A DNA stretch of 60,105 nt from Gammaproteobacteria bacterium (GTDB lineage Bacteria > Pseudomonadota > Gammaproteobacteria > Ga0077536): NCBI GenBank assembly GCA_047611905.1, contig JBLFWZ010000003.1, forward strand, positions 1-60,105, read 5' to 3'. Of this stretch, positions 1 through 60,105 are shown piece by piece. Both the position numbers and the translations under genes were made by a program. The notes beneath the pieces are model-generated. The model ran no database searches. It worked only from the letters and a program-made list of their open reading frames with translations, and had not been told where the DNA came from. How positions within the stretch are numbered: position 1 is the stretch's first letter; every line of letters begins with the position of its first letter.

Positions 1-276
1 ATCATGGGCAAAACGGACGTCGCGATAGATTCTAAATAAGGACCCCCCCACCCGTTTGGGGATGCAGGTTATATGTTCCGATATTTTCGGCATCCGTTCG
101 CCGACGGCAGCGATGAAATCTAGCGCTGGGCTTACCAGGAAATTTTCGTAGCGGTGTTTATTATTCGCGAACCATTCACGGTTATTGTTCCTCGCAAGAT
201 CGAAGAGGAAATCTAGAGTTTCTGGCGGGAAACCGGGAAAGACTGAATTTACGGTCGGGAGTTTTTTGTTTGCCAT
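1..276 (-). CDS. DUF2461 (TIGR02453) family protein, N-terminal 92 codons only; gene runs off the left edge
   Basis: Not in the ORF track because there is no stop in the window. My reverse-strand translation from ATG 276..274 reads MANKKLPTVNSVFPGFPPETLDFLFDLARNNNREWF...KRVGGSLFRIYRDVRFAHD. This matches the N-terminal signature I remember for DUF2461 (..NN.reWf.. GGS.fRiyRDtRFs.D). Confidence 0.6.
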   Translation of the reverse strand, partial: MANKKLPTVNSVFPGFPPETLDFLFDLARNNNREWFANNKHRYENFLVSPALDFIAAVGERMPKISEHITCIPKRVGGSLFRIYRDVRFAHD

Positions 277-291
277 ACGTGAACGATTCCT

Positions 292-1851
292 CTAACTGGG
301 CTGCTTATTTTTGATCTTGTGAAATTCTTGGATCTGTTTCTGCTGCTGTAATTCGGTGAGGCCTAATTCGCGCGTCAGAATCTCAAGTACTTGTGGTAGC
401 GCCTCTAATGCGGCCGCTTCATTGAGAAATAAGGCACGGGTTCTACGTGCCAAAACATCTTCAATCGTGCGCGCCATCTCGTGACGAACAGCCCACAAGC
501 AATGGACTTTTCTATAAGGCAAGGCGTCCGATAGTAAATCGTCCAAGGCTGGTTCATTTAGAATCATTTCTTCGAGCGCTTGCGCGTGATTGCCATACTC
601 GACAAAGCGTTTAGCGCGGTGGTCGGATTGCGGTGTCGCATGCAATGGCATTTCCGCTGTCATTGAGCGGCCGACGGATAAATTATTTGACGAGATGAGC
701 GTGTCGACACATTGCTCGGCCATCAGACGATAGGTCGTCCATTTTCCTCCGGAAACGCTGATCATTCCGGATTTTAGAACGTCGATCCGATGTTCTCTAG
801 AGACCTTCGACGTCTCAGATCCTGAGGGCGCCAATGCTAACGGGCGGATCCCAGCGAACGACGCAAGTACGTCCGAACGTTGGGGCGCTCTGGTGAGGTA
901 TTGCGCAGCGACGTCCAGAATCATATCGATTTCCGAGGCGAGCGGAATGGGATCTTTGGCGACAACGTCGACCTCGGTATCTGTCGTCCCAACCATTACG
1001 TGGCCCAACCAGGGAATTGCAAACATGATGCGTCCGTCTGGTGTCCGGGGCATTAATAAAGCGCTAGTGCCGGGCAGAAATTCCTTGGGCAATACGATGT
1101 GTGCGCCTTGACTGGGAAGAATTGTTCGGCGGTGACCAGGTTCATCGAGTTTCAGGATCGCGTCGCTGCCCGCTCCGGTGGCGTTTACGACAGCCTCTGT
1201 TTTAATTTCATGAACCGCGTTCGTCTCGCCGTCACGAAATGTAACTGCGTTCAATCGACCTTTAGAATCTTTGTGGACCTCGGTCACTTCGGCGTAATTT
1301 ATCGCCACGGCTCCGAGCACTGTGGCCGTTTCGAGAATGGCTAGCAACAGTCTGGTATCGTCAAACTGCCCGTCGAAGTAGCGCATCGCGCCGCAGAATT
1401 TAGTGTCGTCTAATTCGGGTAGCTGACGGCGTAGCGTGTCTCGTGATAGCCAATCGCACGATTGGGGTCGTTGTTTCCCGGAAAGGAAATCGTAGAATTT
1501 TAGACCGACAAAGTACTTCGCGCGCTCAAAAATATTTTCAACGGGGACGATAAACGACAGGGGCGCGACCAAATGCGCAGCGTTTCTCAATAGGGTGGCA
1601 CGCTCACGTAAAGCTTCTCTGACCAGACCTACCCGCCCTTGTGCGAGATAGCGGACCCCACCATGAATAATCTTCGTGCTACGGCTTGACGTGCCTGAGC
1701 CGAAATCGCCACGTTCCAGTAATAGAACTTTTAGTCCTCTGCTAGCGGCGTCTAGCGCGACACCAGCGCCGGTGGCGCCTCCACCAATGATCACAAGGTC
1801 GAACTTCGGATTCGCTCCTCGAACAATGTTAAGCGCTGCATCTCTATTCAT
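292..1851 (-). CDS. glpD: FAD-dependent (aerobic) glycerol-3-phosphate dehydrogenase
   Basis: 519-aa ORF with dinucleotide-binding DLVIIGGGATGAGVALDAASRG followed by GTSSRSTKIIHGGVRYL, typical of GlpD. Its ATG shares a base with the glpK stop (TAATG at 1849-1853), so the two are in one operon. Confidence 0.9.
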   Translation of the reverse strand: MNRDAALNIVRGANPKFDLVIIGGGATGAGVALDAASRGLKVLLLERGDFGSGTSSRSTKIIHGGVRYLAQGRVGLVREALRERATLLRNAAHLVAPLSFIVPVENIFERAKYFVGLKFYDFLSGKQRPQSCDWLSRDTLRRQLPELDDTKFCGAMRYFDGQFDDTRLLLAILETATVLGAVAINYAEVTEVHKDSKGRLNAVTFRDGETNAVHEIKTEAVVNATGAGSDAILKLDEPGHRRTILPSQGAHIVLPKEFLPGTSALLMPRTPDGRIMFAIPWLGHVMVGTTDTEVDVVAKDPIPLASEIDMILDVAAQYLTRAPQRSDVLASFAGIRPLALAPSGSETSKVSREHRIDVLKSGMISVSGGKWTTYRLMAEQCVDTLISSNNLSVGRSMTAEMPLHATPQSDHRAKRFVEYGNHAQALEEMILNEPALDDLLSDALPYRKVHCLWAVRHEMARTIEDVLARRTRALFLNEAAALEALPQVLEILTRELGLTELQQQKQIQEFHKIKNKQPS

Positions 1852-3347
1852 TAAATGGTGTCTGCGGATCGCGTCGATCTAATTCGATTAACGGCTTCTC
1901 GCCAAAGCGCGAGGCGGCGTTCTAAGGAAGAATCATTTTCCTGCGGTGTAAAGCTTTCACCGGCACGCCACAAGGTGCTTAGTTCGTCTCTATCTTTCCA
2001 CACCCCGACGGCTAATCCCGCCAGCGAGGCGGCGCCAAGTGCAGTGCTTTCGTGGCCTTCGGCGCGGATTAATTCCGTTTGCAGCAAACTCGCTTGAATT
2101 TGCATGAGTAGGCGGTTCTCACTCGCTCCACCGTCAACTTTGATACTGGCGACGGGGCCGTTGATGTCGTCTTTTATAGCAGAAAATACATCGCCAACTT
2201 GGAAGGCGATGCCTTCTAAGGCAGCCAGCGCAATGTGCGCTTTGGTTGTTCCGCGCGTCAGCCCGAGTAACGCGCCACGCGCATCAGGGTCCCAGTGTGG
2301 CGGGCCCAGCCCGGCAAAAGCAGGTACGAACACCACGCCTTCGCTACTGTTTACTTCGCGAGCCAAGGTTTCTATACCACTTGATTGCTCGATTAGGCCA
2401 AGGCTGTCTCTCAGCCATTGGACAAGCGCACCGCCGATAAACACGCTGCCTTCTAGCGCAAATTCGGTTGTTCCATTGATAGTCCATGCAATGGTTGTCA
2501 GCAACTGATTTTTTGAAATGATAGGTCGTTCGCCCGAGTTGAGTAGGACGAAACATCCCGTACCGTAGGTGCATTTCGCCTGGCCGGGTTCGAAGCACGT
2601 CTGACCGAACATTGCTGCTTGCTGGTCGCCGGCTATCCCTGTAATCGGGATGCCATTTAAGCCCGCCGTCGTCGAACGTGCGAGGTCGCCACTTGACGGG
2701 ACCACATTCGGCAACATGGAACGAGGAATGTCCCACAGCGCGAGCATTTCGTCGTCCCAGGTTTGCGAATGGAGGTTGAACAACGAGGTGCGTGAGGCAT
2801 TGCTTGAATCCGTAATATGGGTCGTCGAATTCGACAGCTTCCAGACTAGCCACGAGTCAACGGTGCCGCATGCAAGATGGCCCGCTTGGGCTAGGTCTCG
2901 AGCGCCATCGCAGTGGTCCAATATCCAGCGAATTTTGCTCGCGGAGAAATAAGGGTCAAGCACTAAACCTGTTCTACTCTGAACCGCGGGTTCGTGTCCC
3001 GCTACGCGAAGCGACTCGCAAAACTCGGCGGTGCGACGGTCTTGCCATACGATTGCGCGATGTATCGGTCTGCCCGTTCGGCGATCCCATACGATGGTCG
3101 TTTCGCGTTGATTAGTGATGCCGATAGCAGAAATATCGGTCTCGCGTAGGTTTGCATTTGTGATGGCTTCAATCGCAACGTCGCGTTGAGATTGCCAAAT
3201 TTCCTCGGCATCGTGTTCTACCCAACCGGGACGTGGGAAGAATTGCTCAAGCGGGCGCTGCGCGGATCCTAAGATCCGTTGTTTGTCATCGAAAACAATT
3301 GCTCTCGAGCTGGTTGTTCCTTGATCGAGGGCCACAATGCACGCCAC
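1851..3347 (-). CDS. glpK: Glycerol kinase
   Basis: 498-aa ORF. It carries IVALDQGTTSSRAIVFD, GITNQRETTIVWDR and AGDQQAAMFGQ, classical FGGY/GlpK signatures along the full length. Confidence 0.95.
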   Translation of the reverse strand: MACIVALDQGTTSSRAIVFDDKQRILGSAQRPLEQFFPRPGWVEHDAEEIWQSQRDVAIEAITNANLRETDISAIGITNQRETTIVWDRRTGRPIHRAIVWQDRRTAEFCESLRVAGHEPAVQSRTGLVLDPYFSASKIRWILDHCDGARDLAQAGHLACGTVDSWLVWKLSNSTTHITDSSNASRTSLFNLHSQTWDDEMLALWDIPRSMLPNVVPSSGDLARSTTAGLNGIPITGIAGDQQAAMFGQTCFEPGQAKCTYGTGCFVLLNSGERPIISKNQLLTTIAWTINGTTEFALEGSVFIGGALVQWLRDSLGLIEQSSGIETLAREVNSSEGVVFVPAFAGLGPPHWDPDARGALLGLTRGTTKAHIALAALEGIAFQVGDVFSAIKDDINGPVASIKVDGGASENRLLMQIQASLLQTELIRAEGHESTALGAASLAGLAVGVWKDRDELSTLWRAGESFTPQENDSSLERRLALWREAVNRIRSTRSADTI

Positions 3348-3376
3348 CTAAGTTCTCGCTCTAAGCTATTGTTGTT

Positions 3377-4099
3377 CTAGATAGTATGTTGCCGGTTAAA
3401 AAAAGCAATCGCGCGCTCCGGATAATCAGTGAAAATCCCATCAACGGATAAATCAGCACACCGTTTCATCTGGTCGAGCGTGTTGACGGTATAAACGAAG
3501 ACTTTGAGACCTTGGACGTGCGCTGTGGCGACGAGCGACGATGACAATTGCCGGACGGATAGATTGATGGAAAAGTAATTCGAACGATCAGCATGCAATA
3601 TTATCGTTTCCGGATCCGATTCAGTTAATGCGCCGAGTAAACAGCCGGCAGGAGGCTGCGCGCTAAGTTCGCGCATCACCTCGCGTATAAAAGATGAAAT
3701 CATGAGCCGATTCTGCCACTGCGGTTGGGTTAAGAGATAACGCTTAAGCAAGGCTCGCAACGGGTCGTTCAGACCGGTCTGTTTTATCTCAATATTCAGT
3801 CCGGATCGCGCATCGATGAGATCCATCACTTCGCTAAGAAGCGGCACTGACTGGCCTTGTCCAGCATCAAGCGCGCGGATTTCACTGATCGTGTGCCGAT
3901 AAACAGAGCCGGAACCATTGGTCGTGCGATCGAGCGTTTCGTCGTGCAAAACGATCAGTTCGCCATCAACTAAGCGGATATCAATTTCCACCCAATCTGC
4001 TCCGACAGTCAGCGCATTATCTATCGCTAGTAGCGTGTTCTCAGGCCACATGCCGGCCGCGCCGCGATGCCCAATGATCCACATACTGTCGTTGTTCAT
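3377..4099 (-). CDS. ugpQ: Cytoplasmic glycerophosphodiester phosphodiesterase (GDPD family, UgpQ-like)
   Basis: 240 aa with no signal peptide. It has IIGHRGAAGMWPENTL, WVEIDIRL..DGELIVLHDETLDRTTNG and FTDYP. Its ATG overlaps the stop of the upstream fusion gene (ATGA at 4096-4099). Confidence 0.85.
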   Translation of the reverse strand: MNNDSMWIIGHRGAAGMWPENTLLAIDNALTVGADWVEIDIRLVDGELIVLHDETLDRTTNGSGSVYRHTISEIRALDAGQGQSVPLLSEVMDLIDARSGLNIEIKQTGLNDPLRALLKRYLLTQPQWQNRLMISSFIREVMRELSAQPPAGCLLGALTESDPETIILHADRSNYFSINLSVRQLSSSLVATAHVQGLKVFVYTVNTLDQMKRCADLSVDGIFTDYPERAIAFFNRQHTI

Positions 4100-7000
4100 A
4101 CGCTGCGCTCCACGGCAAGCTTGCGGGCTGTGATGTAATCCGTTTTACCGCTCGCCAATGTTGGAATTTGTTCAACGATTTCAAATCGCGCTGGCGTCAT
4201 GAGCGGGTTCAAGCCGTGGTCTTGCAGGCGCTTCCGGAGGTTTTCCAAATCGCTTGCTTCGACGTCTCCAGAATTCAGTAGGAGCACGACTGACTCACCT
4301 TTCTTAGCATCTGCGACCGCCACAGCAAGGCACTGAAGTTCCGGTGCTTCCAACGCACTTCGTACGGCATCTTCCACCGAACTTAAACTGACCATTTCGC
4401 CGCCAATTTTCGCGAATCTCGAATAACGATCGACGATGGTTAAAAATCCATCCTTGTCGATGTGCCCTTTGTCGCCGGTTTTATACCAGCGCATTCCATC
4501 GAGCGCGACGACGGCATTAGCTGTTTTTTCAGGATCATTTAAGTAGCCCAGCATGACTTGGTTACCACCAATAAGAATTAGACCGTCCTCGTCAGTATCT
4601 AAGGTAGAAAGCGTTTCAGGATCGACTATGCGGAAGCTGCTCCCGGGTAATGGCATCCCTACTGTGCCGGTTTTCACGCCCTGTTGTACTTTCCAACTTC
4701 GGATATCGAGCGCATCAGGTATGTTGACGCTTGCAACAGGGGTTGTCTCCGTAGCGCCATAACCCTCTAGGATATCTTTGTTGAATTTCAGCTTAAAAGA
4801 GTCCCGGACGTTAGGCGACAACTTTTCTGCGCCGGCTACGACAACTCTTAAAGACTCGAACATTAGCGGTAGCACGCGCGAGTTTTTCGTATAAAGGCGA
4901 AAGAATGTTGATGTACCGAACATAATCGTCGCGCGATGCTTGGCGACCATTTTGCCGATATTTACAGAGTCAGTTGGATCAGGGTGGGTCACAATCGGAA
5001 TACCCTCAATTAGCGGCATAAAGGTTGTTACAGTAAGACCGAATGCGTGAAATAGGGGCAAGGTTGCCATCACAATATCGTCGGATTCTGTATTGAGCAC
5101 ATCAGATACCTGGCGCACGTTCGACATAATATTCTTGTGCGAAAGCACCACGCCCTTCGGATCGCCTTCACTGCCGCTAGAGAACAATATGGCCGCCGGC
5201 GCGTCGATAGGAACTCGAAGGTGTACTAAACGTGTCAAGATTGAGGTTGGGGTCAGCGTGAACAACGCCATCGTCAATGTTTTGTTCAATGTAGACGGCG
5301 CCGACATCACATCTTCCAAGATCATCAATGTCGTGCTCGACGTTAGTTCGTCTAGTTTTATGCCTCGTGACTCCAATCGCTCTAAAAACTTCCTCGAAGT
5401 GATAATAGTGTCGATTTCTGCGTTCGATAGCGCGGATTGCAAACTGTGGATCGGCGCGGTGTAATTGAGATTAACGACTGTTTTACCGATATTGAGTACG
5501 GCGAGATTCGCGATAGCACCAGCGCTAGTCGTCGGTAATAGCAGGCCGACGTTGCTTGAGCGGCACTGGGCTTTAATTGCGCGCGATAGCAATAGTACGG
5601 CAGTGGCCACTTTCCGGTGAGTCAACGCGACGCCAGTGCTGTCTGTGATCGCGATACTTGAGCTAAATCGCTTGGCCGTGGCGAGCCATGCCGCCGCAAC
5701 ATCGGGCAGCGAGTCCGTATATTGATGCCACGCGGAAATCGACAATTCAAAGATCCGCTGTTTGAGCTGTTCGGCTTGAGTATCCATCGGTAAGGGTTGG
5801 CCGAAAGCCATGACAATTTCACGTTTACGGCTGCTTTTTCGGTGCGCTCGCAGTCCTGCATTCGAACGCGAAAAACTGCTACCCCACAACCCTCTCAGGT
5901 AGAACGGTACGATTACACCGCTAGCGCCGAGGGCCGCCTTTTCGTATCCATGTTTGAATTCCGATAATTGGCCATGTCGACTAATCGCACCTTCAGGGAA
6001 CAGGCACACGACTTCGCCACGGTTAAGTAACTCGGTAACTTGTTCTAGGGCTTGATTGTAGGCGCCCGCCGAAATTGGAATACAACCGAAAAAATCGAGA
6101 AACCATTTCAGGTACCAACGCTCGTAGATGCTCCGTTCCATAATGAACCGCACCGGCCGTGGGCTCGACATTTGTACGATCGCCCAATCGATCCAGCTAA
6201 TGTGATTGCCGAGTAGGAGTACCCCACCGGTCTCGGGAAGGTTTTCGAAACCGACGATTTGCAATCGATACTTACTTGAAAATAACTGGTTAACTAAGAA
6301 CCGTAGCAAGGATTCAGGTACTTTATAGACTGTGTAGATCGCGCCACCGCATGCGGCAACGGCCAGCACGGCGAAAAGAAAACGACTGTCTTTTTCCAGT
6401 GCGGCTAAACCAATCGTCATACCGAGAAACGACAACATGGTTAAGTTCTGAATCAGGTTATTGCCGGCAAGCACCCGACCGCGTTCTTGTTCGTCGGCGT
6501 GAAATTGAATTAGGGCATTAAGTGGCACGATAAAAAGACCACCGACAAACCCCAAGGCAATAAAATTCAAACCTAGGGCGACCGGGCTCTGGAGACTCGG
6601 GAGAATAAAAATGGTAGCCGCGACACCCACCGCACCCACGGGGATTAAGCCCGTTTCGATGTGATTCCGAGATGCCCGAACGGCCATCCAAGATCCAAGC
6701 ATTATGCCAACCCCGGCGCACGCCATGAGCCCTTGGATTATCACGGTATTGGTGATGCCCATTTCGCTTTTCGTAAATGCGGGAAAGCTCGCCAACACAA
6801 CCTGGGCGATGGCCCAAAAAATTGACAACCCAACGATCGATAACCAGATCACATCGTTTCGCCAAATTAGTTTGAGATTGTTGCGCAGATAAGTGCCTCG
6901 AACATACGGCCGCCATTCGAATTTCATGTTCGCAGACAGTGCTTTTACGACCGGTAGCCGATAGGCAAGGAACAATTCGACCAACGATCCGGCAACGAGA

Positions 7001-7566
7001 AACCATCCGATCGGAGCGATTGTTTTCAGTACGGAACTTTCATCGACAATGACGTGACCGACAAGTCGATTTTCAAACAAGATGGAGAAAGCGAAGGTTC
7101 CGAGCAAGATGGCAACGGTGGTGGCCATTTGGACGAGCCCATTCGCTTCGGCCAGATTTTTCGTGCCCGATAAATCTTTGATGTATCCGTACTTGGCTGG
7201 CGAGTAAATCGCACTTTGCATCGCGAGAACGAAGGTAAGTATGAAGGCGAAATGAAAATTCCCTCGGTGATAACTGTAAGTTATCAGGAGCGTCAGAATG
7301 ACGGCTAACCAGGCGCTGATTCGCATGACACTGGTTTTTGCAAACCGATCCGAGATATACCCGGCTGGGGAAAACATTAGAACGAACGGCAGCAGAATAA
7401 GTCCGTTAAGGATAGCCGTCAGAACGATTTGGGTTTGGTCGTCGTAGACTTTGAAGACGACGTTTTGAACGATTATTTTGTGCCCAAGATCGACAAATGC
7501 ATTCAGAAACACCATCGCGATAAATGCCGCGAAACCGCGAATTTTTAGAACGCTAAACATATTCAA
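4096..7566 (-). CDS. aas: Triple-fusion lysophospholipid recycling protein: MFS transporter (LplT-like) + PlsC-type acyltransferase + AMP-ligase/acyl-ACP synthetase (Aas-like)
   Basis: 1156 aa. The first ~420 aa are polytopic and hydrophobic (MFS-like). Next come the HX4D motif NHISWIDW and FPEGAISR of PlsC acyltransferases. The C-terminal half has AMP-binding motifs LFSSGSEGDPKGVVLSHKN, EGYGATETT and WYKTGDKG. Confidence 0.85.
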   Translation of the reverse strand: MNMFSVLKIRGFAAFIAMVFLNAFVDLGHKIIVQNVVFKVYDDQTQIVLTAILNGLILLPFVLMFSPAGYISDRFAKTSVMRISAWLAVILTLLITYSYHRGNFHFAFILTFVLAMQSAIYSPAKYGYIKDLSGTKNLAEANGLVQMATTVAILLGTFAFSILFENRLVGHVIVDESSVLKTIAPIGWFLVAGSLVELFLAYRLPVVKALSANMKFEWRPYVRGTYLRNNLKLIWRNDVIWLSIVGLSIFWAIAQVVLASFPAFTKSEMGITNTVIIQGLMACAGVGIMLGSWMAVRASRNHIETGLIPVGAVGVAATIFILPSLQSPVALGLNFIALGFVGGLFIVPLNALIQFHADEQERGRVLAGNNLIQNLTMLSFLGMTIGLAALEKDSRFLFAVLAVAACGGAIYTVYKVPESLLRFLVNQLFSSKYRLQIVGFENLPETGGVLLLGNHISWIDWAIVQMSSPRPVRFIMERSIYERWYLKWFLDFFGCIPISAGAYNQALEQVTELLNRGEVVCLFPEGAISRHGQLSEFKHGYEKAALGASGVIVPFYLRGLWGSSFSRSNAGLRAHRKSSRKREIVMAFGQPLPMDTQAEQLKQRIFELSISAWHQYTDSLPDVAAAWLATAKRFSSSIAITDSTGVALTHRKVATAVLLLSRAIKAQCRSSNVGLLLPTTSAGAIANLAVLNIGKTVVNLNYTAPIHSLQSALSNAEIDTIITSRKFLERLESRGIKLDELTSSTTLMILEDVMSAPSTLNKTLTMALFTLTPTSILTRLVHLRVPIDAPAAILFSSGSEGDPKGVVLSHKNIMSNVRQVSDVLNTESDDIVMATLPLFHAFGLTVTTFMPLIEGIPIVTHPDPTDSVNIGKMVAKHRATIMFGTSTFFRLYTKNSRVLPLMFESLRVVVAGAEKLSPNVRDSFKLKFNKDILEGYGATETTPVASVNIPDALDIRSWKVQQGVKTGTVGMPLPGSSFRIVDPETLSTLDTDEDGLILIGGNQVMLGYLNDPEKTANAVVALDGMRWYKTGDKGHIDKDGFLTIVDRYSRFAKIGGEMVSLSSVEDAVRSALEAPELQCLAVAVADAKKGESVVLLLNSGDVEASDLENLRKRLQDHGLNPLMTPARFEIVEQIPTLASGKTDYITARKLAVERSV

Positions 7567-7658
7567 GACCTATTTGCAGCGCGAAAACAGTGTTCTATAT
7601 AGTTGGAACGTCGCGTCAACCGCAATCAATGATCGCAGAGACCATTTTATCTCGCCGT

Positions 7659-7681
7659 ATGGTATCGTTTTTCGATACCAT
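7659..7681. promoter_or_regulatory. Perfect 9-5-9 inverted repeat (ATGGTATCG-TTTTT-CGATACCAT), candidate operator in a divergent promoter region
   Basis: Read directly from the sequence. It lies in the 215-bp spacer between the aas-fusion operon (start 7566, minus) and the XRE regulator gene (start 7782, plus). Confidence 0.4.
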
Positions 7682-7781
7682 CTGGTGCAAACCAATTGGC
7701 GATGCGTTGTGCACCGAGGCACGTTTATTAGGGGCATCGAACCTAAGCGATCAATCCACGTAATTTCTCAGAGTAGAGCGC

Positions 7782-8519
7782 ATGGCCCAGACCGTCTTCC
7801 TGATTGAAACGCTGAAACAAGCCTTGAAATCCCATGGCAAAACGTATCGAGATGTGGCCCAGGCACTGAACTTGTCGGAAGCGAGTGTTAAGCGCTTATT
7901 TTCGGGAAACAACATGTCGCTCGAAAGACTCGACGAAACCTGTCAAATGATGGGCATGGAAATCAGCGATCTGGTAAAAATGATGACCGGTCGGGTCACC
8001 AAGACGAAACAACTGACGGAGATCCAAGAGCGCGAAATCGTTGACGATCCCGAATTGCTGCTGGTCGCGGTTTGCGTGCTCAACAAATTAACTTTTGCGG
8101 AGATTCTTGCGCAATACACGATTTCCGAAACCGAACTGATTCGGAAGCTCGCACATCTGGACCGGTTGCATGTCATCGAATTACTGCCGAAAAATCGCAT
8201 CAAGCTATTGATCTCGTCTAATTTTAGTTGGCGGGAAAACGGTCCAATCCAGAAGTTCTTCCAAGCGAAGGTTGGGCAGGAGTTCTTCGCGTCGCGGTTC
8301 GGTAAGCCGAGTGAGAAACTGCTTTCCATCAGCGGCCTACTGTCCGACGCTTCCAATGAATTTTTTCAACGAAAAATGGAGCGCTTAGCCGAAGAGTTCG
8401 CCGAACTTCAACGAGATGACGAACGCTTGAATTTGAGCGAACGACACGGCACGACGATTGTTCTTGCCGTACGGCAATGGGAATTTGGCTTATTCGAAAA
8501 ATATAAACGACAAAACTAA
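7782..8519 (+). CDS. XRE-family helix-turn-helix transcriptional regulator with uncharacterised C-terminal domain
   Basis: 245 aa. The N-terminus TYRDVAQALNLSEASVKRLFSGNNMSLERLDETCQMMGMEISDL is a typical HTH_3/XRE motif. Confidence 0.7.
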   Translation: MAQTVFLIETLKQALKSHGKTYRDVAQALNLSEASVKRLFSGNNMSLERLDETCQMMGMEISDLVKMMTGRVTKTKQLTEIQEREIVDDPELLLVAVCVLNKLTFAEILAQYTISETELIRKLAHLDRLHVIELLPKNRIKLLISSNFSWRENGPIQKFFQAKVGQEFFASRFGKPSEKLLSISGLLSDASNEFFQRKMERLAEEFAELQRDDERLNLSERHGTTIVLAVRQWEFGLFEKYKRQN

Positions 8520-8876
8520 CCGATGTGACAGAATTTTGACGTTTCCTCAAAACCCTACTCAGTAACGAGCTACCGCGGGCACTCCTTCGGATAATCAAGC
8601 ATGTTTTCGTCTCTGCAAGCGTCGGAAAATATTATGAGCTACCCCATTTGGGCGATTTTTACGACATCAGCTGTTCGTATCATGCATTACCTAGGGGGGA
8701 GCGTGTCCCAACATTCCGGTGCCCGGCGAGCAATCGACGTGGCATTGAATCAAACACTGGAGCGACTGTACTACCCTACGGTTTGCTCCGGTCGTTAGGT
8801 TCGTTCCGTTATCGTTAAACGACGAGCAGACGAGTTCTGTGAGCTGTGGTACGTGCCCTAATACTGCCTGACCTTT

Positions 8877-8905
8877 GCGCTCGGATTTCCGAGCGCAATT
8901 TTTTT
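8877..8905 (+). terminator. Rho-independent terminator: GCGCTCGG-ATTT-CCGAGCGC followed by AATTTTTTT
   Basis: An 8-bp perfect GC-rich stem (8877-8884 / 8889-8896) followed by a 7-T run (8899-8905). It sits 358 nt downstream of the nearest plus-strand stop codon (8519). Confidence 0.6.
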
Positions 8906-9180
8906 CCTCGCTGCTACAGCGCTCGGAAATCCCGCCACGGCAGCGCCTGCCCGACGATTATTCGAATTGCGATTCGCTCCTCGCGCCTCTAGGTTATCGA
9001 TTCCGCTGACTTCAGTTATGCTCGTCCACCACTTGTCGCGTCTTTCGGATGCGTGGATGCGCGATGAAGAGGTGCGCCGCTGGCGGCGATTGCCCGGTCT
9101 TGAGTGAGCAAATATGCGTGAATTGCGGTCCCGCCGGGATCGGGTTGCGAGGGCCGCTATTGCATAACAACCAAATACAT

Positions 9181-9732
9181 ATGAATGACTTAACGACAAA
9201 TTGGATTTTCGGTTACGGCTCCCTGATATGGCGGCCTTCGTTCGATTTTGTGCATGCTCAGCCGGTATTACTGCGTGGTTGGCAGCGACGCTTCTGGCAA
9301 GGCTCTCCCGACCATCGCGGAACGCCGATCGCGCCAGGTCGGGTCGTCACCATCGTAGAGCAAGCCGGGGCCGAGTGTTGGGGGATGGGATTTAACATCA
9401 CCGGGTTCGAAACGGAGAAAATCCTGAGTGAGCTCGATATCAGAGAAAGCGGTGGTTACGTGCGTTTGCCTGTGCAAATTGAATTTTCAGACGGTTCTCA
9501 TACCGAAGCATTGACTTATTTCGCGCCGCCGGAAAATCCGAACTATCTCGGACCAGCGCCACTGGCACAGATGAGTGAACAGATACATAGCAGTGTTGGC
9601 AAGAGCGGTCGCAACGCGGAATATGTCATGAGACTAGCCAAGGCCTTGCGTGAATACGACTTGCCAGACGATGAAGTCCGCGCCTTGGATTCCAGCGTTC
9701 GCCAGGTTTCTGATAAATCGGGACATGGCTGA
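9181..9732 (+). CDS. chaC: ChaC-family gamma-glutamylcyclotransferase (glutathione-specific)
   Basis: MNDLTTNWIFGYGSLIWRPSFDF...LRGWQRRFWQGSPDHRGTPIAPGRVVTIVE matches the ChaC YGSL.W / DHRGT.. signatures. The ORF track starts at 9049, but that extension is Cys/Arg-rich and unlike the family, so I prefer ATG 9181. Confidence 0.8.
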   Translation: MNDLTTNWIFGYGSLIWRPSFDFVHAQPVLLRGWQRRFWQGSPDHRGTPIAPGRVVTIVEQAGAECWGMGFNITGFETEKILSELDIRESGGYVRLPVQIEFSDGSHTEALTYFAPPENPNYLGPAPLAQMSEQIHSSVGKSGRNAEYVMRLAKALREYDLPDDEVRALDSSVRQVSDKSGHG

Positions 9733-9771
9733 GTTAGATCTGGCAGCGGCCTCGCGCGGTGAAATCGCACG

Positions 9772-11793
9772 ATGAAATGGTTTATGCGAATTGTTTTCGG
9801 CGTGGTGGTAGTTGCTGGGCTGTTGTGTGCCTATGTGGCGACACTTGACGTCAATCAATATAAGTCCGAAATAGTCAATTACGTGACGGCACAGACTGGG
9901 CGAGCGTTTTCGATTGACGGCGATATCGGACTTAAGTTGGCTCTCGTGCCAACAATCAAAATCGAAGGTGTCACATTCGGCAATTCGGATTGGGCTGCCC
10001 ACGGGACCATGGCAACGGCACAACGAATTGAAGCGCAACTTGCGCTGTTACCACTATTTTATGGCCAGTTGTCGGTCAAAAAATTCGCCGTCGTCGGTGC
10101 GAGAGTGTCTATTGAAATCAATCGCGAGGGGCGCGGCAATTGGATCCTCGATCGCGATGCGAGTGATTCCGTCGAACCCTCGTCATTTAGATTGCCGGAG
10201 TTTGATTTCCAAGAAATTTCCGTAAGACAGGTGGTCGTCGAATATCGGATGCACGAAGAACCAGCGCAGGAAATCGCACTCGATGTGCTGCGAATAAATT
10301 CGACGGGCTTCGGTCAACCGGTTGCCCTGGTCGTCGGCGGCGCTTACCAGCAGCGACCGTTCAATCTCCAGGGGCAGCTATCACCCTTGAACCGCCTCAT
10401 CGGCAACGAGCCTTACGCGATCGATATCAACGGGTCATTCGACGCCATCGAATTTTCCATGAGTGGAGAAATTGAGCAGCCGTTAGACGGCCAAGGCGTC
10501 GACTTAGGCCTCGAGATTCATGTGCCAGAGCTAGCAAGTGTCGCGACAATGTTCGACTTGGAGTTAGCGCCCGGAGGACCGCTCGACGTCTCGACCGAAT
10601 TGACCGACCGAGCATCTGGATACGGATTTAGCGGTGTGAAGGTCGTTACGCAACGAAGTCAACTTGGGGCCGATTTGGTGCTCAAGCGCACTGCAAAATC
10701 ATGGGATATAGTAGGTGAATTGTACGGATCGCGTCTCGATACCGGTGATGTTCCCAAGCTTGGGAGCGACGCTGCCAACAGCCCTCGAGTGTTCTCGGAA
10801 CAAGCTTTGGAACTCAGTTGGCTAGAAGCTCTGGAAGCGGATATCGATCTCTCGATCGAGTCCGTCGTTAACAAGCGTTTAGAATTATCGACGCTCAAAG
10901 GCAAGATTGAAGTTGGCGATGGCCGGATTAATGTATCGTCAGTCTCTGCGCGTATTAACGAAGGCACACTGAACGCGGATATCTCTTTGGACGCATCGAC
11001 TGGCATAACCAAGGTTGCGTTAGATATTCGAATCGACGCACTCATGCTGGGCGATCTCGCGGTGTTTGCGCAAGACAACGTCATTTCGAATGGTCTGACA
11101 GTGTTAAACCTTAAGCTCAAAGGTAAAGGTCGTTCCATGGCCTCGATACTAGCGAATGCGAACGGAGTACTAGACTTGGAAACGCGCGACGCAATTGTTA
11201 ATCATCGTGCCGCGGGGCTTGTGAGCGGCGACTTATTGTCAGGGTTCATAGATATGCTGAATCCGCGCAAGGCATCCGATGGCCGAACGCGCATAGAATG
11301 TGGTGTTGTCCATTTTCCGATAGTTAATGGCATCGCGACCAACAGCACAGGGATCGGATTACGGACGCCGGAGCTAACAATTCTTGGTGGTGGATCTGTG
11401 AGCCTGAAAGATGAAAGCATCGATATTGGCATTAAACCAAAACCACGCACTGGTGTTGGTTTAAACGTGTCGGGATTGATCGATTTTGTCCGTCTGGGTG
11501 GGACGCTACACGATCCCAAGCTGGTAACCGATGTCGCGGGTGCCGCCACCGCGGGACTTAAAGTTGGGGCTGCGGTCGCGACAGCCGGGTTATCGATTTT
11601 GGCCGAAGGCATATTCGACCGTTTAACCGCAGACCACGACGCCTGCGCAATCGCATTAGGTAAGGAGAAATTCCATGATCAAGATGCTGATCGACCATCC
11701 ATTATTCAAAACACGACGACTAAAACGAGAGACGTCCTCGAGAACGCCGGCGCTAAAGTGAAAGGCGTATTTAAAGGATTATTTGGTCGCTGA
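9772..11793 (+). CDS. AsmA-family outer-membrane biogenesis protein
   Basis: 673 aa. It has an N-terminal membrane anchor, then LDVNQYKSEIVNYVTAQTGRAFSIDGDIGLKLALVPTIKIEGVTFGNSDWA, the typical AsmA N-terminal repeat. The rest is a long beta-rich body. Confidence 0.75.
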   Translation: MKWFMRIVFGVVVVAGLLCAYVATLDVNQYKSEIVNYVTAQTGRAFSIDGDIGLKLALVPTIKIEGVTFGNSDWAAHGTMATAQRIEAQLALLPLFYGQLSVKKFAVVGARVSIEINREGRGNWILDRDASDSVEPSSFRLPEFDFQEISVRQVVVEYRMHEEPAQEIALDVLRINSTGFGQPVALVVGGAYQQRPFNLQGQLSPLNRLIGNEPYAIDINGSFDAIEFSMSGEIEQPLDGQGVDLGLEIHVPELASVATMFDLELAPGGPLDVSTELTDRASGYGFSGVKVVTQRSQLGADLVLKRTAKSWDIVGELYGSRLDTGDVPKLGSDAANSPRVFSEQALELSWLEALEADIDLSIESVVNKRLELSTLKGKIEVGDGRINVSSVSARINEGTLNADISLDASTGITKVALDIRIDALMLGDLAVFAQDNVISNGLTVLNLKLKGKGRSMASILANANGVLDLETRDAIVNHRAAGLVSGDLLSGFIDMLNPRKASDGRTRIECGVVHFPIVNGIATNSTGIGLRTPELTILGGGSVSLKDESIDIGIKPKPRTGVGLNVSGLIDFVRLGGTLHDPKLVTDVAGAATAGLKVGAAVATAGLSILAEGIFDRLTADHDACAIALGKEKFHDQDADRPSIIQNTTTKTRDVLENAGAKVKGVFKGLFGR

Positions 11794-11810
11794 AATAACT
11801 TTGGCTTCAG

Positions 11811-12575
11811 ATGTTTAATCGATACGTCGGCATTGATTACTCGGGTCGCCTAGCGCCTGTCTCAAGAATTGCAGAGCTACAGGTCTTTAGTGCGACTCCG
11901 ACGAGTAATCCCGAACCTATTTTGGTCCCTAACACGGGTGCGCAACATTGGTGCCGAAAAGATCTTGCTGCATGGTGCATCAGCGAATTGATGCGCGACA
12001 GCCGCAGCTTTTTCGCAATCGATCATGGGTTCTCATTTCCCGCTGCTTACATGCGCCGTCATGAATTGACCTCATGGAAACAATTTCTCGACCATTTTCA
12101 TGGTTTATGGCCGACCGACCGCGATCATATGTATGTCGATTTCGTGCGGAAGAACAATCCGCCAAGCGGCACGCCTCATGAGCTTCGCATCTGTGAGCAA
12201 TGGACGGAAAACGCCGGCAGCGTGTTCGATTTCTCGGATCCTAGCGGTTTTGCGTATTCAACACATGCCGGAATCGTCTGGATGCATCACATTCGCCAGT
12301 ATCCGGGCTTGTCGGACAGAGTGCATTTTTGGCCGTTCGACGGCTTCGACGTGCCGATGCACAAATCGGTTATTGCCGAGACGTCCTCATCGCTATTTCA
12401 CCGCCGATTCGAAGGTGGTGATCGTGGCCGTGATGAGCACGAGGCGTATTCCGTAGCGATGTGGCTAAAGCAGGTCGATGGTCGCGGGTCTTTGGAACAA
12501 TACCTGAACCCTCCCTTGACGCCGCCGGAACGCCAGACTGCAGAATTGGAAGGTTGGATTATCGGCGTCTACTAG
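11811..12575 (+). CDS. Hypothetical protein (254 aa), unknown family
   Basis: Long ORF 17 nt after asmA. Composition is coding-like, with motifs GIDYSG, AIDHGFSFP and HFWPFDGF. I cannot assign a family with confidence. Confidence 0.5.
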   Translation: MFNRYVGIDYSGRLAPVSRIAELQVFSATPTSNPEPILVPNTGAQHWCRKDLAAWCISELMRDSRSFFAIDHGFSFPAAYMRRHELTSWKQFLDHFHGLWPTDRDHMYVDFVRKNNPPSGTPHELRICEQWTENAGSVFDFSDPSGFAYSTHAGIVWMHHIRQYPGLSDRVHFWPFDGFDVPMHKSVIAETSSSLFHRRFEGGDRGRDEHEAYSVAMWLKQVDGRGSLEQYLNPPLTPPERQTAELEGWIIGVY

Positions 12576-12806
12576 ACTGCATGGCGCGCTTTTTCACCGT
12601 GATGCGCCTTCGTGTCGCTTTCCAGCGACAGATGATTGCTAGCGGCTCGCCTAGTCTCCTAGCGAGTGACCTTGCGGAAACCACGATGTGACAAGGGTCA
12701 CACGCGGATCAGCTAATCTTGTGATGCCGTTCAGATAAACGCCTATCCAGCCGCTATTTTTCAAACCTTGGCTCAATAATTGGATCTATCTTAAGTACCG
12801 CGCTGC

Positions 12807-14414
12807 TTGTCGGCGCGTTTCGTCAACTTAATAGGATGGCTCGGTGTGGATAGTGCAACCAACCCTGAAGAAAATCTAAGTTCGCAGATGCGTGCGCAGC
12901 CGGAGTTGATTTGCGGTAGCATCGCAGCCGCCGCCGTTGCTGCAACTGTCTGGAGCTCGACAAGTAGTCCAGTCGTTCTTGGATGGCTCCTGCTTACTCA
13001 ATTAGTGTACGGCACGCGCTTGTGGCAACTTCGAAAACTGGCTCGCAAATCCGAATCCGAACCCTCGGAGTCGTTGGCAGCTGTCGTCGGTGTCACGCTG
13101 TCGGGCTTCCTTTGGGGGGCCGCGGCGACCGGTTGCTTAATGACCCAGGGAGTGACGTGGTTAACCGGCATTGCCTTAACGACGACTACGATACTCACTA
13201 TTCTCGTACTCGGCAGTTACTTAGGTCGACGTCGTATCGTCGTACCGTATGTCGTTGCCACGAGTGCGCCAATAGGAATTGCCGGATTAGTCGCACTCGA
13301 TCGTGCGACCGTCGTCGTGGGCGTGTCGAGCATGCTTTTCATGGCGGTAATTTCGGTATCGGCAAAATACATCGAAAGATTCGTTAAACATTCCGGCGAG
13401 ATTGCAAAAGATCGGGAAAAGTATTTGGCACTCCTCCAGTCGTCGGAACAAGAAGTCAAGAAACTAGAGATCGGATTGAAAACTACTAACGAAAAGTGCT
13501 TAGTATTGGAGGAAGAGATCAGTTCGCTAAGCTCGAATTTGACGATAAGCGAGGGCAAGGCCGACGCGTTAGCGAACGCACTAGACCGGGTTACGCCTTA
13601 CGATACGCAAACTGGGCTCCTCAACGCTAAGAAATACGTCAACGTTCTAGAACGCGAATGGGCCAGGATGTTGCGACAAGAGCTGCCAATCAGTGTCGTT
13701 CACATGTGCATAGATAACTTTGACGAGTACAAGGAAAACTACGGAAATATCGCGTACGAGTCGGCGATTCGTCGAATCGCGGAGTTAACGAGGCGTATCG
13801 GAACACGCCCTGGCGATGTCGTGGCAAGGCTAGAAGAAAACAAATTCGCGCTGCTATTTCCCGAAGCGGACAACAAGAATGGTGAGATATTGGCGGGCGT
13901 TTTGCGCGAGAAAATTCGACGTCTCAACATGCCGAACCACAGTTCGCCAATGCACTCGGCGGTGACCGCAAGTTTCGGGGTCGCGACGGCAATTCCGAAT
14001 AGTGATCTGACAATTGAGGAATTCGCGAAGCGGGCAGATTCGGGACTCTACGAAGCACAATTTCAAGGCGGAGATAAAGTGGTTCGCTATCGCGTGATGA
14101 ACAACGTCAAGCTAGAGCGTTGGAACCGCGACCAAGAAGGTGAACTTACACCAGACGGACTCATCCGAAAGCTGTCGGTATGGGGCTACGACACAACCCC
14201 AAGAACCTACAAGCCGGGCGAGTACTCCGCTGATAAGCGTATTCAACTAGATACGGTCGATGCGATCGTTCAGGGTCAACTAAAAGTCTCGCTGGAAGGC
14301 GAATCGCGCGTGCTAAAACCCGGCGATTGCTTATTCATTCCTAAAGGCCTGGTGACGAGCGCGGAAGTTGTCGGCGACAAACCGGTCATCTGCCTTGAAG
14401 GCACGAGGGTCTAA
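12807..14414 (+). CDS. Membrane-anchored degenerate GGDEF-domain protein with coiled coil and C-terminal cupin domain
   Basis: There are ~190 aa of TM helices, then a coiled coil. The GGDEF fold follows (GLLNAKKYVNVLEREW...VHMCIDNFDEYKENYG...ASFGVAT...ADSGLYEAQFQGGDKV). The A-site reads EENKF instead of GG[DE]EF, while RPGD (RxxD I-site) is present five residues upstream. The C-terminus GESRVLKPGDCLFIPKG is cupin-like. The start is uncertain: TTG 12807 or ATG 12888. Confidence 0.75.
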   Translation: MSARFVNLIGWLGVDSATNPEENLSSQMRAQPELICGSIAAAAVAATVWSSTSSPVVLGWLLLTQLVYGTRLWQLRKLARKSESEPSESLAAVVGVTLSGFLWGAAATGCLMTQGVTWLTGIALTTTTILTILVLGSYLGRRRIVVPYVVATSAPIGIAGLVALDRATVVVGVSSMLFMAVISVSAKYIERFVKHSGEIAKDREKYLALLQSSEQEVKKLEIGLKTTNEKCLVLEEEISSLSSNLTISEGKADALANALDRVTPYDTQTGLLNAKKYVNVLEREWARMLRQELPISVVHMCIDNFDEYKENYGNIAYESAIRRIAELTRRIGTRPGDVVARLEENKFALLFPEADNKNGEILAGVLREKIRRLNMPNHSSPMHSAVTASFGVATAIPNSDLTIEEFAKRADSGLYEAQFQGGDKVVRYRVMNNVKLERWNRDQEGELTPDGLIRKLSVWGYDTTPRTYKPGEYSADKRIQLDTVDAIVQGQLKVSLEGESRVLKPGDCLFIPKGLVTSAEVVGDKPVICLEGTRV

Positions 14415-14520
14415 CTTCTCACTAGACGTCTATTCCGACGGGCGGTCTGCGCGCGCCGACCCGACTTGCACGGCCGATTTCTATTCGTAAGTGTTAGACA
14501 ATAAGCCGCATAATGACGGC

Positions 14521-15423
14521 ATGCCTGAACTACCGGATATCGAGAATTATCTTGTCGCGCTACGCGCGCGAATCAACGGCACCCGGGTCGTGTCCGTTTG
14601 CGCGCACAATCCCTTCTTATTGCGCACCGTTGAACCCACGCTCGGCGAAGTCGAGGGTCTGAAAGTTACTGCGCTCCGGCGAGTCGGCAAACGTATCAGC
14701 ATAGGTTTGGAACGCGACATCTGGCTGGTGATCCATTTAATGATCGCGGGACGCCTTGCATGGCGCGATTCGACGGCTAAGAAGCGACCTCCGAAATCTC
14801 TGGCAACGTTTGAATTTGAATCGGGATCGCTGTTTCTGACCGAGGCCGGATCAAAGAGACGTGCCTCCCTGCACGTTGTGAAAGGGGAGGATGCACTTGC
14901 CGCACTCAACCCTAATGGTCTGGAAGTCCTGCAAGCCGACTATCCACAATTCGCCGAACGTTTGAGCCTACGCAATCACACCTTGAAACGAGCGCTTACA
15001 GATCCGCACTTATTTAGCGGCATCGGAAACGCCTACTCCGACGAAATACTCCATCACGCAAAACTCTCACCAATCTCTCAAACACAGAAACTCAACGACG
15101 GGGAAATCGAACGCTTATACCGGTCGATTCAAACTGTGCTCTCGGAGTGGTCAAATAAATTGCGCCAGCAAACGGCCGGTGGTTTTCCGGAAAAAGTGAC
15201 CGCTTTTCGGCGAGATATGGCAGTACACGGCCGTTTCGGAGAACCGTGCCCAGATTGTAAAACGACGATCCAAAGAATTCGCTACGTACAAAATGAATTG
15301 AATTATTGTCCGCGATGCCAGACCGGTGGGAAGGTATTGGCCGACCGAGGATTATCGCGCTTGCTAAAGAAGGATTGGCCACGAACCATCGAAGAATTAG
15401 AGGCGACAAGGGTGAAAATCTAG
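14521..15423 (+). CDS. Fpg/Nei-family DNA glycosylase/AP lyase
   Basis: Begins MPELPDIENYL, matching the family hallmark PELPEVE with catalytic Pro2/Glu3. It has an H2TH region (SGIGNAYSDEILHHAKL) and a C-terminal zinc finger CPDC...CPRCQ. The ORF-track start 14491 is rejected because the family starts at MPELP. Confidence 0.8.
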   Translation: MPELPDIENYLVALRARINGTRVVSVCAHNPFLLRTVEPTLGEVEGLKVTALRRVGKRISIGLERDIWLVIHLMIAGRLAWRDSTAKKRPPKSLATFEFESGSLFLTEAGSKRRASLHVVKGEDALAALNPNGLEVLQADYPQFAERLSLRNHTLKRALTDPHLFSGIGNAYSDEILHHAKLSPISQTQKLNDGEIERLYRSIQTVLSEWSNKLRQQTAGGFPEKVTAFRRDMAVHGRFGEPCPDCKTTIQRIRYVQNELNYCPRCQTGGKVLADRGLSRLLKKDWPRTIEELEATRVKI

Positions 15424-15558
15424 CTAAACTGTACCCCGGCCGGCCTATTTTTAGGACCCACTGTGACTGCGGAATTTGAAAGCAAGGCACGGAGTGTTAG
15501 CACCAGCGGGCGGGATTAATGTAACCGCCCTTGGACGACATTTTTCGGAGATTTAGCC

Positions 15559-16650
15559 ATGAGTGTCTCAGCAAAGAACTTAACCCCAACACCGAGTGTC
15601 GAAGATCCACGTTGGATTGCGGTGCTAGCGCGCGACCCGGACGCCGATGGCCGCTTTTATTATGCGGTTAAAACAACGGGCGTTTATTGCCGTCCGTCGT
15701 GCGCTTCACGTCTTGCACGGTTTGAAAACGTCACGTTTTATTCAACATGTGAACAAGCCGAAGCGGCAGGGTATCGTTCGTGTCTACGCTGCAAACCAGA
15801 TGAACGAAGCATCCGAGAATGCAACGCGGATAGAGTCGCCCAGGCGTGCGGCATCTTAGAGCAGTGCGATGAATCAATGCCATTGAATGAATTGGCGGCC
15901 AGAGTGGACATGAGTCCCTACCATTTTCATCGTGTCTTCAAAACTACAACAGGGCTGACTCCGCGGCAATATGCTAGTGAGTGTCGGGCAAATAGAGTTC
16001 GAAACTCGCTCGCCGGAACAGGTAGCGTAACGAGCGCGATATTTGATGCAGGGTATAGTTCCAGCAGTCGTTTTTACGAACGGTGCGATGATTTCCTCGG
16101 CATGACCCCAAGCGATTATCGAGCCGGCGGCACGAATGTCGAAATACACTTTGCGATCGGGGAATGTGTCTTTGGAACGATTCTGGCCGCGGCGAGCCAG
16201 CGCGGTGTTTGCGCTATCTTGCTCGGCAGCGATCCGGACGTTCTACTACGAGAGTTACAAGATCGATTTCCGCAGGCCCAATTGATCGGCGCAGATCCGG
16301 TATTCGAGTCTGTTATTGCGAAAGTGATCGGCTTCGTTGAGGCGCCTTCCACAGGCCTCGATCTACCGTTGGACGTCGGTGGCACAATTTTCCAACGACG
16401 GGTATGGCATGCCTTAGCTAAGATCCCAATTGGTGAGACAATGAGTTATGCCCAAGTTGCGAAAAGTATTGGTGCTCCGAAGTCCGCGCGAGCTGTTGCG
16501 AAAGCCTGCGCGGCGAACGCCCTCGCAGTAGCTATTCCCTGCCATCGGGTGGTGCGCAGCGATGGTGCGATCTCAGGATACCGTTGGGGCGTCGAGCGAA
16601 AGCGTCAACTGCTCGACCACGAAGCTGATTTCGCCAAATCGACGTCATGA
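15559..16650 (+). CDS. ada: Bifunctional Ada: methylphosphotriester-sensing AraC-type regulator + O6-methylguanine-DNA methyltransferase
   Basis: The N-terminal Ada zinc domain reads YYAVKTTGVYCRPSC...CLRCKP. The AraC HTH reads SPYHFHRVFKTTTGLTPRQY. The C-terminal MGMT active site is IPCHRVV. Confidence 0.9.
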   Translation: MSVSAKNLTPTPSVEDPRWIAVLARDPDADGRFYYAVKTTGVYCRPSCASRLARFENVTFYSTCEQAEAAGYRSCLRCKPDERSIRECNADRVAQACGILEQCDESMPLNELAARVDMSPYHFHRVFKTTTGLTPRQYASECRANRVRNSLAGTGSVTSAIFDAGYSSSSRFYERCDDFLGMTPSDYRAGGTNVEIHFAIGECVFGTILAAASQRGVCAILLGSDPDVLLRELQDRFPQAQLIGADPVFESVIAKVIGFVEAPSTGLDLPLDVGGTIFQRRVWHALAKIPIGETMSYAQVAKSIGAPKSARAVAKACAANALAVAIPCHRVVRSDGAISGYRWGVERKRQLLDHEADFAKSTS

Positions 16651-17372
16651 AATCGAATAACGATGAGAGCACGATCACTCGACTAACACGACTCGATTGG
16701 ACTCGAATCGACCGAGACCTGGATGCGTGTGGTAATGCGGTCATCGATAACTTACTGACTAACCAAGAGTGCGCGGATCTCGCCTCACTGTATGACGTCG
16801 ACCCCCTATTTCGAAAAACCGTGAGCATGGCTCGGCACGGATTCGGACGCGGCGAGTATCGTTATTTCTGCTACCCCTTGCCGGATATCGTGCAGCAACT
16901 TCGCCAATCGTTCTACGCATACCTGGCGCCCATCGCCAATCGTTGGAACGACGCAATGGGGATAGCCTTACGCTTCCCACTAGAGTTCGAGGATTATATT
17001 GCGAATTGTGCGACCGGTGGCCAGACGGAGCCCACACCGTTATTGCTGCGCTATGGCGTGGGAGATTTTAATTGCCTACATCAAGATCTTTACGGTGAGG
17101 AGGTATTTCCGTTACAGATTGCGATCCAGCTAAACGCGCCTAGGCGCGATTTCGACGGCGGTGAGTTCGTGCTGACGGAGCAGCGTCCGCGCATGCAATC
17201 GAGAGTCGAAGTGGTGCCCTTGCAGCGCGGCGATGCTGTGGTGTTCCCTGTCCACCGTCGTCCAGTGAAGGGTTCGCGAGGCTACTATCGAGTGAATATG
17301 CGCCATGGGGTCAGTCGCTTACGCCGTGGTCATCGCATCACAGCAGGGATTATTTTGCACGACGCCAAATGA
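16647..17372 (+). CDS. 2OG-Fe(II) oxygenase superfamily protein (not obviously AlkB)
   Basis: 241 aa. It has the HxD...H facial triad candidates (LHQDLYG ... MRHGVS) and a distal Arg. Its ATG overlaps the ada stop (ATGA 16647-16650). Confidence 0.7.
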   Translation: MKSNNDESTITRLTRLDWTRIDRDLDACGNAVIDNLLTNQECADLASLYDVDPLFRKTVSMARHGFGRGEYRYFCYPLPDIVQQLRQSFYAYLAPIANRWNDAMGIALRFPLEFEDYIANCATGGQTEPTPLLLRYGVGDFNCLHQDLYGEEVFPLQIAIQLNAPRRDFDGGEFVLTEQRPRMQSRVEVVPLQRGDAVVFPVHRRPVKGSRGYYRVNMRHGVSRLRRGHRITAGIILHDAK

Positions 17373-17398
17373 GTTGTCTTGCGTTGGGCTAAAAGAGG

Positions 17399-18064
17399 CT
17401 AGTAACTGGGCGGTGTAATTGCGTACATAACTATCGTTTCGCCGTCGCTAACATTCCGGTAGCGATGCGGTTCGCTACTCGGGAAATTGAAACTATCGCC
17501 TTCCTCTAAGATAAACGAACGTTCTCCAACGGTTATCTCAATCTTGCCTTGCATCACCATGCCGCCTTCTTCGCCACGGTGAACGTATTTGTCGCCGGTG
17601 CTGGCCTGCGGCTCGAAATGCGTCAAGATTAATTCCAAGCTGCCTTCGAGAGTTGGCGACAACAAGTAATCGACAAAGCCCTCGCGAAAAATTATTCTGC
17701 GACGATTGGCCTTGCGCACGACGAGACCTTTTTCATTCGATGGGCCTTGGTTCCCGCCGCCAAAAAACCACGCGACTGTTACATCGAGCGAGCGCGCAAC
17801 CGATCCAAGCGCTTTCACGGAAGGTGTGGAGATATTTCGCTCTATTTGACTCAGATATCCGATGGACAAATCGGCCCGTTCGGCAAGTTCCGTTAGTGAT
17901 AAGCGCCGAGCTTTACGTAGCGCGCGGAGTTCGCTGCCATCAAATGTGCAGGGCTCGGCAGACTCCTGCGTAAACACGTCATCGTTATCTAATTGCTCGT
18001 GCAAGACGGCTTTTCCTGCTTCGCCCATGACCGACTTAATAATGCCGGCGAGGGATGTCCGCAC
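17399..18064 (-). CDS. XRE-family HTH + cupin transcriptional regulator
   Basis: The HTH reads LRKARRLSLTELAERADLSIGYLSQIERNISTPSVKAL. The C-terminal cupin reads HRGEEGGMVMQGKIEITVGERSFILEEGDSFNFPSSEPHRYRN. The start is GTG 18064 or ATG 18028. Confidence 0.8.
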   Translation of the reverse strand: MRTSLAGIIKSVMGEAGKAVLHEQLDNDDVFTQESAEPCTFDGSELRALRKARRLSLTELAERADLSIGYLSQIERNISTPSVKALGSVARSLDVTVAWFFGGGNQGPSNEKGLVVRKANRRRIIFREGFVDYLLSPTLEGSLELILTHFEPQASTGDKYVHRGEEGGMVMQGKIEITVGERSFILEEGDSFNFPSSEPHRYRNVSDGETIVMYAITPPSY

Positions 18065-18082
18065 GAAGCGGACGCAGTCTGA

Positions 18083-19999
18083 TCACGGTAAAGGATCTAG
18101 CAAGTAGTTGTCACCCTCGCGCATGTTATCTTTCAGCCAGGTCGACGAGTCTGGAGATGTCGGTTGGATTTCGCTAACGGGGCCGCGCTCGGTGGACAAT
18201 TTCGCACGTCGCGCAAGCGTTGCCTCCGTGTCTAATTCGAATGTAGCCGCATCCATCACGACACCATAGACGTCCCGTCCGGTCGCGAAACTGATAATTT
18301 CGTCGCGCACGTGATCACAGACTTTCTGTGCATCTCGGCTCAGCGGATCGCCGTAACCACCACCGCCGGAAGACACGCCAACCCACATTTCTCCAGGTTC
18401 GATTTTCATGTAGCCCTTACTCGAACAATAGTCGCGTTTCCCACTATCCAAGTATTCGCGATAATTGCCGCCGCCGATGCCGGCTGTGCCACCGAATAAG
18501 CCATACGGTGGATTCGCTGCACCATCACCGGTGGCGTGACATTCCATCGGCGTGTCGTACGGTCGGACTTCAATGCGGATACCGGTGCCGCCCATGGTCT
18601 CGCCGTGTCCCATGGAATCCGTTTCGACTTCGTGGTGATCCATCATGATCGGATAGAGCAGCTCGCTCATTTCTGTGCTGATAATTTTTAGTCCGCCCAT
18701 TCCCGAAGACGTCATGATCAACGGCCATCCGTCGGCGTTTTTCGAAGCGCCGCCACCGGAACCCCCATTAAAGAACATGGCGGCCCAATCGGCGGGCTCG
18801 GCACCACGTTGATCGACACCGGAAATCGATGGGATGCAGTGAAACCCACCATAGCCAGCCGAAGAACGTTCCGGCGCTGCTTTCGCAAGTGCTTTCCAGA
18901 CGACTTCTTGTTCTTGTCCTGCCGGGCACAAGGTTGCCATTGCTGTTGAAGCAGGATATTTCGCTTTTACGATGGAGCCTTCCGGCGCCTCGCAAGTGAT
19001 GTGCCGCAAACACCCATCGTTGTGCGGGATATCCGGATCGATTGCAGTGAGGATCGGAATACCAGCAGACGCTTCCATGACACCTTGTGTGCCATTGGTA
19101 CCGCCCGCGCCTTGCGGTGCACTGCCCGCGAAATCGACGTGAATGTGATCGTCTTTGACGGTTACCGCTGCTTTTACGACCAGGTTCGTATTACCCATGC
19201 CGTCCGAATCGACCCAAGACTCCGCTTCGTAGGTGCCATCTGGAATGTTGCGGATCTCTTCGCTCGTTCGGCGATCCGAGTAATCTAGAATCGCTTCAAT
19301 GTAATTTGATAACTCGGCCGGGCCATATTCATCGACTAATTCAACCATGCGCCGTCGACCGGTCCAGATGGAGCCGAGTTGTGCTTTTAAATCGCCGTAC
19401 AACAGTTCGCGATAGCGCACGTTGGCGAGATACATGTTGATCACATCCTGGCGCGGCTCGCCTTTTTCGTAAAATTTGATCGGCGGCAGTTGCAAGGCTT
19501 CTTGCCAGACGTCTTTCGCACTCGGTGCCACGCTGGTTGCTTCATACGCGCCGCAATCGAGTTGGTGTCCTTTGGTGACAGCCCAAAACAAATGTTCGCC
19601 TTTGTAAAATACCGGGCACGCAGTGACGAAATCGCCGACATGGGTATTGCCGCTGTAGGGATCGTTACTAACGATGACGTCGCCGTCGTAAACGTTGCCC
19701 TCAAAGGCTTTCACCATCGAGCGCAAAATCACGTGTAAAGAGTTCGTATGAATGGGCAACGCGTCCATCATGCAGACTTGTCGAGCGTGGACGTCATAGA
19801 TCGCGCAAGAAAAGTCACGCGCCAACGCGAGTATGGAAGTCCACGAGGTGTATTCCAACGCCAAAGTCATTTCGCGCGCAATGGTGTTGAAGCGGTTCAA
19901 AATTACCGAGAACGTTATCGGGTCGATGTTTTCGTCCGCGAGTAGTCCGAAATCATCTTGTCCCAATCCAAGCTTGTCGACAGGGTCTATTGTGCTCAT
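18083..19999 (-). CDS. hyuB: Hydantoinase B/oxoprolinase family protein (HyuB-like subunit)
   Basis: 638 aa. The N-terminus DPITFSVILNRFNTIAREMTLALEYTSWTSILALARDFSCAIYD is the typical HyuB start. Confidence 0.85.
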   Translation of the reverse strand: MSTIDPVDKLGLGQDDFGLLADENIDPITFSVILNRFNTIAREMTLALEYTSWTSILALARDFSCAIYDVHARQVCMMDALPIHTNSLHVILRSMVKAFEGNVYDGDVIVSNDPYSGNTHVGDFVTACPVFYKGEHLFWAVTKGHQLDCGAYEATSVAPSAKDVWQEALQLPPIKFYEKGEPRQDVINMYLANVRYRELLYGDLKAQLGSIWTGRRRMVELVDEYGPAELSNYIEAILDYSDRRTSEEIRNIPDGTYEAESWVDSDGMGNTNLVVKAAVTVKDDHIHVDFAGSAPQGAGGTNGTQGVMEASAGIPILTAIDPDIPHNDGCLRHITCEAPEGSIVKAKYPASTAMATLCPAGQEQEVVWKALAKAAPERSSAGYGGFHCIPSISGVDQRGAEPADWAAMFFNGGSGGGASKNADGWPLIMTSSGMGGLKIISTEMSELLYPIMMDHHEVETDSMGHGETMGGTGIRIEVRPYDTPMECHATGDGAANPPYGLFGGTAGIGGGNYREYLDSGKRDYCSSKGYMKIEPGEMWVGVSSGGGGYGDPLSRDAQKVCDHVRDEIISFATGRDVYGVVMDAATFELDTEATLARRAKLSTERGPVSEIQPTSPDSSTWLKDNMREGDNYLLDPLP

Positions 20000-20112
20000 G
20001 GTTTACTCTCCATTTTCGCGCCGGTCCGACAATCGGCAAATCGTAATGCAGTTTCGGACCGCGCCTAGTACTCCGACAGTACAATATGGTCGGAGAAATA
20101 ACGGTTGCGTCT

Positions 20113-22176
20113 TTATATGTTTAGTACAAAATCGCCAAATTCGTTAACTTCCAGATTTTGGCCCGGGAATACGACGATGGTGGTGTTGGCTTGCTCGACC
20201 ACTGCCGGACCGACGACAGTCATTGACCGCTCCAATCTATCACCATCGTAGATGTTGGTCGTGCGATAGTCATCAATATCGCCAAAATACACTCTTCGCG
20301 TGCCTTTTTCCGCCACTGAGAGCGGTTTGTCGGTCTCTTCAAACCGCGCAATTGCAGGCGAATCGACTTTGCGATGAGCGACCGCCCGCCAGTGAAATAA
20401 ATCCACCGGGCTCTCGGCAACATTATAAGTGAACATGCGCTCATGGAGGTCATGGAAAGTCTGCTCCATTTCCTTGATCGAGCTTTCGGTTAGGTCTCCC
20501 AAGGATGGTATCGGAATGGTTAATTCATGAATTTGTGCCGGATACTTAGCATCTGCAAACCGGCTTATCGTTACTTCGCCTTCTGGAAAGCCCTCTTCGA
20601 TCATGTCGTCCATGGCGCGACGTTCCAACTCGGCGAGCACTTTGTTAGCGCCAACTAAATCAAAGCGTCCGGTATTCGTGGCAAACGCTTGCATGTAGTC
20701 GTGACGTACGTCGCTTACGATCATGCCGAACGAACAAAATACGCCGCTGTAACGCGGGATGATGGCTTTCGTCATCCCTAAAGTTCGAGCCAACATGCCC
20801 GCGTGGATAGCACCCGCGCCACCGCCAACCACTAGCGCGTAATGACGGGGGTCGATGCCGCGTTCGATCGAGACAACTCTAATCGCGTCGACCATGTTGT
20901 TATTAATGATGCGAAAGATGCCGTGCGCGGCCTCGGGAACACTTAAGTTAAGTGGTTGCGCCACGTGCATGTCGACGGCGCGTGCCGATAGTTGTGGGTC
21001 GATGTCTCGACGTCCGCCGAGAAAATATTCCGGGTTGATGTAGCCGAGGACGACATTCGCGTCTGTGCATGTTGGCGATGTTCCACCTTGGTCGTAGCAC
21101 GCCGGTCCGGGTTCTGCACCTGCACTTTGCGGTCCGACTTGTAGCGCCCCACCTTTATCGATCCAAGCGATGCTGCCGCCTCCGGCGCCGATTGAATGCA
21201 CATCGACTGCCGCAACTCCCACCGGCATTTCATGCACCCGAAGTTCGCGGGTAAGCTCAGGCGCGCCCTTACTGACCATGGACACATCGAAGCTCGTACC
21301 GCCCATGTCAACTGTGATCACATCAAGCATGCCGATTCGCTCGGAGCAGTACAAACCCGCCACGGGCGCTGCCGCCGGCCCTGAGGCGAGCGAGTAAATC
21401 GGTCGTTGGAGGATTTTATTCACCGTCGAACAACCACCGTTGAGTTGCATGATCAACAGTGGATGTTGAAATCCATTGCCGTGCAAAAATTCTTCTAACT
21501 CAATCATGTAACGCGAAATACCCGGCAACACATAGGCACTTAAAATCGTGCAAGTCGTGCGTTCCCATTCGCGGATCATGGGTAAGACATCAGAACTCAA
21601 CACGACCGGGATCCCGGGTAGTTCCTCTGCAAGAATCGTTTTCACTCGTTGCTCGTGATCGGGATTGATAATCGACCACAGGAACGCGACGGCGACCGAT
21701 TCAACCTTTTCGCTGCGCAGCTTCTTGGCTGCCGCCCGGACGGAATCCTCGTCAAGCGCTTTAGTGACTTCACCGGAATAATTCACCCGTTCCGTTATTG
21801 GAATGCGTAGATAGCGAGGAATGAAATCTTCCGGTGGTGGTAACTGGATGTTGTAGCGCTCCGGCTTAAAGCCGTCGCGAAAATGGATGACATCGCGAAA
21901 ACCTTCGGTACACAGTAATGCTGCTTTCGGGCCATTGCGTTGGATGACCGTATTGGTCGCGATCGTTTGGCCGTGCACAAACAGGTCGATTTTCTTCAGG
22001 AATTCTTCGAGTCCGGTACCGGATTGCTCAGCGAGCGCGCGGATCCCTTGTTGGATGGCCTGGGCGGGATCGCGTGGTGTCGTCGATTCCTTCCATAACT
22101 TTATTTGTCCGTCTCCGTCGAGCAATGAAAAGTCGGTAAATGTTCCGCCAATGTCGACGCCGAGTACGTACTGCAT
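20113..22176 (-). CDS. hyuA: Hydantoinase A/oxoprolinase family protein (HyuA-like, ATP-binding subunit)
   Basis: MQYVLGVDIGGTFTDFSLL is the ASKHA-type N-terminus typical of HyuA. The ORF track extends to 22290, but those 38 extra residues are unlike the family, so I chose ATG at 22176. Confidence 0.85.
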   Translation of the reverse strand: MQYVLGVDIGGTFTDFSLLDGDGQIKLWKESTTPRDPAQAIQQGIRALAEQSGTGLEEFLKKIDLFVHGQTIATNTVIQRNGPKAALLCTEGFRDVIHFRDGFKPERYNIQLPPPEDFIPRYLRIPITERVNYSGEVTKALDEDSVRAAAKKLRSEKVESVAVAFLWSIINPDHEQRVKTILAEELPGIPVVLSSDVLPMIREWERTTCTILSAYVLPGISRYMIELEEFLHGNGFQHPLLIMQLNGGCSTVNKILQRPIYSLASGPAAAPVAGLYCSERIGMLDVITVDMGGTSFDVSMVSKGAPELTRELRVHEMPVGVAAVDVHSIGAGGGSIAWIDKGGALQVGPQSAGAEPGPACYDQGGTSPTCTDANVVLGYINPEYFLGGRRDIDPQLSARAVDMHVAQPLNLSVPEAAHGIFRIINNNMVDAIRVVSIERGIDPRHYALVVGGGAGAIHAGMLARTLGMTKAIIPRYSGVFCSFGMIVSDVRHDYMQAFATNTGRFDLVGANKVLAELERRAMDDMIEEGFPEGEVTISRFADAKYPAQIHELTIPIPSLGDLTESSIKEMEQTFHDLHERMFTYNVAESPVDLFHWRAVAHRKVDSPAIARFEETDKPLSVAEKGTRRVYFGDIDDYRTTNIYDGDRLERSMTVVGPAVVEQANTTIVVFPGQNLEVNEFGDFVLNI

Positions 22177-22501
22177 ATGAGATCCTCGTATTAAAAATCT
22201 TAGCTGGGTCCGGTTCCGCTCGTGAACGAAAATATCGGCGCTCGGCGGCTTGAACGTGCGTTCAAAGCAGCGATAAATGCATGTCTGCACGATCAGGCGT
22301 TCGCCATGATAAGCGACGAAAAATCACTTTTACCGCACATCCCCCATTATTTCATTAGTGAAATAATGGCCGAGTATTTTCACTTTTGTGACTATACTGA
22401 CGGTACAATCATTACGCAATGCATATCAAATTGACACTAATTGCGGGTTCTATCGGTGCAGCGAGCACTTGGTTGAACCGCGACCAGTAGGGGGAAGGAC
22501 A

Positions 22502-24436
22502 TTGTTCACTAAGCTTTTCGAACCGACACGCATTGGCAGCATGCACCTAAAGAATCGTATCGTGCGCGCCGCAAACACCACACTCTACGCCTCGCCTAAA
22601 GATGGCGCGGTCTCCCAGTTGCTGCTCGACCATTACGCGGTGGAGGCAGCTGGTGGAGTTGGTCTTTGCTTAGTCGAGGCTTCGTCGGTAGAAGTGAATT
22701 CTCGATTGCAGTACGGCGAGCCGACTTTGGATTCAGAGTACGCGCTCGGCGGTTTATGGAGTCTGGCCGAGACCATTAAAATGAATGGTGCGAAAGCCGG
22801 CATTCAACTCATCCATGCTGGGCGCCAATGCTTAGTCCAAGAGAAGATGCCGGTCGCCCCATCACCAAGACAGGACGGTTATTTTCGCGTCCAGCCCCGC
22901 GCCGTAAATGAAGAAGAGATTGAAGTCATCCTCGATGCGTTCGCAGATGCGGTCGATCGCGCCCAACGGGCCGGCTTCGATTGCGTCGAATATCACGGCG
23001 CACACGGTTACCTACCGGCGGAATTTTTATCGCGAGAGGCGAACCACCGGACCGACAAGTGGGGCGGTTCGCTTGAAAACCGCGCGCGTTTTGGACTCGA
23101 AATTGTGCGTCGAAGCCGACAAAAGGTCGGTGCACGCTATCCTTTAATTTACAAAATTAGCGCCGAAGACTACGTCGAAGACGGGGTCACCCTCGAGGAG
23201 TCGATTCAGTTTTGCAAATGGCTTGAGGAGGCCGGCATCGACGCCATCGAAGTGTCTGGCGGTACGGGCGAAGTTTGGGAACATACTTGCGCACCGACCC
23301 ATTTCCCGTACGGCAACTTAGTCCATCTTGCCGATGCCATTAAAGCAGAAGTGAATGTGCCGATCATTGCTGTTGGCGCGATTAACGAACCGGAATTCGC
23401 TGAGCAGATCCTGCAAGACGGCAAGGCCGATCTCGTGGCTTTGTGCCGCGCAATCACAGCCGATCCCGATTGGGCCAATAAAGCGGCGGCGGGCAAGCCT
23501 GAGGAAATTCGACCCTGCATTCGCTGTAACGATTGCCTAGACAGTATTTTGCCAGGCACCCCAATGCGCTGTCGGGTTAACTTCCTCGAAGGCCGCGAAT
23601 CCAGTTATGAGTTGAAACCGGCACGCGAATCTAAGAAAGTCGTAGTAATCGGCGGTGGCGCGGCAGGTATGGAAGCAGCACGCACCGCGCACTACCGTGG
23701 CCATGATGTGACCTTAATAGAGAAAGGACCGGAGCTCGGTGGGCTACTCATACCGGCTTGTGTAATTCCAGCCAAGCACGACTTGGACAAACTGTTTAAG
23801 TGGTACGTAAGCGAAGTGCGACGTCTACCGATCACCGTCATGACCGGAACCGAAGCGACACCGGCCTTGGTTAAAGAGCTCGGCGCTGATGCGGTTATTG
23901 TTGCCAGCGGCCACGGCGATCAGTCGAATATTCCGCGCGGCATAAAAGGTCTTGATCACCCTAACGTAATCACCACGATGGATTTACTAGAACACCGAGC
24001 GGAGATTCAAGACAGCATTGTTATCGGCGGAGGGTTCATGGGATGCGATATCTCTCAGCATATTGCGGGCGCCGGTAAAAAAGTCACCATGCTCACCCGT
24101 TACGATAGAGAACATATCGGCGGCACCGTCGGGTTTTTTACCCGCAATTCCTTGTTCGACTTACTCGCCAAAATGCATGTTGAGATCCGCGATCAGGTCA
24201 CCTACAAAGAAATCGTCGATGATGGCGTGATCGTCGAAACGCTCGACGGAGTAGAGGAACTAATTCCCGGCAAATGTGTTGTCATTGCAAATGGATTTAA
24301 GGTCGATCTCGACAGCCAAAATAAATGGCAGTCTTGCGCAGAGGAGGTGTACCTAGTCGGCAATTGCATTGACCCGGCGAATATCATGGGCACGACCCGT
24401 CAGGCGAACACTGCGGTCTATCGAATTGGAACTTAG
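22502..24436 (+). CDS. FMN / 4Fe-4S / FAD flavoprotein of the trimethylamine dehydrogenase - DgcA - 2,4-dienoyl-CoA reductase family
   Basis: It has an OYE-like barrel (LFEPTRIGSMHLKNRIVRAA, YHGAHGYLPAEFLS) and a Cys cluster PCIRCNDC...RC. A Rossmann motif follows (KKVVVIGGGAAGMEAA). The likely start is TTG 22502, preceded by GGGGGAAGGA; the ORF-track start 22388 adds a non-family leader. Confidence 0.8.
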   Translation: MFTKLFEPTRIGSMHLKNRIVRAANTTLYASPKDGAVSQLLLDHYAVEAAGGVGLCLVEASSVEVNSRLQYGEPTLDSEYALGGLWSLAETIKMNGAKAGIQLIHAGRQCLVQEKMPVAPSPRQDGYFRVQPRAVNEEEIEVILDAFADAVDRAQRAGFDCVEYHGAHGYLPAEFLSREANHRTDKWGGSLENRARFGLEIVRRSRQKVGARYPLIYKISAEDYVEDGVTLEESIQFCKWLEEAGIDAIEVSGGTGEVWEHTCAPTHFPYGNLVHLADAIKAEVNVPIIAVGAINEPEFAEQILQDGKADLVALCRAITADPDWANKAAAGKPEEIRPCIRCNDCLDSILPGTPMRCRVNFLEGRESSYELKPARESKKVVVIGGGAAGMEAARTAHYRGHDVTLIEKGPELGGLLIPACVIPAKHDLDKLFKWYVSEVRRLPITVMTGTEATPALVKELGADAVIVASGHGDQSNIPRGIKGLDHPNVITTMDLLEHRAEIQDSIVIGGGFMGCDISQHIAGAGKKVTMLTRYDREHIGGTVGFFTRNSLFDLLAKMHVEIRDQVTYKEIVDDGVIVETLDGVEELIPGKCVVIANGFKVDLDSQNKWQSCAEEVYLVGNCIDPANIMGTTRQANTAVYRIGT

Positions 24437-24445
24437 TAACTAGCA

Positions 24446-26899
24446 ATGACGGATAAAGAATTTCCCTCCCGCGCACGCGCCGTCGTTGTCGGCGGCGGCG
24501 TTATCGGATGTTCGACGGCTTATCACCTAGCCAAACTCGGTTGGGACGACGTCGTTTTGTTGGAACGCAAACAGATCAGCAGCGGCACAACTTGGCATGC
24601 CGCAGGGTTGATCACGACGTTGCGCGATACCGAAGCGCAAACTCGATTGGCGCAATATTCGCTGCAACTCTATAGCGATCTGGAAGTGGAAACTGGGCAA
24701 GCGACCGGTTTTATAAATTGTGGTTCGATCCAGATGGCGATGTCTGAAGACAAAGCGGAAGAAATGCGCCGTGGTTGCGCGATGGCGAGGACGTTCGGGG
24801 TCGAGAATCAGGAGATTTCACCTTCCGATGTTAAAGCGCTATTCCCGCTCGCCTATGTTGACGATTTGGTTTGCGGATTTCATTTCCCGGACGACGGAAG
24901 AGTGAACCCAGCTGACGTCGCCCAAGCACTAGCCAAAGGCGCGCGGCAACGCGGGGTCAAGATTATTGAGGACACCGCGGTCACGGAGGTGCTTTACCGT
25001 GGCAATCGCGCCGTTGGAGTACGGACAGACAAAGGTGATATTTCTGCCGAAGTGGTCGTCCTTTGCCCTGGCATGTGGGGCAGGGAAGTCGGCCTAATGG
25101 CCGGAGTCGATATACCTTTGCAGGCGGCTGAGCACTACTATTTAATCTCGGAACCCATCGACGGTGTACATAACCAATTGCCCATCTTGCGCGATCCCGA
25201 AAGAGGAGTTTACGCGCGTGAAGAAGCCGGCAAGATCATGCTTGGATTCTTCGAACCCGTCGCCGCACCGTGGGCAGTCGACGGCATCCCTAAGAATTTT
25301 TGTTTCGATGAAATTCAGCCGGATTGGGAACGCATGGAGCCGCATATAGAACTCGGCATGCAGCGTCTTCCCATTCTGTTCGACACCGGAATTCGACAAT
25401 TTTTCTGTGGACCGGAATCGTTCACCCCAGATCATAATTACTTAATGGGCCGTGCCCCATTCAAAGAGAATCTGTTCGTCGCGTGCGGATTTAATTCACT
25501 CGGCATCCTGTCCGGCGGCGGCGCGGGCAATGTGATGGCGCAATGGATTACCGATGGCATTCAGCCGATGGACATTTGGGATGTCGATATCCGTCGCATT
25601 CAGCCATGCCATAACAACAAATCCTTCGTCGTTGATCGGACTTACGAATCACTGGGTATTGGCTACCAGATGCATTGGCCGAACCGGCAATGGCAAACGG
25701 CTCGCAATGTTAAGCAATCGATCCTGCACGACCGTCTTTCCGCCGCGGGTGCCTGTTTCGGCGAATCCGCCGGCTGGGAGCGGCCCAACTGGTACGCAGA
25801 CCCGGGTCAGAGCGCCGCCTATGAGTATGATTTTGGACGCCAGAACTGGTTCGCTAACAACCGTGAAGAACATCGAGCTGTGCGTGAGGCGGTTGGCGTG
25901 TTCGAGCAATCTTCGTTTGCGAAACTCTTGATTCAAGGGCGCGATGCCGAGCGTGTACTCAATCGTATTGCAACCGCAGATGTTGCCGGCTCGGTTGGTA
26001 AGGTCGTATATACGCAATTCCTAAATCTGCTCGGCGGTGTGGAGGCCGATCTAACGATCACACGTTTGGCAGACGATCGATTCCTTGTTGTCACTGCCGC
26101 ATTCACCCAAACCCACGTGCAAGCCTGGATCGCCGAGAATATTCCTGACGATGCTTTTTGCGTGATCACCGACGTCACGGGATCCTACGTTATGTTAAAC
26201 GTACAAGGACCCAACTCGAGAGCCTTGCTGTCGGCAATATCGAGCACTGATTTCGCCACCAAAGCGTTTCCATTTGGAACCATGCAAGCCATTGAAATCG
26301 GTTATCAATCGGCGATGGCGGTGCGTATCTCTTACACGGGCGAACTGGGTTGGGAACTATACATACCTACGGAGATGGCCTTACCGGCCTACGATCAATT
26401 GGTCGCGGCCGGGCTGGAATTTGGCCTAAAACATTGCGGCTACCATACGCTCAATAGTTTGCGCATCGAAAAAGCTTATCGCGAATGGGCACACGACATG
26501 GGACCGAAGGAAACGCTGCTGCAAGCAGGTTTGGCTTTCACTGCCGCGTGGGACAAACCAGGTGGTTTTATCGGGCGCGAAGCACTTCTATCCGAGCGCG
26601 AAAAGGGCCCCTTGAAGTCTCGGCTTGTGCAATTCTTACTGACCGATCCGGAACCAATATTAACGCACAACGAGCCGATACTGCGCGACGGAGTGTCCGT
26701 CGGCTACACCTTGTCGTCAGGTTACGCGCACACCTTAGGCGGCTGCGCGGCACTTGGTTACGTCCATTGTGAACAGGGTGTCGATGCCGTGTTTGTAGAT
26801 TCGGGCCGCTTTCAAATCGAACAAGCTAATCGCACATACGACGCGCGTGCTTCACTGGCGCCAATGTATGATCCAAAAAGCCTTCGCACTCGCAGTTAA
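24446..26899 (+). CDS. Dimethylglycine/sarcosine dehydrogenase-family enzyme (FAD oxidoreductase fused to GcvT folate-binding domain)
   Basis: 817 aa. The N-terminus reads RAVVVGGGVIGCSTAYHLAKLG (DAO-type FAD). The C-terminal ~400 aa carry GcvT-like motifs (SSFAKLLIQG, SYTGELGWELY). Confidence 0.85.
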   Translation: MTDKEFPSRARAVVVGGGVIGCSTAYHLAKLGWDDVVLLERKQISSGTTWHAAGLITTLRDTEAQTRLAQYSLQLYSDLEVETGQATGFINCGSIQMAMSEDKAEEMRRGCAMARTFGVENQEISPSDVKALFPLAYVDDLVCGFHFPDDGRVNPADVAQALAKGARQRGVKIIEDTAVTEVLYRGNRAVGVRTDKGDISAEVVVLCPGMWGREVGLMAGVDIPLQAAEHYYLISEPIDGVHNQLPILRDPERGVYAREEAGKIMLGFFEPVAAPWAVDGIPKNFCFDEIQPDWERMEPHIELGMQRLPILFDTGIRQFFCGPESFTPDHNYLMGRAPFKENLFVACGFNSLGILSGGGAGNVMAQWITDGIQPMDIWDVDIRRIQPCHNNKSFVVDRTYESLGIGYQMHWPNRQWQTARNVKQSILHDRLSAAGACFGESAGWERPNWYADPGQSAAYEYDFGRQNWFANNREEHRAVREAVGVFEQSSFAKLLIQGRDAERVLNRIATADVAGSVGKVVYTQFLNLLGGVEADLTITRLADDRFLVVTAAFTQTHVQAWIAENIPDDAFCVITDVTGSYVMLNVQGPNSRALLSAISSTDFATKAFPFGTMQAIEIGYQSAMAVRISYTGELGWELYIPTEMALPAYDQLVAAGLEFGLKHCGYHTLNSLRIEKAYREWAHDMGPKETLLQAGLAFTAAWDKPGGFIGREALLSEREKGPLKSRLVQFLLTDPEPILTHNEPILRDGVSVGYTLSSGYAHTLGGCAALGYVHCEQGVDAVFVDSGRFQIEQANRTYDARASLAPMYDPKSLRTRS

Positions 26900-26971
26900 T
26901 CCGCAATATTTGCGACCCGTGTTTTGAACTGCCATTTTGCATCGGCTCTTTCGAAAGACGGTTGTCTCAAT

Positions 26972-27811
26972 CTACACTCGCTCTAGTTTCACGATCGGAT
27001 TTAAAGCGCCAAAGCGTTCGCGGCTCTTGTGCACGCCGCTGACTTTAAATTGACCGTGTTGCGCAACAAATATTTGCTCAACGTCAGCTGCTTGCAATAA
27101 GTGATATCGAGCGCTGCTGCCCTTGTGGTTTTCGAGTGCAAGTACATTGTCGATTGGCCATCCTTGATCGATTGCTAGGTGGCGGAGATCGTGATGCGCA
27201 AAATCAGAAATAACCGACCACACATCGTGCGGCCGCAGACCTTCGGCAACCGATGTCTGCATCGCGACCCACAGGCGGAGTTTCAGCGCGCTTAAGCTCG
27301 CGATCCTGCGGTGCTTTAAATCGAGGAGTACGTCGTCAACCGTTTCCATGCGTCCGTCGCTACAGAACAACCGAACGAGTAATTGCCCGCCGGGTCTCAA
27401 TATTGTCGACAATTTTCTCGCGAGTGCGGTCTGTTGATCAGGATACGCGAGTAAGCCAAGTCCACCGTCGCAAAACGCGATGTCGAATGACGCTGCCGGA
27501 AAATCCATTGAATCCCAGCTCGACCATTGCACTTCGTCGACGTTTCCGGGCCACACGTAGGTAATCATGTCCTGAGAACGATCGACCGCCCTCCACACAG
27601 TCGTCGGTGGTACGCGTAAAGAACGAATTTCGGGTGTCACACCGAGCACTAATATCCGTAACGGTTTGGAGGTTTCCAGGCCATCGAGGGCGGATTGATA
27701 AATAGCGAGATCGAAGCTCGACGGACGCAACGGCGGGGTTACCTGATGCCAGATCCGCGCGATATGCGGCCAGTGCGCATTACGATTCGAGGTTGGCTTA
27801 GTTTCTTGCAA
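26972..27811 (-). CDS. Class I SAM-dependent methyltransferase-like protein
   Basis: 279 aa. The spacing of LRILVLGVTPE (motif I-like), AVD, FDIAFCDGGLGLL and LRPGGQLLVRLF follows the Rossmann-fold methyltransferase order, although motif I is degenerate. TTG start. Confidence 0.5.
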   Translation of the reverse strand: MQETKPTSNRNAHWPHIARIWHQVTPPLRPSSFDLAIYQSALDGLETSKPLRILVLGVTPEIRSLRVPPTTVWRAVDRSQDMITYVWPGNVDEVQWSSWDSMDFPAASFDIAFCDGGLGLLAYPDQQTALARKLSTILRPGGQLLVRLFCSDGRMETVDDVLLDLKHRRIASLSALKLRLWVAMQTSVAEGLRPHDVWSVISDFAHHDLRHLAIDQGWPIDNVLALENHKGSSARYHLLQAADVEQIFVAQHGQFKVSGVHKSRERFGALNPIVKLERV

Positions 27812-27838
27812 GGTCGGGTCTTTGATTAGGTGGCATGT

Positions 27839-28651
27839 CTAGCGATACGCCGCCACGGCTTCAACGTCACCAAGCACGTCATCAAATTTGCGCCGGTAAG
27901 CCAGCAATTGTTTCGCCGATAAAAATTCTTCACCTTCTCCACGTTGCCCGCGGCGCAAGAACGCGGCCGATTTAATCTTATACGGCGAGTCAGCTGCAGC
28001 CGGAAAATGCGAGGCTTGAGGGCCGAGCTGCGCTTCATGGATTTTCATGAAACTAAATGTCGATCGTTCACGAACGCGCGCCATCACGGTTTCGTCAACG
28101 GCGAGGTCGCAAAATTTCGCTAGCCCCGTGACGCAGCGTTCGAAGTCTTCGAGCAGATCTTCGTACTTGACGACGATCACAGGTCGGTCCAGCCGATTGG
28201 CAGTCCAATCCTTAACGTGCGCAAACCAATTGTAATTGCCGTCATTAAGGAATTCTTCGAAATGGAGGTCGAAGCTTCCTTCGAAACCTTGGAAATTACG
28301 TCGATGATGATACCAAGAGACTGCCACGTCTTTGCCGTCTCGAATGACATAAACAGTTTTTCCTAGAGAATGCGTCGCCATGAAAGCGTAATCGTTGTGT
28401 GTTTTCAAGATGCGCGGATTGGGTGGATCAGCGGGGGCAATGCCGCGTAGTGCAGCGTAATAAATCCACGGCGAGACATCGAATAAATGCTCGAAAGTCA
28501 TGTCACCGCAGGTCGTTAATTGATAGAGGATCATTTGCATCCAAGTCGTCCCCGACTTGGAAAACGTCGCCACCCAGATGTCCGAATCACGCGATCCGAA
28601 CTGCTCGAGGTATCGGCGATAGCGCTCGGCGATTTCTAAACCTACCATCAT
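27839..28651 (-). CDS. PAPS-dependent sulfotransferase (cytosolic Sulfotransfer_1 type)
   Basis: FSKSGTTWMQMILYQL matches the 5'-phosphosulfate-binding loop (PKSGTTW). VIRDGKDVAVSWYHH matches the 3'-phosphate-binding motif (R.pKDv.vS.yh). Confidence 0.8.
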   Translation of the reverse strand: MMVGLEIAERYRRYLEQFGSRDSDIWVATFSKSGTTWMQMILYQLTTCGDMTFEHLFDVSPWIYYAALRGIAPADPPNPRILKTHNDYAFMATHSLGKTVYVIRDGKDVAVSWYHHRRNFQGFEGSFDLHFEEFLNDGNYNWFAHVKDWTANRLDRPVIVVKYEDLLEDFERCVTGLAKFCDLAVDETVMARVRERSTFSFMKIHEAQLGPQASHFPAAADSPYKIKSAAFLRRGQRGEGEEFLSAKQLLAYRRKFDDVLGDVEAVAAYR

Positions 28652-29469
28652 GATCCAGCGTCTAGAAACGAATTGATACCGCGGGCGAGTTGGTCGGCTG
28701 CCGCGTCTGCATTCGGGCTACCACCGTTTGGGAAAGTCGGTGTGCGGTTAACGTCCAACAGCACTTCGCGCCCGTTGTGGATGACGAAATCGAATTTACC
28801 AAACTCAAAACCCAGTGTTTTTTGCCAATGAGCCAAATTCCGTGGCGGGTCGACCGCAGAGCGCTCAAAAACGTTGTGCGATTTTACCTGTTGTTCTTTT
28901 GATCGCCACAACGCGCAGCGCTGTTCGTTGCCAAAAAATGTCCACACACGCACACAATAATTGCCATCGGGGTCGACCTCCGGGGTAAAGCGCTCGACGA
29001 TCAAGCCAGGTTGCCGCCAAACCGGATCCGGGACGTCGTTTATGCTTTGAAAGATCGGGTAATGGGTTAGCCGTGGGCCAACCGGGATGTCTGATTGGAG
29101 ACCTAGTTTCTGCATAGCGGCACGCGCATTGAATTCCGGTAGTCCACCGAAATTAGTGTCCGTTTTGACGATCACAGATCCATTCCAAGCGTCGCCTCGG
29201 GACAGTATGTTTTCGCTGAACAACGATTTGGAAATATCGAAGACGGATCCGTTGATGACTTTTGGGTACTGTTGGAGCAGGGCTCGGTAAGGCTCCGTGA
29301 CGAGGGTCATGTTGACGTGCAGAATTGCCAAATCGCCTGCTGGCGGGCGTGTTGCGCCACGATGCCAAAGTACCTCGTGACCAGCAGCAATCCAACGTGT
29401 TGCGAAAGCAGCCAACATGAATGGGTTCGCAATCTGGTACTCATGTTCGAGTATTACGATACGGGCCAT
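28648..29469 (-). CDS. Hypothetical protein, possible ATP-grasp fold ligase
   Basis: 273 aa. The match is weak and by eye: a pre-ATP-grasp-like N-terminus, GSVIVKTDTNFGG, and GKFDFVIHNGREVLLDVNRTP (compare the ..vD...g..yvlEvN..P endings of ATP-grasp enzymes). There is a 4-nt overlap with the downstream sulfotransferase. Confidence 0.35.
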   Translation of the reverse strand: MARIVILEHEYQIANPFMLAAFATRWIAAGHEVLWHRGATRPPAGDLAILHVNMTLVTEPYRALLQQYPKVINGSVFDISKSLFSENILSRGDAWNGSVIVKTDTNFGGLPEFNARAAMQKLGLQSDIPVGPRLTHYPIFQSINDVPDPVWRQPGLIVERFTPEVDPDGNYCVRVWTFFGNEQRCALWRSKEQQVKSHNVFERSAVDPPRNLAHWQKTLGFEFGKFDFVIHNGREVLLDVNRTPTFPNGGSPNADAAADQLARGINSFLDAGS

Positions 29470-29933
29470 AAATAAATATTAATGCAGGGAGCTGGTTTTT
29501 TGTGTTCGCAGCGCATCCTAGTGCACTCGATAGTTTTTGCGAATCGATATTGTCGCTCATCTATTGATGAAATACGTAGCGCCAAACTTCGGCGAAAAGT
29601 GGCGCGAGATGCTTCTCATCTGAAGGCGCCTGGAATGGTCTTAATTCGGTCCGGCTCCGAAGCGGCGCCGAGTTCGACCAAGCCCTCACCACCAGGGCTC
29701 CACAATCGAACGACTAACCGCGCGAGCAATTGTTTTATTATGTCTACGGGACACTCTCCGAATGCACTAGATAATGTCCCAGCCGTCGAGAACATGGGGC
29801 TTCGCCAGACGTAACGTGAAAATTCAAAAGAATTCCACGCCATCTTTTAAGTAAAGCGAATGGCTGGTCTGTCCATGTGATAATACGTTCGCTTGGCCCG
29901 AGGAGTTTCTGATTCAATTATCCGTCAACAACA

Positions 29934-30668
29934 ATGCATAGAATCCATATCACGGGTGCCAGCCCACGAACTGGCACGACCTTAATTGCTGAGGCGATGA
30001 TTGCCAGCTTCGATATCGATTGCTTTTGCGATCACGAAGCTCGGATATTCACGCCACCCCCACGCGATGGCAAGGTATTTTTGACTAAATCGCCCCGCGA
30101 TATTCTTCTAGCCCAAGCGGCGCTTAAGCAATCCTCGCAGTTGCATGTGATATTCATGTTGCGCGATCCGCGCGACGTGATCGTTAGCCGACATAATCGT
30201 AATCCGGATCGATATTGGGCGGGGTTGAAATTCTGGAAAGCCTACACGCAAGCCGCCCGCCCGTTACTGCAACACCCCCGTTTCATCACGCTGCGTTACG
30301 AAGAACTTGTGTCAGATCCCGACGCGACTCAAGGTGAGCTCGCTAAGCGCCTCCCGTTTTTAGCGCATCGCTCGGCGTTCAGCAAATTTCACCAAGTCGC
30401 CAAACCAACACAAGATTCAGTGACGGCACTCGGCGGCGTGCGCGAAATTTCAACGGCGCGCGTGACAAATTGGCGGAATCATCTCCCACGAGTGGCTGGT
30501 CAAATCGCGTTGCACGGTTCGATAGTTCAAGACTTGATCGAATTTGGTTATGAACATGACGACTCTTGGCTGAGAGAAATCGACGGGGTGGTTCCAGATC
30601 TGACGCCGAGCCACTGGTCGGAGTACTTCACGGCCCAAGCGCTGGAGCGAATGTCAAAGATGCCGTGA
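29934..30668 (+). CDS. Sulfotransferase-family protein (small, NodH/Stf0-like type)
   Basis: 244 aa. HITGASPRTGTTLIAEAM is a P-loop-like PAPS 5'-PSB motif, and FMLRDPRDVIVSRHN is a 3'-PB motif. It is unrelated in sequence to the sulfotransferase at 27839..28651. Confidence 0.7.
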   Translation: MHRIHITGASPRTGTTLIAEAMIASFDIDCFCDHEARIFTPPPRDGKVFLTKSPRDILLAQAALKQSSQLHVIFMLRDPRDVIVSRHNRNPDRYWAGLKFWKAYTQAARPLLQHPRFITLRYEELVSDPDATQGELAKRLPFLAHRSAFSKFHQVAKPTQDSVTALGGVREISTARVTNWRNHLPRVAGQIALHGSIVQDLIEFGYEHDDSWLREIDGVVPDLTPSHWSEYFTAQALERMSKMP

Positions 30669-30756
30669 GTTGATAACCAGTCTGACGCTAGGCGTTGATG
30701 GCCGTGGGCAGAGTTTCGAACCGGATTAATCGCGGGGCACGACCTCACCCACACAA

Positions 30757-31557
30757 TTATCTGTCGCTATCGTGTTCAATTAGGAACGCAATGATCAACG
30801 GGATCACCCGCTCTGGCTGCTCGAATAGGACGAGATGCCCAGCGTGGTCGATTTCGTGCAAGCGCACCCGATCCGGGAACTCACTCGCCAACGCGCGACC
30901 ATTTTCCGGCGGCGCAATGTGATCGTTCAGTCCTTGTATGACCATTATCGGTGCCGTCCCACCTGCCCACCATTCACCAATCGGCGTCGTCCGTGCAGCC
31001 AGTTCGTGCGCTCTTCCAGCCTTGCGCCAAACAGTGTGAGTAATCGGTAATGTGCTTCTCATTCGATTGCCTGCGCCTGCGACCGGAGGAAACAGGCCGC
31101 CGGCTGAAATAAGACAGGTACTTATCACCTGGTCGGGATAATCAGCTGCAACACATCGGGCGACTCTGTTGCCCAGAGCCCGACCAATCACATGCGCAGG
31201 CTCTGCGAGCGAATCAATGACAGCTGCAACGTCGCGGGCGAGGTCACGCAGGCTCAGATTATCCAGCGGACCATTACTCGAACCGACACCGCGAGGGTTG
31301 AGAGCGATCGCGCGGAAACCGGCTTCGGCAAGAGCGCGCCCCAGCAGCAAAAATTGTTCGATGCCAGACCCGCCGCGTCCCGGCAACATCAATACCGGTG
31401 TTCCCGAACCGAGCGTACCGAATTCGATCGCACCATCGTCGGTTGCGAGCGTCTGGCGGGTAAACTCAGAGGCGCTGATTGCTAGGTTTTTAATGTCAAT
31501 TTCCGAGTGACTCGCTTTTATGCTGGTAAACGTTAAGCCCGTGTGAGGCCCGATCAT
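30757..31557 (-). CDS. Alpha/beta-hydrolase fold protein with Ala in place of the nucleophilic Ser
   Basis: 266 aa. The oxyanion region reads VLMLPGRGGSG. The nucleophile elbow reads HVIGRALGNRVA (G-R-A-L-G, codons GGT CGG GCT CTG GGC at 31185..31171). The acid/His region QGLNDHI ... DHAGHLV is present. Confidence 0.7.
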   Translation of the reverse strand: MIGPHTGLTFTSIKASHSEIDIKNLAISASEFTRQTLATDDGAIEFGTLGSGTPVLMLPGRGGSGIEQFLLLGRALAEAGFRAIALNPRGVGSSNGPLDNLSLRDLARDVAAVIDSLAEPAHVIGRALGNRVARCVAADYPDQVISTCLISAGGLFPPVAGAGNRMRSTLPITHTVWRKAGRAHELAARTTPIGEWWAGGTAPIMVIQGLNDHIAPPENGRALASEFPDRVRLHEIDHAGHLVLFEQPERVIPLIIAFLIEHDSDR

Positions 31558-31917
31558 AATCCGGCCTCACGAAAACCGCGATCATACGTTGGAAGGCGGG
31601 CGGACAATCTCACTTCCAGGCTTGTTTGAGACTATCGGGGTGTTGTGGCTATCGAAGACTGGCGTCAAACGACAAGATCCTAGTTAGTCAGATCGACGAT
31701 TAGATGTGAATGAGTGGCCAAATTTCAGGAACGACGGTACGGGCACGCGTGCCGAGTAGGACTTCATTTTGGGATGGTCACGGAACCCGGACTTTCACGT
31801 CAATTCGACGAATTGTATCTCGTGCCACCGAAATTGTTCGACACGCCGACCGAGATCATCACATAGCAACTTGGGCACGTTCCGATGCCGCGTTTGATTC
31901 GCAAACGAGCGTGACTG

Positions 31918-32895
31918 CTAGTGTAAGTATGACGAGTCCGCCGCTCCCTCGTGCGGTTGATCGTAGGTGGTCGTTATTATGCGCGCGATAAGCTCTCGCA
32001 TTTTGTCTGGCGCGTCGTCATTGCTCACCTGGCAAGTGCCAGCGTTATAGTGGCCACCGCCACCGTAGTCGAGACACAGTCCGCCAATGTTTACGTCGGA
32101 CGATCGATTCAGTATCGACTTACCAATCGCAAATACCGTGTTCTGACGCTTTAATCCCCACATGACATGCATTGAAATGTTTGTTTCCGGGTACATGGCA
32201 TAGATCATGAACCGATTGACGGCGTAAATCGTCTCTTCCTTACGTAAGTCTAGAACGACAAGTTCATCGTGAACCGTCGTACAGCGTCGGATCTGCTCGC
32301 GGGCGAGTTCTTCATGCTCAAAGTACATCTCAACACGTTCGTTTACATCCGGCAGCCCCATAATGTCTTGGATAGATAATGTACGGCATTTGTCGATTAA
32401 ATCTTTCATGAGCTGGTAATTCGAAATACGAAAATCCCGAAAACGGCCGAGGCCAGTACGTGCGTCCATCAGGAAATTGAGTAATACCCAACCGTTCGGT
32501 TCTAGAATATCTTGCTGACCGAAGCGCGCGGCGTCGCTCTTGTCTACGGCTGCCATCATTTCTTTCCAGGCTGCCGGGAATTTGCCGCTGCCGCCGTAGT
32601 AATCGTAGACGACTCTTGCGGCGGAGGGCGCGTTCGGATCGATGATGTGGTTGTCGGCAATCTCGGTATTGCGCACCGTTTCACTGAGATGGTGATCGAA
32701 CACGAGATGCGCGCCGGGAACGTACGGCAAGTTCGTCGTGATGTCGCGATCCGTGATTTCTATGATGCCATCCTGCATGTCCTTGGGGTGCACAAACTTG
32801 ATGTCATCAATAATCCCAAGCTCCGTCAACAACACGGCGCACACTAAGCCGTCAAAATCGCTGCGAGTGACTAGTCGGTAGGTTTGTTCGCTCAT
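31918..32895 (-). CDS. DHH/DHHA1-family phosphoesterase (NrnA/exopolyphosphatase-like)
   Basis: 325 aa. It has RSDFDGLVCA (DxD motif I), LVFDHHLSE (DHH motif III) and a C-terminal YGGGGHYNAG (the GGGH motif of DHHA1). Confidence 0.75.
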   Translation of the reverse strand: MSEQTYRLVTRSDFDGLVCAVLLTELGIIDDIKFVHPKDMQDGIIEITDRDITTNLPYVPGAHLVFDHHLSETVRNTEIADNHIIDPNAPSAARVVYDYYGGSGKFPAAWKEMMAAVDKSDAARFGQQDILEPNGWVLLNFLMDARTGLGRFRDFRISNYQLMKDLIDKCRTLSIQDIMGLPDVNERVEMYFEHEELAREQIRRCTTVHDELVVLDLRKEETIYAVNRFMIYAMYPETNISMHVMWGLKRQNTVFAIGKSILNRSSDVNIGGLCLDYGGGGHYNAGTCQVSNDDAPDKMRELIARIITTTYDQPHEGAADSSYLH

Positions 32896-33268
32896 GTTCG
32901 TGCTCCGTTAAGTACAAATGCCATGCCGTGGGGCGGCAAATCCGCGTATGGCATTTGGCGTTTCCGATCCTATCGACGTACGGCCGAATTTCTTGAACCT
33001 TGCCTGGCGGATTGGGCCACAAACCGGCTTTAAGCCTCGGTTCGAGCGCGGTTAACGGTGGCCTGTGGTCGGTTCTCCAATAATATCGACCCGGATCGAC
33101 GAATCCGCGCCTTCTCTCGGATAACTGCACCGAAGTCCTATGATCCCTGGTATAAATAGCCGGTGGATTCAATTCAGATCGATCAGCCGATATGGGCTGC
33201 AAGAAACCATCATCACTCGACCGTAAACGAAACGCGCAAGCCCGTTCGCTGGGGCTGGAACGACAAAC

Positions 33269-36200
33269 ATGCATTGCGAAAACTGCCGACACACCAATAG
33301 CCCGAACGATAAGTTTTGCTCACAGTGTGGAACGCCACAAATTGCTCGATGCTCGGGCTGCAACGCGGATCTAAAGTTAGCTGCGAAGTTTTGTTCGGAC
33401 TGCGGGACAGCCGTCTCCAAGGCCGAATCTCCAGCCGCGCTGGATCTGCGGGCGACACCGTCACCGAGTCGCACTGTCGCAGATTACACGCCGAAGCATC
33501 TCGCAGAGAAGATCTTGCAATCGCGCTCGGCGCTCGAGGGCGAACGTAAGCAGGTCACGGTCCTGTTTGCCGATGTTAAAGGTTCAATGGACTTGGCCGC
33601 GCGAGTAGGGGCGGAGGATTGGCATGAATTGCTTGACCGCTTTTTCGCGATTTTAACCGAAGGCGTACATCGCTACGAAGGCACCATTAATCAGTACACG
33701 GGTGATGGCGTGATGGCTTTATTCGGTGCGCCCATTTCTCACGAAGATCATGCACAACGGGCGTGTTATGCAGCGGTGCAAATGCGCGACGAACTGCGTC
33801 GCCTATCGGTCGAATTGCGCATGGAAAAAGGCATCGACCTCGGCGTTCGCATGGGAATAAATTCTGGCGAGGTGGTGGTTGGAAGGATCGGCGACGATTT
33901 ACGCATGGATTACACGGCGCAAGGGCACACCGTTGGGGTTGCGCAGCGTCTTGAACAACTCGCGGAGTCCGGTCACGCCTATATCAGTGAGCATACCGCG
34001 CGCTTGGTTGAAGGATACTTTCAATTATCCGACCTAGGCACATCGAAAATATCCGGCTCCGATGTGCCGGTCGGTGTATTCGATCTGGATACCACAACCA
34101 ATGTCCGTACCCGGCTGCAAGTATCAAGATCGCGTGGTCTCACGCAGTTCGTCGGCCGTAAGGACGAAATGGATGCATTGAATGCCGCACTTGCCCGCGC
34201 GCGCAATGGCCATGGACAAGTAGTCGGCGTTGTGGGGGAACCCGGATTAGGCAAAAGCCGTTTATGTTTTGAATTTGTCGAGCGCTGCCGCGCACAAAGC
34301 ATACCGATCTACGAAGCGCATTGCCCATCTCACGGTCAACAGATCCCATTTATTCCTATCCGGGAATTATTCCGTAATTATTTCGATATCTCAGACCAAG
34401 ACACAGGGACTCAAGCGCGGCAGAAAATCGCCGGCATGTTGTTGCTGCTCGATCCGGAGATGCATAGCGGGTTGCCTGTGTTATTCGATTTTTTAGGGGT
34501 GGGCGATCCAGACCACCCGGTGGGATCAATCGAAGCCGACGTGCGTCAGCGACAAATGTTTGACTTACTCCACAAGATATCGCGGGTGCAAAACGAGCGT
34601 GGTCTGGCCTCACTTATTTTGATTGATGACTTGCATTGGATTGATAGCTGGAGCGACGAGTTTGTCGCTCAAATGGTTGAAGCAACTCAAGCAAGTCACA
34701 CGCTCTTGCTGGTTAATTTTCGACCGGAGTATCAAGCTAACTGGACTAGCAAGCCCTACTATCAGCAATTGCCGCTGGTACCACTTGGGGCGGACGACGT
34801 GCAACAAATGGTCACGAGCTTGTTAGGGGCTGATGCGTTAGTTCAGGTACTGATTGAGAAGATCAGGGACTGGACGACCGGTAACCCCTTGTACGCCGAA
34901 GAAGTCATAAATACCTTAATCGAAACCGGTCAGCTGCAAGGCAAGCTCGGGTCGTACCGCCTGAGTACAGATGTCGCGGCACTTGAAGTGCCAGCCAGTG
35001 TGCAAGCGATTATCGCGGCACGAATCGATCGCTTAACCGAACGCGATAAAACGCTTCTGCAGGCCGCCTCAGTTCTCGGCAAAGAGTTCTCACGGCCGAT
35101 CGTCGAAAAGGTAGCGAGTTTACCCGCGGGTGAATTCACGCCAACGATTGAAGCGCTTAAGAATGCGGACTTTATTTACGAGATCGCCTTATATCCAACC
35201 GTCGAATATTCGTTTAAGCATCCACTTGTGCACGAAGTAGCTTACGATTCGCAGCTAAGAGACCGGCGCGCCCAGGTCCACGCGGCCGCTGCAAGTGCGA
35301 TCGAGACTTTGGAATTCGAGCGGCTGGACGAATACGCTTCAATGCTCGCTTACCATTGGGAGAACGCCAATGTCTACGATGATGCCTTGCGCTGGCATCA
35401 ACGCGCCGCATTAGTTTTAAATCTTAGTGATCCGCGCGCCGCCTTGCATCATTGGACAAAAGTTCGAAGTCTTGTAGATATGGTAGACAATAAGGGGCAC
35501 GCGTTAACAGCCGGTGCACAAGCGTGCGGCGAAATGATGCACTTGCAGTGGCGCCTCGGCGAATCGGAAGCCGTGGCTCACGAACTATTTCGCGATGGTA
35601 GTTTACTCGCCGACCTTGCCGGCAACATTCCTGCCAAGGCGGTTCTCACAGCAAGCTACGCGGCGTTGCGCGGTATCTCCGGTGGCTATGCGAATGACTA
35701 CGTGCGCTACGGTGAAGAGGCCGCAATATTGGCGGCCCAGACGGACGATATCGAACTCAAACTGTGCATGCGTAGTTGGCACGTCTGGGGCCTGGCATTT
35801 CGCGGCGATAACGATGCAGTGGTGCTCGCGGCTAATGAAATTCTAGACGTGATTCCGACCGACCCTGAGATAGGAATAGCCTATTTCCCTGGCACCTTGC
35901 GCTGGTCCGTGTATTCGCAACGCGGGCTGGGTCTTGCGATGCAAGGCCAACGCGCTGCCGCATTTTCCGACTTCGAAACTTGTATTCGTGTCGCCGGCGG
36001 ACGCGCAGAATCAATTGGCTACTCAGCTCCGATCCTCAGCGTATTAGCAAACTACTTCGGTGATTTTGCGCGGGCGCTTAATCTGGCGCGAATCTCGCTC
36101 GAGATAACCGGATCGGATCCCGCTATTTTGGGCGCGACCGTTGCCATGGCATCGTGTTTCATTAATGAAGGTAAACTTGAGGAGGCTGCAATCTGGGGTC

Positions 36201-36646
36201 AGCGCGCGCATAGTTTGCTCGCGGAAAGTACGAGTTATTCGCCGATTCACCCGGTCGTTCACGCTGTTCTGGCAGATATTGAACTTGCCTTAGGAAACCC
36301 GCAAGAAGCGTCCCGTTTGGCCATCCAAACGATCGAATTTTGCCAGCCGAGAGAATTATTATGGTTTCCGGGTCCTTGGCTATCGCGGGCGCAGGCTTAC
36401 ACCGAGTTAAACGATCGCGATGGCGCGCATGCATCGCTACTCGAAGCGCAGGCTTTAATAGAAAGGAACAGCGCACGACTCCTTCAACCGTTTCTACACG
36501 AGCGCCAGGCGCATTTTGCGGCCGTGTTTAACGATGTTTGGCGCGAAGACCAGGAATTGGCCACGACACTGAGTCTATTCGAAGCAATGGGGGCTATTGA
36601 TCAGATCAGCCGTCTACAGCAAAAACTCGCGAAGACTCTTGCATGA
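33269..36646 (+). CDS. Double zinc-ribbon + class III nucleotidyl cyclase + STAND/AAA P-loop ATPase + TPR-like repeat protein (copy 1)
   Basis: 1125 aa. Zinc ribbons read CENC..CSQC and CSGC..CSDC. The cyclase domain reads ERKQVTVLFADVKGSMDL, YTGDGVMALFGAP and GINSGEVVVGRIG. Walker A is GVVGEPGLGKSRL and Walker B is LILIDDLHWID. A long helical-repeat C-terminus follows. Confidence 0.85.
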   Translation: MHCENCRHTNSPNDKFCSQCGTPQIARCSGCNADLKLAAKFCSDCGTAVSKAESPAALDLRATPSPSRTVADYTPKHLAEKILQSRSALEGERKQVTVLFADVKGSMDLAARVGAEDWHELLDRFFAILTEGVHRYEGTINQYTGDGVMALFGAPISHEDHAQRACYAAVQMRDELRRLSVELRMEKGIDLGVRMGINSGEVVVGRIGDDLRMDYTAQGHTVGVAQRLEQLAESGHAYISEHTARLVEGYFQLSDLGTSKISGSDVPVGVFDLDTTTNVRTRLQVSRSRGLTQFVGRKDEMDALNAALARARNGHGQVVGVVGEPGLGKSRLCFEFVERCRAQSIPIYEAHCPSHGQQIPFIPIRELFRNYFDISDQDTGTQARQKIAGMLLLLDPEMHSGLPVLFDFLGVGDPDHPVGSIEADVRQRQMFDLLHKISRVQNERGLASLILIDDLHWIDSWSDEFVAQMVEATQASHTLLLVNFRPEYQANWTSKPYYQQLPLVPLGADDVQQMVTSLLGADALVQVLIEKIRDWTTGNPLYAEEVINTLIETGQLQGKLGSYRLSTDVAALEVPASVQAIIAARIDRLTERDKTLLQAASVLGKEFSRPIVEKVASLPAGEFTPTIEALKNADFIYEIALYPTVEYSFKHPLVHEVAYDSQLRDRRAQVHAAAASAIETLEFERLDEYASMLAYHWENANVYDDALRWHQRAALVLNLSDPRAALHHWTKVRSLVDMVDNKGHALTAGAQACGEMMHLQWRLGESEAVAHELFRDGSLLADLAGNIPAKAVLTASYAALRGISGGYANDYVRYGEEAAILAAQTDDIELKLCMRSWHVWGLAFRGDNDAVVLAANEILDVIPTDPEIGIAYFPGTLRWSVYSQRGLGLAMQGQRAAAFSDFETCIRVAGGRAESIGYSAPILSVLANYFGDFARALNLARISLEITGSDPAILGATVAMASCFINEGKLEEAAIWGQRAHSLLAESTSYSPIHPVVHAVLADIELALGNPQEASRLAIQTIEFCQPRELLWFPGPWLSRAQAYTELNDRDGAHASLLEAQALIERNSARLLQPFLHERQAHFAAVFNDVWREDQELATTLSLFEAMGAIDQISRLQQKLAKTLA

Positions 36647-39600
36647 GTTTTCTCGAAGATATTTCTAAGGTGCGCGAGCACCTTAAAGAAAATGGGCGTA
36701 TTTCTTTTCGCGCACTGAAGCGCGAATTCAGCTTGGACGACGAGGGTCTTGAAGAGATCATCGAAGAACTCGTCGATATTCAGCAAATCGCGCGTCGTGA
36801 AGAAAAATTGTTGGCGTGGATAGGGGAGCCGAATGTCGTCGACCGTAGGTCTCAGTCGGACAAAAGTTCGTCGTCCAGAATAAATGCCGATCCGAGTAGC
36901 TACACACCGCAGCACCTCGCCGAGAAAATTCTGCAAAGTCGTGCGGCACTCGAAGGCGAACGAAAGCAAGTCACTGTTTTGTTCGCTGATGTAAAAGGGT
37001 CGATGGATTTAGCGGCGCAAGTCGGTGCGGAGAGTTGGCACGTCGTTCTCGACAGATTCTTCTCTATTTTGGGTGAAGGGATCCACCGTTACGAAGGAAC
37101 CATCAACCAATACACCGGAGACGGCGTGATGGCGTTGTTCGGCGCGCCAATCGCTCACGAAGATCACGCGCAGCGCGCTTGCTACGCGGCTTTGCAGTTG
37201 CGTGACGAATTACGCCGGTTATCCGTTGAGTTGCGCATGGAGCAAGGCATCGATTTCGATGTTCGCATTGGCATTAACTCAGGCGATGTAGTGGTGGGGA
37301 AAATCGGCGATGACCTGCGCATGGATTACACCGCTCAAGGTCACACCGTCGGGATCGCGCAACGGCTTGAACAACTGGCTGAAAGTGGCCACGTATACAT
37401 CAGCGAGCATACGGCGCGCTTAGTTGACAGCTATTTTAGTGTCACAGATTTGGGTAAATCGAAAATTTCCGGGTCGGAATCCGCGCTCGGCGTCTTTGAT
37501 CTTGATGATGCCACCCAAGTCCGCACGCGCCTGCAAGTGTCGCGCGCTCGCGGTTTGACGCAATTTGTTGGTCGTGATGACGAGATGCACTTATTGAAGT
37601 CGGCGCTGAAGCGCGCTCAATCTGGCTACGGTCAAGTCGTCGGTGTGGTCGGTGATCCGGGGCTGGGTAAGAGTCGTTTGTGTTACGAGTTCGTGCAAGC
37701 GTGCCGCCGCGAAGGAGTCGCGGTCTACGAGTGCCATTGCCCGTCCCATGGCAAGACAATCCCGTTTATTCCTATCTTGGAACTATTCCGGAATTATTTC
37801 GATATTTCGGTACGGGATTCGGCGTCCCAGGCGCGGCAGAAAATTGCCGGCACTTTGGTTTTGCTCGATTCATCTCTGCAAAACGCCCTGCCAAGCTTAT
37901 TCGATTTTCTTGGCGTCCATGACCCCAGTCTCACCGCGCCGCCAGCTGAACCGGATGCGCGTCAGCGCCAGCTTTTCGACATGGTGCATAAGATTGTCCG
38001 CGCGCAAAGCGAGCGCGGGGTCGCCGCGGTTGTGATGGTCGACGATCTTCACTGGGTGGACAATTGGAGCAATGAGTTCATCGGACAGATGGTCGAGGCG
38101 GTTGAGAACTCGCACACTCTGGTGTTGCTGAATTTTCGACCCGAGTACAGCGCGTCTTGGAGCGCAAAATCCTATTACCAGCAACTGCCACTGGTACCGC
38201 TCGGCGCCGATGCGGTCCGCGATTTAGTCGCCGGGCTGTTGGGGGAACACGAATCCGTACAAGCACTGACCGAGAAAATCATGCAATGGACGGCGGGCAA
38301 TCCGCTGTTTGCCGAAGAAGTGATCAATACCTTAATTGAGACGCAACAACTGGTGGGAAGACGCGGCTCCTATCGATTGACCCGAGACGTCACCGCACTT
38401 GATGTGCCGGCCACGGTGCAAGCGATTATCGCCGCGCGTATTGACCGTCTAGATGAGTTTGAGAAAACCCTATTACACGCCGCTTCCGTCGTGGGGAAAG
38501 AATTTTCACGAGCGCTCATAGAGCGGATATCGGGCATCCCTGCTGCGGTGCTTTCGTCAACCTTAGAGCGCCTTAAGACGTCCGACTTCATATTCGAAAC
38601 GGCGCTTTATCCGACGGTTGAATACTCGTTCAAACATCCTTTAGTGCGCGAAGTGGCTTACGAAACGCAGTTGCGCGATAAATTGGCCGAACGACACTCT
38701 ACAGTTGCGCTCGCCGTTGAAGAACTGGAAGAAAATCGCATTGACGAATTCGCCTCGATGCTCGCTTATCACTGGGAGCTGGCTCAAAACCACGACGAAG
38801 CATTGCTCTGGAATGAGCGCGCGGCAAAAGTTGCCAGCGGCAACGATCCGGTCGTTGCGCTAGCTCACTGGCGTAAAGTTAGAGCTTTGGTCGATGTGGT
38901 GGTGCCGAGTAAGGCGGTGTTTGCCATTGGAGCACAAGCGGTTGGTGCGATGATGCAGCTGCAATGGCGGATGGGGATCTCGCTAGAGGAAGCCGAGCAG
39001 CAATTTGAAGACGGCAGCGGGCTTGCCGAGAAAGCGGGTGACATCGCACTACAGGCGACCTTAACTGGCGGGTATTCAATTTCGCTCGGTTTGTCGAGCG
39101 GGTACGCGAAGCACTATGTCAGCTACGGCGCGAAAGCGGCTGAACTCGCCGATCAAACCGATGATTCAATGATTCAAAACACCATGCGTAACTGGGAAGC
39201 CTGGGGCTTGCTCATGTGTACTCGGCTCGATGAATCTGCGGCGCGTTTCGACGAAATTGCACTTCGGATCCCTGATGAACCGAACTATGGCGCGGAGATC
39301 GTATTTCCGAATTTGCACTGGTCGTACTTGCACGGACGGAGTTACGCTAATTGTATCCGCGGCAATATCGATCTCTGCAAGATCGATATTCGTAACGCAC
39401 GCAGTTCTATCGACCACCGCCATGAGATTCGAGCGTTTAGCGATGTCATGGAATTTCTAATGCTCTTCCCGTTGGGCGAATTTTCGCGTTCGAGGGCATT
39501 GGCGCAAAACGCACTTAGTGTTGCAGAGACCACGATGGCCCGAGTGTTAGCTTATATGGCAATGGCGCGTCAGCATTGGCACGACCGCGAATTCGACCAA

Positions 39601-40047
39601 GCAGAGAGCTTTGCGCGCAATTCATTAGAATTATCCGAAGCAGAAAACAGTTGCGGTTGTTGGCGTGGCGCGGTGCTTGCACCGCTTATTGAAACGGAAG
39701 TCGCCACGGGCAGAGCCGAATCCGGCAGGCAGCGCGGCCTCGAGGCGATCGCTTACTGTCACGAACGTGAGCTGTACTGGGATATGCCGTTATGGCTGGC
39801 GCTGGCGCGAGCCTGCACGGTTGTTGGTGATCAAGACGGCGCTGTTGCTGTGCTCGATGAATTAGAACAGATCATCAATCGCTGCAACGCTAATCTTTAC
39901 CGACCTTTTTTACATGAGTATCGAAGCGAATTCGCGACAAAGTATAAAGAACGTTGGGACGTAGATACCGAGCGACAACTGGCGATCAATGGATTCACGC
40001 TTCTCGGTGCCGAAGGACAGTTAGATCAACTAAAAAGTGCGCTCTAA
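36643..40047 (+). CDS. Winged-helix-like N-domain + class III nucleotidyl cyclase + STAND/AAA P-loop ATPase + TPR-like repeat protein (copy 2, paralogue of 33269..36646)
   Basis: 1134 aa. The cyclase and ATPase motifs match copy 1 (GVVGDPGLGKSRL, VMVDDLHWVD). The N-terminus is different (MSFLEDISKVREHLKENGRISFRALKREFSLDDEGLEEIIEELV). Its ATG overlaps the stop of copy 1 (ATGA 36643-36646). Confidence 0.85.
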   Translation: MSFLEDISKVREHLKENGRISFRALKREFSLDDEGLEEIIEELVDIQQIARREEKLLAWIGEPNVVDRRSQSDKSSSSRINADPSSYTPQHLAEKILQSRAALEGERKQVTVLFADVKGSMDLAAQVGAESWHVVLDRFFSILGEGIHRYEGTINQYTGDGVMALFGAPIAHEDHAQRACYAALQLRDELRRLSVELRMEQGIDFDVRIGINSGDVVVGKIGDDLRMDYTAQGHTVGIAQRLEQLAESGHVYISEHTARLVDSYFSVTDLGKSKISGSESALGVFDLDDATQVRTRLQVSRARGLTQFVGRDDEMHLLKSALKRAQSGYGQVVGVVGDPGLGKSRLCYEFVQACRREGVAVYECHCPSHGKTIPFIPILELFRNYFDISVRDSASQARQKIAGTLVLLDSSLQNALPSLFDFLGVHDPSLTAPPAEPDARQRQLFDMVHKIVRAQSERGVAAVVMVDDLHWVDNWSNEFIGQMVEAVENSHTLVLLNFRPEYSASWSAKSYYQQLPLVPLGADAVRDLVAGLLGEHESVQALTEKIMQWTAGNPLFAEEVINTLIETQQLVGRRGSYRLTRDVTALDVPATVQAIIAARIDRLDEFEKTLLHAASVVGKEFSRALIERISGIPAAVLSSTLERLKTSDFIFETALYPTVEYSFKHPLVREVAYETQLRDKLAERHSTVALAVEELEENRIDEFASMLAYHWELAQNHDEALLWNERAAKVASGNDPVVALAHWRKVRALVDVVVPSKAVFAIGAQAVGAMMQLQWRMGISLEEAEQQFEDGSGLAEKAGDIALQATLTGGYSISLGLSSGYAKHYVSYGAKAAELADQTDDSMIQNTMRNWEAWGLLMCTRLDESAARFDEIALRIPDEPNYGAEIVFPNLHWSYLHGRSYANCIRGNIDLCKIDIRNARSSIDHRHEIRAFSDVMEFLMLFPLGEFSRSRALAQNALSVAETTMARVLAYMAMARQHWHDREFDQAESFARNSLELSEAENSCGCWRGAVLAPLIETEVATGRAESGRQRGLEAIAYCHERELYWDMPLWLALARACTVVGDQDGAVAVLDELEQIINRCNANLYRPFLHEYRSEFATKYKERWDVDTERQLAINGFTLLGAEGQLDQLKSAL

Positions 40048-40138
40048 TCGATCCAAGTTCCGCAGCAATGTGGCAATTAAATTAACGACTTAACCTTGAA
40101 TCAATCCATTTACCCGAATTTTAACAACGGAGAATGCC

Positions 40139-41353
40139 TTGAACACTGAGCACTTATTAACGGGGATCCGAATCCTCGATCTGACCCGCGTACTCGCTGG
40201 TCCAACGTGCACGCGCTTGTTTTCTGAAATGGGAGCCGACGTCATTAAGGTTGAGTCGGGGCCAGACGGCGATATGGTGCGCAACATTTCAAAGATGCGT
40301 AACGAACGTAGCCTTTACTTGATACAACAAAATTTGAACAAACGTAGCTTCTGCGTCGATTTCCGTAAGTCCGAAGGGCTTGCCTTGATCCGCGAGTTGG
40401 TTCCGCACTGCGATGTCGTCGTAGAGAACTTTCGCCCCGGTGTGATGGATAAGATGGGATTCGGGTACGAAGCACTCAAAGCATTGCGTGAAGATATCAT
40501 CCTCTGTTCGATTTCTGCTTTAGGACAAAGCGGACCGCTGTCACATAAGCCCGGTTACGATCCGATTGCTCAGGCTTATTCGGGAATCACGTCAATGATT
40601 GGTGAGCCGGACGAATTGCCAGTTTTACCAAGCGTAGGACTCGGTGACGTGAGCACCGGTACGCACGCGGCATTCGCGATCGCTGCAGCATTGTTACACC
40701 GGCATCGCACGGGTCGCGGTCAAGCCTTAGATATCGCGCTGCTCGATTGCTACTACCATTACCACGAGGCAGGCGTGCACCAAGTGAGCGCCAGTGACGG
40801 GGCCATGGAACCTACTCGCGGCGGGCGCCATTTCTCCTATGTGTGTCCGGTCGGGATATTTCCGGTGAAGGATCGAAGCCTGGTGCTAGTCGCGTTTCTG
40901 CATCACTGGCCAGATCTGTGCTCAGCAATGAACCGACCGGACCTCGCGGAGGATCCGTTATATGCTCTCGACGCCGAGCGGGTGCTGCGCCGCGACGAAG
41001 TGAACGGGCTCATTACGGACTGGCTTGATACGTTCGCGGATGTGTCTGCGGCCATTACAAAGCTGGAAGAACATGGCATTCCCTGCGCACCGGTTCTGAG
41101 CGTTAAAGAGACAGTAACGCATCCCCATTTTCTTGCCCGCGGTACCGTCCGTACGGTAGTCGACCCGATTGCAGGTTCATTCCAGATCCCTGGCATGCCG
41201 ATTAAAACGTCGGAGTATCCGGCCGACAATCCCTACGTCGCGCCGCTTCTGGGCGAACATAACGAAGCAATATTGCGTGAGTTACTCGGCAAGAATGAGG
41301 CCGAAATAAGCGCCCTGGTGAACGACGGCGTATTAGTAGCGGGCGACAACTAA
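40139..41353 (+). CDS. Family III CoA-transferase (CaiB/BaiF family)
   Basis: 404 aa. LTGIRILDLTRVLAGPTCTRLFSEMGADVIKVE is the family N-terminal signature. TTG start. Confidence 0.85.
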   Translation: MNTEHLLTGIRILDLTRVLAGPTCTRLFSEMGADVIKVESGPDGDMVRNISKMRNERSLYLIQQNLNKRSFCVDFRKSEGLALIRELVPHCDVVVENFRPGVMDKMGFGYEALKALREDIILCSISALGQSGPLSHKPGYDPIAQAYSGITSMIGEPDELPVLPSVGLGDVSTGTHAAFAIAAALLHRHRTGRGQALDIALLDCYYHYHEAGVHQVSASDGAMEPTRGGRHFSYVCPVGIFPVKDRSLVLVAFLHHWPDLCSAMNRPDLAEDPLYALDAERVLRRDEVNGLITDWLDTFADVSAAITKLEEHGIPCAPVLSVKETVTHPHFLARGTVRTVVDPIAGSFQIPGMPIKTSEYPADNPYVAPLLGEHNEAILRELLGKNEAEISALVNDGVLVAGDN

Positions 41354-41432
41354 CCGTTCGCGGGAGCCAGCACTCTGGACATGCTTAGATGGAGAACCGA
41401 GTGCGGCTGGTCGCCTCTAGATTTATATGAAC

Positions 41433-41604
41433 GGGTTCGATTGAGACACCGATGAATTTGGCCCGGGTGGATTCAATCGGAAGATCGATAGATTCGGTCC
41501 GAAATTCAACCGCGACCCGCACATGATGGGTTCGATCGCGACACCCACGAATTTGATCCTGGCGGATCCAATCGGAACATCGATTGACTCGATCGGAAAT
41601 TCAA
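41433..41604. repeat. Imperfect tandem direct repeat, two 77-nt units with 95-bp period, in a convergent intergenic region
   Basis: Unit 1 is 41433-41509 and unit 2 is 41528-41604; by manual alignment 63 of 77 positions are identical. Each unit contains GAATTT...AAATTC inverted segments and several CGATCG/TCGA palindromes. Confidence 0.7.
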
Positions 41605-41704
41605 TTGTGATTCTCGTAAAATTGCTCCGTATATTTGAGTCATGACATCCATGAATTGAGCCAAGAGGATTAGACCCGAACACGCACAGCGCGGGCGCGC
41701 GATG

Positions 41705-42577
41705 TTAGGTTCCTGCTAACAACGTTGACTTGCGCTCAATGACTTCGGTGATGAAGGCGGCGAATACACGGAGCCGTGCGGTCTCGCGCGTGTCTGCATG
41801 ACGCAATAGCCACAACGGGTGGGCTGCAAAATTGGCCTTGTTGTCGACGCAGACGAGATCGAGAGCATGGTCGCCCATGAAGCATGGTAGATAACCAATC
41901 CCTAGACCGTTGCGCGTCGCTGCGATTTGCAATTGCTGGCTTTCGATGCGTCCGCGCGTTGGCAAGTGCGCTAAACCGGAACGCTTCACCCAGTCCGGAA
42001 AACGTTCCGTCCCGCCGATGCCGATCCAGGATGCGGATTCGGGATCGTTCAGATCGTGCGTCGCCAAGTACTCGTGGCTTGCGTAACCGGCGTTAGCCAC
42101 GACGCCGAGTTTGCGGCCAATTAAATTAGCATCTGGATGATGGGTGAAGCGCAACGCGATATCCGCCTCTCGTCGAGCGAGATCCGCCACGGATAGGCCT
42201 GGTAACAGTTCAAGTTCGATATCGGGATAACGGTCGCAGAAGGCGCGTAAATCGGGCATCAGTAATTCGCTAGCCACCACATCGACCATTGTGACCCGGA
42301 TGGTGCCGCGCAGAGTTTGCTCTTGTCCGGCAAGCTGACGTTCGGCGTTGTGTACCTCATCCTCAATTCGTTCTGCAGTCGCTAGTAAGGTTTCGCCGGC
42401 CGAAGTAAGGACTAGGCCTTGCGGCGAACGATCGAACAAACGAGTGCCGAGTGATTCTTCGAAGCGCGCGAGCCGACGTGTCATGGTCGAGTGACTAAGC
42501 CCTGCTTCTACACCGGCTTGACGCACGTTTGAGCCCCTCGTCAAGGCAAGAAATATACGTAGGTTGTCCCATTCCAT
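41705..42577 (-). CDS. LysR-family transcriptional regulator
   Basis: MEWDNLRIFLALTRGSNVRQAGVEAGLSHSTMTRRLARFEESLGTRLFDR is a canonical LysR HTH. The start is placed at the second Met (42577), as the family normally starts just before the HTH. Confidence 0.85.
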   Translation of the reverse strand: MEWDNLRIFLALTRGSNVRQAGVEAGLSHSTMTRRLARFEESLGTRLFDRSPQGLVLTSAGETLLATAERIEDEVHNAERQLAGQEQTLRGTIRVTMVDVVASELLMPDLRAFCDRYPDIELELLPGLSVADLARREADIALRFTHHPDANLIGRKLGVVANAGYASHEYLATHDLNDPESASWIGIGGTERFPDWVKRSGLAHLPTRGRIESQQLQIAATRNGLGIGYLPCFMGDHALDLVCVDNKANFAAHPLWLLRHADTRETARLRVFAAFITEVIERKSTLLAGT

Positions 42578-42650
42578 GGTGCAATTATGGACCAACCTGT
42601 TCGATAGTTACATATTTTGTTTCGTATTTGACAACCGTAGACTGCTCGCC

Positions 42651-43241
42651 ATGTCGACAGCTATTCAATTTTCGGCCCCGTCTAGTGGCCTCGCGATCAC
42701 GCTTGCTAACGGGCTATCTCTCGCCTGGGCAGCATGCTTTTGGTGCGGCGCGCCTGCCGTGATCGCCGGTTCCGCATGCCTAATTCTAGTAATGGCCACG
42801 TTGTGGGACAGTCGTTTAAGTCTATGGCTGGGTTGTGCCTTGGTGTTACATGTTCACGTTGGGATTGGGCTCGAGTTTTATAAGACAGCTTCTTGGTTTG
42901 ATCTCTTGCTCCATGGCGCTACGACCGGGTGGATCGTCTCACTAAGTTGGGAGCGGCTGAAATTAGCAGGGCTCGGAAACCTAGCAATACCGGTTTGGTT
43001 GCCCTTTATTATTCTCGCGCTTGGATTCGGCGCCGCCTGGGAATTGTTTGAAGCCAGTCTTGATGCTTTGTTCGAACTCGGCGCGCAACCAGACCTACTA
43101 GATACGAATCTTGATCTCGTCGCGGATCTGATCGGCGGGTTGCTCGCGTGTCTCGTCGTTACCGCGCGGAGATCGCGTATCGGCCACAGCTCTGGGCTCA
43201 TGCAGTACAGAGCGGGAACTCCCGCAAATGAAATTTCCTGA
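42651..43241 (+). CDS. Polytopic membrane protein of unknown function
   Basis: 196 aa from ATG 42651, with 5-6 hydrophobic helices. It is divergent from the LysR gene. The ORF-track start 42564 would overlap the LysR gene start. Confidence 0.5.
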   Translation: MSTAIQFSAPSSGLAITLANGLSLAWAACFWCGAPAVIAGSACLILVMATLWDSRLSLWLGCALVLHVHVGIGLEFYKTASWFDLLLHGATTGWIVSLSWERLKLAGLGNLAIPVWLPFIILALGFGAAWELFEASLDALFELGAQPDLLDTNLDLVADLIGGLLACLVVTARRSRIGHSSGLMQYRAGTPANEIS

Positions 43242-43327
43242 GCTGAATTCGGATTCGGCTTATCTCGCGATTTTTACTCGACGAGCGAAAACGCAATCCA
43301 CCAACGACCATTGAGGGCTATAAAATT

Positions 43328-43828
43328 ATGAACGTACAAATTAGTAAGGCAGTAGACGTACCTGCGACACGAGCTTGGGAGGTGGTATCAGATTTTTCCA
43401 ACGTCCACCGCTGCCACGCGCTTGTTCGATCTGTAACGATGCGCACGAGCGCAGCGCGCGGAGACGGCGCGGTTCGGGTATGTCACTTCTACGATGGAAC
43501 TTCAGTTACCGAAAAGATCGTCCGCTGGGACGAGGACAGAAGTTTTTCTGTTGAACTGTCGGAGTTCTCGATGCCACTTAAGCAGGCGACCGCGTCCATA
43601 GTTGTGAGTGCGACCGGTAGCGAGACCTCGGAAATTAAAATGCTGATGGACTTTACGCCAAAGTTTGGTCTACTAGGTTTGCTGATGGGGAAGTTTGTGA
43701 TGCGTCCGATGATGACCAAAATGCTTAACCGGGTGCTGGCAGGGATGGCGCATCACGCACTGACAGGTGAGGAAATCGGTGAGGCATGGAAGGATTCGGT
43801 CACTAGCGCAGATGCGATACCGGCCTAA
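43328..43828 (+). CDS. SRPBCC (START/polyketide cyclase-like) ligand-binding protein
   Basis: 166 aa. The N-terminus VQISKAVDVPATRAWEVVSDFSNVHRCHALV is typical of the SRPBCC family. Confidence 0.7.
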   Translation: MNVQISKAVDVPATRAWEVVSDFSNVHRCHALVRSVTMRTSAARGDGAVRVCHFYDGTSVTEKIVRWDEDRSFSVELSEFSMPLKQATASIVVSATGSETSEIKMLMDFTPKFGLLGLLMGKFVMRPMMTKMLNRVLAGMAHHALTGEEIGEAWKDSVTSADAIPA

Positions 43829-43872
43829 TTGAACTTCGTGTTTAAATTCACGAATCCTGTCGCGCGAATTGG

Positions 43873-43901
43873 ATGAGTAGCGGTGCTTAACCGCTACTCA
43901 T
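43873..43901. terminator. Perfect 11-bp stem / 7-nt loop hairpin between convergent genes (no clear U-tract)
   Basis: ATGAGTAGCGG-TGCTTAA-CCGCTACTCAT, read directly. It lies between the 3' ends of 43328..43828 (+) and 43952..44338 (-). Confidence 0.4.
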
Positions 43902-43951
43902 TGGTGGACAACGCAGTTAGAAGTTCACCATTTATCGAGATGAAAAACTTG

Positions 43952-44338
43952 TTACGGCGATAGCACTTTCGAATATTTCACTAAGAATGCGCCAATGAAA
44001 CCAAAAGCCGCCTGAGGCACCACGAATACGGTAGCGATAACTGCTAGATAACCAAGCAAGGTAGATTTACTTTCACCCGGGCGGTCAAACGAGACTGCAA
44101 CTGCGAGCAAACTCGCCGCCGTCACCAATATCGCGCCTAGCATTGCGAGTTTTATGCTGCCGCCAAATTTGGCGATTTTTGCTCCGATCACGAGTGGTAA
44201 AACGATGATCGATATCACTACCACGAGCATTCCGAGTGCGGTGATATTGTCGGAATCTAACCGGCTATAAAACAACGTCATCATGAACTCAATGGACCAA
44301 AACGGCAGTCCGATTCGAACGAAACGTCCCCAATTCAT
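43952..44338 (-). CDS. Small membrane protein (128 aa), unknown function
   Basis: Three to four hydrophobic helices (LGMLVVVISIIVLPLVIGA, AMLGAILVTAASLLAVAV, LGYLAVIATVFVVPQAAFGFIGAFLV). No recognisable family. Confidence 0.45.
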   Translation of the reverse strand: MNWGRFVRIGLPFWSIEFMMTLFYSRLDSDNITALGMLVVVISIIVLPLVIGAKIAKFGGSIKLAMLGAILVTAASLLAVAVSFDRPGESKSTLLGYLAVIATVFVVPQAAFGFIGAFLVKYSKVLSP

Positions 44339-44409
44339 TAGCGCCTACTACTAGCAGGATTCTCGGCTGATTAGTTCAATCCTTATTTCATAAACTTCGC
44401 GGGGTTAGA

Positions 44410-44814
44410 TCAACCACTCGTCGGCGAGAATACAAGATCAGAACCGCCCTCGCGGGCAACAAATTTCCCTTCAACTGCGTCGCCAATTTTCAAATCGTCT
44501 CCGTTCCATCTTCCCAACGCTCGCGTGCCTTCGACAAGATCGACAAGTACGAGTGTGTAAGGCACCTCGGTCACGAATGCGGCATGATATGGGTGATGGG
44601 CAACGGTCCAGCTATGGATTTTTCCTCTGCCACTCGCAGTGACCCATTTCACATCGTCGCTGTAACATCGGTCGCACAACAGTCGCGGATAATGTCGTGG
44701 TGTGCCGCATGCGCCGCACGATTGCAGCCGCAGTTCGCCATTTGCAACGCCGTCCCAGTACGGTTGGGACATCGCGGTTGGTGTTGGAACAGGTTTCGCT
44801 GGAATTTCGCTCAT
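44410..44814 (-). CDS. DUF35 OB-fold / zinc-ribbon protein (thiolase-fold partner)
   Basis: 134 aa. PYWDGVANGELRLQSCGACGTPRHYPRLLCDRC is the DUF35 rubredoxin-like zinc ribbon, followed by an OB-fold region. It lies 5 nt downstream of the thiolase-fold gene. Confidence 0.8.
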   Translation of the reverse strand: MSEIPAKPVPTPTAMSQPYWDGVANGELRLQSCGACGTPRHYPRLLCDRCYSDDVKWVTASGRGKIHSWTVAHHPYHAAFVTEVPYTLVLVDLVEGTRALGRWNGDDLKIGDAVEGKFVAREGGSDLVFSPTSG

Positions 44815-44819
44815 TAGTT

Positions 44820-45974
44820 TTATCCTCTTCGCATGATAGCGATGCCGCCGTCGCCCATGTCGCCGTAACCTGTGACGAGGCCAATTTCAGCATTACTGAC
44901 TTGGGCGCGTCCGGCGTCTCCGCGCAACTGGCGGACCAATTCGACAATATGATTTAAACCCCACACATGAGCTTGAGAGAGTAGCCCGCCATGCGTGTTC
45001 GTCGGTAGCGCTCCGCCGGGCCGCAGCTTACCATCTGCGACAAATGGGCCCCCTTCGCCGGCTGCGCAAAATCCCATCTCTTCAAATTGCTTGATCACGG
45101 CGTAGGTAAAGCAGTCATAAATTTCCGCGACATCAATATCGGCGTGCGTGACTCCCGCCATTTCGAACGCACGTCCAGCCGCTTTGCCGAGCCCGAGGCT
45201 CGCGATATCGGGCCGTTGGCTAATGGACGCTGGCGAATCCGGGTGGCCGGTCGCCACTCCAGAAATATAGACGGGTCTATGCGGCATGTCCGTAGCGCGT
45301 TCGGCAGCGCTCACCACCACGGCTGCGCCGCCGTCGCTTTCCAATGAGCAATCGAAAAGCCGAAACGGGTCGGCGATCATGCGGGAGTTGTGATGATCTT
45401 CAATCGTGATCGGTTTTTTCATGATCGCGTTGTCGTTAAGTAACGCATGTTCGCGCATCGCCACGGATACTTCCGCGAAGTGCTTAATCGTCGTGCCGTA
45501 GAGTTCCATGTGGCGTCGCGCCATCGGCGCGTAAATTTGCGCTGGTGCAGCCATACCCGTCGCGAGCTCAAATTCCGTCACGTAGTGAAACTGGGGCATC
45601 TGATGAATACGCGCGCCAGCTTTTGCCGATGCTGCGCTCACGTTACGCCCGAACGCGATGAGCACGTGCTTACATACGCCGCCTGCAATCGCCAGTGCGG
45701 CGCATTGCAAGGCCATGGCTGGGCTCGCTCCGCCATGCGGAATGAGTGCCGAAAAGCGCAAATCGGGAATGCCGAAATTATCGATAAAATCTTCCGCGAT
45801 GCCCGTCACTAATCCGATTGGAATGACGCCATCAATTTCTTTCGGGTCGAGTCCGGCATCGCGTATTGCGATAAGGGATGCCTCGAGTTGTAACTCGAAA
45901 GCAGATTTTACGGCTTTGCGAGTGTAAACCGTCTCGCCAACGCCGCTCACGCTAGCCTTGTCGGATAAGGACAT
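44820..45974 (-). CDS. Thiolase-fold protein of the SCP-x/Ltp type, apparently lacking the nucleophilic Cys
   Basis: 384 aa. The N-terminus KASVSGVGETVYTRK and the C-terminus NTHGGLLSQAH are typical of DUF35-associated lipid-transfer/thiolase-like proteins. The region where thiolases carry C-[AS]-S-G reads G-G-A-S-P by my by-eye alignment. Confidence 0.75.
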   Translation of the reverse strand: MSLSDKASVSGVGETVYTRKAVKSAFELQLEASLIAIRDAGLDPKEIDGVIPIGLVTGIAEDFIDNFGIPDLRFSALIPHGGASPAMALQCAALAIAGGVCKHVLIAFGRNVSAASAKAGARIHQMPQFHYVTEFELATGMAAPAQIYAPMARRHMELYGTTIKHFAEVSVAMREHALLNDNAIMKKPITIEDHHNSRMIADPFRLFDCSLESDGGAAVVVSAAERATDMPHRPVYISGVATGHPDSPASISQRPDIASLGLGKAAGRAFEMAGVTHADIDVAEIYDCFTYAVIKQFEEMGFCAAGEGGPFVADGKLRPGGALPTNTHGGLLSQAHVWGLNHIVELVRQLRGDAGRAQVSNAEIGLVTGYGDMGDGGIAIMRRG

Positions 45975-46006
45975 AACTGTCTCCAGAGTTTTGCTTGGTC
46001 GTGAGA

Positions 46007-47221
46007 TTAAGCGTTGATATAACGTTCAGCGACTTTAAGACGATGACGCAATATCAATTCTTGGTCTTGCAGATATATTTCTTTTTTTACCCCAGACATC
46101 AACATCGTTTGGGTTCTCTCTAACGTGCTGCCGTCTTCTAGTAAGGTGTCGCGAAAGAAACACTTGCCGTATTCCTGTGAGAAGCGCCCGGCTAAGTTGG
46201 CTGCCCGCGGGGAATAGGTACGGATCTCCCAACGGCAACGGTCTTCGGCGAGTGGCCAGAAGGTGTGTGTCAGATAGGTCGCGTTAGAGACATAGAGCAG
46301 GCAGTTGGGGAACAACGAAATTCCATCAAACGACCAATTCTCAGCGTCGGTGGGATTAACCCCAGGCGGGAAGCTCGCCTTGTCAGTATTGACTTGTTGC
46401 AACACGACATCGCCAAACTTTCCAGCTAATGTTTCTACCGCGGTGGGATTCCATTCGGGGTTCGCGGCTAAGGACACGCGTCCATGCTTGTCGTAGAGAG
46501 CGAACTCTAAAGCGTTGGCCCAAGGGTTCGATTTGCTCGCGTAGACGTTGCCGATCATCCGATGATGCAAAGTCGGAATGTGATAGATCTCGGCAAACGC
46601 ATCGTGGGCCACTTTCCAGTTGGCGTTAACGTCCGTGTACCAGGAAAAGCAGTTACCCGACAGTTTGTCAAAAGGATAACCCTCGATGCTCGCTTGGAGC
46701 TCCGTGCCTAAATAGTCCGATAAGGACTCGGAAGGGTTTGCATCGATGTTGATAAAGATGAAGCCGTTCCAAACGTCCGCCGACACTGGGCTCATGCCCA
46801 TACTCGCTTTGTCCATGTCGAAAAAGTTATCTTCGTCCGTGACGTGGCGTAGCGATCCATCGGTGTTGTAAACCCAACCGTGGAAGCGGCATGTAAATGC
46901 CCGGCACGTGCCTTTGCTATCCCATACCAACTGATTGCCGCGATGCGTGCACATATTGTGAAATGCCCGCACCGTCCCGTCCTTGCCGCGAACAATAATG
47001 ATGGATGTTTTACACACGGCTAATTCTTTAACGAAATAATCGCCAGCGTTCGGGATTTGTTCAATCCGACCGACGTTCAGCCATACTTTACTAAAGATCC
47101 GGTCACGCTCTTTTTCGAAATATTCTCTTGAGATATACGGTTCGACCGGCACCGGACCCGTGCCGATATCGGGGTAGCGCTCTGTCCATTTGAGATTACG
47201 CGGTGTTTGTACGCTGGCCAT
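46007..47221 (-). CDS. Rieske [2Fe-2S] non-haem iron oxygenase, alpha (catalytic) subunit, copy 1
   Basis: 404 aa. The Rieske motif reads CTHRGNQL...CRFHGW. The mononuclear iron motif reads NWKVAHDAFAEIYHIPTLHH. Confidence 0.85.
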   Translation of the reverse strand: MASVQTPRNLKWTERYPDIGTGPVPVEPYISREYFEKERDRIFSKVWLNVGRIEQIPNAGDYFVKELAVCKTSIIIVRGKDGTVRAFHNMCTHRGNQLVWDSKGTCRAFTCRFHGWVYNTDGSLRHVTDEDNFFDMDKASMGMSPVSADVWNGFIFINIDANPSESLSDYLGTELQASIEGYPFDKLSGNCFSWYTDVNANWKVAHDAFAEIYHIPTLHHRMIGNVYASKSNPWANALEFALYDKHGRVSLAANPEWNPTAVETLAGKFGDVVLQQVNTDKASFPPGVNPTDAENWSFDGISLFPNCLLYVSNATYLTHTFWPLAEDRCRWEIRTYSPRAANLAGRFSQEYGKCFFRDTLLEDGSTLERTQTMLMSGVKKEIYLQDQELILRHRLKVAERYINA

Positions 47222-47252
47222 AATATCTATTTCCCGTCGGTGTCTTTAAAAC

Positions 47253-47588
47253 TCACTCGTGAACTGCATTGAAGCGCGCCACATCGTAGCCGTTAACCAC
47301 GTTCGCCTGATCGAAATTCTCGATCGCAGGGGCAATTTCGGCGAGTGAGAACGTGAGATTTAACAATCGTTCGACATCGGCAGGAATATTATCTAATGGG
47401 TGCTCGCTCAGAAAGCCTAATACGTCGTCCATCCGCGGTAGCATTGCATCATAAAATTCTGTCAGGACACCGATGTCGCTTGCTTGACGTTTTGCACTGC
47501 GTTCACGTTCGGTTGGCAACGACCAATCTAGGTATTTTTCGAGGTCTTTGAACGGCTTCGGTAAATGGCTTTCGATCATTACTCTCAA
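47253..47588 (-). CDS. Conserved small acidic protein (111 aa) of unknown function, upstream partner of Rieske oxygenase copy 1
   Basis: It has a clear paralogue at 49473..49814, sharing FYDAMLPRMDDVLGFLSE / FYDAMLLRMDDALSFLAE and SLAEIAPAIE. It lies 31 nt upstream of the oxygenase gene. Confidence 0.6.
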   Translation of the reverse strand: MRVMIESHLPKPFKDLEKYLDWSLPTERERSAKRQASDIGVLTEFYDAMLPRMDDVLGFLSEHPLDNIPADVERLLNLTFSLAEIAPAIENFDQANVVNGYDVARFNAVHE

Positions 47589-47772
47589 TAGTCTCAGTTT
47601 TGGAATCGGTTGTAGCTCAAGCGCTTGTTCATCATAGTGCTTCGTTCAAAGGAGCTGCAAGCACACAGACAGCCTGTACCCTCAGACAACCTGGCTGTGC
47701 TAATCGAGTAGCTGCCCGCCCATGAGCACAATGCTATGGTCTAGTTCTGGTCCGCGGACCACCAAGTTAACA

Positions 47773-48201
47773 ATGGAGAATGATTTAATGCCGAATGAAG
47801 CTGAGTCACGTGCGACAAATAAATCAATCATCGCAGAGTTTTTCAAAGCCTTATCGAGCGGCGACGTAGTGCGCATTGGGAAATTCTTGAGTGACGATTG
47901 TAGCTGGTGGGTCTCCGGAACCGTCGCCGGGATTTCCGGGACGTATAACAAAACGGAAACTTTGGCCTTGTTGGAACAAGTGACTCAGGTTTATAAGAGC
48001 GGCGCTTTAAAAATCGACCCATCAAATATGATCGCCGAAGGCAAACGAGTGGCTGTCGAAGCAGAATCCTATGCCGAACTGCATAACGGCAAGGTCTACA
48101 ACAATCTATATCATTACGTATTCGACCTGGAGAGCGGCAAAATTAAATCGTTCAAGGAATACATGGACACGCAACATGTCCAGGACACCTTCGTTGAATG
48201 A
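47773..48201 (+). CDS. SnoaL-like / NTF2-fold protein
   Basis: NKSIIAEFFKALSSGDVVRIGKFLSDDCSWWVSG... is the typical SnoaL/ketosteroid-isomerase-like N-terminus. The start is uncertain (47722, 47773 or 47788). Confidence 0.65.
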   Translation: MENDLMPNEAESRATNKSIIAEFFKALSSGDVVRIGKFLSDDCSWWVSGTVAGISGTYNKTETLALLEQVTQVYKSGALKIDPSNMIAEGKRVAVEAESYAELHNGKVYNNLYHYVFDLESGKIKSFKEYMDTQHVQDTFVE

Positions 48202-48230
48202 ACGACGTTCGGATAGAAGATGTTTGATTG

Positions 48231-49448
48231 TTATGCGTTGAGGTAGCGTTCAATCATTTTGAAATTATGCCGAATCAATAGCTCTTCGTCGCACAGGTAG
48301 AATTCTTTCTTTGCGCCGGAGGCGAGCATGCTCTGCGTTTTTTCGAAGATGCCGCCGTCTTCGGCCATCACGCCGTCAAGAAACGTCGAGCGACTGTATT
48401 CTTGAGAGAATCGTTCCGCCATGGTCGTTGCCTTGGGGAAGTAGATTCGCGATTCCCATAACGTTCGATCTGCGGCGAGCGGCCAAAATGAATGAGTGAG
48501 AAAGCCGCCTTCGGAAACGAAGATCGAGGTGTTTGGAAAGCAATTGAATCCCGAGAATGACCAGTCTTCGGACTTCGTGGGATTCACGCCGGGCGGCATT
48601 CCTTCGGAGGAAATACCTTGTTTTTGTAACGTCAAAATGCCGAAGCGTTTCGCCAATTCCTCGACTGGGGTTGCGTCCCATTCGATGTTCGCGGGTACTG
48701 AGATACGGGCGTGCGGATCGAACAGTGCAAGTTCGTGCGAATTTAGGTACGGGTTGGTGGGGCTCGCAAACATGCGGCCGGTGCTACGGTTGTGCAAGCT
48801 AAAGATGTGGTAGACCTCTTGAAACGCGTCTTTTCCGACCTTCCAGTTGGCGTTAACTTCTACCTGCCAGGAAAAGCATGCCGTCGCGATCTCGCCAAAT
48901 GGATAGCCGTTGAAGCTTGCGCCGGCCTCGCCTAAATATTCTGTTAAGGATTGGCTCGGTTCTGGATCGACGTTGATATAGATAAAACCTTCCCATACAC
49001 CCACTGCTACGGGGGTTAGTCCGAGTTTCGTTTTATCGATGCCAAAGAATTTTTTCTCGTCCGAGATATGTCTCAAGCTTCCATCAAGTGCGTAGGTCCA
49101 GGCATGGTACTTACAGCTAAACGCTTTGCATTTGCCTTTGCTGTCCCAAGCCAAGCGATTACCGCGATGCGAACACATATTGTGAAACGCGTGCACCTCA
49201 CCATCGTCGCCGCGCGTGACGAGAATAGAGGTCTGGCAAATGGCTAAGTCTTTGACGAAGTAATCGCCCGTATCCGGGATCTGTTCAACCCGGCCAATAT
49301 TCAGCCAAACTTTGCGAAAGATTTTCTCTCGTTCTTGTTCAAAAAACTCAGGCGATACATACGGTTCTATCGGAAGCGGCCCGGTGCCGAGTTCTGGATA
49401 ACGGTCGTGCCATTTGGTATCACTGTTTTCTTTTACTCGAGCGTGCAT
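48231..49448 (-). CDS. Rieske [2Fe-2S] non-haem iron oxygenase, alpha subunit, copy 2 (paralogue of 46007..47221)
   Basis: 405 aa. It has CSHRGNRL...CKYHAW and NWKVGKDAFQEVYHIFSLH. It is colinear with copy 1 over the full length, with well over half the residues identical by eye. Confidence 0.85.
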   Translation of the reverse strand: MHARVKENSDTKWHDRYPELGTGPLPIEPYVSPEFFEQEREKIFRKVWLNIGRVEQIPDTGDYFVKDLAICQTSILVTRGDDGEVHAFHNMCSHRGNRLAWDSKGKCKAFSCKYHAWTYALDGSLRHISDEKKFFGIDKTKLGLTPVAVGVWEGFIYINVDPEPSQSLTEYLGEAGASFNGYPFGEIATACFSWQVEVNANWKVGKDAFQEVYHIFSLHNRSTGRMFASPTNPYLNSHELALFDPHARISVPANIEWDATPVEELAKRFGILTLQKQGISSEGMPPGVNPTKSEDWSFSGFNCFPNTSIFVSEGGFLTHSFWPLAADRTLWESRIYFPKATTMAERFSQEYSRSTFLDGVMAEDGGIFEKTQSMLASGAKKEFYLCDEELLIRHNFKMIERYLNA

Positions 49449-49472
49449 GCTGTGCGTCTCCGATGCGTTCGA

Positions 49473-49814
49473 TCAGTTGTTCTGCCGATGCGGATAGATG
49501 TCGATCGGTTTTAGGCGTAATACGTCGAGGCCCTCAGCCGATTGCTCACCGTACATTTCGATTGCGGGCGCAATTTCGGCGAGCGAGGTCGTCAATAAAA
49601 ATAAGGTCTGTACCTCATCTGTCGGATTCTCAGCAGGAATTTCCGCCAGAAAAGACAGCGCGTCGTCCATGCGGAGCAGCATCGCGTCGTAAAAAGATTG
49701 CAGCTCAAGCATGCTACTCTCAGCGCGTTTCGCGCGGCGCTCGTGCTCCGTTGCCAAGGCCCATTCGAGTAAGGGGCTGAGGTCTTGAAAAGCGTCGGGT
49801 AACTGGTTTGGCAC
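49473..49814 (-). CDS. Conserved small acidic protein (113 aa), paralogue of 47253..47588, upstream partner of Rieske oxygenase copy 2
   Basis: Same motifs as its paralogue and the same position (24 nt upstream of the oxygenase gene). Confidence 0.6.
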   Translation of the reverse strand: MPNQLPDAFQDLSPLLEWALATEHERRAKRAESSMLELQSFYDAMLLRMDDALSFLAEIPAENPTDEVQTLFLLTTSLAEIAPAIEMYGEQSAEGLDVLRLKPIDIYPHRQNN

Positions 49815-49948
49815 GATCGTCGCTCCGAAAAATGATCACATCCGCACTGCGTGCTCGGGCGCCACGCGGGATACGGCGAACGAACACGCTACTCCAATCT
49901 CTAATCCGCGTCCATATAGAAGCACGTTCGCACCGTTTGACCGATAAC

Positions 49949-50800
49949 TTACTTATCGAGCCGTTCGCTCACTTCGGCAATGAAATCGATGTGCGCATCG
50001 ATCGTATCGAAACCCATTCCCATAGTGCATACCGATGCATGGGTTCCACCGTTGTCGCGCCAATGTCGCACCGCATCCAAAGATTTTTCTATTGTGGTGG
50101 CAGTATTCGTGACGAGGTCTCGGCCGAATCCGTCGCTGCTGCGCCCGGCCTCATTTAAGTGATGTTCAATTCTGGCCCAGCAATCGAGTGCGTTGTCGCC
50201 GGCGAAAATAAACCCGTCGCCAAAACGTCCTGCGCGCCGGAAAGCCGCTTCTTTGAAGCCGCCGATCCAAATGGGCAGCCGCCGCTTAGGTCGCGGTAGG
50301 ATATTGCCACGATCGACACGATCAAAGCGTCCTTCAAAACTCACTAAGGGTTCGCTCCAGTAGCGCCTCAGCAATTCGATTTGTTCATCTGCGCGCGCGC
50401 CACGCGTCTTAAAGTCTTGCCCCAAGGCATCGTATTCGACGTAGTTCCAGCCGACGCCGATGCCAAGACGCAAACGTTCACCCGAGAGCAGATCGAGATC
50501 CGCAGCCTGTTTGGCGACAAGCGCGGTTTGGCGTTGCGGGAGAATGATCACCCCAGTCGCAAATTCAATCCGTTCAGTAATACCGGCTAAATAAGCAAAC
50601 ATCACGAATGGGTCGTGGAAAGGATCCGTATCTGTGTAGGGGCCCCAAAGTTTCGGCTCGCGATCGTGGGATGCACCCACGACGTGATCGTAGGCAAGCA
50701 GATGATCGTAGCCCAAGCGCTCCACGGCCTCGCCGAAACGGCGTACCGCGAGCGGATCGCCAGCTAGTTCTATTTGCGGATAGACGACGCCGATTTTCAT
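49949..50800 (-). CDS. Luciferase-like monooxygenase (LLM) class flavin/F420-dependent oxidoreductase
   Basis: 283 aa. MKIGVVYPQIELAGDPLAVRRFGEAVERLGYDHLLAYDHVVGA is typical of the LLM TIM-barrel family. Confidence 0.75.
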   Translation of the reverse strand: MKIGVVYPQIELAGDPLAVRRFGEAVERLGYDHLLAYDHVVGASHDREPKLWGPYTDTDPFHDPFVMFAYLAGITERIEFATGVIILPQRQTALVAKQAADLDLLSGERLRLGIGVGWNYVEYDALGQDFKTRGARADEQIELLRRYWSEPLVSFEGRFDRVDRGNILPRPKRRLPIWIGGFKEAAFRRAGRFGDGFIFAGDNALDCWARIEHHLNEAGRSSDGFGRDLVTNTATTIEKSLDAVRHWRDNGGTHASVCTMGMGFDTIDAHIDFIAEVSERLDK

Positions 50801-51060
50801 GATGGATCTCCTAGGTAGGGGGCTGGACCGTTAACATGGACCCGCATATCGGGGTGCTCGAGACGCAGTCTCGGAATCGACAACAATGCCGGTCGTCGCA
50901 ATATCGCCGCCCGGTAAACTAGCACAATTGCGCTCTAAGGTGCGCCTCAATCGCGACGTCGACACGTAGTGCTGCCGACGCGCTTCGTCAAGCCCGGACA
51001 TTGGTGTAAAAGCCGGATAATATTCCGTTCAGGTTGTTGCATTTAAGATGTGAACGCGCC

Positions 51061-52230
51061 ATGAGTTCTGAAGATTTTTACACGCAACTGTTTGAGCATC
51101 GCCTCTCGATTAGCGAATTGTTGGGCGAGCCACAGCATTTCCGTTCGGTGCCTGCCGACTGGCATGTCGTCATTACCGACATCAAGGGTTCTACTGAACT
51201 CGTGGCTTTGGGCCATCACGAAACGATTAATCTTATTGCCACTGGCAGCATTATCGCCGCCTTGAACATTGCCTACGCGCGAAATATCGAAATTCCTTTT
51301 TTCTTCGGCGGCGACGGTGCGACTTTGTTAGTGCCGGAGAAATTACTCGACGAAACCCTCCAGGCGCTAGAAGAACATAGTCGCAACACGATAAATAATT
51401 ACGCGATGACATTGAGAGTGGGATCGTTGCAAGTCGCGAATGTCGTTGAACAAGGACATTCGATAGAGCTCGCCAAGCTTTTTCGCAACCAGGCGTTTTC
51501 CATACCAATCGTCGTCGGTGACGGACTCGTGTTTGCCGAAAAATTGATCAAGGACCGCAATGAAAATCTGATACCGAAGGTGATAGAAGAGGAATCAAAT
51601 TTAGATTTAACGGGTATGGAGTGTCGCTGGGATCGAATCGGACCCCCGCTCGAAAGCGGGGAAGTCGTGTGCCTGCTAGTGAACGTGTTGAACCAACAAT
51701 ATTCCGCTAGGGTGCTGAAATCTGTTATCGATCATATCGATGCGGTTTATGGCCCGCGGCCGCTTCGAAATCCGATTTCGAAAGAACGCCTACGGCTGGA
51801 TTCGAGCGCTGCTGCGATCGCGAAAGAAACCACAGTAAAGCTCGGTCGCTACGATTGGCGCTATGCCATCGAGCATTGGTTACGCACGGCGCTTATCGGG
51901 CCGGCGTTTATGCGCTACACAGCCGATGGCCAAGGCTATGTCGCCAGTGTGCCAGAGCTATCCGACACGCTCACGATCGACGGACGAATTAACACCGTTA
52001 TTGCGGGCACGGGCGAACAAAGGAGGAAACTAATAGCGGAACTCGATCGCTTGGAAGAGGGCGGCGCGATTGCGTACGGTCTGTATGCTACTTCGGCCAG
52101 TATCATGTCGTGTTACGTGCGTAATCGAGAAGATCAGCATATTCATTTTATCGACGGTGCCGATGGCGGCTACACCCAAGCGGCGACCCTGTTGAAGCGT
52201 AAACTTCGTGAGCGATCGCCGCCCGACTAA
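51061..52230 (+). CDS. DUF3095-family protein (nucleotidyl-cyclase-like fold suspected)
   Basis: WHVVITDIKGSTELV ... FFFGGDGATLLVP mimic the two metal-Asp motifs of class III cyclases (F.DI.GfT / GDG....F). I recall this pattern as DUF3095. ATG 51061 is preferred over TTG 51034. Confidence 0.5.
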   Translation: MSSEDFYTQLFEHRLSISELLGEPQHFRSVPADWHVVITDIKGSTELVALGHHETINLIATGSIIAALNIAYARNIEIPFFFGGDGATLLVPEKLLDETLQALEEHSRNTINNYAMTLRVGSLQVANVVEQGHSIELAKLFRNQAFSIPIVVGDGLVFAEKLIKDRNENLIPKVIEEESNLDLTGMECRWDRIGPPLESGEVVCLLVNVLNQQYSARVLKSVIDHIDAVYGPRPLRNPISKERLRLDSSAAAIAKETTVKLGRYDWRYAIEHWLRTALIGPAFMRYTADGQGYVASVPELSDTLTIDGRINTVIAGTGEQRRKLIAELDRLEEGGAIAYGLYATSASIMSCYVRNREDQHIHFIDGADGGYTQAATLLKRKLRERSPPD

Positions 52231-52355
52231 CGAACGTTCAATTTGAATCGGTTTCTTCCCCATCTCCCAACCCATTGCCGGAGTCCGGAGTTTGGGCCGC
52301 TACAGCGGCCGGTGTCGTTCGGAACCTTGAACGCCTAAATCCAATCGTCGACACA

Positions 52356-53159
52356 TCACATCTTGGAGCCACCAGGATTGAACTCAAAGGGTTCGCGCCA
52401 CTCGTCTGGTAGGTCGACGATTGCCCCAGGTGTGTCGCAGCTTTCTGCCATGGTTAAGCAGTGACGTAATATTTTCGTCTGCATTTCAATATCGAAAGGT
52501 TTGCCGAAGGCGTTACCCATTGGATAATTTACGAAGACACTGCGTGGCGGTCGAACTTGTGCAGTGAGATCTCGCCCCGTCGACAAACAAACTGTTGCGA
52601 TGCCGCTTTCTTCAACCACTCGACAAACCAGACCCACGGTCTGGTGATCAAGAGGTCATGCGGGGACGGCAATGAGTAAATCAACTTCGTCGTTGCGTAG
52701 TTGATCTACGAACGCTGGCGCAGATTCCTGGATCACTTTACTACGATCGTAAATGCGTCCCATGAATCCACTCCAAAATCTCGACGCAAGCGAACCGATC
52801 TCTCCGGCATCAAGCAGTTCGCGCAGCCGATCGATTGGAAACTGACAATTTATATCGCGTTGTGCGTCCTCGTGATCGTAGTACGCATCGTGGATCTGGA
52901 AATCGTCGTTAGCCACATCAGCAGGTATCGAATCAAGTCGGTGGTCGTTGCGCGACATCGGATCCCACGCCGGCATAGCGCATTGCGAAATACCGCCTGA
53001 GGTAAGCAGCGTTACCCGGGATTCGCGTGCTGGTCGATCCAAGCGATGTAAAGGGGCGTCCTGATTAACCGTCCAGTCATACGGTGGGTGGCCCATTGCG
53101 CCGTAGTAACTCGCAAGTCCCTCGGCATAACGTATCGGTTGCTGTTGCCAGTTTTGCAT
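52356..53159 (-). CDS. PrdB/GrdB-family (glycine/sarcosine/betaine/D-proline reductase component B-like) candidate selenoprotein; in-frame TGA at 52658..52656 read as Sec
   Basis: ORFs 52656..53159 and 52356..52637 share a frame and are separated only by TGA plus 6 codons. The read-through sequence is ...DINCQFPIDRLRELLDAGEIG...VDLLIAVPA-U-PLDHQTVGLVCRVVEESGIAT..., which matches the layout I recall around the PrdB/GrdB Sec. A hairpin follows the UGA. Confidence 0.65.
52627..52645 (-). promoter_or_regulatory. SECIS-like hairpin 11 nt downstream of the in-frame UGA
   Basis: On the minus strand: UGA-CCUCUUGAUCA-CCAGACC-GUG-GGUCUGG. This is a perfect 7-bp stem (8 bp with the flanking A-U) and a 3-nt loop starting with G. 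The GTG in the loop is the false start of ORF 52356..52637. Confidence 0.55.
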
Positions 53160-53358
53160 CCTTAGCTCCTTCCAAATAGCCGGTGTCAGTAAATTGTACC
53201 GTTAATTCCTGTTTAGCGGGACGCGCGCCATACTTTCGACACAAGCAGTTATGTTCGTCCGCAGCGCGCTACACTTTCTCGGTACGGCACGGTAGTCGAG
53301 ATAATTGCGGCGGCATCAAATAAGATTGCACGCAGACATTGCGCCATGAGAATAAAAA

Positions 53359-54126
53359 TTGCGTCAAATATTTCAGCTTTGCCAGCGTGTTTACAATATG
53401 GGCGACTTGTTGGCTCCGGTTATTACTGAGCGCCTATTCGACGTCCCGGTCCACCGCGTCTATGGCGCCCAGACAAACGATTTTAAAGAACGGCCCTTGT
53501 TGGCCGGGCTCGGGAGTATTTTGGCAAATTTTGGCGACCTAAATGTTCACGTCTGGGGTGCGGGATACGAACCGGGTTATATATTTCGACGTTACATGAG
53601 GGCCCCGGGTTCGCGCCTGGGATGGAAAATACACGCCGTACGGGGGCCGCATACTGCTGCGGTTCTACGCGCCGGTAGCGAGGTTGTCCTCGGTGATCCA
53701 GGTTTGCTCGTGCCGAGATTTTACGAGCCAAAATCGGTTCAGCACGAACCAGGTCGATACTTTACGCACTGCGAGAACAAGCCAAGCGATGTGACAGTTG
53801 ATCTTCCAACGCTCAGCACAGCGCAGGAGGCGTTCGCCGTGGTCGATGCAATCGTCGCGAGCGATTTCGTCTTTACCGAAGCATTGCATGTGGCCATCGT
53901 TGCACAAGCCTTTAAGGTTCCTTGGGCTTGGAGTCTCAATAGCCACACGCGCGGCGTGTTCAAATGGTTCGATTGGTTTGCGAGTATCGGTATTGAGCCA
54001 CGCTGCTTCGATTACACAGAAGTCCAAGGCGCAAAGCGCTGGGCGCTGGACGCGCATCGGCGAGCGCAGCCTCCTTCGAGCGAGGCGCTACTGCGAGCTT
54101 TCCCGCGAGAACTACTGGAAGACTAA
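53359..54126 (+). CDS. Polysaccharide pyruvyl transferase family protein (ExoV-like)
   Basis: NMGDLLAPVITERLF (compare NFGDdLn..lw), HAVRGPHTAAVL, TEALHVAIVAQAFKVPWAW and KWFDWFASIG resemble the ExoV-type motifs I recall. TTG start at 53359 (alternative ATG 53398). Confidence 0.5.
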   Translation: MRQIFQLCQRVYNMGDLLAPVITERLFDVPVHRVYGAQTNDFKERPLLAGLGSILANFGDLNVHVWGAGYEPGYIFRRYMRAPGSRLGWKIHAVRGPHTAAVLRAGSEVVLGDPGLLVPRFYEPKSVQHEPGRYFTHCENKPSDVTVDLPTLSTAQEAFAVVDAIVASDFVFTEALHVAIVAQAFKVPWAWSLNSHTRGVFKWFDWFASIGIEPRCFDYTEVQGAKRWALDAHRRAQPPSSEALLRAFPRELLED

Positions 54127-54248
54127 TAATTTGAGCTGCAGCTTGCAGCACCCAGCGTTAACAACGGCCGGTCGGCGGCGTCTTTCGCTCGCAGAGCGAC
54201 GACTAACCGGTGCGCCGTTCAGTAAATTAAGTTACCTCTAATCGCGAT

Positions 54249-55661
54249 TTAGAATTGGTAGCCGAGACCAAGATTGAAACCATCCAAGGTGCGATCGACG
54301 GGCTTGTCGGCGTCTTCCCACTGGCCGTCGATTTTGAAGACGACTTGTGGCGTAGGCCAGTAGTTAATTCCGATCGCAATTTGATCATAACGATCGAAGC
54401 GATGTCGCGCGGATCCGAGGTTGTTTCGCTCATCCCATTCGGCATAACGCGCAAAAACGCCGAATTCGCCGGGCAACATAAAAGGACTCGCGAATCGATA
54501 AGCGGGTTCGATGTAAAAACCATCTAGATCCTCTGCATCGAATGCATCGGCATTAAGGTCGGCGGTTGGCATGTCGTCGAAAAACCAACTGGCATAAAAC
54601 GCTCGTAAGCCAAAGCCACTCGAATGTTTCCAATCGACGTGGGCTTGCACTAAGAAGGCGTCAACATCGAAGGCATCTGCTGTACCGGTGTAGTCCGCTT
54701 GATATTGGCCCGACAGTGACACTTCCAGACCCGGCATGCCGGTGTAGCGAATGCGTCCGGTGAGCGCGTAATCCGTGTCGTCAGCCTCTGCGATTTTCGT
54801 GCGTCCGCTGCGTGGTCGAAACGCGCTACTACCCGACGTTGGAATCTTCAAGCCCGAATGGATCAACATATCGTAGTTCCAACCTTGTGCGATTTCGCCG
54901 TTCAATCCGGCAGCGGCTTCCCACCACGTCGTTGGAATAATTTCACTTTCGACTCGGTTTCTTTCCACGCCATAAAACGTATTGGGTTCGTGAGTCACGT
55001 TGATTAGACCAACAGGAAGAATGTTGAGGCCGGCACGAAAGCGATGTTTAGAAGTGATATCCATTTCGATCCAAGCTTGTTCGAGTTCCACTTCGCCGGG
55101 CTGACCGTCGCCGGCGACGGAATGTTCAATTTCCACTTCGGAGAAAAATCGGATCGAATCAGTGAATTCATGTGCGAGGTAAAAGACGAAACGGTGAAAA
55201 TCGACTCGATTACGATCATCCGCTGCACCATCGCCACTAGCACTCGTCGAGTTGTCATCCAAATCGTTGTAGTGCAACTCGCCGTAGCCACCGACGCTGG
55301 TTGTATTCGCCCACGACACGCCACCTCGATATCTCTCGGACGCTGGCATATTTATGCTGCCTCCCGCACTGGTTGTATTCGCCGACGACACACCACCTCT
55401 CGATGACTCGACCGCATCGGCCGTCGCTTCGATCTTTTGATCAAGGACAGATTGTCCTGCTTTAGTCTCCTCGATGTTCTGTTCGGCAGATTTTAAATTG
55501 CCCTGGGTCGCGGCTAGTTGTTGCTGCAGAGACTCAATGATGGCTTGTTGTTGCTGAACGATTTTCCAAACTTCGTCCAGAGTGGGTTTCGGTTCGGCAG
55601 CGATGACCAGCTGCGACATCACGGATAGCACCGTGATCCCAACTAATAAGGGGGTACGCAT
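54249..55661 (-). CDS. Outer-membrane beta-barrel porin with N-terminal coiled coil
   Basis: The signal peptide is MRTPLLVGITVLSVMSQLVIA/AEP. A Q/E-rich coiled coil follows, then alternating-hydrophobic beta strands. The C-terminus ...LGLGYQF ends in Phe, typical of OMPs. AGGAAG lies 7 nt upstream of ATG 55661. Confidence 0.7.
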   Translation of the reverse strand: MRTPLLVGITVLSVMSQLVIAAEPKPTLDEVWKIVQQQQAIIESLQQQLAATQGNLKSAEQNIEETKAGQSVLDQKIEATADAVESSRGGVSSANTTSAGGSINMPASERYRGGVSWANTTSVGGYGELHYNDLDDNSTSASGDGAADDRNRVDFHRFVFYLAHEFTDSIRFFSEVEIEHSVAGDGQPGEVELEQAWIEMDITSKHRFRAGLNILPVGLINVTHEPNTFYGVERNRVESEIIPTTWWEAAAGLNGEIAQGWNYDMLIHSGLKIPTSGSSAFRPRSGRTKIAEADDTDYALTGRIRYTGMPGLEVSLSGQYQADYTGTADAFDVDAFLVQAHVDWKHSSGFGLRAFYASWFFDDMPTADLNADAFDAEDLDGFYIEPAYRFASPFMLPGEFGVFARYAEWDERNNLGSARHRFDRYDQIAIGINYWPTPQVVFKIDGQWEDADKPVDRTLDGFNLGLGYQF

Positions 55662-55717
55662 CGAGGTCTTCCTTTCAAGCAGGTTGGTTAACAAAAAGGG
55701 ATTCTAAACGTTAATGC

Positions 55718-55740
55718 GAATGATTATCAATAGTATTAAT
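55718..55740. promoter_or_regulatory. Fur-box-like AT-rich palindromic site upstream of the porin gene
   Basis: GAATGATTATCAATAGTATTAAT contains TGATTATCA, the exact reverse complement of the TGATAATCA core of the Fur consensus GATAATGATAATCATTATC. It lies 57-79 nt upstream of the porin ATG. Confidence 0.4.
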
Positions 55741-56084
55741 ATAAACTAGTCATTGATTTTGCAATCACGGGCGGCTTGGCAAGAAACAGCGACCGATGGA
55801 GCGAATAAAATCGGATATCTAAAGAAAAGCAACGAGCTGGGCGCCTATTGATCATAGGTTCGGGGGATTCATCGCCCGCCCAATAGCGATATTTAGGTCG
55901 TGGCCAGGGCATCATAAGAAATCGGACTAGTCCCGACGACGCTTCGCAGCATTCTGTTGCATCTAATAAGCCAGTCTAAAGTCAGGTTCTATGCGTGTTG
56001 TCGGTATCATGGCGGCGACTATACACTTACCGAAGTAAACACTTACTTGCGTTGAATGCTATATCCTATATGGGGTTATCCGTT

Positions 56085-56630
56085 TTAAGTACTGTTAATT
56101 TCGGCTGGTACCCGTCCGCCGCCGCGCATGAGCGCATCGACTGAGAGGTAAACGGTCGCGGCACATCCCCAAGTCAATCCAACGAGTACCCCTGCGTCCA
56201 GGATGCCGCGCCAAGGCTGTGGCAGCGCGCGAAATAACAACACCAACACAGTGATTGCGATGGTCAGGATGACAACGCCCACAATGCGCCGACGCGGTGC
56301 GTCAAAAAAACCCATGCAAAATAGCGGGGCGAGCACAACTCTTAACCACGATTGCTCGTTCATTAAGGTCTGAGCGCGCGCCGCGAAACGCGGCGAGAAG
56401 CTCATCTGAAAGCCTTTATAGCCTTCATAGTAAGCCATCGCCAGAACGTTACCGATGAGTACACTTAAGTGCACGGTAGATAACGAACTAGACAAGGCCT
56501 CGATGGCATATGGGGCCATGCGCAGCATCGCTAGGATTAATATCAGCGTAAACCCTGCGACAGCCCAAGCCCAAACAAGATAAAGGAGACACGTTGCTAA
56601 GGGCGAACGTTGATCGGCACTAGGGGTCAT
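56085..56630 (-). CDS. Polytopic membrane protein (181 aa), unknown function
   Basis: Five hydrophobic helices. Start placed at ATG 56630 (MTPSADQRSPL...). The ORF-track extension to 56714 is hydrophilic and overlaps the neighbouring ORF. Confidence 0.5.
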   Translation of the reverse strand: MTPSADQRSPLATCLLYLVWAWAVAGFTLILILAMLRMAPYAIEALSSSLSTVHLSVLIGNVLAMAYYEGYKGFQMSFSPRFAARAQTLMNEQSWLRVVLAPLFCMGFFDAPRRRIVGVVILTIAITVLVLLFRALPQPWRGILDAGVLVGLTWGCAATVYLSVDALMRGGGRVPAEINST

Positions 56631-56788
56631 TTGAAGTCGAATCTTGCATGGAATCTCTACAGAGGAAAGCCGTGATCGGTGGCGGAATAACTGTTGGCTT
56701 AGAAAATTCTCCACAGCACATTCATGCGAACCGCGATCCCGACAGGCCGCAGTATACTGATATCCACGATCACTTTGTCACACAGCCG

Positions 56789-57184
56789 ATGCCACGAATA
56801 CTAATTGCCGAGGACAATGACGATAATCGCGAAATTCTAAGCGAGTTCCTCACTGATGAAGGACATGAAGTCACCACGGCCGGCAACGCGGCGGACGCGA
56901 TTGCCTTGGCAGTAAAATTGCGGCCCGCCCTGATTCTAATGGATCTGCAGATGTCGGACTCTGACAGTTCGCCCAGTCTAAATGACAGCGCAGGCGTCAC
57001 CGCCGCCAGTTTTCTTAGGGCTCACTCAACAACCGTAACGATCCCAATTGTAGCGCTGAGCGGCTATAACCTCTCATCTGCGGATCCGTCCATCGAGGCC
57101 GGACGGTTCACGTGCGTTGCGAGCAAACCGTTTGATTTTGCCGAACTAGCAAGCTTAATTACCACGTTACTTGAAACCGCATGA
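56789..57184 (+). CDS. Stand-alone response-regulator receiver (CheY-like) with a Ser/Asp-rich insertion after the phospho-acceptor Asp
   Basis: It has MPRILIAEDNDDN, ALILMDLQM (acceptor Asp), IVALSG and ASKPF. An insertion SDSDSSPSLNDSAGVT follows the DLQM motif. The start is uncertain (56648 or 56789). Confidence 0.75.
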   Translation: MPRILIAEDNDDNREILSEFLTDEGHEVTTAGNAADAIALAVKLRPALILMDLQMSDSDSSPSLNDSAGVTAASFLRAHSTTVTIPIVALSGYNLSSADPSIEAGRFTCVASKPFDFAELASLITTLLETA

Positions 57185-57981
57185 GCAGCTCCGCGGCACA
57201 AGCAAATCTATACGCGGCGAGCCATCGTATCGTCGAACTGAGTCGCGCGCTTAGCAGCGAATTAAGCAAACAAGACATCGACGAAAAGACCCGGGGTTTT
57301 TTGCTACGAATGTCGAATTCTGCCGGCGAACTAGATCTAGCGCTCAATCGGACTGGCGAGCCTAACGAAAGCTCGCGTGAGTACCTACACACAATCCGCA
57401 ACCATTTAAATCAAATTTCAGGACCGTGCCAGCTCCTGCTTCGGCGCCTCGGCGCGCTCGCGCAAGAACCGCTGGCAGAAATTGAAAAACTCGTTCGCGA
57501 CTGCGCGGAATTACTAGAGCCCGGATCGCTGTCGTGCGAAACGGTGGTTGTCGCCTCAAGTCGCTCCGCTGAGCCCGTGCTTGCGCCCTCGGCGGCTAGG
57601 ATTCTGGTTGCAGAAGATAACCTCGCTAATCGACAACTGCTTACTGACGTACTAATTGACGAAGGTCACCTTGTCGAACTTGCTAGCGATGGGGTCGAGG
57701 CGTTGGCGCTTGCCGAAAGTGCGGATTTCGATTTGCTGTTACTCGATTTGGGCTTACCGAAAATTAGCGGATTTGAGGTTCTGGAACGTCTCCAAGCTCG
57801 CGGTTGGCAGACACCAGTTATCGTCGTCACGGGTCGAAGCGCCGTGCACGACGCCGTTCGTTGTATTGAGCATGGCGCGGACGACTTTTTAACTAAGCCT
57901 ATTCAAATCGAAATATTGCGCGTAAGGGTCAATTCCTGTGTGGAAAAGATGCGCTTGCGCGAGCGCGAATTTGGTCAATGA
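57181..57981 (+). CDS. Helical HPt/DHp-like N-domain + receiver domain protein
   Basis: The C-terminal REC reads ARILVAEDNLANRQLL, DLLLLDLGLPKISG, VIVVTG and TKP. The N-terminal ~130 aa are helical, with LHTIRNHLNQISG reminiscent of a phosphotransfer His helix. Its ATG overlaps the upstream stop (ATGA 57181-57184). Confidence 0.7.
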   Translation: MSSSAAQANLYAASHRIVELSRALSSELSKQDIDEKTRGFLLRMSNSAGELDLALNRTGEPNESSREYLHTIRNHLNQISGPCQLLLRRLGALAQEPLAEIEKLVRDCAELLEPGSLSCETVVVASSRSAEPVLAPSAARILVAEDNLANRQLLTDVLIDEGHLVELASDGVEALALAESADFDLLLLDLGLPKISGFEVLERLQARGWQTPVIVVTGRSAVHDAVRCIEHGADDFLTKPIQIEILRVRVNSCVEKMRLREREFGQ

Positions 57982-58780
57982 GCTTCCGAGTCACGATGCT
58001 GAAGTTTCTGTTTTGTTTTGTGATATCCGAAGCTTCACTGCGATTAGTGAGCGCCTCGCACCCGACATCACAATGCGTTGGCTGCGTGCTGTGATGCATG
58101 AATTATCCGAGCTTATTATTGATAACGAAGGGGTGTTGGTTGATTTTGCCGGCGACGAAATCATGGCAATGTGGGGCGCCCCTGAGGCGGCCCAAGAACA
58201 CGCGACTCGGGCCTGCAACACTGCGGTACAGATCTTGGAACGGCTACCGACAGTAAGCGCCAAGTGGCACGAGCAGATTGGCGTCGAAACGGATCTTGCG
58301 ATTGGCGTTAATTCCGGACGTGCGATGGTTGGCCACATTGGTACCGCACGCAAAACGAAATATGGACCGCTCGGTGACACCGTCAATATTGGCAGCCGTA
58401 TTTTAGGCGCGACGGCTCACTTGAGAACTCGCTTACTAATTTCTGGGCAAACTCGTGCTGCTGTTGATCAACATTGGACGAACGGATCGTTGCGGCGCTT
58501 GTGCCAGGTTCGGATGAAGAATTTGGCCCAGAGCGTTGAGTTGTTCGAGCTCAGACCCCTATCCGCCAGCACATTGCCGAATGATTTGACCAACCGATAC
58601 GAGCAGGCCCTCGCTTGCTATGAATCGCAGTCGCTACAACAAGCCGCCGCCTTGCTTGGCCAACTACTCGTTGATTATCCGGACGACGGGCCATCATTGA
58701 TGCTGATGTCGCGGGTTGTGGCAGCCATGTTGGACGAAGACTTGATACTCGATACGGTGTGGACCTTACCGAGTAAGTAA
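57938..58780 (+). CDS. Class III adenylate/guanylate cyclase catalytic domain protein with short C-terminal TPR-like tail
   Basis: It has EVSVLFCDIRSFTAISE, FAGDEIMAMWGAP, IGVNSGRAMVGHIG and YGPLGDTVNIGSRI, which are canonical CHD motifs. No in-frame ATG precedes the domain. It would start at GTG 57938 (44-nt overlap with the upstream gene) or TTG 57970, or be a frameshifted continuation of the REC gene. Confidence 0.7.
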   Translation: MWKRCACASANLVNELPSHDAEVSVLFCDIRSFTAISERLAPDITMRWLRAVMHELSELIIDNEGVLVDFAGDEIMAMWGAPEAAQEHATRACNTAVQILERLPTVSAKWHEQIGVETDLAIGVNSGRAMVGHIGTARKTKYGPLGDTVNIGSRILGATAHLRTRLLISGQTRAAVDQHWTNGSLRRLCQVRMKNLAQSVELFELRPLSASTLPNDLTNRYEQALACYESQSLQQAAALLGQLLVDYPDDGPSLMLMSRVVAAMLDEDLILDTVWTLPSK

Positions 58781-58926
58781 CCGGAACGAGGATCACGAGT
58801 TGTCGATGTGCAATGGTCCGATCCGCACCGGTAAACAAGCATCAGTTTCTCCGAGCTGTGCGATCTTGATTGACAGCGGTTAAACTAAATTTGATATTCC
58901 GTTCGGAACACGTAAATCGAGCCTAA

Positions 58927-60105
58927 GATGCGACTATATCGAAAACTCCGTCTTCAACCGATTCGGGTCCTATCGAATCGAGCGAGCGTAATACAAGTGA
59001 CGCGCCAAGTGGATCAGAAGATCTCTATCAACTAATTTTTAGCACTTCATTCGACGGCGTAGCGATCATCGATCGCAATGGTCTCGCGGTCGAAGTTAAT
59101 CCGGCGCTCGGAAAAATTGACGGCTACAGCAGAGATGAAGTGATCGGGAAGTTGCCGCCGCGTTTCCGCACGCCCGAAGACCGGGCGGCGCTTGATGCGC
59201 TACTCAATCGTGTGCTCGCGGGAGAGACGATCGAGGCGGAAGTATTTCTGACGCACAAAAACGGTACGCGACGGCCGGCTGAGACGCGCAGCGCACGAAT
59301 TATCTATCGCGGTGAGCCACATATGGTGGTCGTAGTCAGAGACCTCAGTGAACGCACCGAGCACGAAGGTGAATTGCGGCGTAGCGAGGATCGCTATCGC
59401 GCAACGTTCAAGGCGTCGGCCGATGGGCTGGTCGTGGTGAACAACCAGGGCCAAGTAGTCGACATCAACCCGGCGATGAGTCAGCTCGACGGATTTAGCC
59501 GCGAGGAAGTGCTCGGGCAGTAGCCGCCGGCGGTCCGCGATCCGCAATGGCATAAGAACTACCGTGATTATCTCGATCTGGTTCTGGCTGGCGGCTCGGG
59601 GGATAGTGAAGCGCTGGGCGCACGCAAAGATGGTACGCACTACATGGCGGAATTGCGCAGCGTGCGTATCGATTGCCGCGATCATCCACACGTACTCGTT
59701 GTTGTGCGCGACATTAGCGAGCGGCGCGAGCGCGAACTCGAATTAGCGCGCAGCGAAGATCAATATCGAACCGTGTTCGAGGGAATGATCGATGGACTCG
59801 TATTACTTCGCGCGGACGGCATCGTAGTCGACGCAAACCAAGCGATGCTCGATCTTGACGGATTTGGCCGCGAGGAAGTCATCGGTAATTTCCCGCCAAC
59901 GTACATAGGACATTCGGATCGGATTGCGGCGCACCGGGAATATCTTCGCCGCGTCCTAAACGATGAGCCCGTTAAGTCGGACTTTCAATTCGAGTGTAAG
60001 AACGCCACATTTTATTCTGCCGAGGTCCGTCCAATTCGGGTCAACCACAATAAGGAACCACACGTACTACTGATCATCCGCGATAGTTCGAAACAGAAAG
60101 CTCAA
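58927..60105 (+). CDS. Multi-PAS sensor protein (at least three 123-aa PAS modules), partial at the right edge, interrupted by in-frame TAG at 59521..59523 and lacking a canonical in-frame start; possible pseudogene
   Basis: My translation of frame 1 gives three modules. Module 1: ...SEDLYQLIFSTSFDGVAIIDRNGLAVEVNPALGKIDGYSRDEVIGKLPP. Module 2: ...RSEDRYRATFKASADGLVVVNNQGQVVDINPAMSQLDGFSREEVLGQ*PP. Module 3: ...RSEDQYRTVFEGMIDGLVLLRADGIVVDANQAMLDLDGFGREEVIGNFPP..., which stays open to 60105. The ORF track shows only 59140..59523. Confidence 0.6.

What the first reader, a model, noticed from the sequence alone, without database searches (positions are those of the whole stretch)
33269..40047. 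Tandem, translationally coupled paralogous cyclase-STAND ATPase-TPR giants with different N-terminal modules
Seen:
- Two same-strand genes of 1125 and 1134 aa overlap by 4 nt (ATGA at 36643-36646).
- Both carry a class III cyclase domain, a P-loop NTPase (GVVG[ED]PGLGKSRL, DDLHW[IV]D) and about 500 aa of helical repeats.
- The cyclase and ATPase regions are nearly identical at protein level. The DNA differs at many third-codon positions (for example gaacgtaagcaggtcacggtcctgtttgcc versus gaacgaaagcaagtcactgttttgttcgct). This looks like an old duplication kept under purifying selection, not an assembly artefact.
- The ends differ. Copy 1 starts with two CxxC...CxxC zinc ribbons. Copy 2 starts with a ~60-aa winged-helix-like domain. 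The C-terminal repeat regions have diverged most.

Established knowledge: class III cyclases act as dimers, and cyclase-ATPase multidomain proteins exist (M. tuberculosis Rv0386 group).

Inference: an obligate heterodimer or a two-input sensor pair whose ligand and output are unknown.
Basis: partly seen in the sequence, partly recalled or inferred. Interest (0 to 1): 0.65.

Follow-up and report, generated by a model that had tools for sequence, protein, structure and literature searches.

The report
Tandem cyclase-STAND-TPR sensor paralogues
Two adjacent genes in a marine or ice gammaproteobacterium encode old, diverged copies of a very common but unstudied bacterial sensor protein (nucleotide cyclase + STAND ATPase + TPR sensor); they look like two separate sensors in a variable gene array, not a fixed two-protein machine.

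Summary
ORFs 33269-36646 (c1, 1125 aa) and 36643-40047 (c2, 1134 aa) overlap in ATGA. Both are class III cyclase + AAA_16/STAND NTPase + TPR-like superhelix. They are 57% identical with no gaps, and synonymous sites are saturated. c1 starts with a double zinc ribbon (DZR). c2 starts with a FeoC-like three-helix module (wH).

The obligate-heterodimer reading is not supported:
- Both copies carry the same catalytic set (Asp, Asp, Gln, Thr, Gly, Arg, Ser), so there is no complementary degeneracy.
- In 154 related loci, 61 genes are singletons and 16 sit in arrays of 2-5 with varying N-terminal types.
- c1's closest orthologue (76%) stands alone in a different context. c2 has no orthologue above 58%.
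- The window's DZR-then-wH order was found nowhere else.

Best reading: two co-transcribed, independently evolving ligand sensors. NOD oligomerisation would dimerise the cyclase domains.

The Lys-to-Gln and Asn-to-Gly changes are clade-wide. Activity is uncertain, but 17 related loci place an MMPL transporter beside family genes, 14 of them with a cNMP-binding part. The window has no such gene.

Verdict: an ordinary new member of a known, uncharacterised kind.

The parts
33269..36646 (+). c1: DZR - class III cyclase - STAND NTPase - TPR protein, 1125 aa
   Evidence: ORF, translation, Pfam. The N-terminus MHCENCRH aligns from residue 1 with homologues.
33272..33409 (+). c1 double zinc ribbon: four CxxC motifs at aa 3, 17, 28 and 42
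   Evidence: Pfam DZR PF12773, E 7.9e-9, 36 bits against a cut-off of 27.3. CxxC positions.
33485..33517 (+). c1 conserved YTPKHLAEKIL helix just before the cyclase domain
   Evidence: Position. Alignment A1 reports T88, P89 and H91 (c2 numbering, the matching c2 segment YTPQHLAEKIL) as invariant in 88 homologues. The c2 model has helix 90-98 there. Calling it a signal-transducing helix is my inference.
33545..34060 (+). c1 class III cyclase homology domain. Key residues: D102, Q142, D146, T216, H220, G223, R227, S262.
   Evidence: Pfam PF00211, 72.4 bits. Aligned to CyaB 3r5g. Residue columns.
34145..34732 (+). c1 STAND nucleotide-binding domain: FVGRKDEM (hhGRExE-type) 294-301, Walker A GEPGLGKS 323-330, Walker B LILIDDLHWID 449-459, NFRPEY 483-488
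   Evidence: Pfam AAA_16, 74.8 bits. Motif positions.
35261..36643 (+). c1 C-terminal TPR-like sensor region; the last 260 aa are the most diverged part
   Evidence: TPR_2, TPR_19 and TPR_12 hits. pN is 0.47-0.65 against c2. Profile A1 hits the AfsR and MalT TPR regions. The start boundary is approximate, transferred from the c2 model.
36643..36646 (+). ATGA overlap: c1 stop codon TGA and c2 start codon ATG
   Evidence: Four-base overlaps or 3-nt gaps recur in arrays elsewhere: L007, L025, L002, L040, L042. No promoter-like or terminator-like site lies between the genes beyond chance.
36643..40047 (+). c2: wH-like module - class III cyclase - STAND NTPase - TPR-like protein, 1134 aa
   Evidence: ORF, translation, Pfam. 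AF2 model has pLDDT 86.3 and pTM 0.78. Foldseek top hit is 6mfv, a STAND-TPR protein, followed by CyaB and Apaf-1.
36643..36813 (+). c2 N-terminal three-helix FeoC-like module (aa 1-57), followed by a disordered linker (aa 58-88)
   Evidence: FeoC PF09012: 20.2 bits in c2, 21.9 and 35.3 bits in relatives. 1547 representative clusters at E<=1e-3; six of the ten mid-length hits scanned carry a cyclase domain after it. AF2 helices 2-17, 22-29 and 33-57.
36961..37479 (+). c2 class III cyclase homology domain. Key residues: D116, Q156, D160, T230, H234, G237, R241, S276.
   Evidence: Pfam PF00211, 79 bits. Residue columns.
37561..38667 (+). c2 NOD: NBD with FVGRDDEM 308-315, Walker A GDPGLGKS 337-344, Walker B VVMVDDLHWVD 463-473; helical domain 522-566; winged-helix domain 570-675
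   Evidence: Pfam AAA_16, 86 bits. Motifs. Secondary structure of the AF2 model. Foldseek hits to 6mfv and Apaf-1.
38674..40044 (+). c2 TPR-like helical superhelix (aa 678-1134), the presumed sensor
   Evidence: About 24 helices with pLDDT mostly above 90. Weak TPR_MalT match at 19.6 bits. At most 35% identical to any database protein.

Best explanation
c1 and c2 are two co-transcribed members of a very large, experimentally uncharacterised family of cytosolic sensor cyclases. The family architecture is: small N-terminal module, class III cyclase domain, MalT/AfsR-like STAND NTPase, TPR-like sensor.

The pair is one instance of the variable tandem arrays (1 to 5 copies) that this family forms by repeated duplication, N-terminal module swapping and fast divergence of the sensor end. 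It is not a conserved two-subunit unit.

Proposed mechanism:
1. Each protein rests as an ADP-bound, autoinhibited monomer.
2. A ligand, different for c1 and c2, binds the C-terminal TPR-like superhelix.
3. The NOD exchanges ADP for ATP and oligomerises.
4. This brings the N-terminal cyclase domains together into the dimer that class III cyclases need for catalysis.
5. A cyclic nucleotide is made.
6. The signal is read by cNMP-binding proteins. In many relatives this is an adjacent MMPL/RND-type transporter with a C-terminal cNMP-binding domain.

Shown here: the architecture, intact P-loop and Walker B, the STAND fold, the age of the duplication, the pattern of selection, array variability, and the transporter linkage in other genomes.

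Inferred: ligand binding, oligomerisation-driven cyclase activation, the identity of the nucleotide product, and independence of the two proteins.
For: **Architecture and fold**
- Pfam domains.
- AF2 model with pLDDT 86.
- Foldseek top hit 6mfv (STAND with TPR sensor), CyaB at TMt 0.89, then Apaf-1.
- Profile A1 hits the AfsR and MalT TPR regions.
- STAND motifs are intact in both copies.

**Family size**

**Arrays are variable**
- 61 singletons against 16 arrays of 2-5 copies.
- Adjacent-pair types: DZR->DZR 12, wH->DZR 3, wH->wH 1, DZR->wH 0 outside the window.
- c1's 76% orthologue L001 is alone and in a different context.
- c2 has no close orthologue.
- wH-type genes are not monophyletic.
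- In L002 the adjacent wH and DZR genes are 92-100% identical in the cyclase and NOD but have unrelated N-termini. Modules are therefore swapped.

**Selection pattern fits a conserved output and a diversified sensor**
- pN is 0.07-0.11 in the cyclase and 0.47-0.65 in the C-terminus, with saturated pS.

**No complementary catalytic degeneracy**
- Both copies have an identical catalytic set.

**The output is probably a cyclic nucleotide**
- 17 distinct related loci carry an MMPL-type transporter gene within 10 kb of family genes. In 14 the match reaches the C-terminal cNMP-binding part; three are cut by a contig end.
- Pfam confirmed the MMPL + cNMP_binding architecture in the five tested.
- The gene is usually on the same strand.
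- These loci include genes with the same DQDT-HG-R signature as c1 and c2.

**Context**
- The surroundings are housekeeping and metabolic genes, with no mobile-element or defence genes.
Against: **Catalytic site**
- The site departs from the canonical one at three positions.
   - The purine-binding Lys is Gln.
   - The transition-state Asn is Gly.
   - The terminal phosphate-binding Lys is Ser.
- In other class III cyclases, loss of the Asn lowers activity strongly (my knowledge of the mutagenesis literature, not tested here).
- Cyclase activity is therefore not assured.

**Missing reader of the signal**
- The 60-kb window contains no cNMP-binding protein and no MMPL homologue. The link to an output is borrowed from other genomes.

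**Independence is not proven**
- wH-type genes sit next to DZR-type genes more often than the base rate (3 of 8 wH genes in the survey, plus the window). This could mean a functional pairing.

**No functional data**
- No expression data could be found.
- No family member close to these has been studied biochemically, as far as the searchable literature shows.

**Method limits**
- The survey loci were fetched by short peptide patterns.
- Genes were called crudely.
- The tree is neighbour-joining only.
Confidence: 0.6

Rival explanations
1. Obligate heterodimer or hetero-oligomer. c1 and c2 assemble into one mixed complex. Their cyclase domains form a heterodimeric active site, and the two different N-terminal and C-terminal modules give two inputs to one output.
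For: - The 4-nt overlap suggests equimolar, coupled synthesis.
- The cyclase and NOD surfaces are well conserved between the copies, at 83-87% and 57-73% identity. Mixed assemblies are therefore sterically plausible.
- wH-type and DZR-type genes are adjacent in three other loci: L002/L079, L003/L080 and L017.
Against: - The catalytic residue sets are identical in both copies, with no complementary loss.
- Most family genes are singletons, and arrays hold 2-5 copies of mixed or identical type.
- c1's closest orthologue is alone.
- c2 has no orthologue.
- The gene order in the window (DZR then wH) is the reverse of the three other cases.
- The L002 pair is an independent, younger duplication.
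- Tight spacing also occurs in DZR-DZR arrays: L007, L040 and L042.
Confidence: 0.1
2. NLR-like immune or conflict sensors. The family is a diversifying set of STAND pattern-recognition receptors. Their TPR ends recognise foreign (for example phage) proteins, and their cyclase domain is the effector that raises an alarm nucleotide, as in Pycsar.
For: - The architecture is a STAND NOD with a TPR sensor and an N-terminal effector-like enzyme.
- There are many paralogues per genome and tandem arrays.
- The sensor end evolves fastest.
- N-terminal modules are shuffled.
- cNMP cyclase domains occur as signal-generating modules in predicted conflict systems (PMC7159879).
- PADLOC PycC models match the cyclase domain at E about 1e-22.
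Against: - The PycC matches are no better than the generic Pfam cyclase match, and no PADLOC STAND model matched.
- The window around the pair is housekeeping metabolism, with no mobile-element or defence genes.
- Among 129 immediate neighbours in other loci, no defence or mobile-element family is among the 25 most recurrent Pfam families.
- The recurrent partner is a transporter, not a killing effector.
- The 2026 survey of defence-associated STANDs does not mention cyclases in its main text.
- The family is stably present as single genes in Bradyrhizobium species.
Confidence: 0.12
3. Pseudo-cyclase. In this clade the cyclase homology domain no longer cyclises nucleotides. It serves as a nucleotide-binding or dimerisation module, and the real output is protein-protein interaction by the oligomerised STAND scaffold.
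For: - Asn to Gly at the transition-state position and Lys to Gln at the purine position occur in 117 and 118 of 119 close homologues.
- The terminal Lys is Ser in c1 and c2.
- More distant family members keep the canonical D-K-D-T-N-R-K set, so the change is derived.
- Inactive cyclase domains are described in other multidomain systems (PMC7159879).
Against: - Both metal-binding Asp residues and the catalytic Arg are invariant in 119 of 119.
- The domain is the most strongly constrained part of the protein, with pN 0.07-0.11.
- The Gln at the Lys position matches the active M. tuberculosis enzyme Rv0386 (Castro et al. 2005, from memory; the paper is listed in PMC3789758).
- Genes with the same DQDT-HG-R signature lie next to transporter genes with a cNMP-binding part: L002 and L024.
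Confidence: 0.13

Closest known systems
M. tuberculosis Rv0386 group (Rv0386, Rv1358, Rv2488c): class III cyclase + AAA/STAND ATPase + LuxR-type HTH
   Same: - N-terminal cyclase homology domain directly followed by an AAA_16/MalT-type P-loop NTPase.
- Gln replaces the purine-specifying Lys (Rv0386 Gln-Asn pair: Castro et al. 2005, from memory).
   Different: - c1 and c2 have no C-terminal DNA-binding domain; the TPR-like superhelix runs to the end.
- They have an extra N-terminal DZR or FeoC-like module.
- The second specificity residue is Thr, not Asn.
- The transition-state Asn is Gly.
Leptospira LA_4008 / Myxococcus MXAN_4545 type: cyclase(s) + AAA-ATPase + TPR (PMC3789758)
   Same: Soluble cyclase homology domain, then an AAA-ATPase, then C-terminal TPR repeats. 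They are described as reminiscent of Rv0386.
   Different: - LA_4008 has two tandem cyclase domains in one chain and no DZR or wH module.
- It was linked to raising cAMP in host cells.
- c1 and c2 come from a free-living marine or ice bacterium.
MalT / AfsR / PH0952 (PDB 6mfv) STAND regulators with TPR sensors
   Same: - NBD-HD-WHD NOD followed by a TPR-like sensor.
- Foldseek top hit is 6mfv.
- The profile hits the AfsR (8jke) and MalT (1hz4) TPR regions.
- Likely the same logic of ligand-released autoinhibition and ATP-dependent oligomerisation.
   Different: The effector is a nucleotide cyclase at the N-terminus, not a DNA-binding domain. There are many paralogues per genome.
Full-length mammalian soluble adenylyl cyclase (ADCY10)
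   Same: Class III cyclase catalytic part followed by a P-loop NTPase and TPR-like C-terminal region (my knowledge). The ADCY10 catalytic domains match weakly.
   Different: - ADCY10 has two cyclase domains in one chain forming a pseudo-heterodimer.
- c1 and c2 have one each with identical residue sets.
- Only the catalytic part of ADCY10 is in the PDB hits.
TIGR03903 TOMM system kinase/cyclase fusion protein
   Same: NCBIfam's best match (E 4.5e-84) covers the cyclase-NOD-arm region, model positions 281-929.
   Different: - The score of 283 bits is far below the 705.75 cut-off.
- There is no N-terminal kinase.
- There are no TOMM biosynthesis genes nearby.
Pycsar PycC cyclases
   Same: Class III-type cyclase fold. 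PADLOC PycC models match at E 7e-22.
   Different: - No adjacent Pycsar effector.
- No defence context.
- PycC proteins lack the STAND-TPR part.
- The match is at the level of generic domain homology.

Membership tests
Class III nucleotide cyclase (cyclase homology domain) | Pfam PF00211 match above the gathering score | tested here: met
   c1 scores 72.4 bits and c2 79.0 bits against a cut-off of 21.9. The fold matches CyaB 3r5g at TMt 0.89.
Class III nucleotide cyclase (cyclase homology domain) | Two metal-binding Asp residues | tested here: met
   c1 D102 and D146; c2 D116 and D160. Invariant in 119 of 119 homologues.
Class III nucleotide cyclase (cyclase homology domain) | Transition-state Asn-Arg pair | tested here: not met
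   The Arg is present (c1 R227, c2 R241). The Asn is Gly (c1 G223, c2 G237) in 117 of 119 close homologues. More distant family members keep Asn.
Class III nucleotide cyclase (cyclase homology domain) | Canonical purine-specifying pair (Lys with Asp/Thr for ATP, Glu with Cys/Ser for GTP) | tested here: not met
   The pair is Gln (c1 Q142, c2 Q156) with Thr (T216, T230). The substrate cannot be read from the sequence.
STAND NTPases | P-loop NTPase with Walker A, Walker B (hhhhDD) and the upstream hhGRExE-type motif | tested here: met
   FVGRKDEM / FVGRDDEM, GEPGLGKS / GDPGLGKS and LILIDDLHW / VVMVDDLHW. AAA_16 scores 75 and 86 bits.
STAND NTPases | NBD-helical domain-winged helix (NOD) fold followed by a repeat sensor | tested here: met
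   AF2 model. Foldseek top hit 6mfv at E 4.6e-13, and Apaf-1 3shf/1z6t at E about 1e-8.
MalT/AfsR-type STAND with TPR sensor | MalT-like TPR/superhelical sensor C-terminal to the NOD | tested here: inconclusive
   Profile A1 hits AfsR 8jke (E 1.9e-8) and MalT 1hz4 (E 3.5e-8) in the TPR region. Pfam TPR_MalT reaches only 19.6 bits against a cut-off of 45 in c2. No phylogeny of the NOD against named clades was made.
Rv0386 group (cyclase-ATPase-LuxR) | C-terminal LuxR-type helix-turn-helix | tested here: not met
   No HTH family was found in the C-terminal halves, even at E up to 10. Helical repeats run to the last residue.
Heterodimeric class III cyclases (mammalian C1/C2, soluble guanylyl cyclase alpha/beta) | Complementary loss of catalytic residues in the two partners | tested here: not met
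   c1 and c2 have identical residues at all seven positions: D, Q, D, T, G, R, S.
Conserved two-gene system (fixed c1-type plus c2-type pair) | Co-occurrence and conserved order of the two genes in other genomes | tested here: not met
   61 singletons against 16 arrays of varying composition. DZR->wH occurs only in the window. c1's orthologue is alone and c2 has no orthologue.
Pycsar | PycC cyclase with an adjacent cNMP-activated effector, in a defence context | tested here: not met
   The PADLOC PycC hits are at the level of generic domain homology. The window holds no cNMP-binding protein. The neighbours are metabolic genes.
Antiviral STAND (Avs, bNACHT and similar) | Match to a defence STAND model, or defence-island context | tested here: not met
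   No PADLOC hit other than PycC. No defence or mobile-element family is among the 25 most recurrent families in 129 neighbours.
TIGR03903 TOMM kinase/cyclase fusion | Score above the curated cut-off, an N-terminal kinase and a TOMM neighbourhood | tested here: not met
   283 and 281 bits against a cut-off of 705.75. Only model positions 281-929 match.
Double zinc ribbon (c1 N-terminus) | Pfam PF12773 above threshold, with four CxxC motifs | tested here: met
   36 bits against a cut-off of 27.3. CxxC motifs at aa 3, 17, 28 and 42.
FeoC-like winged helix (c2 N-terminus) | Pfam PF09012 above threshold | tested here: inconclusive
   c2 scores 20.2 bits against a cut-off of 21. The homologous modules of P0014 and P0170 score 21.9 and 35.3 bits. 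AF2 shows three helices and no wing.

The most novel reading that the evidence does not exclude
The family is a bacterial analogue of NLR gene clusters with a second-messenger output. On this reading, expanded and shuffled arrays of STAND-TPR receptors each recognise a different cue and fire a non-canonical cyclase (the Gln/Thr/Gly site may make an unusual cNMP). That nucleotide would gate dedicated cNMP-binding MMPL/RND or ABC exporters. Within that frame, mixed wH-type plus DZR-type neighbours such as c1 and c2 would work as sensor-helper pairs that co-oligomerise.
Probability: 0.1. Interest if true: 0.75.

Novelty: new member of a known kind. Interest (0 to 1): 0.3.

Why it matters
The pair itself is ordinary. 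The cyclase-STAND-TPR architecture is annotated thousands of times, and tandem copies are common.

The family as a whole is worth more attention:
- It is one of the largest sets of bacterial STAND proteins with an enzymatic, second-messenger output, yet no close member has been characterised.
- One clade carries a conserved non-canonical catalytic site (Gln, Thr, Gly).
- Family genes are repeatedly linked to MMPL transporters with a cNMP-binding domain. I found no paper in the searchable library that addresses this linkage.

If NOD oligomerisation does switch on a cyclase by forcing dimerisation, that would be a simple, testable link between STAND/NLR mechanics and cyclic-nucleotide signalling. 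It would also be relevant to the unexplained NTPase-TPR tail of mammalian soluble adenylyl cyclase.

Tried and rejected
**Rejected readings**
- Assembly artefact or collapsed repeat. A contig from run X1 spans the junction and depth is even.
- Recent gene conversion keeping the cyclase regions alike. pS is saturated everywhere.
- Positional orthology of the pair in the nearest genome (MAG OFTM106).
   - L001 shares no flanks with the window.
   - L039 shares the hydantoinase genes but carries a 47% paralogue.
   - The L002 wH-DZR-DZR array is an independent, younger duplication.
- Defence-system membership.
- A conserved partner gene inside the window. No cNMP-binding protein and no MMPL homologue is present.

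**Searches that led nowhere**
- No RNA run holds the sequence, so 'one copy is not expressed' could not be tested.
- PMC2447327, the survey of actinobacterial cyclases, is held almost without main text.
- Regex searches for cNMP-binding motifs failed.

**Literature**
- Searches found no study of DZR- or wH-cyclase-STAND proteins, or of MMPL-cNMP-binding fusions.

**Not possible with these tools**
- Hetero- versus homodimer modelling. The structure tool predicts single chains only.

Full report
**1. Observation**

- The window has two + strand ORFs: 33269-36646 (c1, 1125 aa) and 36643-40047 (c2, 1134 aa).
- They share the bases ATGA at 36643-36646.
- Pfam finds these domains:
   - c1: double zinc ribbon (aa 3-46, 36 bits), Guanylate_cyc (93-264, 72 bits), AAA_16 (293-481, 75 bits), and TPR repeats just above threshold.
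   - c2: Guanylate_cyc (107-279, 79 bits) and AAA_16 (307-494, 86 bits).
The 30-mers differ at seven synonymous positions.
- BLASTP gives 57% identity over 1050 aa with no gaps.
- By Nei-Gojobori counting, synonymous differences are saturated along the whole alignment (pS about 0.8).
- pN is 0.07-0.11 in the cyclase, 0.17-0.27 in the NTPase and 0.47-0.65 in the last 260 residues.
- The duplication is therefore old. There has been no recent gene conversion. Constraint falls from the cyclase towards the C-terminus.
- A Logan contig of run X1 crosses the junction (35505-37352) without a difference, and both genes have equal depth. The runs holding the sequence are ice and seawater metagenomes.
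- 'Nearly identical' is too strong. The cyclase domain is 83-87% identical and the NTPase 57-73%.

**2. What the proteins are**

- An AlphaFold2 model of c2, built on 88 homologues, has pLDDT 86.3 and pTM 0.78. It shows, in order:
   - three N-terminal helices (aa 1-57)
   - a disordered linker
   - a short conserved helix (YTPxHLAEKIL)
   - the cyclase fold (107-290)
   - a nucleotide-binding domain, a helical domain and a winged-helix domain (312-675)
   - a superhelix of about 24 helices (678-1134)
- The best Foldseek match in the PDB is 6mfv, a STAND ATPase with a TPR sensor. Next come bacterial class III cyclases (CyaB, TMt 0.89) and Apaf-1.
- A profile of the family also reaches the TPR regions of AfsR and MalT.
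- Both copies keep Walker A, Walker B (DDLHW) and the upstream FVGRxxEM motif.
- The c2 N-terminal module matches FeoC (a winged helix) at 20.2 bits, just under the 21-bit cut-off. Homologous modules score 21.9 and 35.3 bits.
- An exhaustive search found this module in 1547 representative clusters. The listed full-length hits are about 1100-1140 aa, like c2. Of ten mid-length hits scanned, six carry a cyclase domain after it.

**3. Catalytic site**

- I aligned the cyclase domains to P. aeruginosa CyaB (3r5g). Both copies keep the two metal-binding Asp residues and the catalytic Arg.
- Three positions deviate:
   - Gln replaces the purine-binding Lys.
   - Gly replaces the transition-state Asn.
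   - Ser replaces the terminal phosphate-binding Lys.
- The two copies are identical at all seven positions.
- Gln and Gly are clade-wide, in 118 and 117 of 119 close homologues.
- More distant members of the same architecture differ:
   - Chloroflexi-type members keep the canonical set D-K-D-T-N-R-K.
   - Desulfobacterales members have Gln but keep Asn.
   - Bradyrhizobium members have Lys-Asp but His for Asn.
- Two things follow.
   - There is no complementary degeneracy of the kind that defines heterodimeric class III cyclases.
   - Activity and substrate cannot be read from the sequence.
- The Gln recalls Rv0386, which is active and uses a Gln-Asn pair (Castro et al. 2005, from memory; cited in PMC3789758).

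**4. Is the pair a unit?**

- The family is very large.
- I fetched 154 related loci from species-representative genomes. I then called family genes, N-terminal types and spacing.
- Among loci with at least 4 kb of flank on both sides, 61 genes are singletons.
- Sixteen loci hold same-strand arrays: eleven pairs, two triplets, two quadruplets and one quintuplet.
- Adjacent pairs by type: DZR->DZR 12, wH->DZR 3, wH->wH 1, and a few others. The window's order, DZR->wH, was not found elsewhere.
- Four-base overlaps or 3-nt gaps also occur in DZR-only arrays (L007, L040, L042).
- c1's nearest orthologue (L001/P0002, 76%, MAG OFTM106) has no second copy within 10 kb and shares no flanking gene with the window.
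- c2 has no protein closer than 54-58% overall, or 35% in the sensor region, among 5.8 billion sequences.
- A neighbour-joining tree of the cyclase and NOD core gives two results:
   - c2 falls outside the c1 + L001 pair, so the duplication predates that split.
   - wH-type genes are scattered among DZR-type genes.
- In OFTM106 the adjacent wH and DZR genes of locus L002 are 92-100% identical through the cyclase and NOD (pS 0.43-0.70) but have unrelated N-termini. This is a separate, younger duplication with a module swap.
- One weak hint in the other direction: wH-type genes lie next to DZR-type genes more often than the base rate (3 of 8 in the survey, plus the window). The sample is small and biased by how the loci were fetched.

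**5. Context and output**

- The 60-kb window is ordinary chromosome. It contains:
   - glycerol metabolism genes
   - an Aas-like acyltransferase
   - AsmA
   - a GGDEF protein
   - Fpg/Nei, Ada and an AlkB-like oxygenase
   - hydantoinases, oxidoreductases and sulfotransferases
   - a family III CoA-transferase directly downstream
   - LysR, a thiolase and Rieske oxygenases
- There are no mobile-element or defence genes.
- PADLOC matches only PycC models, at the level of generic cyclase homology.
- No promoter-like or terminator-like site separates c1 from c2 beyond chance.
- A Pfam scan of 129 immediate neighbours of family genes in other loci found 121 different families and no dominant partner.
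- One unusual architecture recurs among those neighbours: an MMPL/RND-type transporter of about 900 aa with a C-terminal cyclic-nucleotide-binding domain.
- A tblastn search found an MMPL-type homologue within 10 kb of family genes in 17 distinct loci. In 14 the match reaches the cNMP-binding part; three are cut by a contig end.
- The lineages include unclassified Gammaproteobacteria (among them the L002 array of OFTM106), Cellvibrionales, Nevskiales/Salinisphaerales and Thermodesulfobacteriota.
- The transporter gene lies upstream, downstream or divergent, and usually on the same strand.
- In a Dehalococcoidia locus (L061) the neighbour is an ABC transporter with a cNMP-binding domain and an N-terminal double zinc ribbon like that of c1.
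- Genes with the same DQDT-HG-R signature as c1 and c2 are among those linked to the transporter.
- This supports a real cyclic-nucleotide output for the clade.
- The window itself has no cNMP-binding protein and no MMPL homologue.

**6. Mechanism**

- The best-supported reading is two co-transcribed but separately acting sensors.
- By analogy with MalT, AfsR, PH0952 and Apaf-1, I infer these steps:
   - Ligand binds the TPR-like superhelix and releases autoinhibition.
   - The NOD binds ATP and oligomerises.
   - The N-terminal cyclase domains, which need to dimerise to form active sites (established for class III cyclases), are brought together.
- The different C-terminal regions imply different ligands.
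- The DZR and wH modules sit before a conserved helix that leads into the cyclase. They may add a second input or a localisation signal.
- Shown: architecture, intact motifs, selection pattern, array variability, and transporter linkage elsewhere.
- Inferred: every step of activation, and the product.

**7. Rivals**

| Reading | Confidence | Main point |
|---|---|---|
| Obligate heterodimer | 0.10 | Contradicted by sections 3 and 4, but mixed oligomers cannot be excluded. |
| NLR-like immune sensors | 0.12 | Fits the expansion, arrays, fast-evolving sensor and module shuffling. Lacks any defence context here or in 129 neighbours. The 2026 STAND survey does not mention cyclases. |
| Pseudo-cyclase | 0.13 | Fits the Asn-to-Gly change. 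Contradicted by invariant metal-binding Asp and Arg residues, the strongest constraint falling on this domain, and the cNMP-binding neighbours. |

**8. Comparison with known systems, and novelty**

- The closest described relatives are:
   - the Rv0386 group, which has a C-terminal LuxR HTH that is absent here
   - Leptospira LA_4008 and Myxococcus MXAN_4545 (two cyclase domains + AAA + TPR; PMC3789758)
   - MalT/AfsR-type STANDs, which have a different effector
   - full-length mammalian soluble adenylyl cyclase
- NCBIfam's nearest model, TIGR03903, is matched far below its cut-off and only over the shared core.
- The literature searches found no study of close members.
- The pair is a new member of a known, annotated but uncharacterised kind. 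The tandem arrangement is lineage-specific.
- Interest in the finding as posed is low to moderate.
- The family-level features deserve follow-up: the non-canonical site, NLR-like array dynamics, and the link to cNMP-binding exporters.

**Limits**

- Loci were fetched by short peptide patterns from one genome per species.
- Gene calling in the loci was a simple longest-ORF procedure.
- The tree is neighbour-joining on one alignment.
- The structure is a monomer model.
- No expression data exist for this sequence.

Noticed in passing
L002:3803-6514 (also L024:7584-9929, L085:7119-9893, L123:7703-10540, L139:6644-9388 and 12 further loci): An MMPL/RND-type transporter of about 900 aa with a C-terminal cyclic-nucleotide-binding domain lies next to or near cyclase-STAND genes in 17 distinct loci from several bacterial orders. 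I found no paper on this fusion or this linkage. It is absent from the window.
   Followed up: partly
L061:6590-9664 (- strand): A Dehalococcoidia protein combines an N-terminal double zinc ribbon (like c1's), an ABC transporter (membrane and ATPase domains) and a C-terminal cNMP-binding domain. It lies beside a canonical-site family cyclase. The shared zinc ribbon may be a common docking or localisation module.
   Followed up: no
window 57181-57981 and 57938-58780 (+): A third class III cyclase domain (signature D-D-D-G-N-R-K) follows a response-regulator receiver domain, but in a different frame with a 44-nt overlap. This is either a frameshifted REC-cyclase fusion or two overlapping genes. 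Contigs of two runs (X1, X2) show the same sequence without an indel.
   Followed up: partly
window 51034-52230 (+) and 12807-14414 (+): The same 60 kb holds a DUF3095 protein (313 bits; from memory a cyclase-clan family) and a GGDEF diguanylate cyclase. The region is rich in nucleotide second-messenger enzymes.
   Followed up: no
L002:6596-9997 and 10001-13357: In the nearest genome (MAG OFTM106), neighbouring wH-type and DZR-type genes are 92-100% identical in the cyclase and NOD but have unrelated N-terminal modules and diverged sensors. This indicates recent duplication with an N-terminal swap, or concerted evolution of the core.
   Followed up: partly
L042 (Desulfobacteraceae) and L040: Arrays of five and four same-strand family genes. 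In L042 a stretch 29% identical to a cNMP-binding domain (139 aa) lies between array members at about 17028-17408.
   Followed up: no
window 18080-21400 versus L039:1-3243: The hydantoinase A/B genes are 80-86% identical at protein level to those of MAG OFTM106. There they lie about 7 kb from a different family paralogue (47% to c1), in inverted orientation. The family genes have moved or turned over relative to conserved metabolic genes.
   Followed up: partly
P0003 (1624 aa, JGI contig of 12374 nt): A predicted protein matches the family core, with zinc-ribbon domains listed although its N-terminus starts inside the pre-cyclase helix. It is probably two tandem copies read as one ORF, or a genuine fusion.
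   Followed up: no
window 36932 -> 33530 (run X1): One low-depth contig (depth 2) joins c2 back to the homologous place in c1, with 13 extra letters. It is most likely a third paralogue or strain variant aligning partly to each copy. Very high depth at 37118-37371 likewise reflects many paralogues in the sample.
   Followed up: no
window 15559-17372 (+): An Ada-type methyltransferase/AraC regulator is followed by an oxygenase of the damaged-DNA oxidative demethylation type. This looks like an adaptive-response operon and is unrelated to the finding.
   Followed up: no

Follow-up and report, generated by a model that had tools for sequence, protein, structure and literature searches.

The question raised by this locus is whether two neighboring open reading frames on the minus strand of the window (the whole stretch of DNA analyzed here, 60,105 nucleotides from a gammaproteobacterium) are separate genes, or two parts of one gene that runs through an in-frame TGA. 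The upstream piece (52656..53159) starts with an ATG (53159..53157) and encodes 167 amino acids; the downstream piece (52356..52637) starts with a GTG and encodes 93. A preliminary description of the sequence had placed both pieces in one frame, split by one TGA and six sense codons, and had given the read-through product as 267 amino acids long, and the coordinates, the translation and the list of ORFs all agreed with this. When translated from 53159 to 52356, the frame ran through 267 sense codons to its final stop (TGA, 52358..52356), with the TGA at codon 168 (52656..52658) as its sole internal stop. The six sense codons between that TGA and the downstream GTG encode P-L-D-H-Q-T.

A Shine-Dalgarno-like AGGAG was read at 53166..53170 on the minus strand, 6 nt 5' of the ATG, and no site comparable to it was seen in the sequence upstream of the GTG at 52637. 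Within the window TGA also works as a normal stop codon, ending 11 of the 38 long ORFs (the PrdB-like gene included), and a reassigned genetic code is therefore unlikely. When the rest of the window was scanned for further pairs of ORFs in one frame with just one TGA between them, only off-frame or adjacent-gene artefacts were returned. The comparisons below make it very probable that 52356..53159 is one minus-strand gene with an internal TGA encoding selenocysteine, predicted at residue 168 (U168) of a PrdB-like protein. Its proper annotation would be one selenoprotein of 267 amino acids, rather than fragments of 167 and 93 amino acids.

The TGA column in homologous proteins and genomes

When the read-through protein was searched against a database, 834 homologues were obtained. 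In all 17 of the full-length homologues that were aligned, the position of the TGA was occupied by cysteine, within the sequence VPA-C-PLDHQT. The full-length Cys homologues are ~260-279 amino acids long and 50-64% identical to the window protein, and the uninterrupted Cys homologues matched it with 62% identity across ~95% of its length. It had been proposed beforehand that the Sec/Cys column should coincide with the TGA, and that a genuine gene boundary in homologues would speak against a single gene. The alignments bore out the single gene on both points: the Cys forms are continuous across the junction, and the aligned column holds either Cys or Sec, the latter in the PrdB of Clostridioides difficile. 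The nearest relatives in the database (73-98% identical) are entries of 167-168 amino acids that end in ...VPA, and are therefore truncated at the same TGA. Public protein sets contain many such close relatives, one of them an NCBI record from a metagenome-assembled genome (P0098) that is truncated at this codon.

The column was also followed in genome sequences, which were drawn from two scans of species-representative genomes and counted as distinct sequences. TGA was found in 98 of these and TGT or TGC in 9. Most of the TGA forms came from Gammaproteobacteria (Pseudomonadales, Azotimanducaceae) and Alphaproteobacteria, with others from Deltaproteobacteria, Myxococcota, Hydrogenedentota, Actinomycetota and one spirochaete MAG. 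At least 95 codons remained open after the TGA in every sequence that was not cut by the end of a contig (95 of 95), the peptide PLDHQTVGLV 3' of the TGA was conserved among the 98 TGA forms, and P-L-D was present at codons +1 to +3 in all of them. A near relative that is syntenic with the window (L002) has kept the same arrangement, and an independent JGI contig encodes a 167-aa piece identical to that of the window. The alignment was used to build an AlphaFold model, which had a pLDDT of 88.6 and a pTM of 0.90, and consisted of a single alpha/beta domain that extends across the TGA.

The hairpin and the predicted recoding of the UGA

The GTG called as the start of the downstream piece had been described as lying in the loop of a perfect hairpin, the stem of which begins 11 nt past the UGA, and this structure was seen at 52645..52627. 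The core hairpin (52627..52645, minus strand) has an 8-bp stem formed by ACCAGACC and GGUCUGGU and a GUG loop (52635..52637), which is the GTG start of the downstream piece, and it encodes H-Q-T-V-G-L-V. The element as a whole, ACCAGACC-GUG-GGUCUGGU, is situated 10-11 nt 3' of the UGA, with the CCAGACC core of the stem beginning at 11 nt. An 81-nt region containing it folded at -32.4 kcal/mol (z = -3.1 relative to dinucleotide shuffles, with 2 of 200 shuffles folding equally well), the 45-nt stretch starting at the UGA had an MFE of -23.7 kcal/mol, and the hairpin by itself had -11.7 kcal/mol. The shuffle statistics, together with conservation of the hairpin in 98 genome sequences, indicate that it exceeds what is expected by chance.

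The hairpin was compared with the bacterial SECIS consensus, taken as four published criteria (PMC13188914), which include an upper stem of 4-16 bp, a spacing from UGA to loop of 16-37 nt and an MFE of -7.5 kcal/mol or lower. The corresponding values in the window are 8 bp, 18 nt and -11.7 kcal/mol, with GUG as the loop, and the hairpin thus falls within the consensus on all four. Searches with the Rfam SECIS models returned no match, either at gathering thresholds over the full window or at E <= 10 over 52300..53250. Bacterial SECIS elements have little sequence in common (PMC13188914), and the Rfam result is for that reason weak negative evidence.

The E. coli fdhF-type SECIS offers a further point of reference. 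In both cases a stem-loop is found directly 3' of the UGA within the coding region, with a small apical loop beginning G-U, and the minimal fdhF element must sit 11 nt from the UGA. The stem in the window differs in being perfect, without the bulged U of fdhF, and sequence similarity between the window hairpin and the E. coli SECIS elements is absent.

Conservation of the hairpin was assessed in the 98 Sec forms. All eight stem pairs form in 87 of these sequences and seven of the eight in a further 10; individual pairs of the upper stem form in 93-100% of the sequences, and this stem was the sole consensus structure returned by RNAalifold. As the stem also encodes a conserved peptide (H-Q-T-V-G-L-V), the informative positions are the synonymous ones. 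Third-position entropy within the stem was 0.28 bits at Thr+6, 0.00 at Gly+8 and 0.08 at Leu+9, whereas it was 1.55-1.85 bits at the flanking four-fold sites (Pro+1, Val+10, Arg+12, Gly+18 and Thr+21). Gly+8 was encoded by GGU in 94 of 94 Gly codons, Thr+6 by ACC in 94 of the 98 sequences, and Leu+9 by a codon ending in G in 97 of 98. The pair G24:C34, the only stem pair able to change synonymously on both sides, was replaced by A:U in 12 of the 98 sequences (CAG/CUG to CAA/UUG), with unpaired CAA/CUG intermediates in three others; this covariation concerns one stem pair among phylogenetically related sequences, and the peptide also fixes most positions of the stem. The earlier proposal of a SECIS-like hairpin thus gained support from the consensus, from its conservation in 98 sequences, from synonymous constraint and from one compensatory pair. 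The sequence-level checks that had been suggested beforehand all spoke for the proposed reading.

The nine Cys forms from genomes encode the corresponding Gly with GGC, GGG or GGA, and in several of them a change to Ile or Ala has destroyed the stem. The hairpin is lost in more distant Cys forms and kept in two of the three closest ones (L209 and L211, both from metagenome contigs), and it is thus not strictly exclusive to Sec forms. The simplest reading of L209 and L211 is that they represent recent Sec-to-Cys conversions with a relic SECIS, and it is conceivable that the hairpin has some other role.

An extended stem (52614..52658, minus strand), in which a lower helix pairs the UGA region and codons +1 to +3 with codons +11 to +15, was considered as part of the functional element. 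Its pairs form in just 33-88% of the 98 sequences, with zero double changes, and the lower helix was rejected because of this poor conservation; it may be without function.

By analogy with the established bacterial mechanism, a ribosome arriving at UGA168 would not stop. The hairpin at 52627..52645 would serve as a bacterial SECIS and bind SelB-GTP-Sec-tRNA(Sec), the SelB complex would hand selenocysteine to the ribosome, and 99 further codons would then be translated. SelB-dependent insertion at UGA168 is what we infer from this analogy. No tRNA was detected by ARAGORN in the 60-kb window, and neither SelA, SelB nor SelD had a Pfam match among the window ORFs scanned, which were the 38 with 200 or more amino acids and one with 159 (47722..48201). 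When the search was extended to 1.4 Mb, comprising the window and related loci, neither tRNA-Sec (ARAGORN) nor SelD (tblastn with an E. coli SelD query) was found. Sec-insertion genes are normally not linked to selenoprotein genes. Because linkage is not needed, their absence near the locus says little either way.

The same absence from the window and related loci (1.4 Mb) would be expected if the organism had no working Sec pathway. In that case the UGA would end translation or be decoded inefficiently by a near-cognate tRNA for Trp or Cys, and the hairpin would be a remnant, of a kind that is indeed retained in close Cys forms. However, purifying selection is apparent on the TGA, on the wobble positions of the hairpin and on the 99 downstream codons across 98 genomes. 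A dead codon would not be expected to survive in all closely related lineages, and the syntenic near relative L002 has the same arrangement. These observations make the loss of the Sec pathway quite unlikely. Another possibility is that the TGA is a nonsense mutation, in a pseudogene, or a sequencing or assembly error at what is really a TGC or TGT codon. The division of the locus by gene callers into pieces of 167 and 93 amino acids, and the existence of many Cys homologues, are both compatible with such an error, but the same TGA recurs in 98 distinct sequences, whose genomes span several phyla and were assembled independently, and the identical 167-aa piece on the JGI contig is an independent record of it. 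The frames downstream are intact and conserved, and the SECIS-type hairpin is conserved with synonymous constraint. A mutation or error is therefore extremely unlikely.

Automatic pipelines call both ORFs, as they would if the locus held two true adjacent genes, one coding for 167 amino acids up to the TGA and the other for 93 amino acids from the GTG at 52637 onward. Against this, the Cys homologues are single polypeptides across the junction, the alignment with PrdB covers both halves, and the AlphaFold model (pLDDT 88.6, pTM 0.90) is one compact domain over the junction. Moreover, the PLDHQT codons between the TGA and the GTG are invariant at the protein level, and the GTG sits in the hairpin loop without a Shine-Dalgarno site. 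The probability of two genes is accordingly negligible. The single gene, with selenocysteine predicted at its internal TGA, is the reading carried forward here.

Relationship to PrdB and GrdB

The preliminary description had placed the read-through protein in the PrdB/GrdB family, an assignment that stood at the level of the superfamily and not at that of the named enzymes. The Pfam GRDB model (PF07355) matched with 24.8 bits against a gathering threshold of 22, aligning residues 45-163 with model positions 224-343 of 347; the matched stretch runs to near the end of the model and stops just short of the Sec site. The best NCBIfam match was PrdB (TIGR04483, E = 1.4e-38), with 132.7 bits against an equivalog cutoff of 300. 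The models of GrdB type (GrdB, GrdF and GrdH) scored 25-31 bits against cutoffs of 65-800, with 27.7 bits against 602.2 for TIGR01917 and 25.5 bits against 65.45 for TIGR01918. The equivalog cutoffs were thus missed, and the UxxC motif is absent.

For comparison, prdB loci were retrieved from genomes with a query sequence that was confirmed on real C. difficile DNA. Its PrdB reads ...VVMTAG-U-GTCHRTAVIVQRAIEEAGIPT... and aligned with the window protein over 231 amino acids (31% identity, E = 2e-36), with the PrdB Sec falling exactly on the TGA, His on His, and the Cys of UxxC on Asp171 of the window protein. The FP.DRLREL block, the VD strand, the EExGIxT segment and the position of Sec, all of which had been cited earlier, were found to align with C. 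difficile PrdB. Blocks common to the window protein and PrdB (TIGR04483; Clostridium sticklandii and C. difficile) are DINCxFPIDRL, FMG, the His after Sec, EExGIxT and PMG..G.P...EMQT, and the two proteins are of similar size (241 amino acids in PrdB and 267 in the window). They differ in that PrdB has U-G-T-C where the window protein has U-P-L-D, a sequence lacking UxxC, which is the redox motif listed for PrdB and GrdB (PMC9312934, PMC13188914). GrdB-type proteins are ~430 amino acids long with a UxxCxxC motif (PMC13188914), and GrdB, GrdF and GrdH, of the glycine, sarcosine and betaine reductases, therefore differ from the window protein in both length and motif.

The two loci also differ in their genes. 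In C. difficile, PrdA (PF09338) is encoded upstream of prdB, and PrdD, PrdE and a proline racemase (PrdF) are encoded downstream. There is no sigma-54 regulator near the window gene. Searches by tblastn with the C. difficile PrdA, PrdD, PrdE and PrdF proteins returned nothing in the window and 127 related loci (1.4 Mb in total). PF09338 had no match in the same 38 window ORFs and one 159-aa ORF, though an unlinked copy of prdA may lie elsewhere in the genome, and no grdA, grdC, grdD or grdE gene was found within the window. Furthermore, PrdB is hosted by a Stickland-fermenting Firmicute, and the window gene by a proteobacterium in which the gene context is aerobic.

These differences bear on whether the gene encodes a true PrdB of D-proline reductase, or a GrdB of glycine, sarcosine or betaine reductase, acting in reductive amino-acid metabolism of the Stickland type. 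TIGR04483 is the top NCBIfam match, and JGI and the older papers call the homologues "D-proline reductase PrdB". Both the PrdB and the GrdB-type scores lie below their cutoffs, however, U-P-L-D stands in place of UxxC, and PrdA, PrdD, PrdE and PrdF were not found in the loci searched. In addition, the neighboring genes encode oxygen-dependent enzymes (Rieske oxygenases, luciferase-like monooxygenases and an FMO-like flavin-containing monooxygenase of PF00743), and such neighborhoods argue against Stickland-type metabolism. A true PrdB or GrdB is thus very unlikely. Judged from its sequence, the gene is instead a member of a stand-alone "U-PLDHQTVGLV" subfamily of the PrdB/GrdB superfamily (PF07355). 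This predicted subfamily is a divergent, PrdB-like one and not orthologous to PrdB or GrdB, because its scores are below the cutoffs, UxxC is lacking and there is no PrdA nearby.

Members of this subfamily have been reported before under the name of PrdB. In the Sargasso Sea set, "Proline reductase PrdB" ranked third in abundance among the selenoprotein families, 42 genes being assigned to it (Zhang, Fomenko and Gladyshev 2005, PMC1088965). It was also among the most abundant families in the GOS data, where 235 forms with Sec and 110 with Cys were counted (Zhang and Gladyshev 2008, PMC2398784). The Sargasso supplement contains, for both AACY01049115 and AACY01465730, the sequence ...APAuPLDHQTVGLVCR... 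(PMC1088965), and the portion of the GOS supplement that was available has at least six occurrences of the PLDHQ motif (PMC2398784). The window protein was 62% identical over 245 amino acids to the GOS selenoprotein read JCVI_READ_1035033 (E = 2e-122). The marine group and the window gene share the same Sec-flanking sequence and, 3' of the UGA, a hairpin that has G in the apical loop, and there is no essential difference between them. The U-P-L-D subfamily has therefore been recognized as a selenoprotein since 2005, the window gene is one more member of it, and the novelty of the finding is low, given the presence of the subfamily in the supplements of 2005 and 2008. Neither a new recoding mechanism nor a new selenoprotein family is revealed; what is added is a genome-anchored member of a group of selenoproteins known to be abundant in metagenomes from the ocean.

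The motif listed for the marine group in the two papers is UxxC, which suits its other members (uGLC, UPVC) and not the U-P-L-D subgroup (PMC1088965, PMC2398784). The function of this subgroup and the absence of PrdA are not discussed there (PMC1088965, PMC2398784), and a literature search for "PrdB-like" and "GrdB-like" proteins found only unrelated papers on Synergistota. The "PrdB" label is probably misleading for the U-P-L-D subgroup, since it has no UxxC, no PrdA nearby and aerobic gene neighbors.

Gene neighborhood and possible enzymatic role

Sec168 corresponds in position to the catalytic selenocysteine of PrdB in D-proline reductase and, by analogy, would presumably be the redox-active nucleophile of a reductase. 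The substrate would probably differ from that of PrdB, because the resolving Cys of UxxC and a nearby PrdA partner are both absent. The selenol could be regenerated by Cys105, in the DINC motif, or by an external thiol system. Cys105 is invariant in the aligned homologues and is also conserved in PrdB. A second cysteine, Cys179 (U+11), is present in 74 of the 98 Sec forms only and is thus unlikely to be essential. On this pattern of conservation, Cys105 may be the best candidate for an internal partner of Sec168, and an external thiol reductant is equally possible. A phmmer search of PDB sequences returned no PrdB or GrdB structure and just a short local match to ClpP, and a Foldseek search of the PDB with the AlphaFold model gave nothing at E <= 0.001; with no match to a PDB structure, the fold gave no functional lead.

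The gene is flanked in the window by a divergent gene without a Pfam match (53359..54126) and a convergent DUF3095 gene (51034..52230), beyond which are genes for a luciferase-like monooxygenase, two Rieske oxygenase alpha subunits, a SnoaL-like protein and a thiolase-like protein. When the flanking ORFs of 108 loci were clustered, the commonest partner was a generic short-chain dehydrogenase, found in 32 of the loci, and an O-methyltransferase was encoded directly downstream in 24. Other recurrent neighbors were luciferase-like monooxygenases, enoyl-CoA hydratases, acyl-CoA dehydrogenases, TauD dioxygenases, family III CoA-transferases and a P450. Since no neighbor was present in more than 32 of the 108 loci, no operon partner can be named. 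The neighboring genes point to aerobic oxidative catabolism.

It is proposed, tentatively and at somewhat less than an even chance, that the U-P-L-D subfamily is a stand-alone, PrdA-independent selenoenzyme which uses the PrdB/GrdB fold in chemistry other than Stickland-type amino-acid reduction. If this were so, "proline reductase" would have been the wrong database label for an abundant environmental selenoprotein for 20 years. A possible role for the subfamily is a reductive step in aerobic catabolism, for which the relevant recurrent neighbors are luciferase-like and FMO-like monooxygenases, O-methyltransferases, family III CoA-transferases and acyl-CoA dehydrogenases. At one related locus (L210), a gene for an FMO-like flavin monooxygenase (PF00743) is located directly upstream.

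Hairpin structures at and beyond the Sec codon

The hairpin just 3' of the Sec codon was also found in genes that encode cysteine at this position. The full 8-bp stem (ACC .. GGU CUG) is kept in two Cys forms, with TGC or TGT in place of TGA, at loci L209:2143-2931 and L211:2664-3446, which correspond to the closest Cys-containing homologues, P0001 and P0004. Unlike L209 and L211, the more distant Cys forms have lost the hairpin. The structure in L209 and L211 looks like a ‘fossil SECIS’ that would have remained after a recent replacement of Sec by Cys.

Two stem pairs are broken at L042:6484-6555 (Alphaproteobacteria MAG CBDBCB010000021.1) by changes of GGU to GAU (Gly to Asp) and of CUG to CUA, and no other Sec form has lost two pairs. 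Either decay of this copy or a misassembly may account for the changes.

A perfect GC-rich hairpin (GGCCGC-TGTA-GCGGCC; 52295..52310, minus strand) lies approximately 45 nt past the stop codon of the selenoprotein gene. It lacks a T-run, and the terminator scan made no call there. This hairpin may be a transcript-end structure common to the selenoprotein gene and the convergent DUF3095 gene.

Annotation of the PrdB-like proteins

Public gene calls for Sec forms of the PrdB-like subfamily are often mis-annotated at the Sec codon. The database proteins P0003, P0011, P0080, P0098 and P0108, among others, stop at this codon and are 167 aa long; P0098, an NCBI MAG record, is named ‘selenoprotein B family protein’. 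On a JGI contig (L208:363-866 plus 885-1166), the C-terminal 93 aa are given as a separate gene.

The C-terminal motif PMGNAFGKPFDIEMQTKIL (residues 186-233; 52456..52602, minus strand) gave a local phmmer match to ClpP protease chains (2f6i; E = 2.8e-4), around the QPLGNAFG..DIEIQT segment on the ClpP side. Foldseek gave no support for any fold relationship, so the likeness is probably coincidental.

Gene neighborhood

The selenoprotein gene adjoins an aerobic catabolic island. Its members are two paralogues of a Rieske ring-hydroxylating oxygenase alpha subunit (46007..47221 and 48231..49448, both minus strand), separated by a SnoaL-like protein; a thiolase-like protein and a luciferase-like monooxygenase in their vicinity; and a family III CoA-transferase (40139..41353) about 5 kb beyond the Rieske group. 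The related locus L002 has the same island synteny, and one of its Rieske proteins is 98.8% identical.

The region 18083..26899, some 26 kb away from the selenoprotein gene, looks like a cluster for the catabolism of methylated amines or osmolytes. Its products are the A and B subunits of a hydantoinase/oxoprolinase, a 682-aa FMN oxidoreductase with a fused pyridine-nucleotide-disulphide oxidoreductase domain, and a protein of 817 aa that combines FAD oxidoreductase (DAO) and aminomethyltransferase (GCV_T) domains in the manner of dimethylglycine/sarcosine dehydrogenases. Two tandem, overlapping plus-strand genes (33269..36646 and 36643..40047), each about 1,130 aa in length, code for an adenylate/guanylate cyclase together with an AAA_16 ATPase, one of them also with a TPR; a third, shorter cyclase-domain gene (57938..58780, plus strand) is found close to the end of the window.
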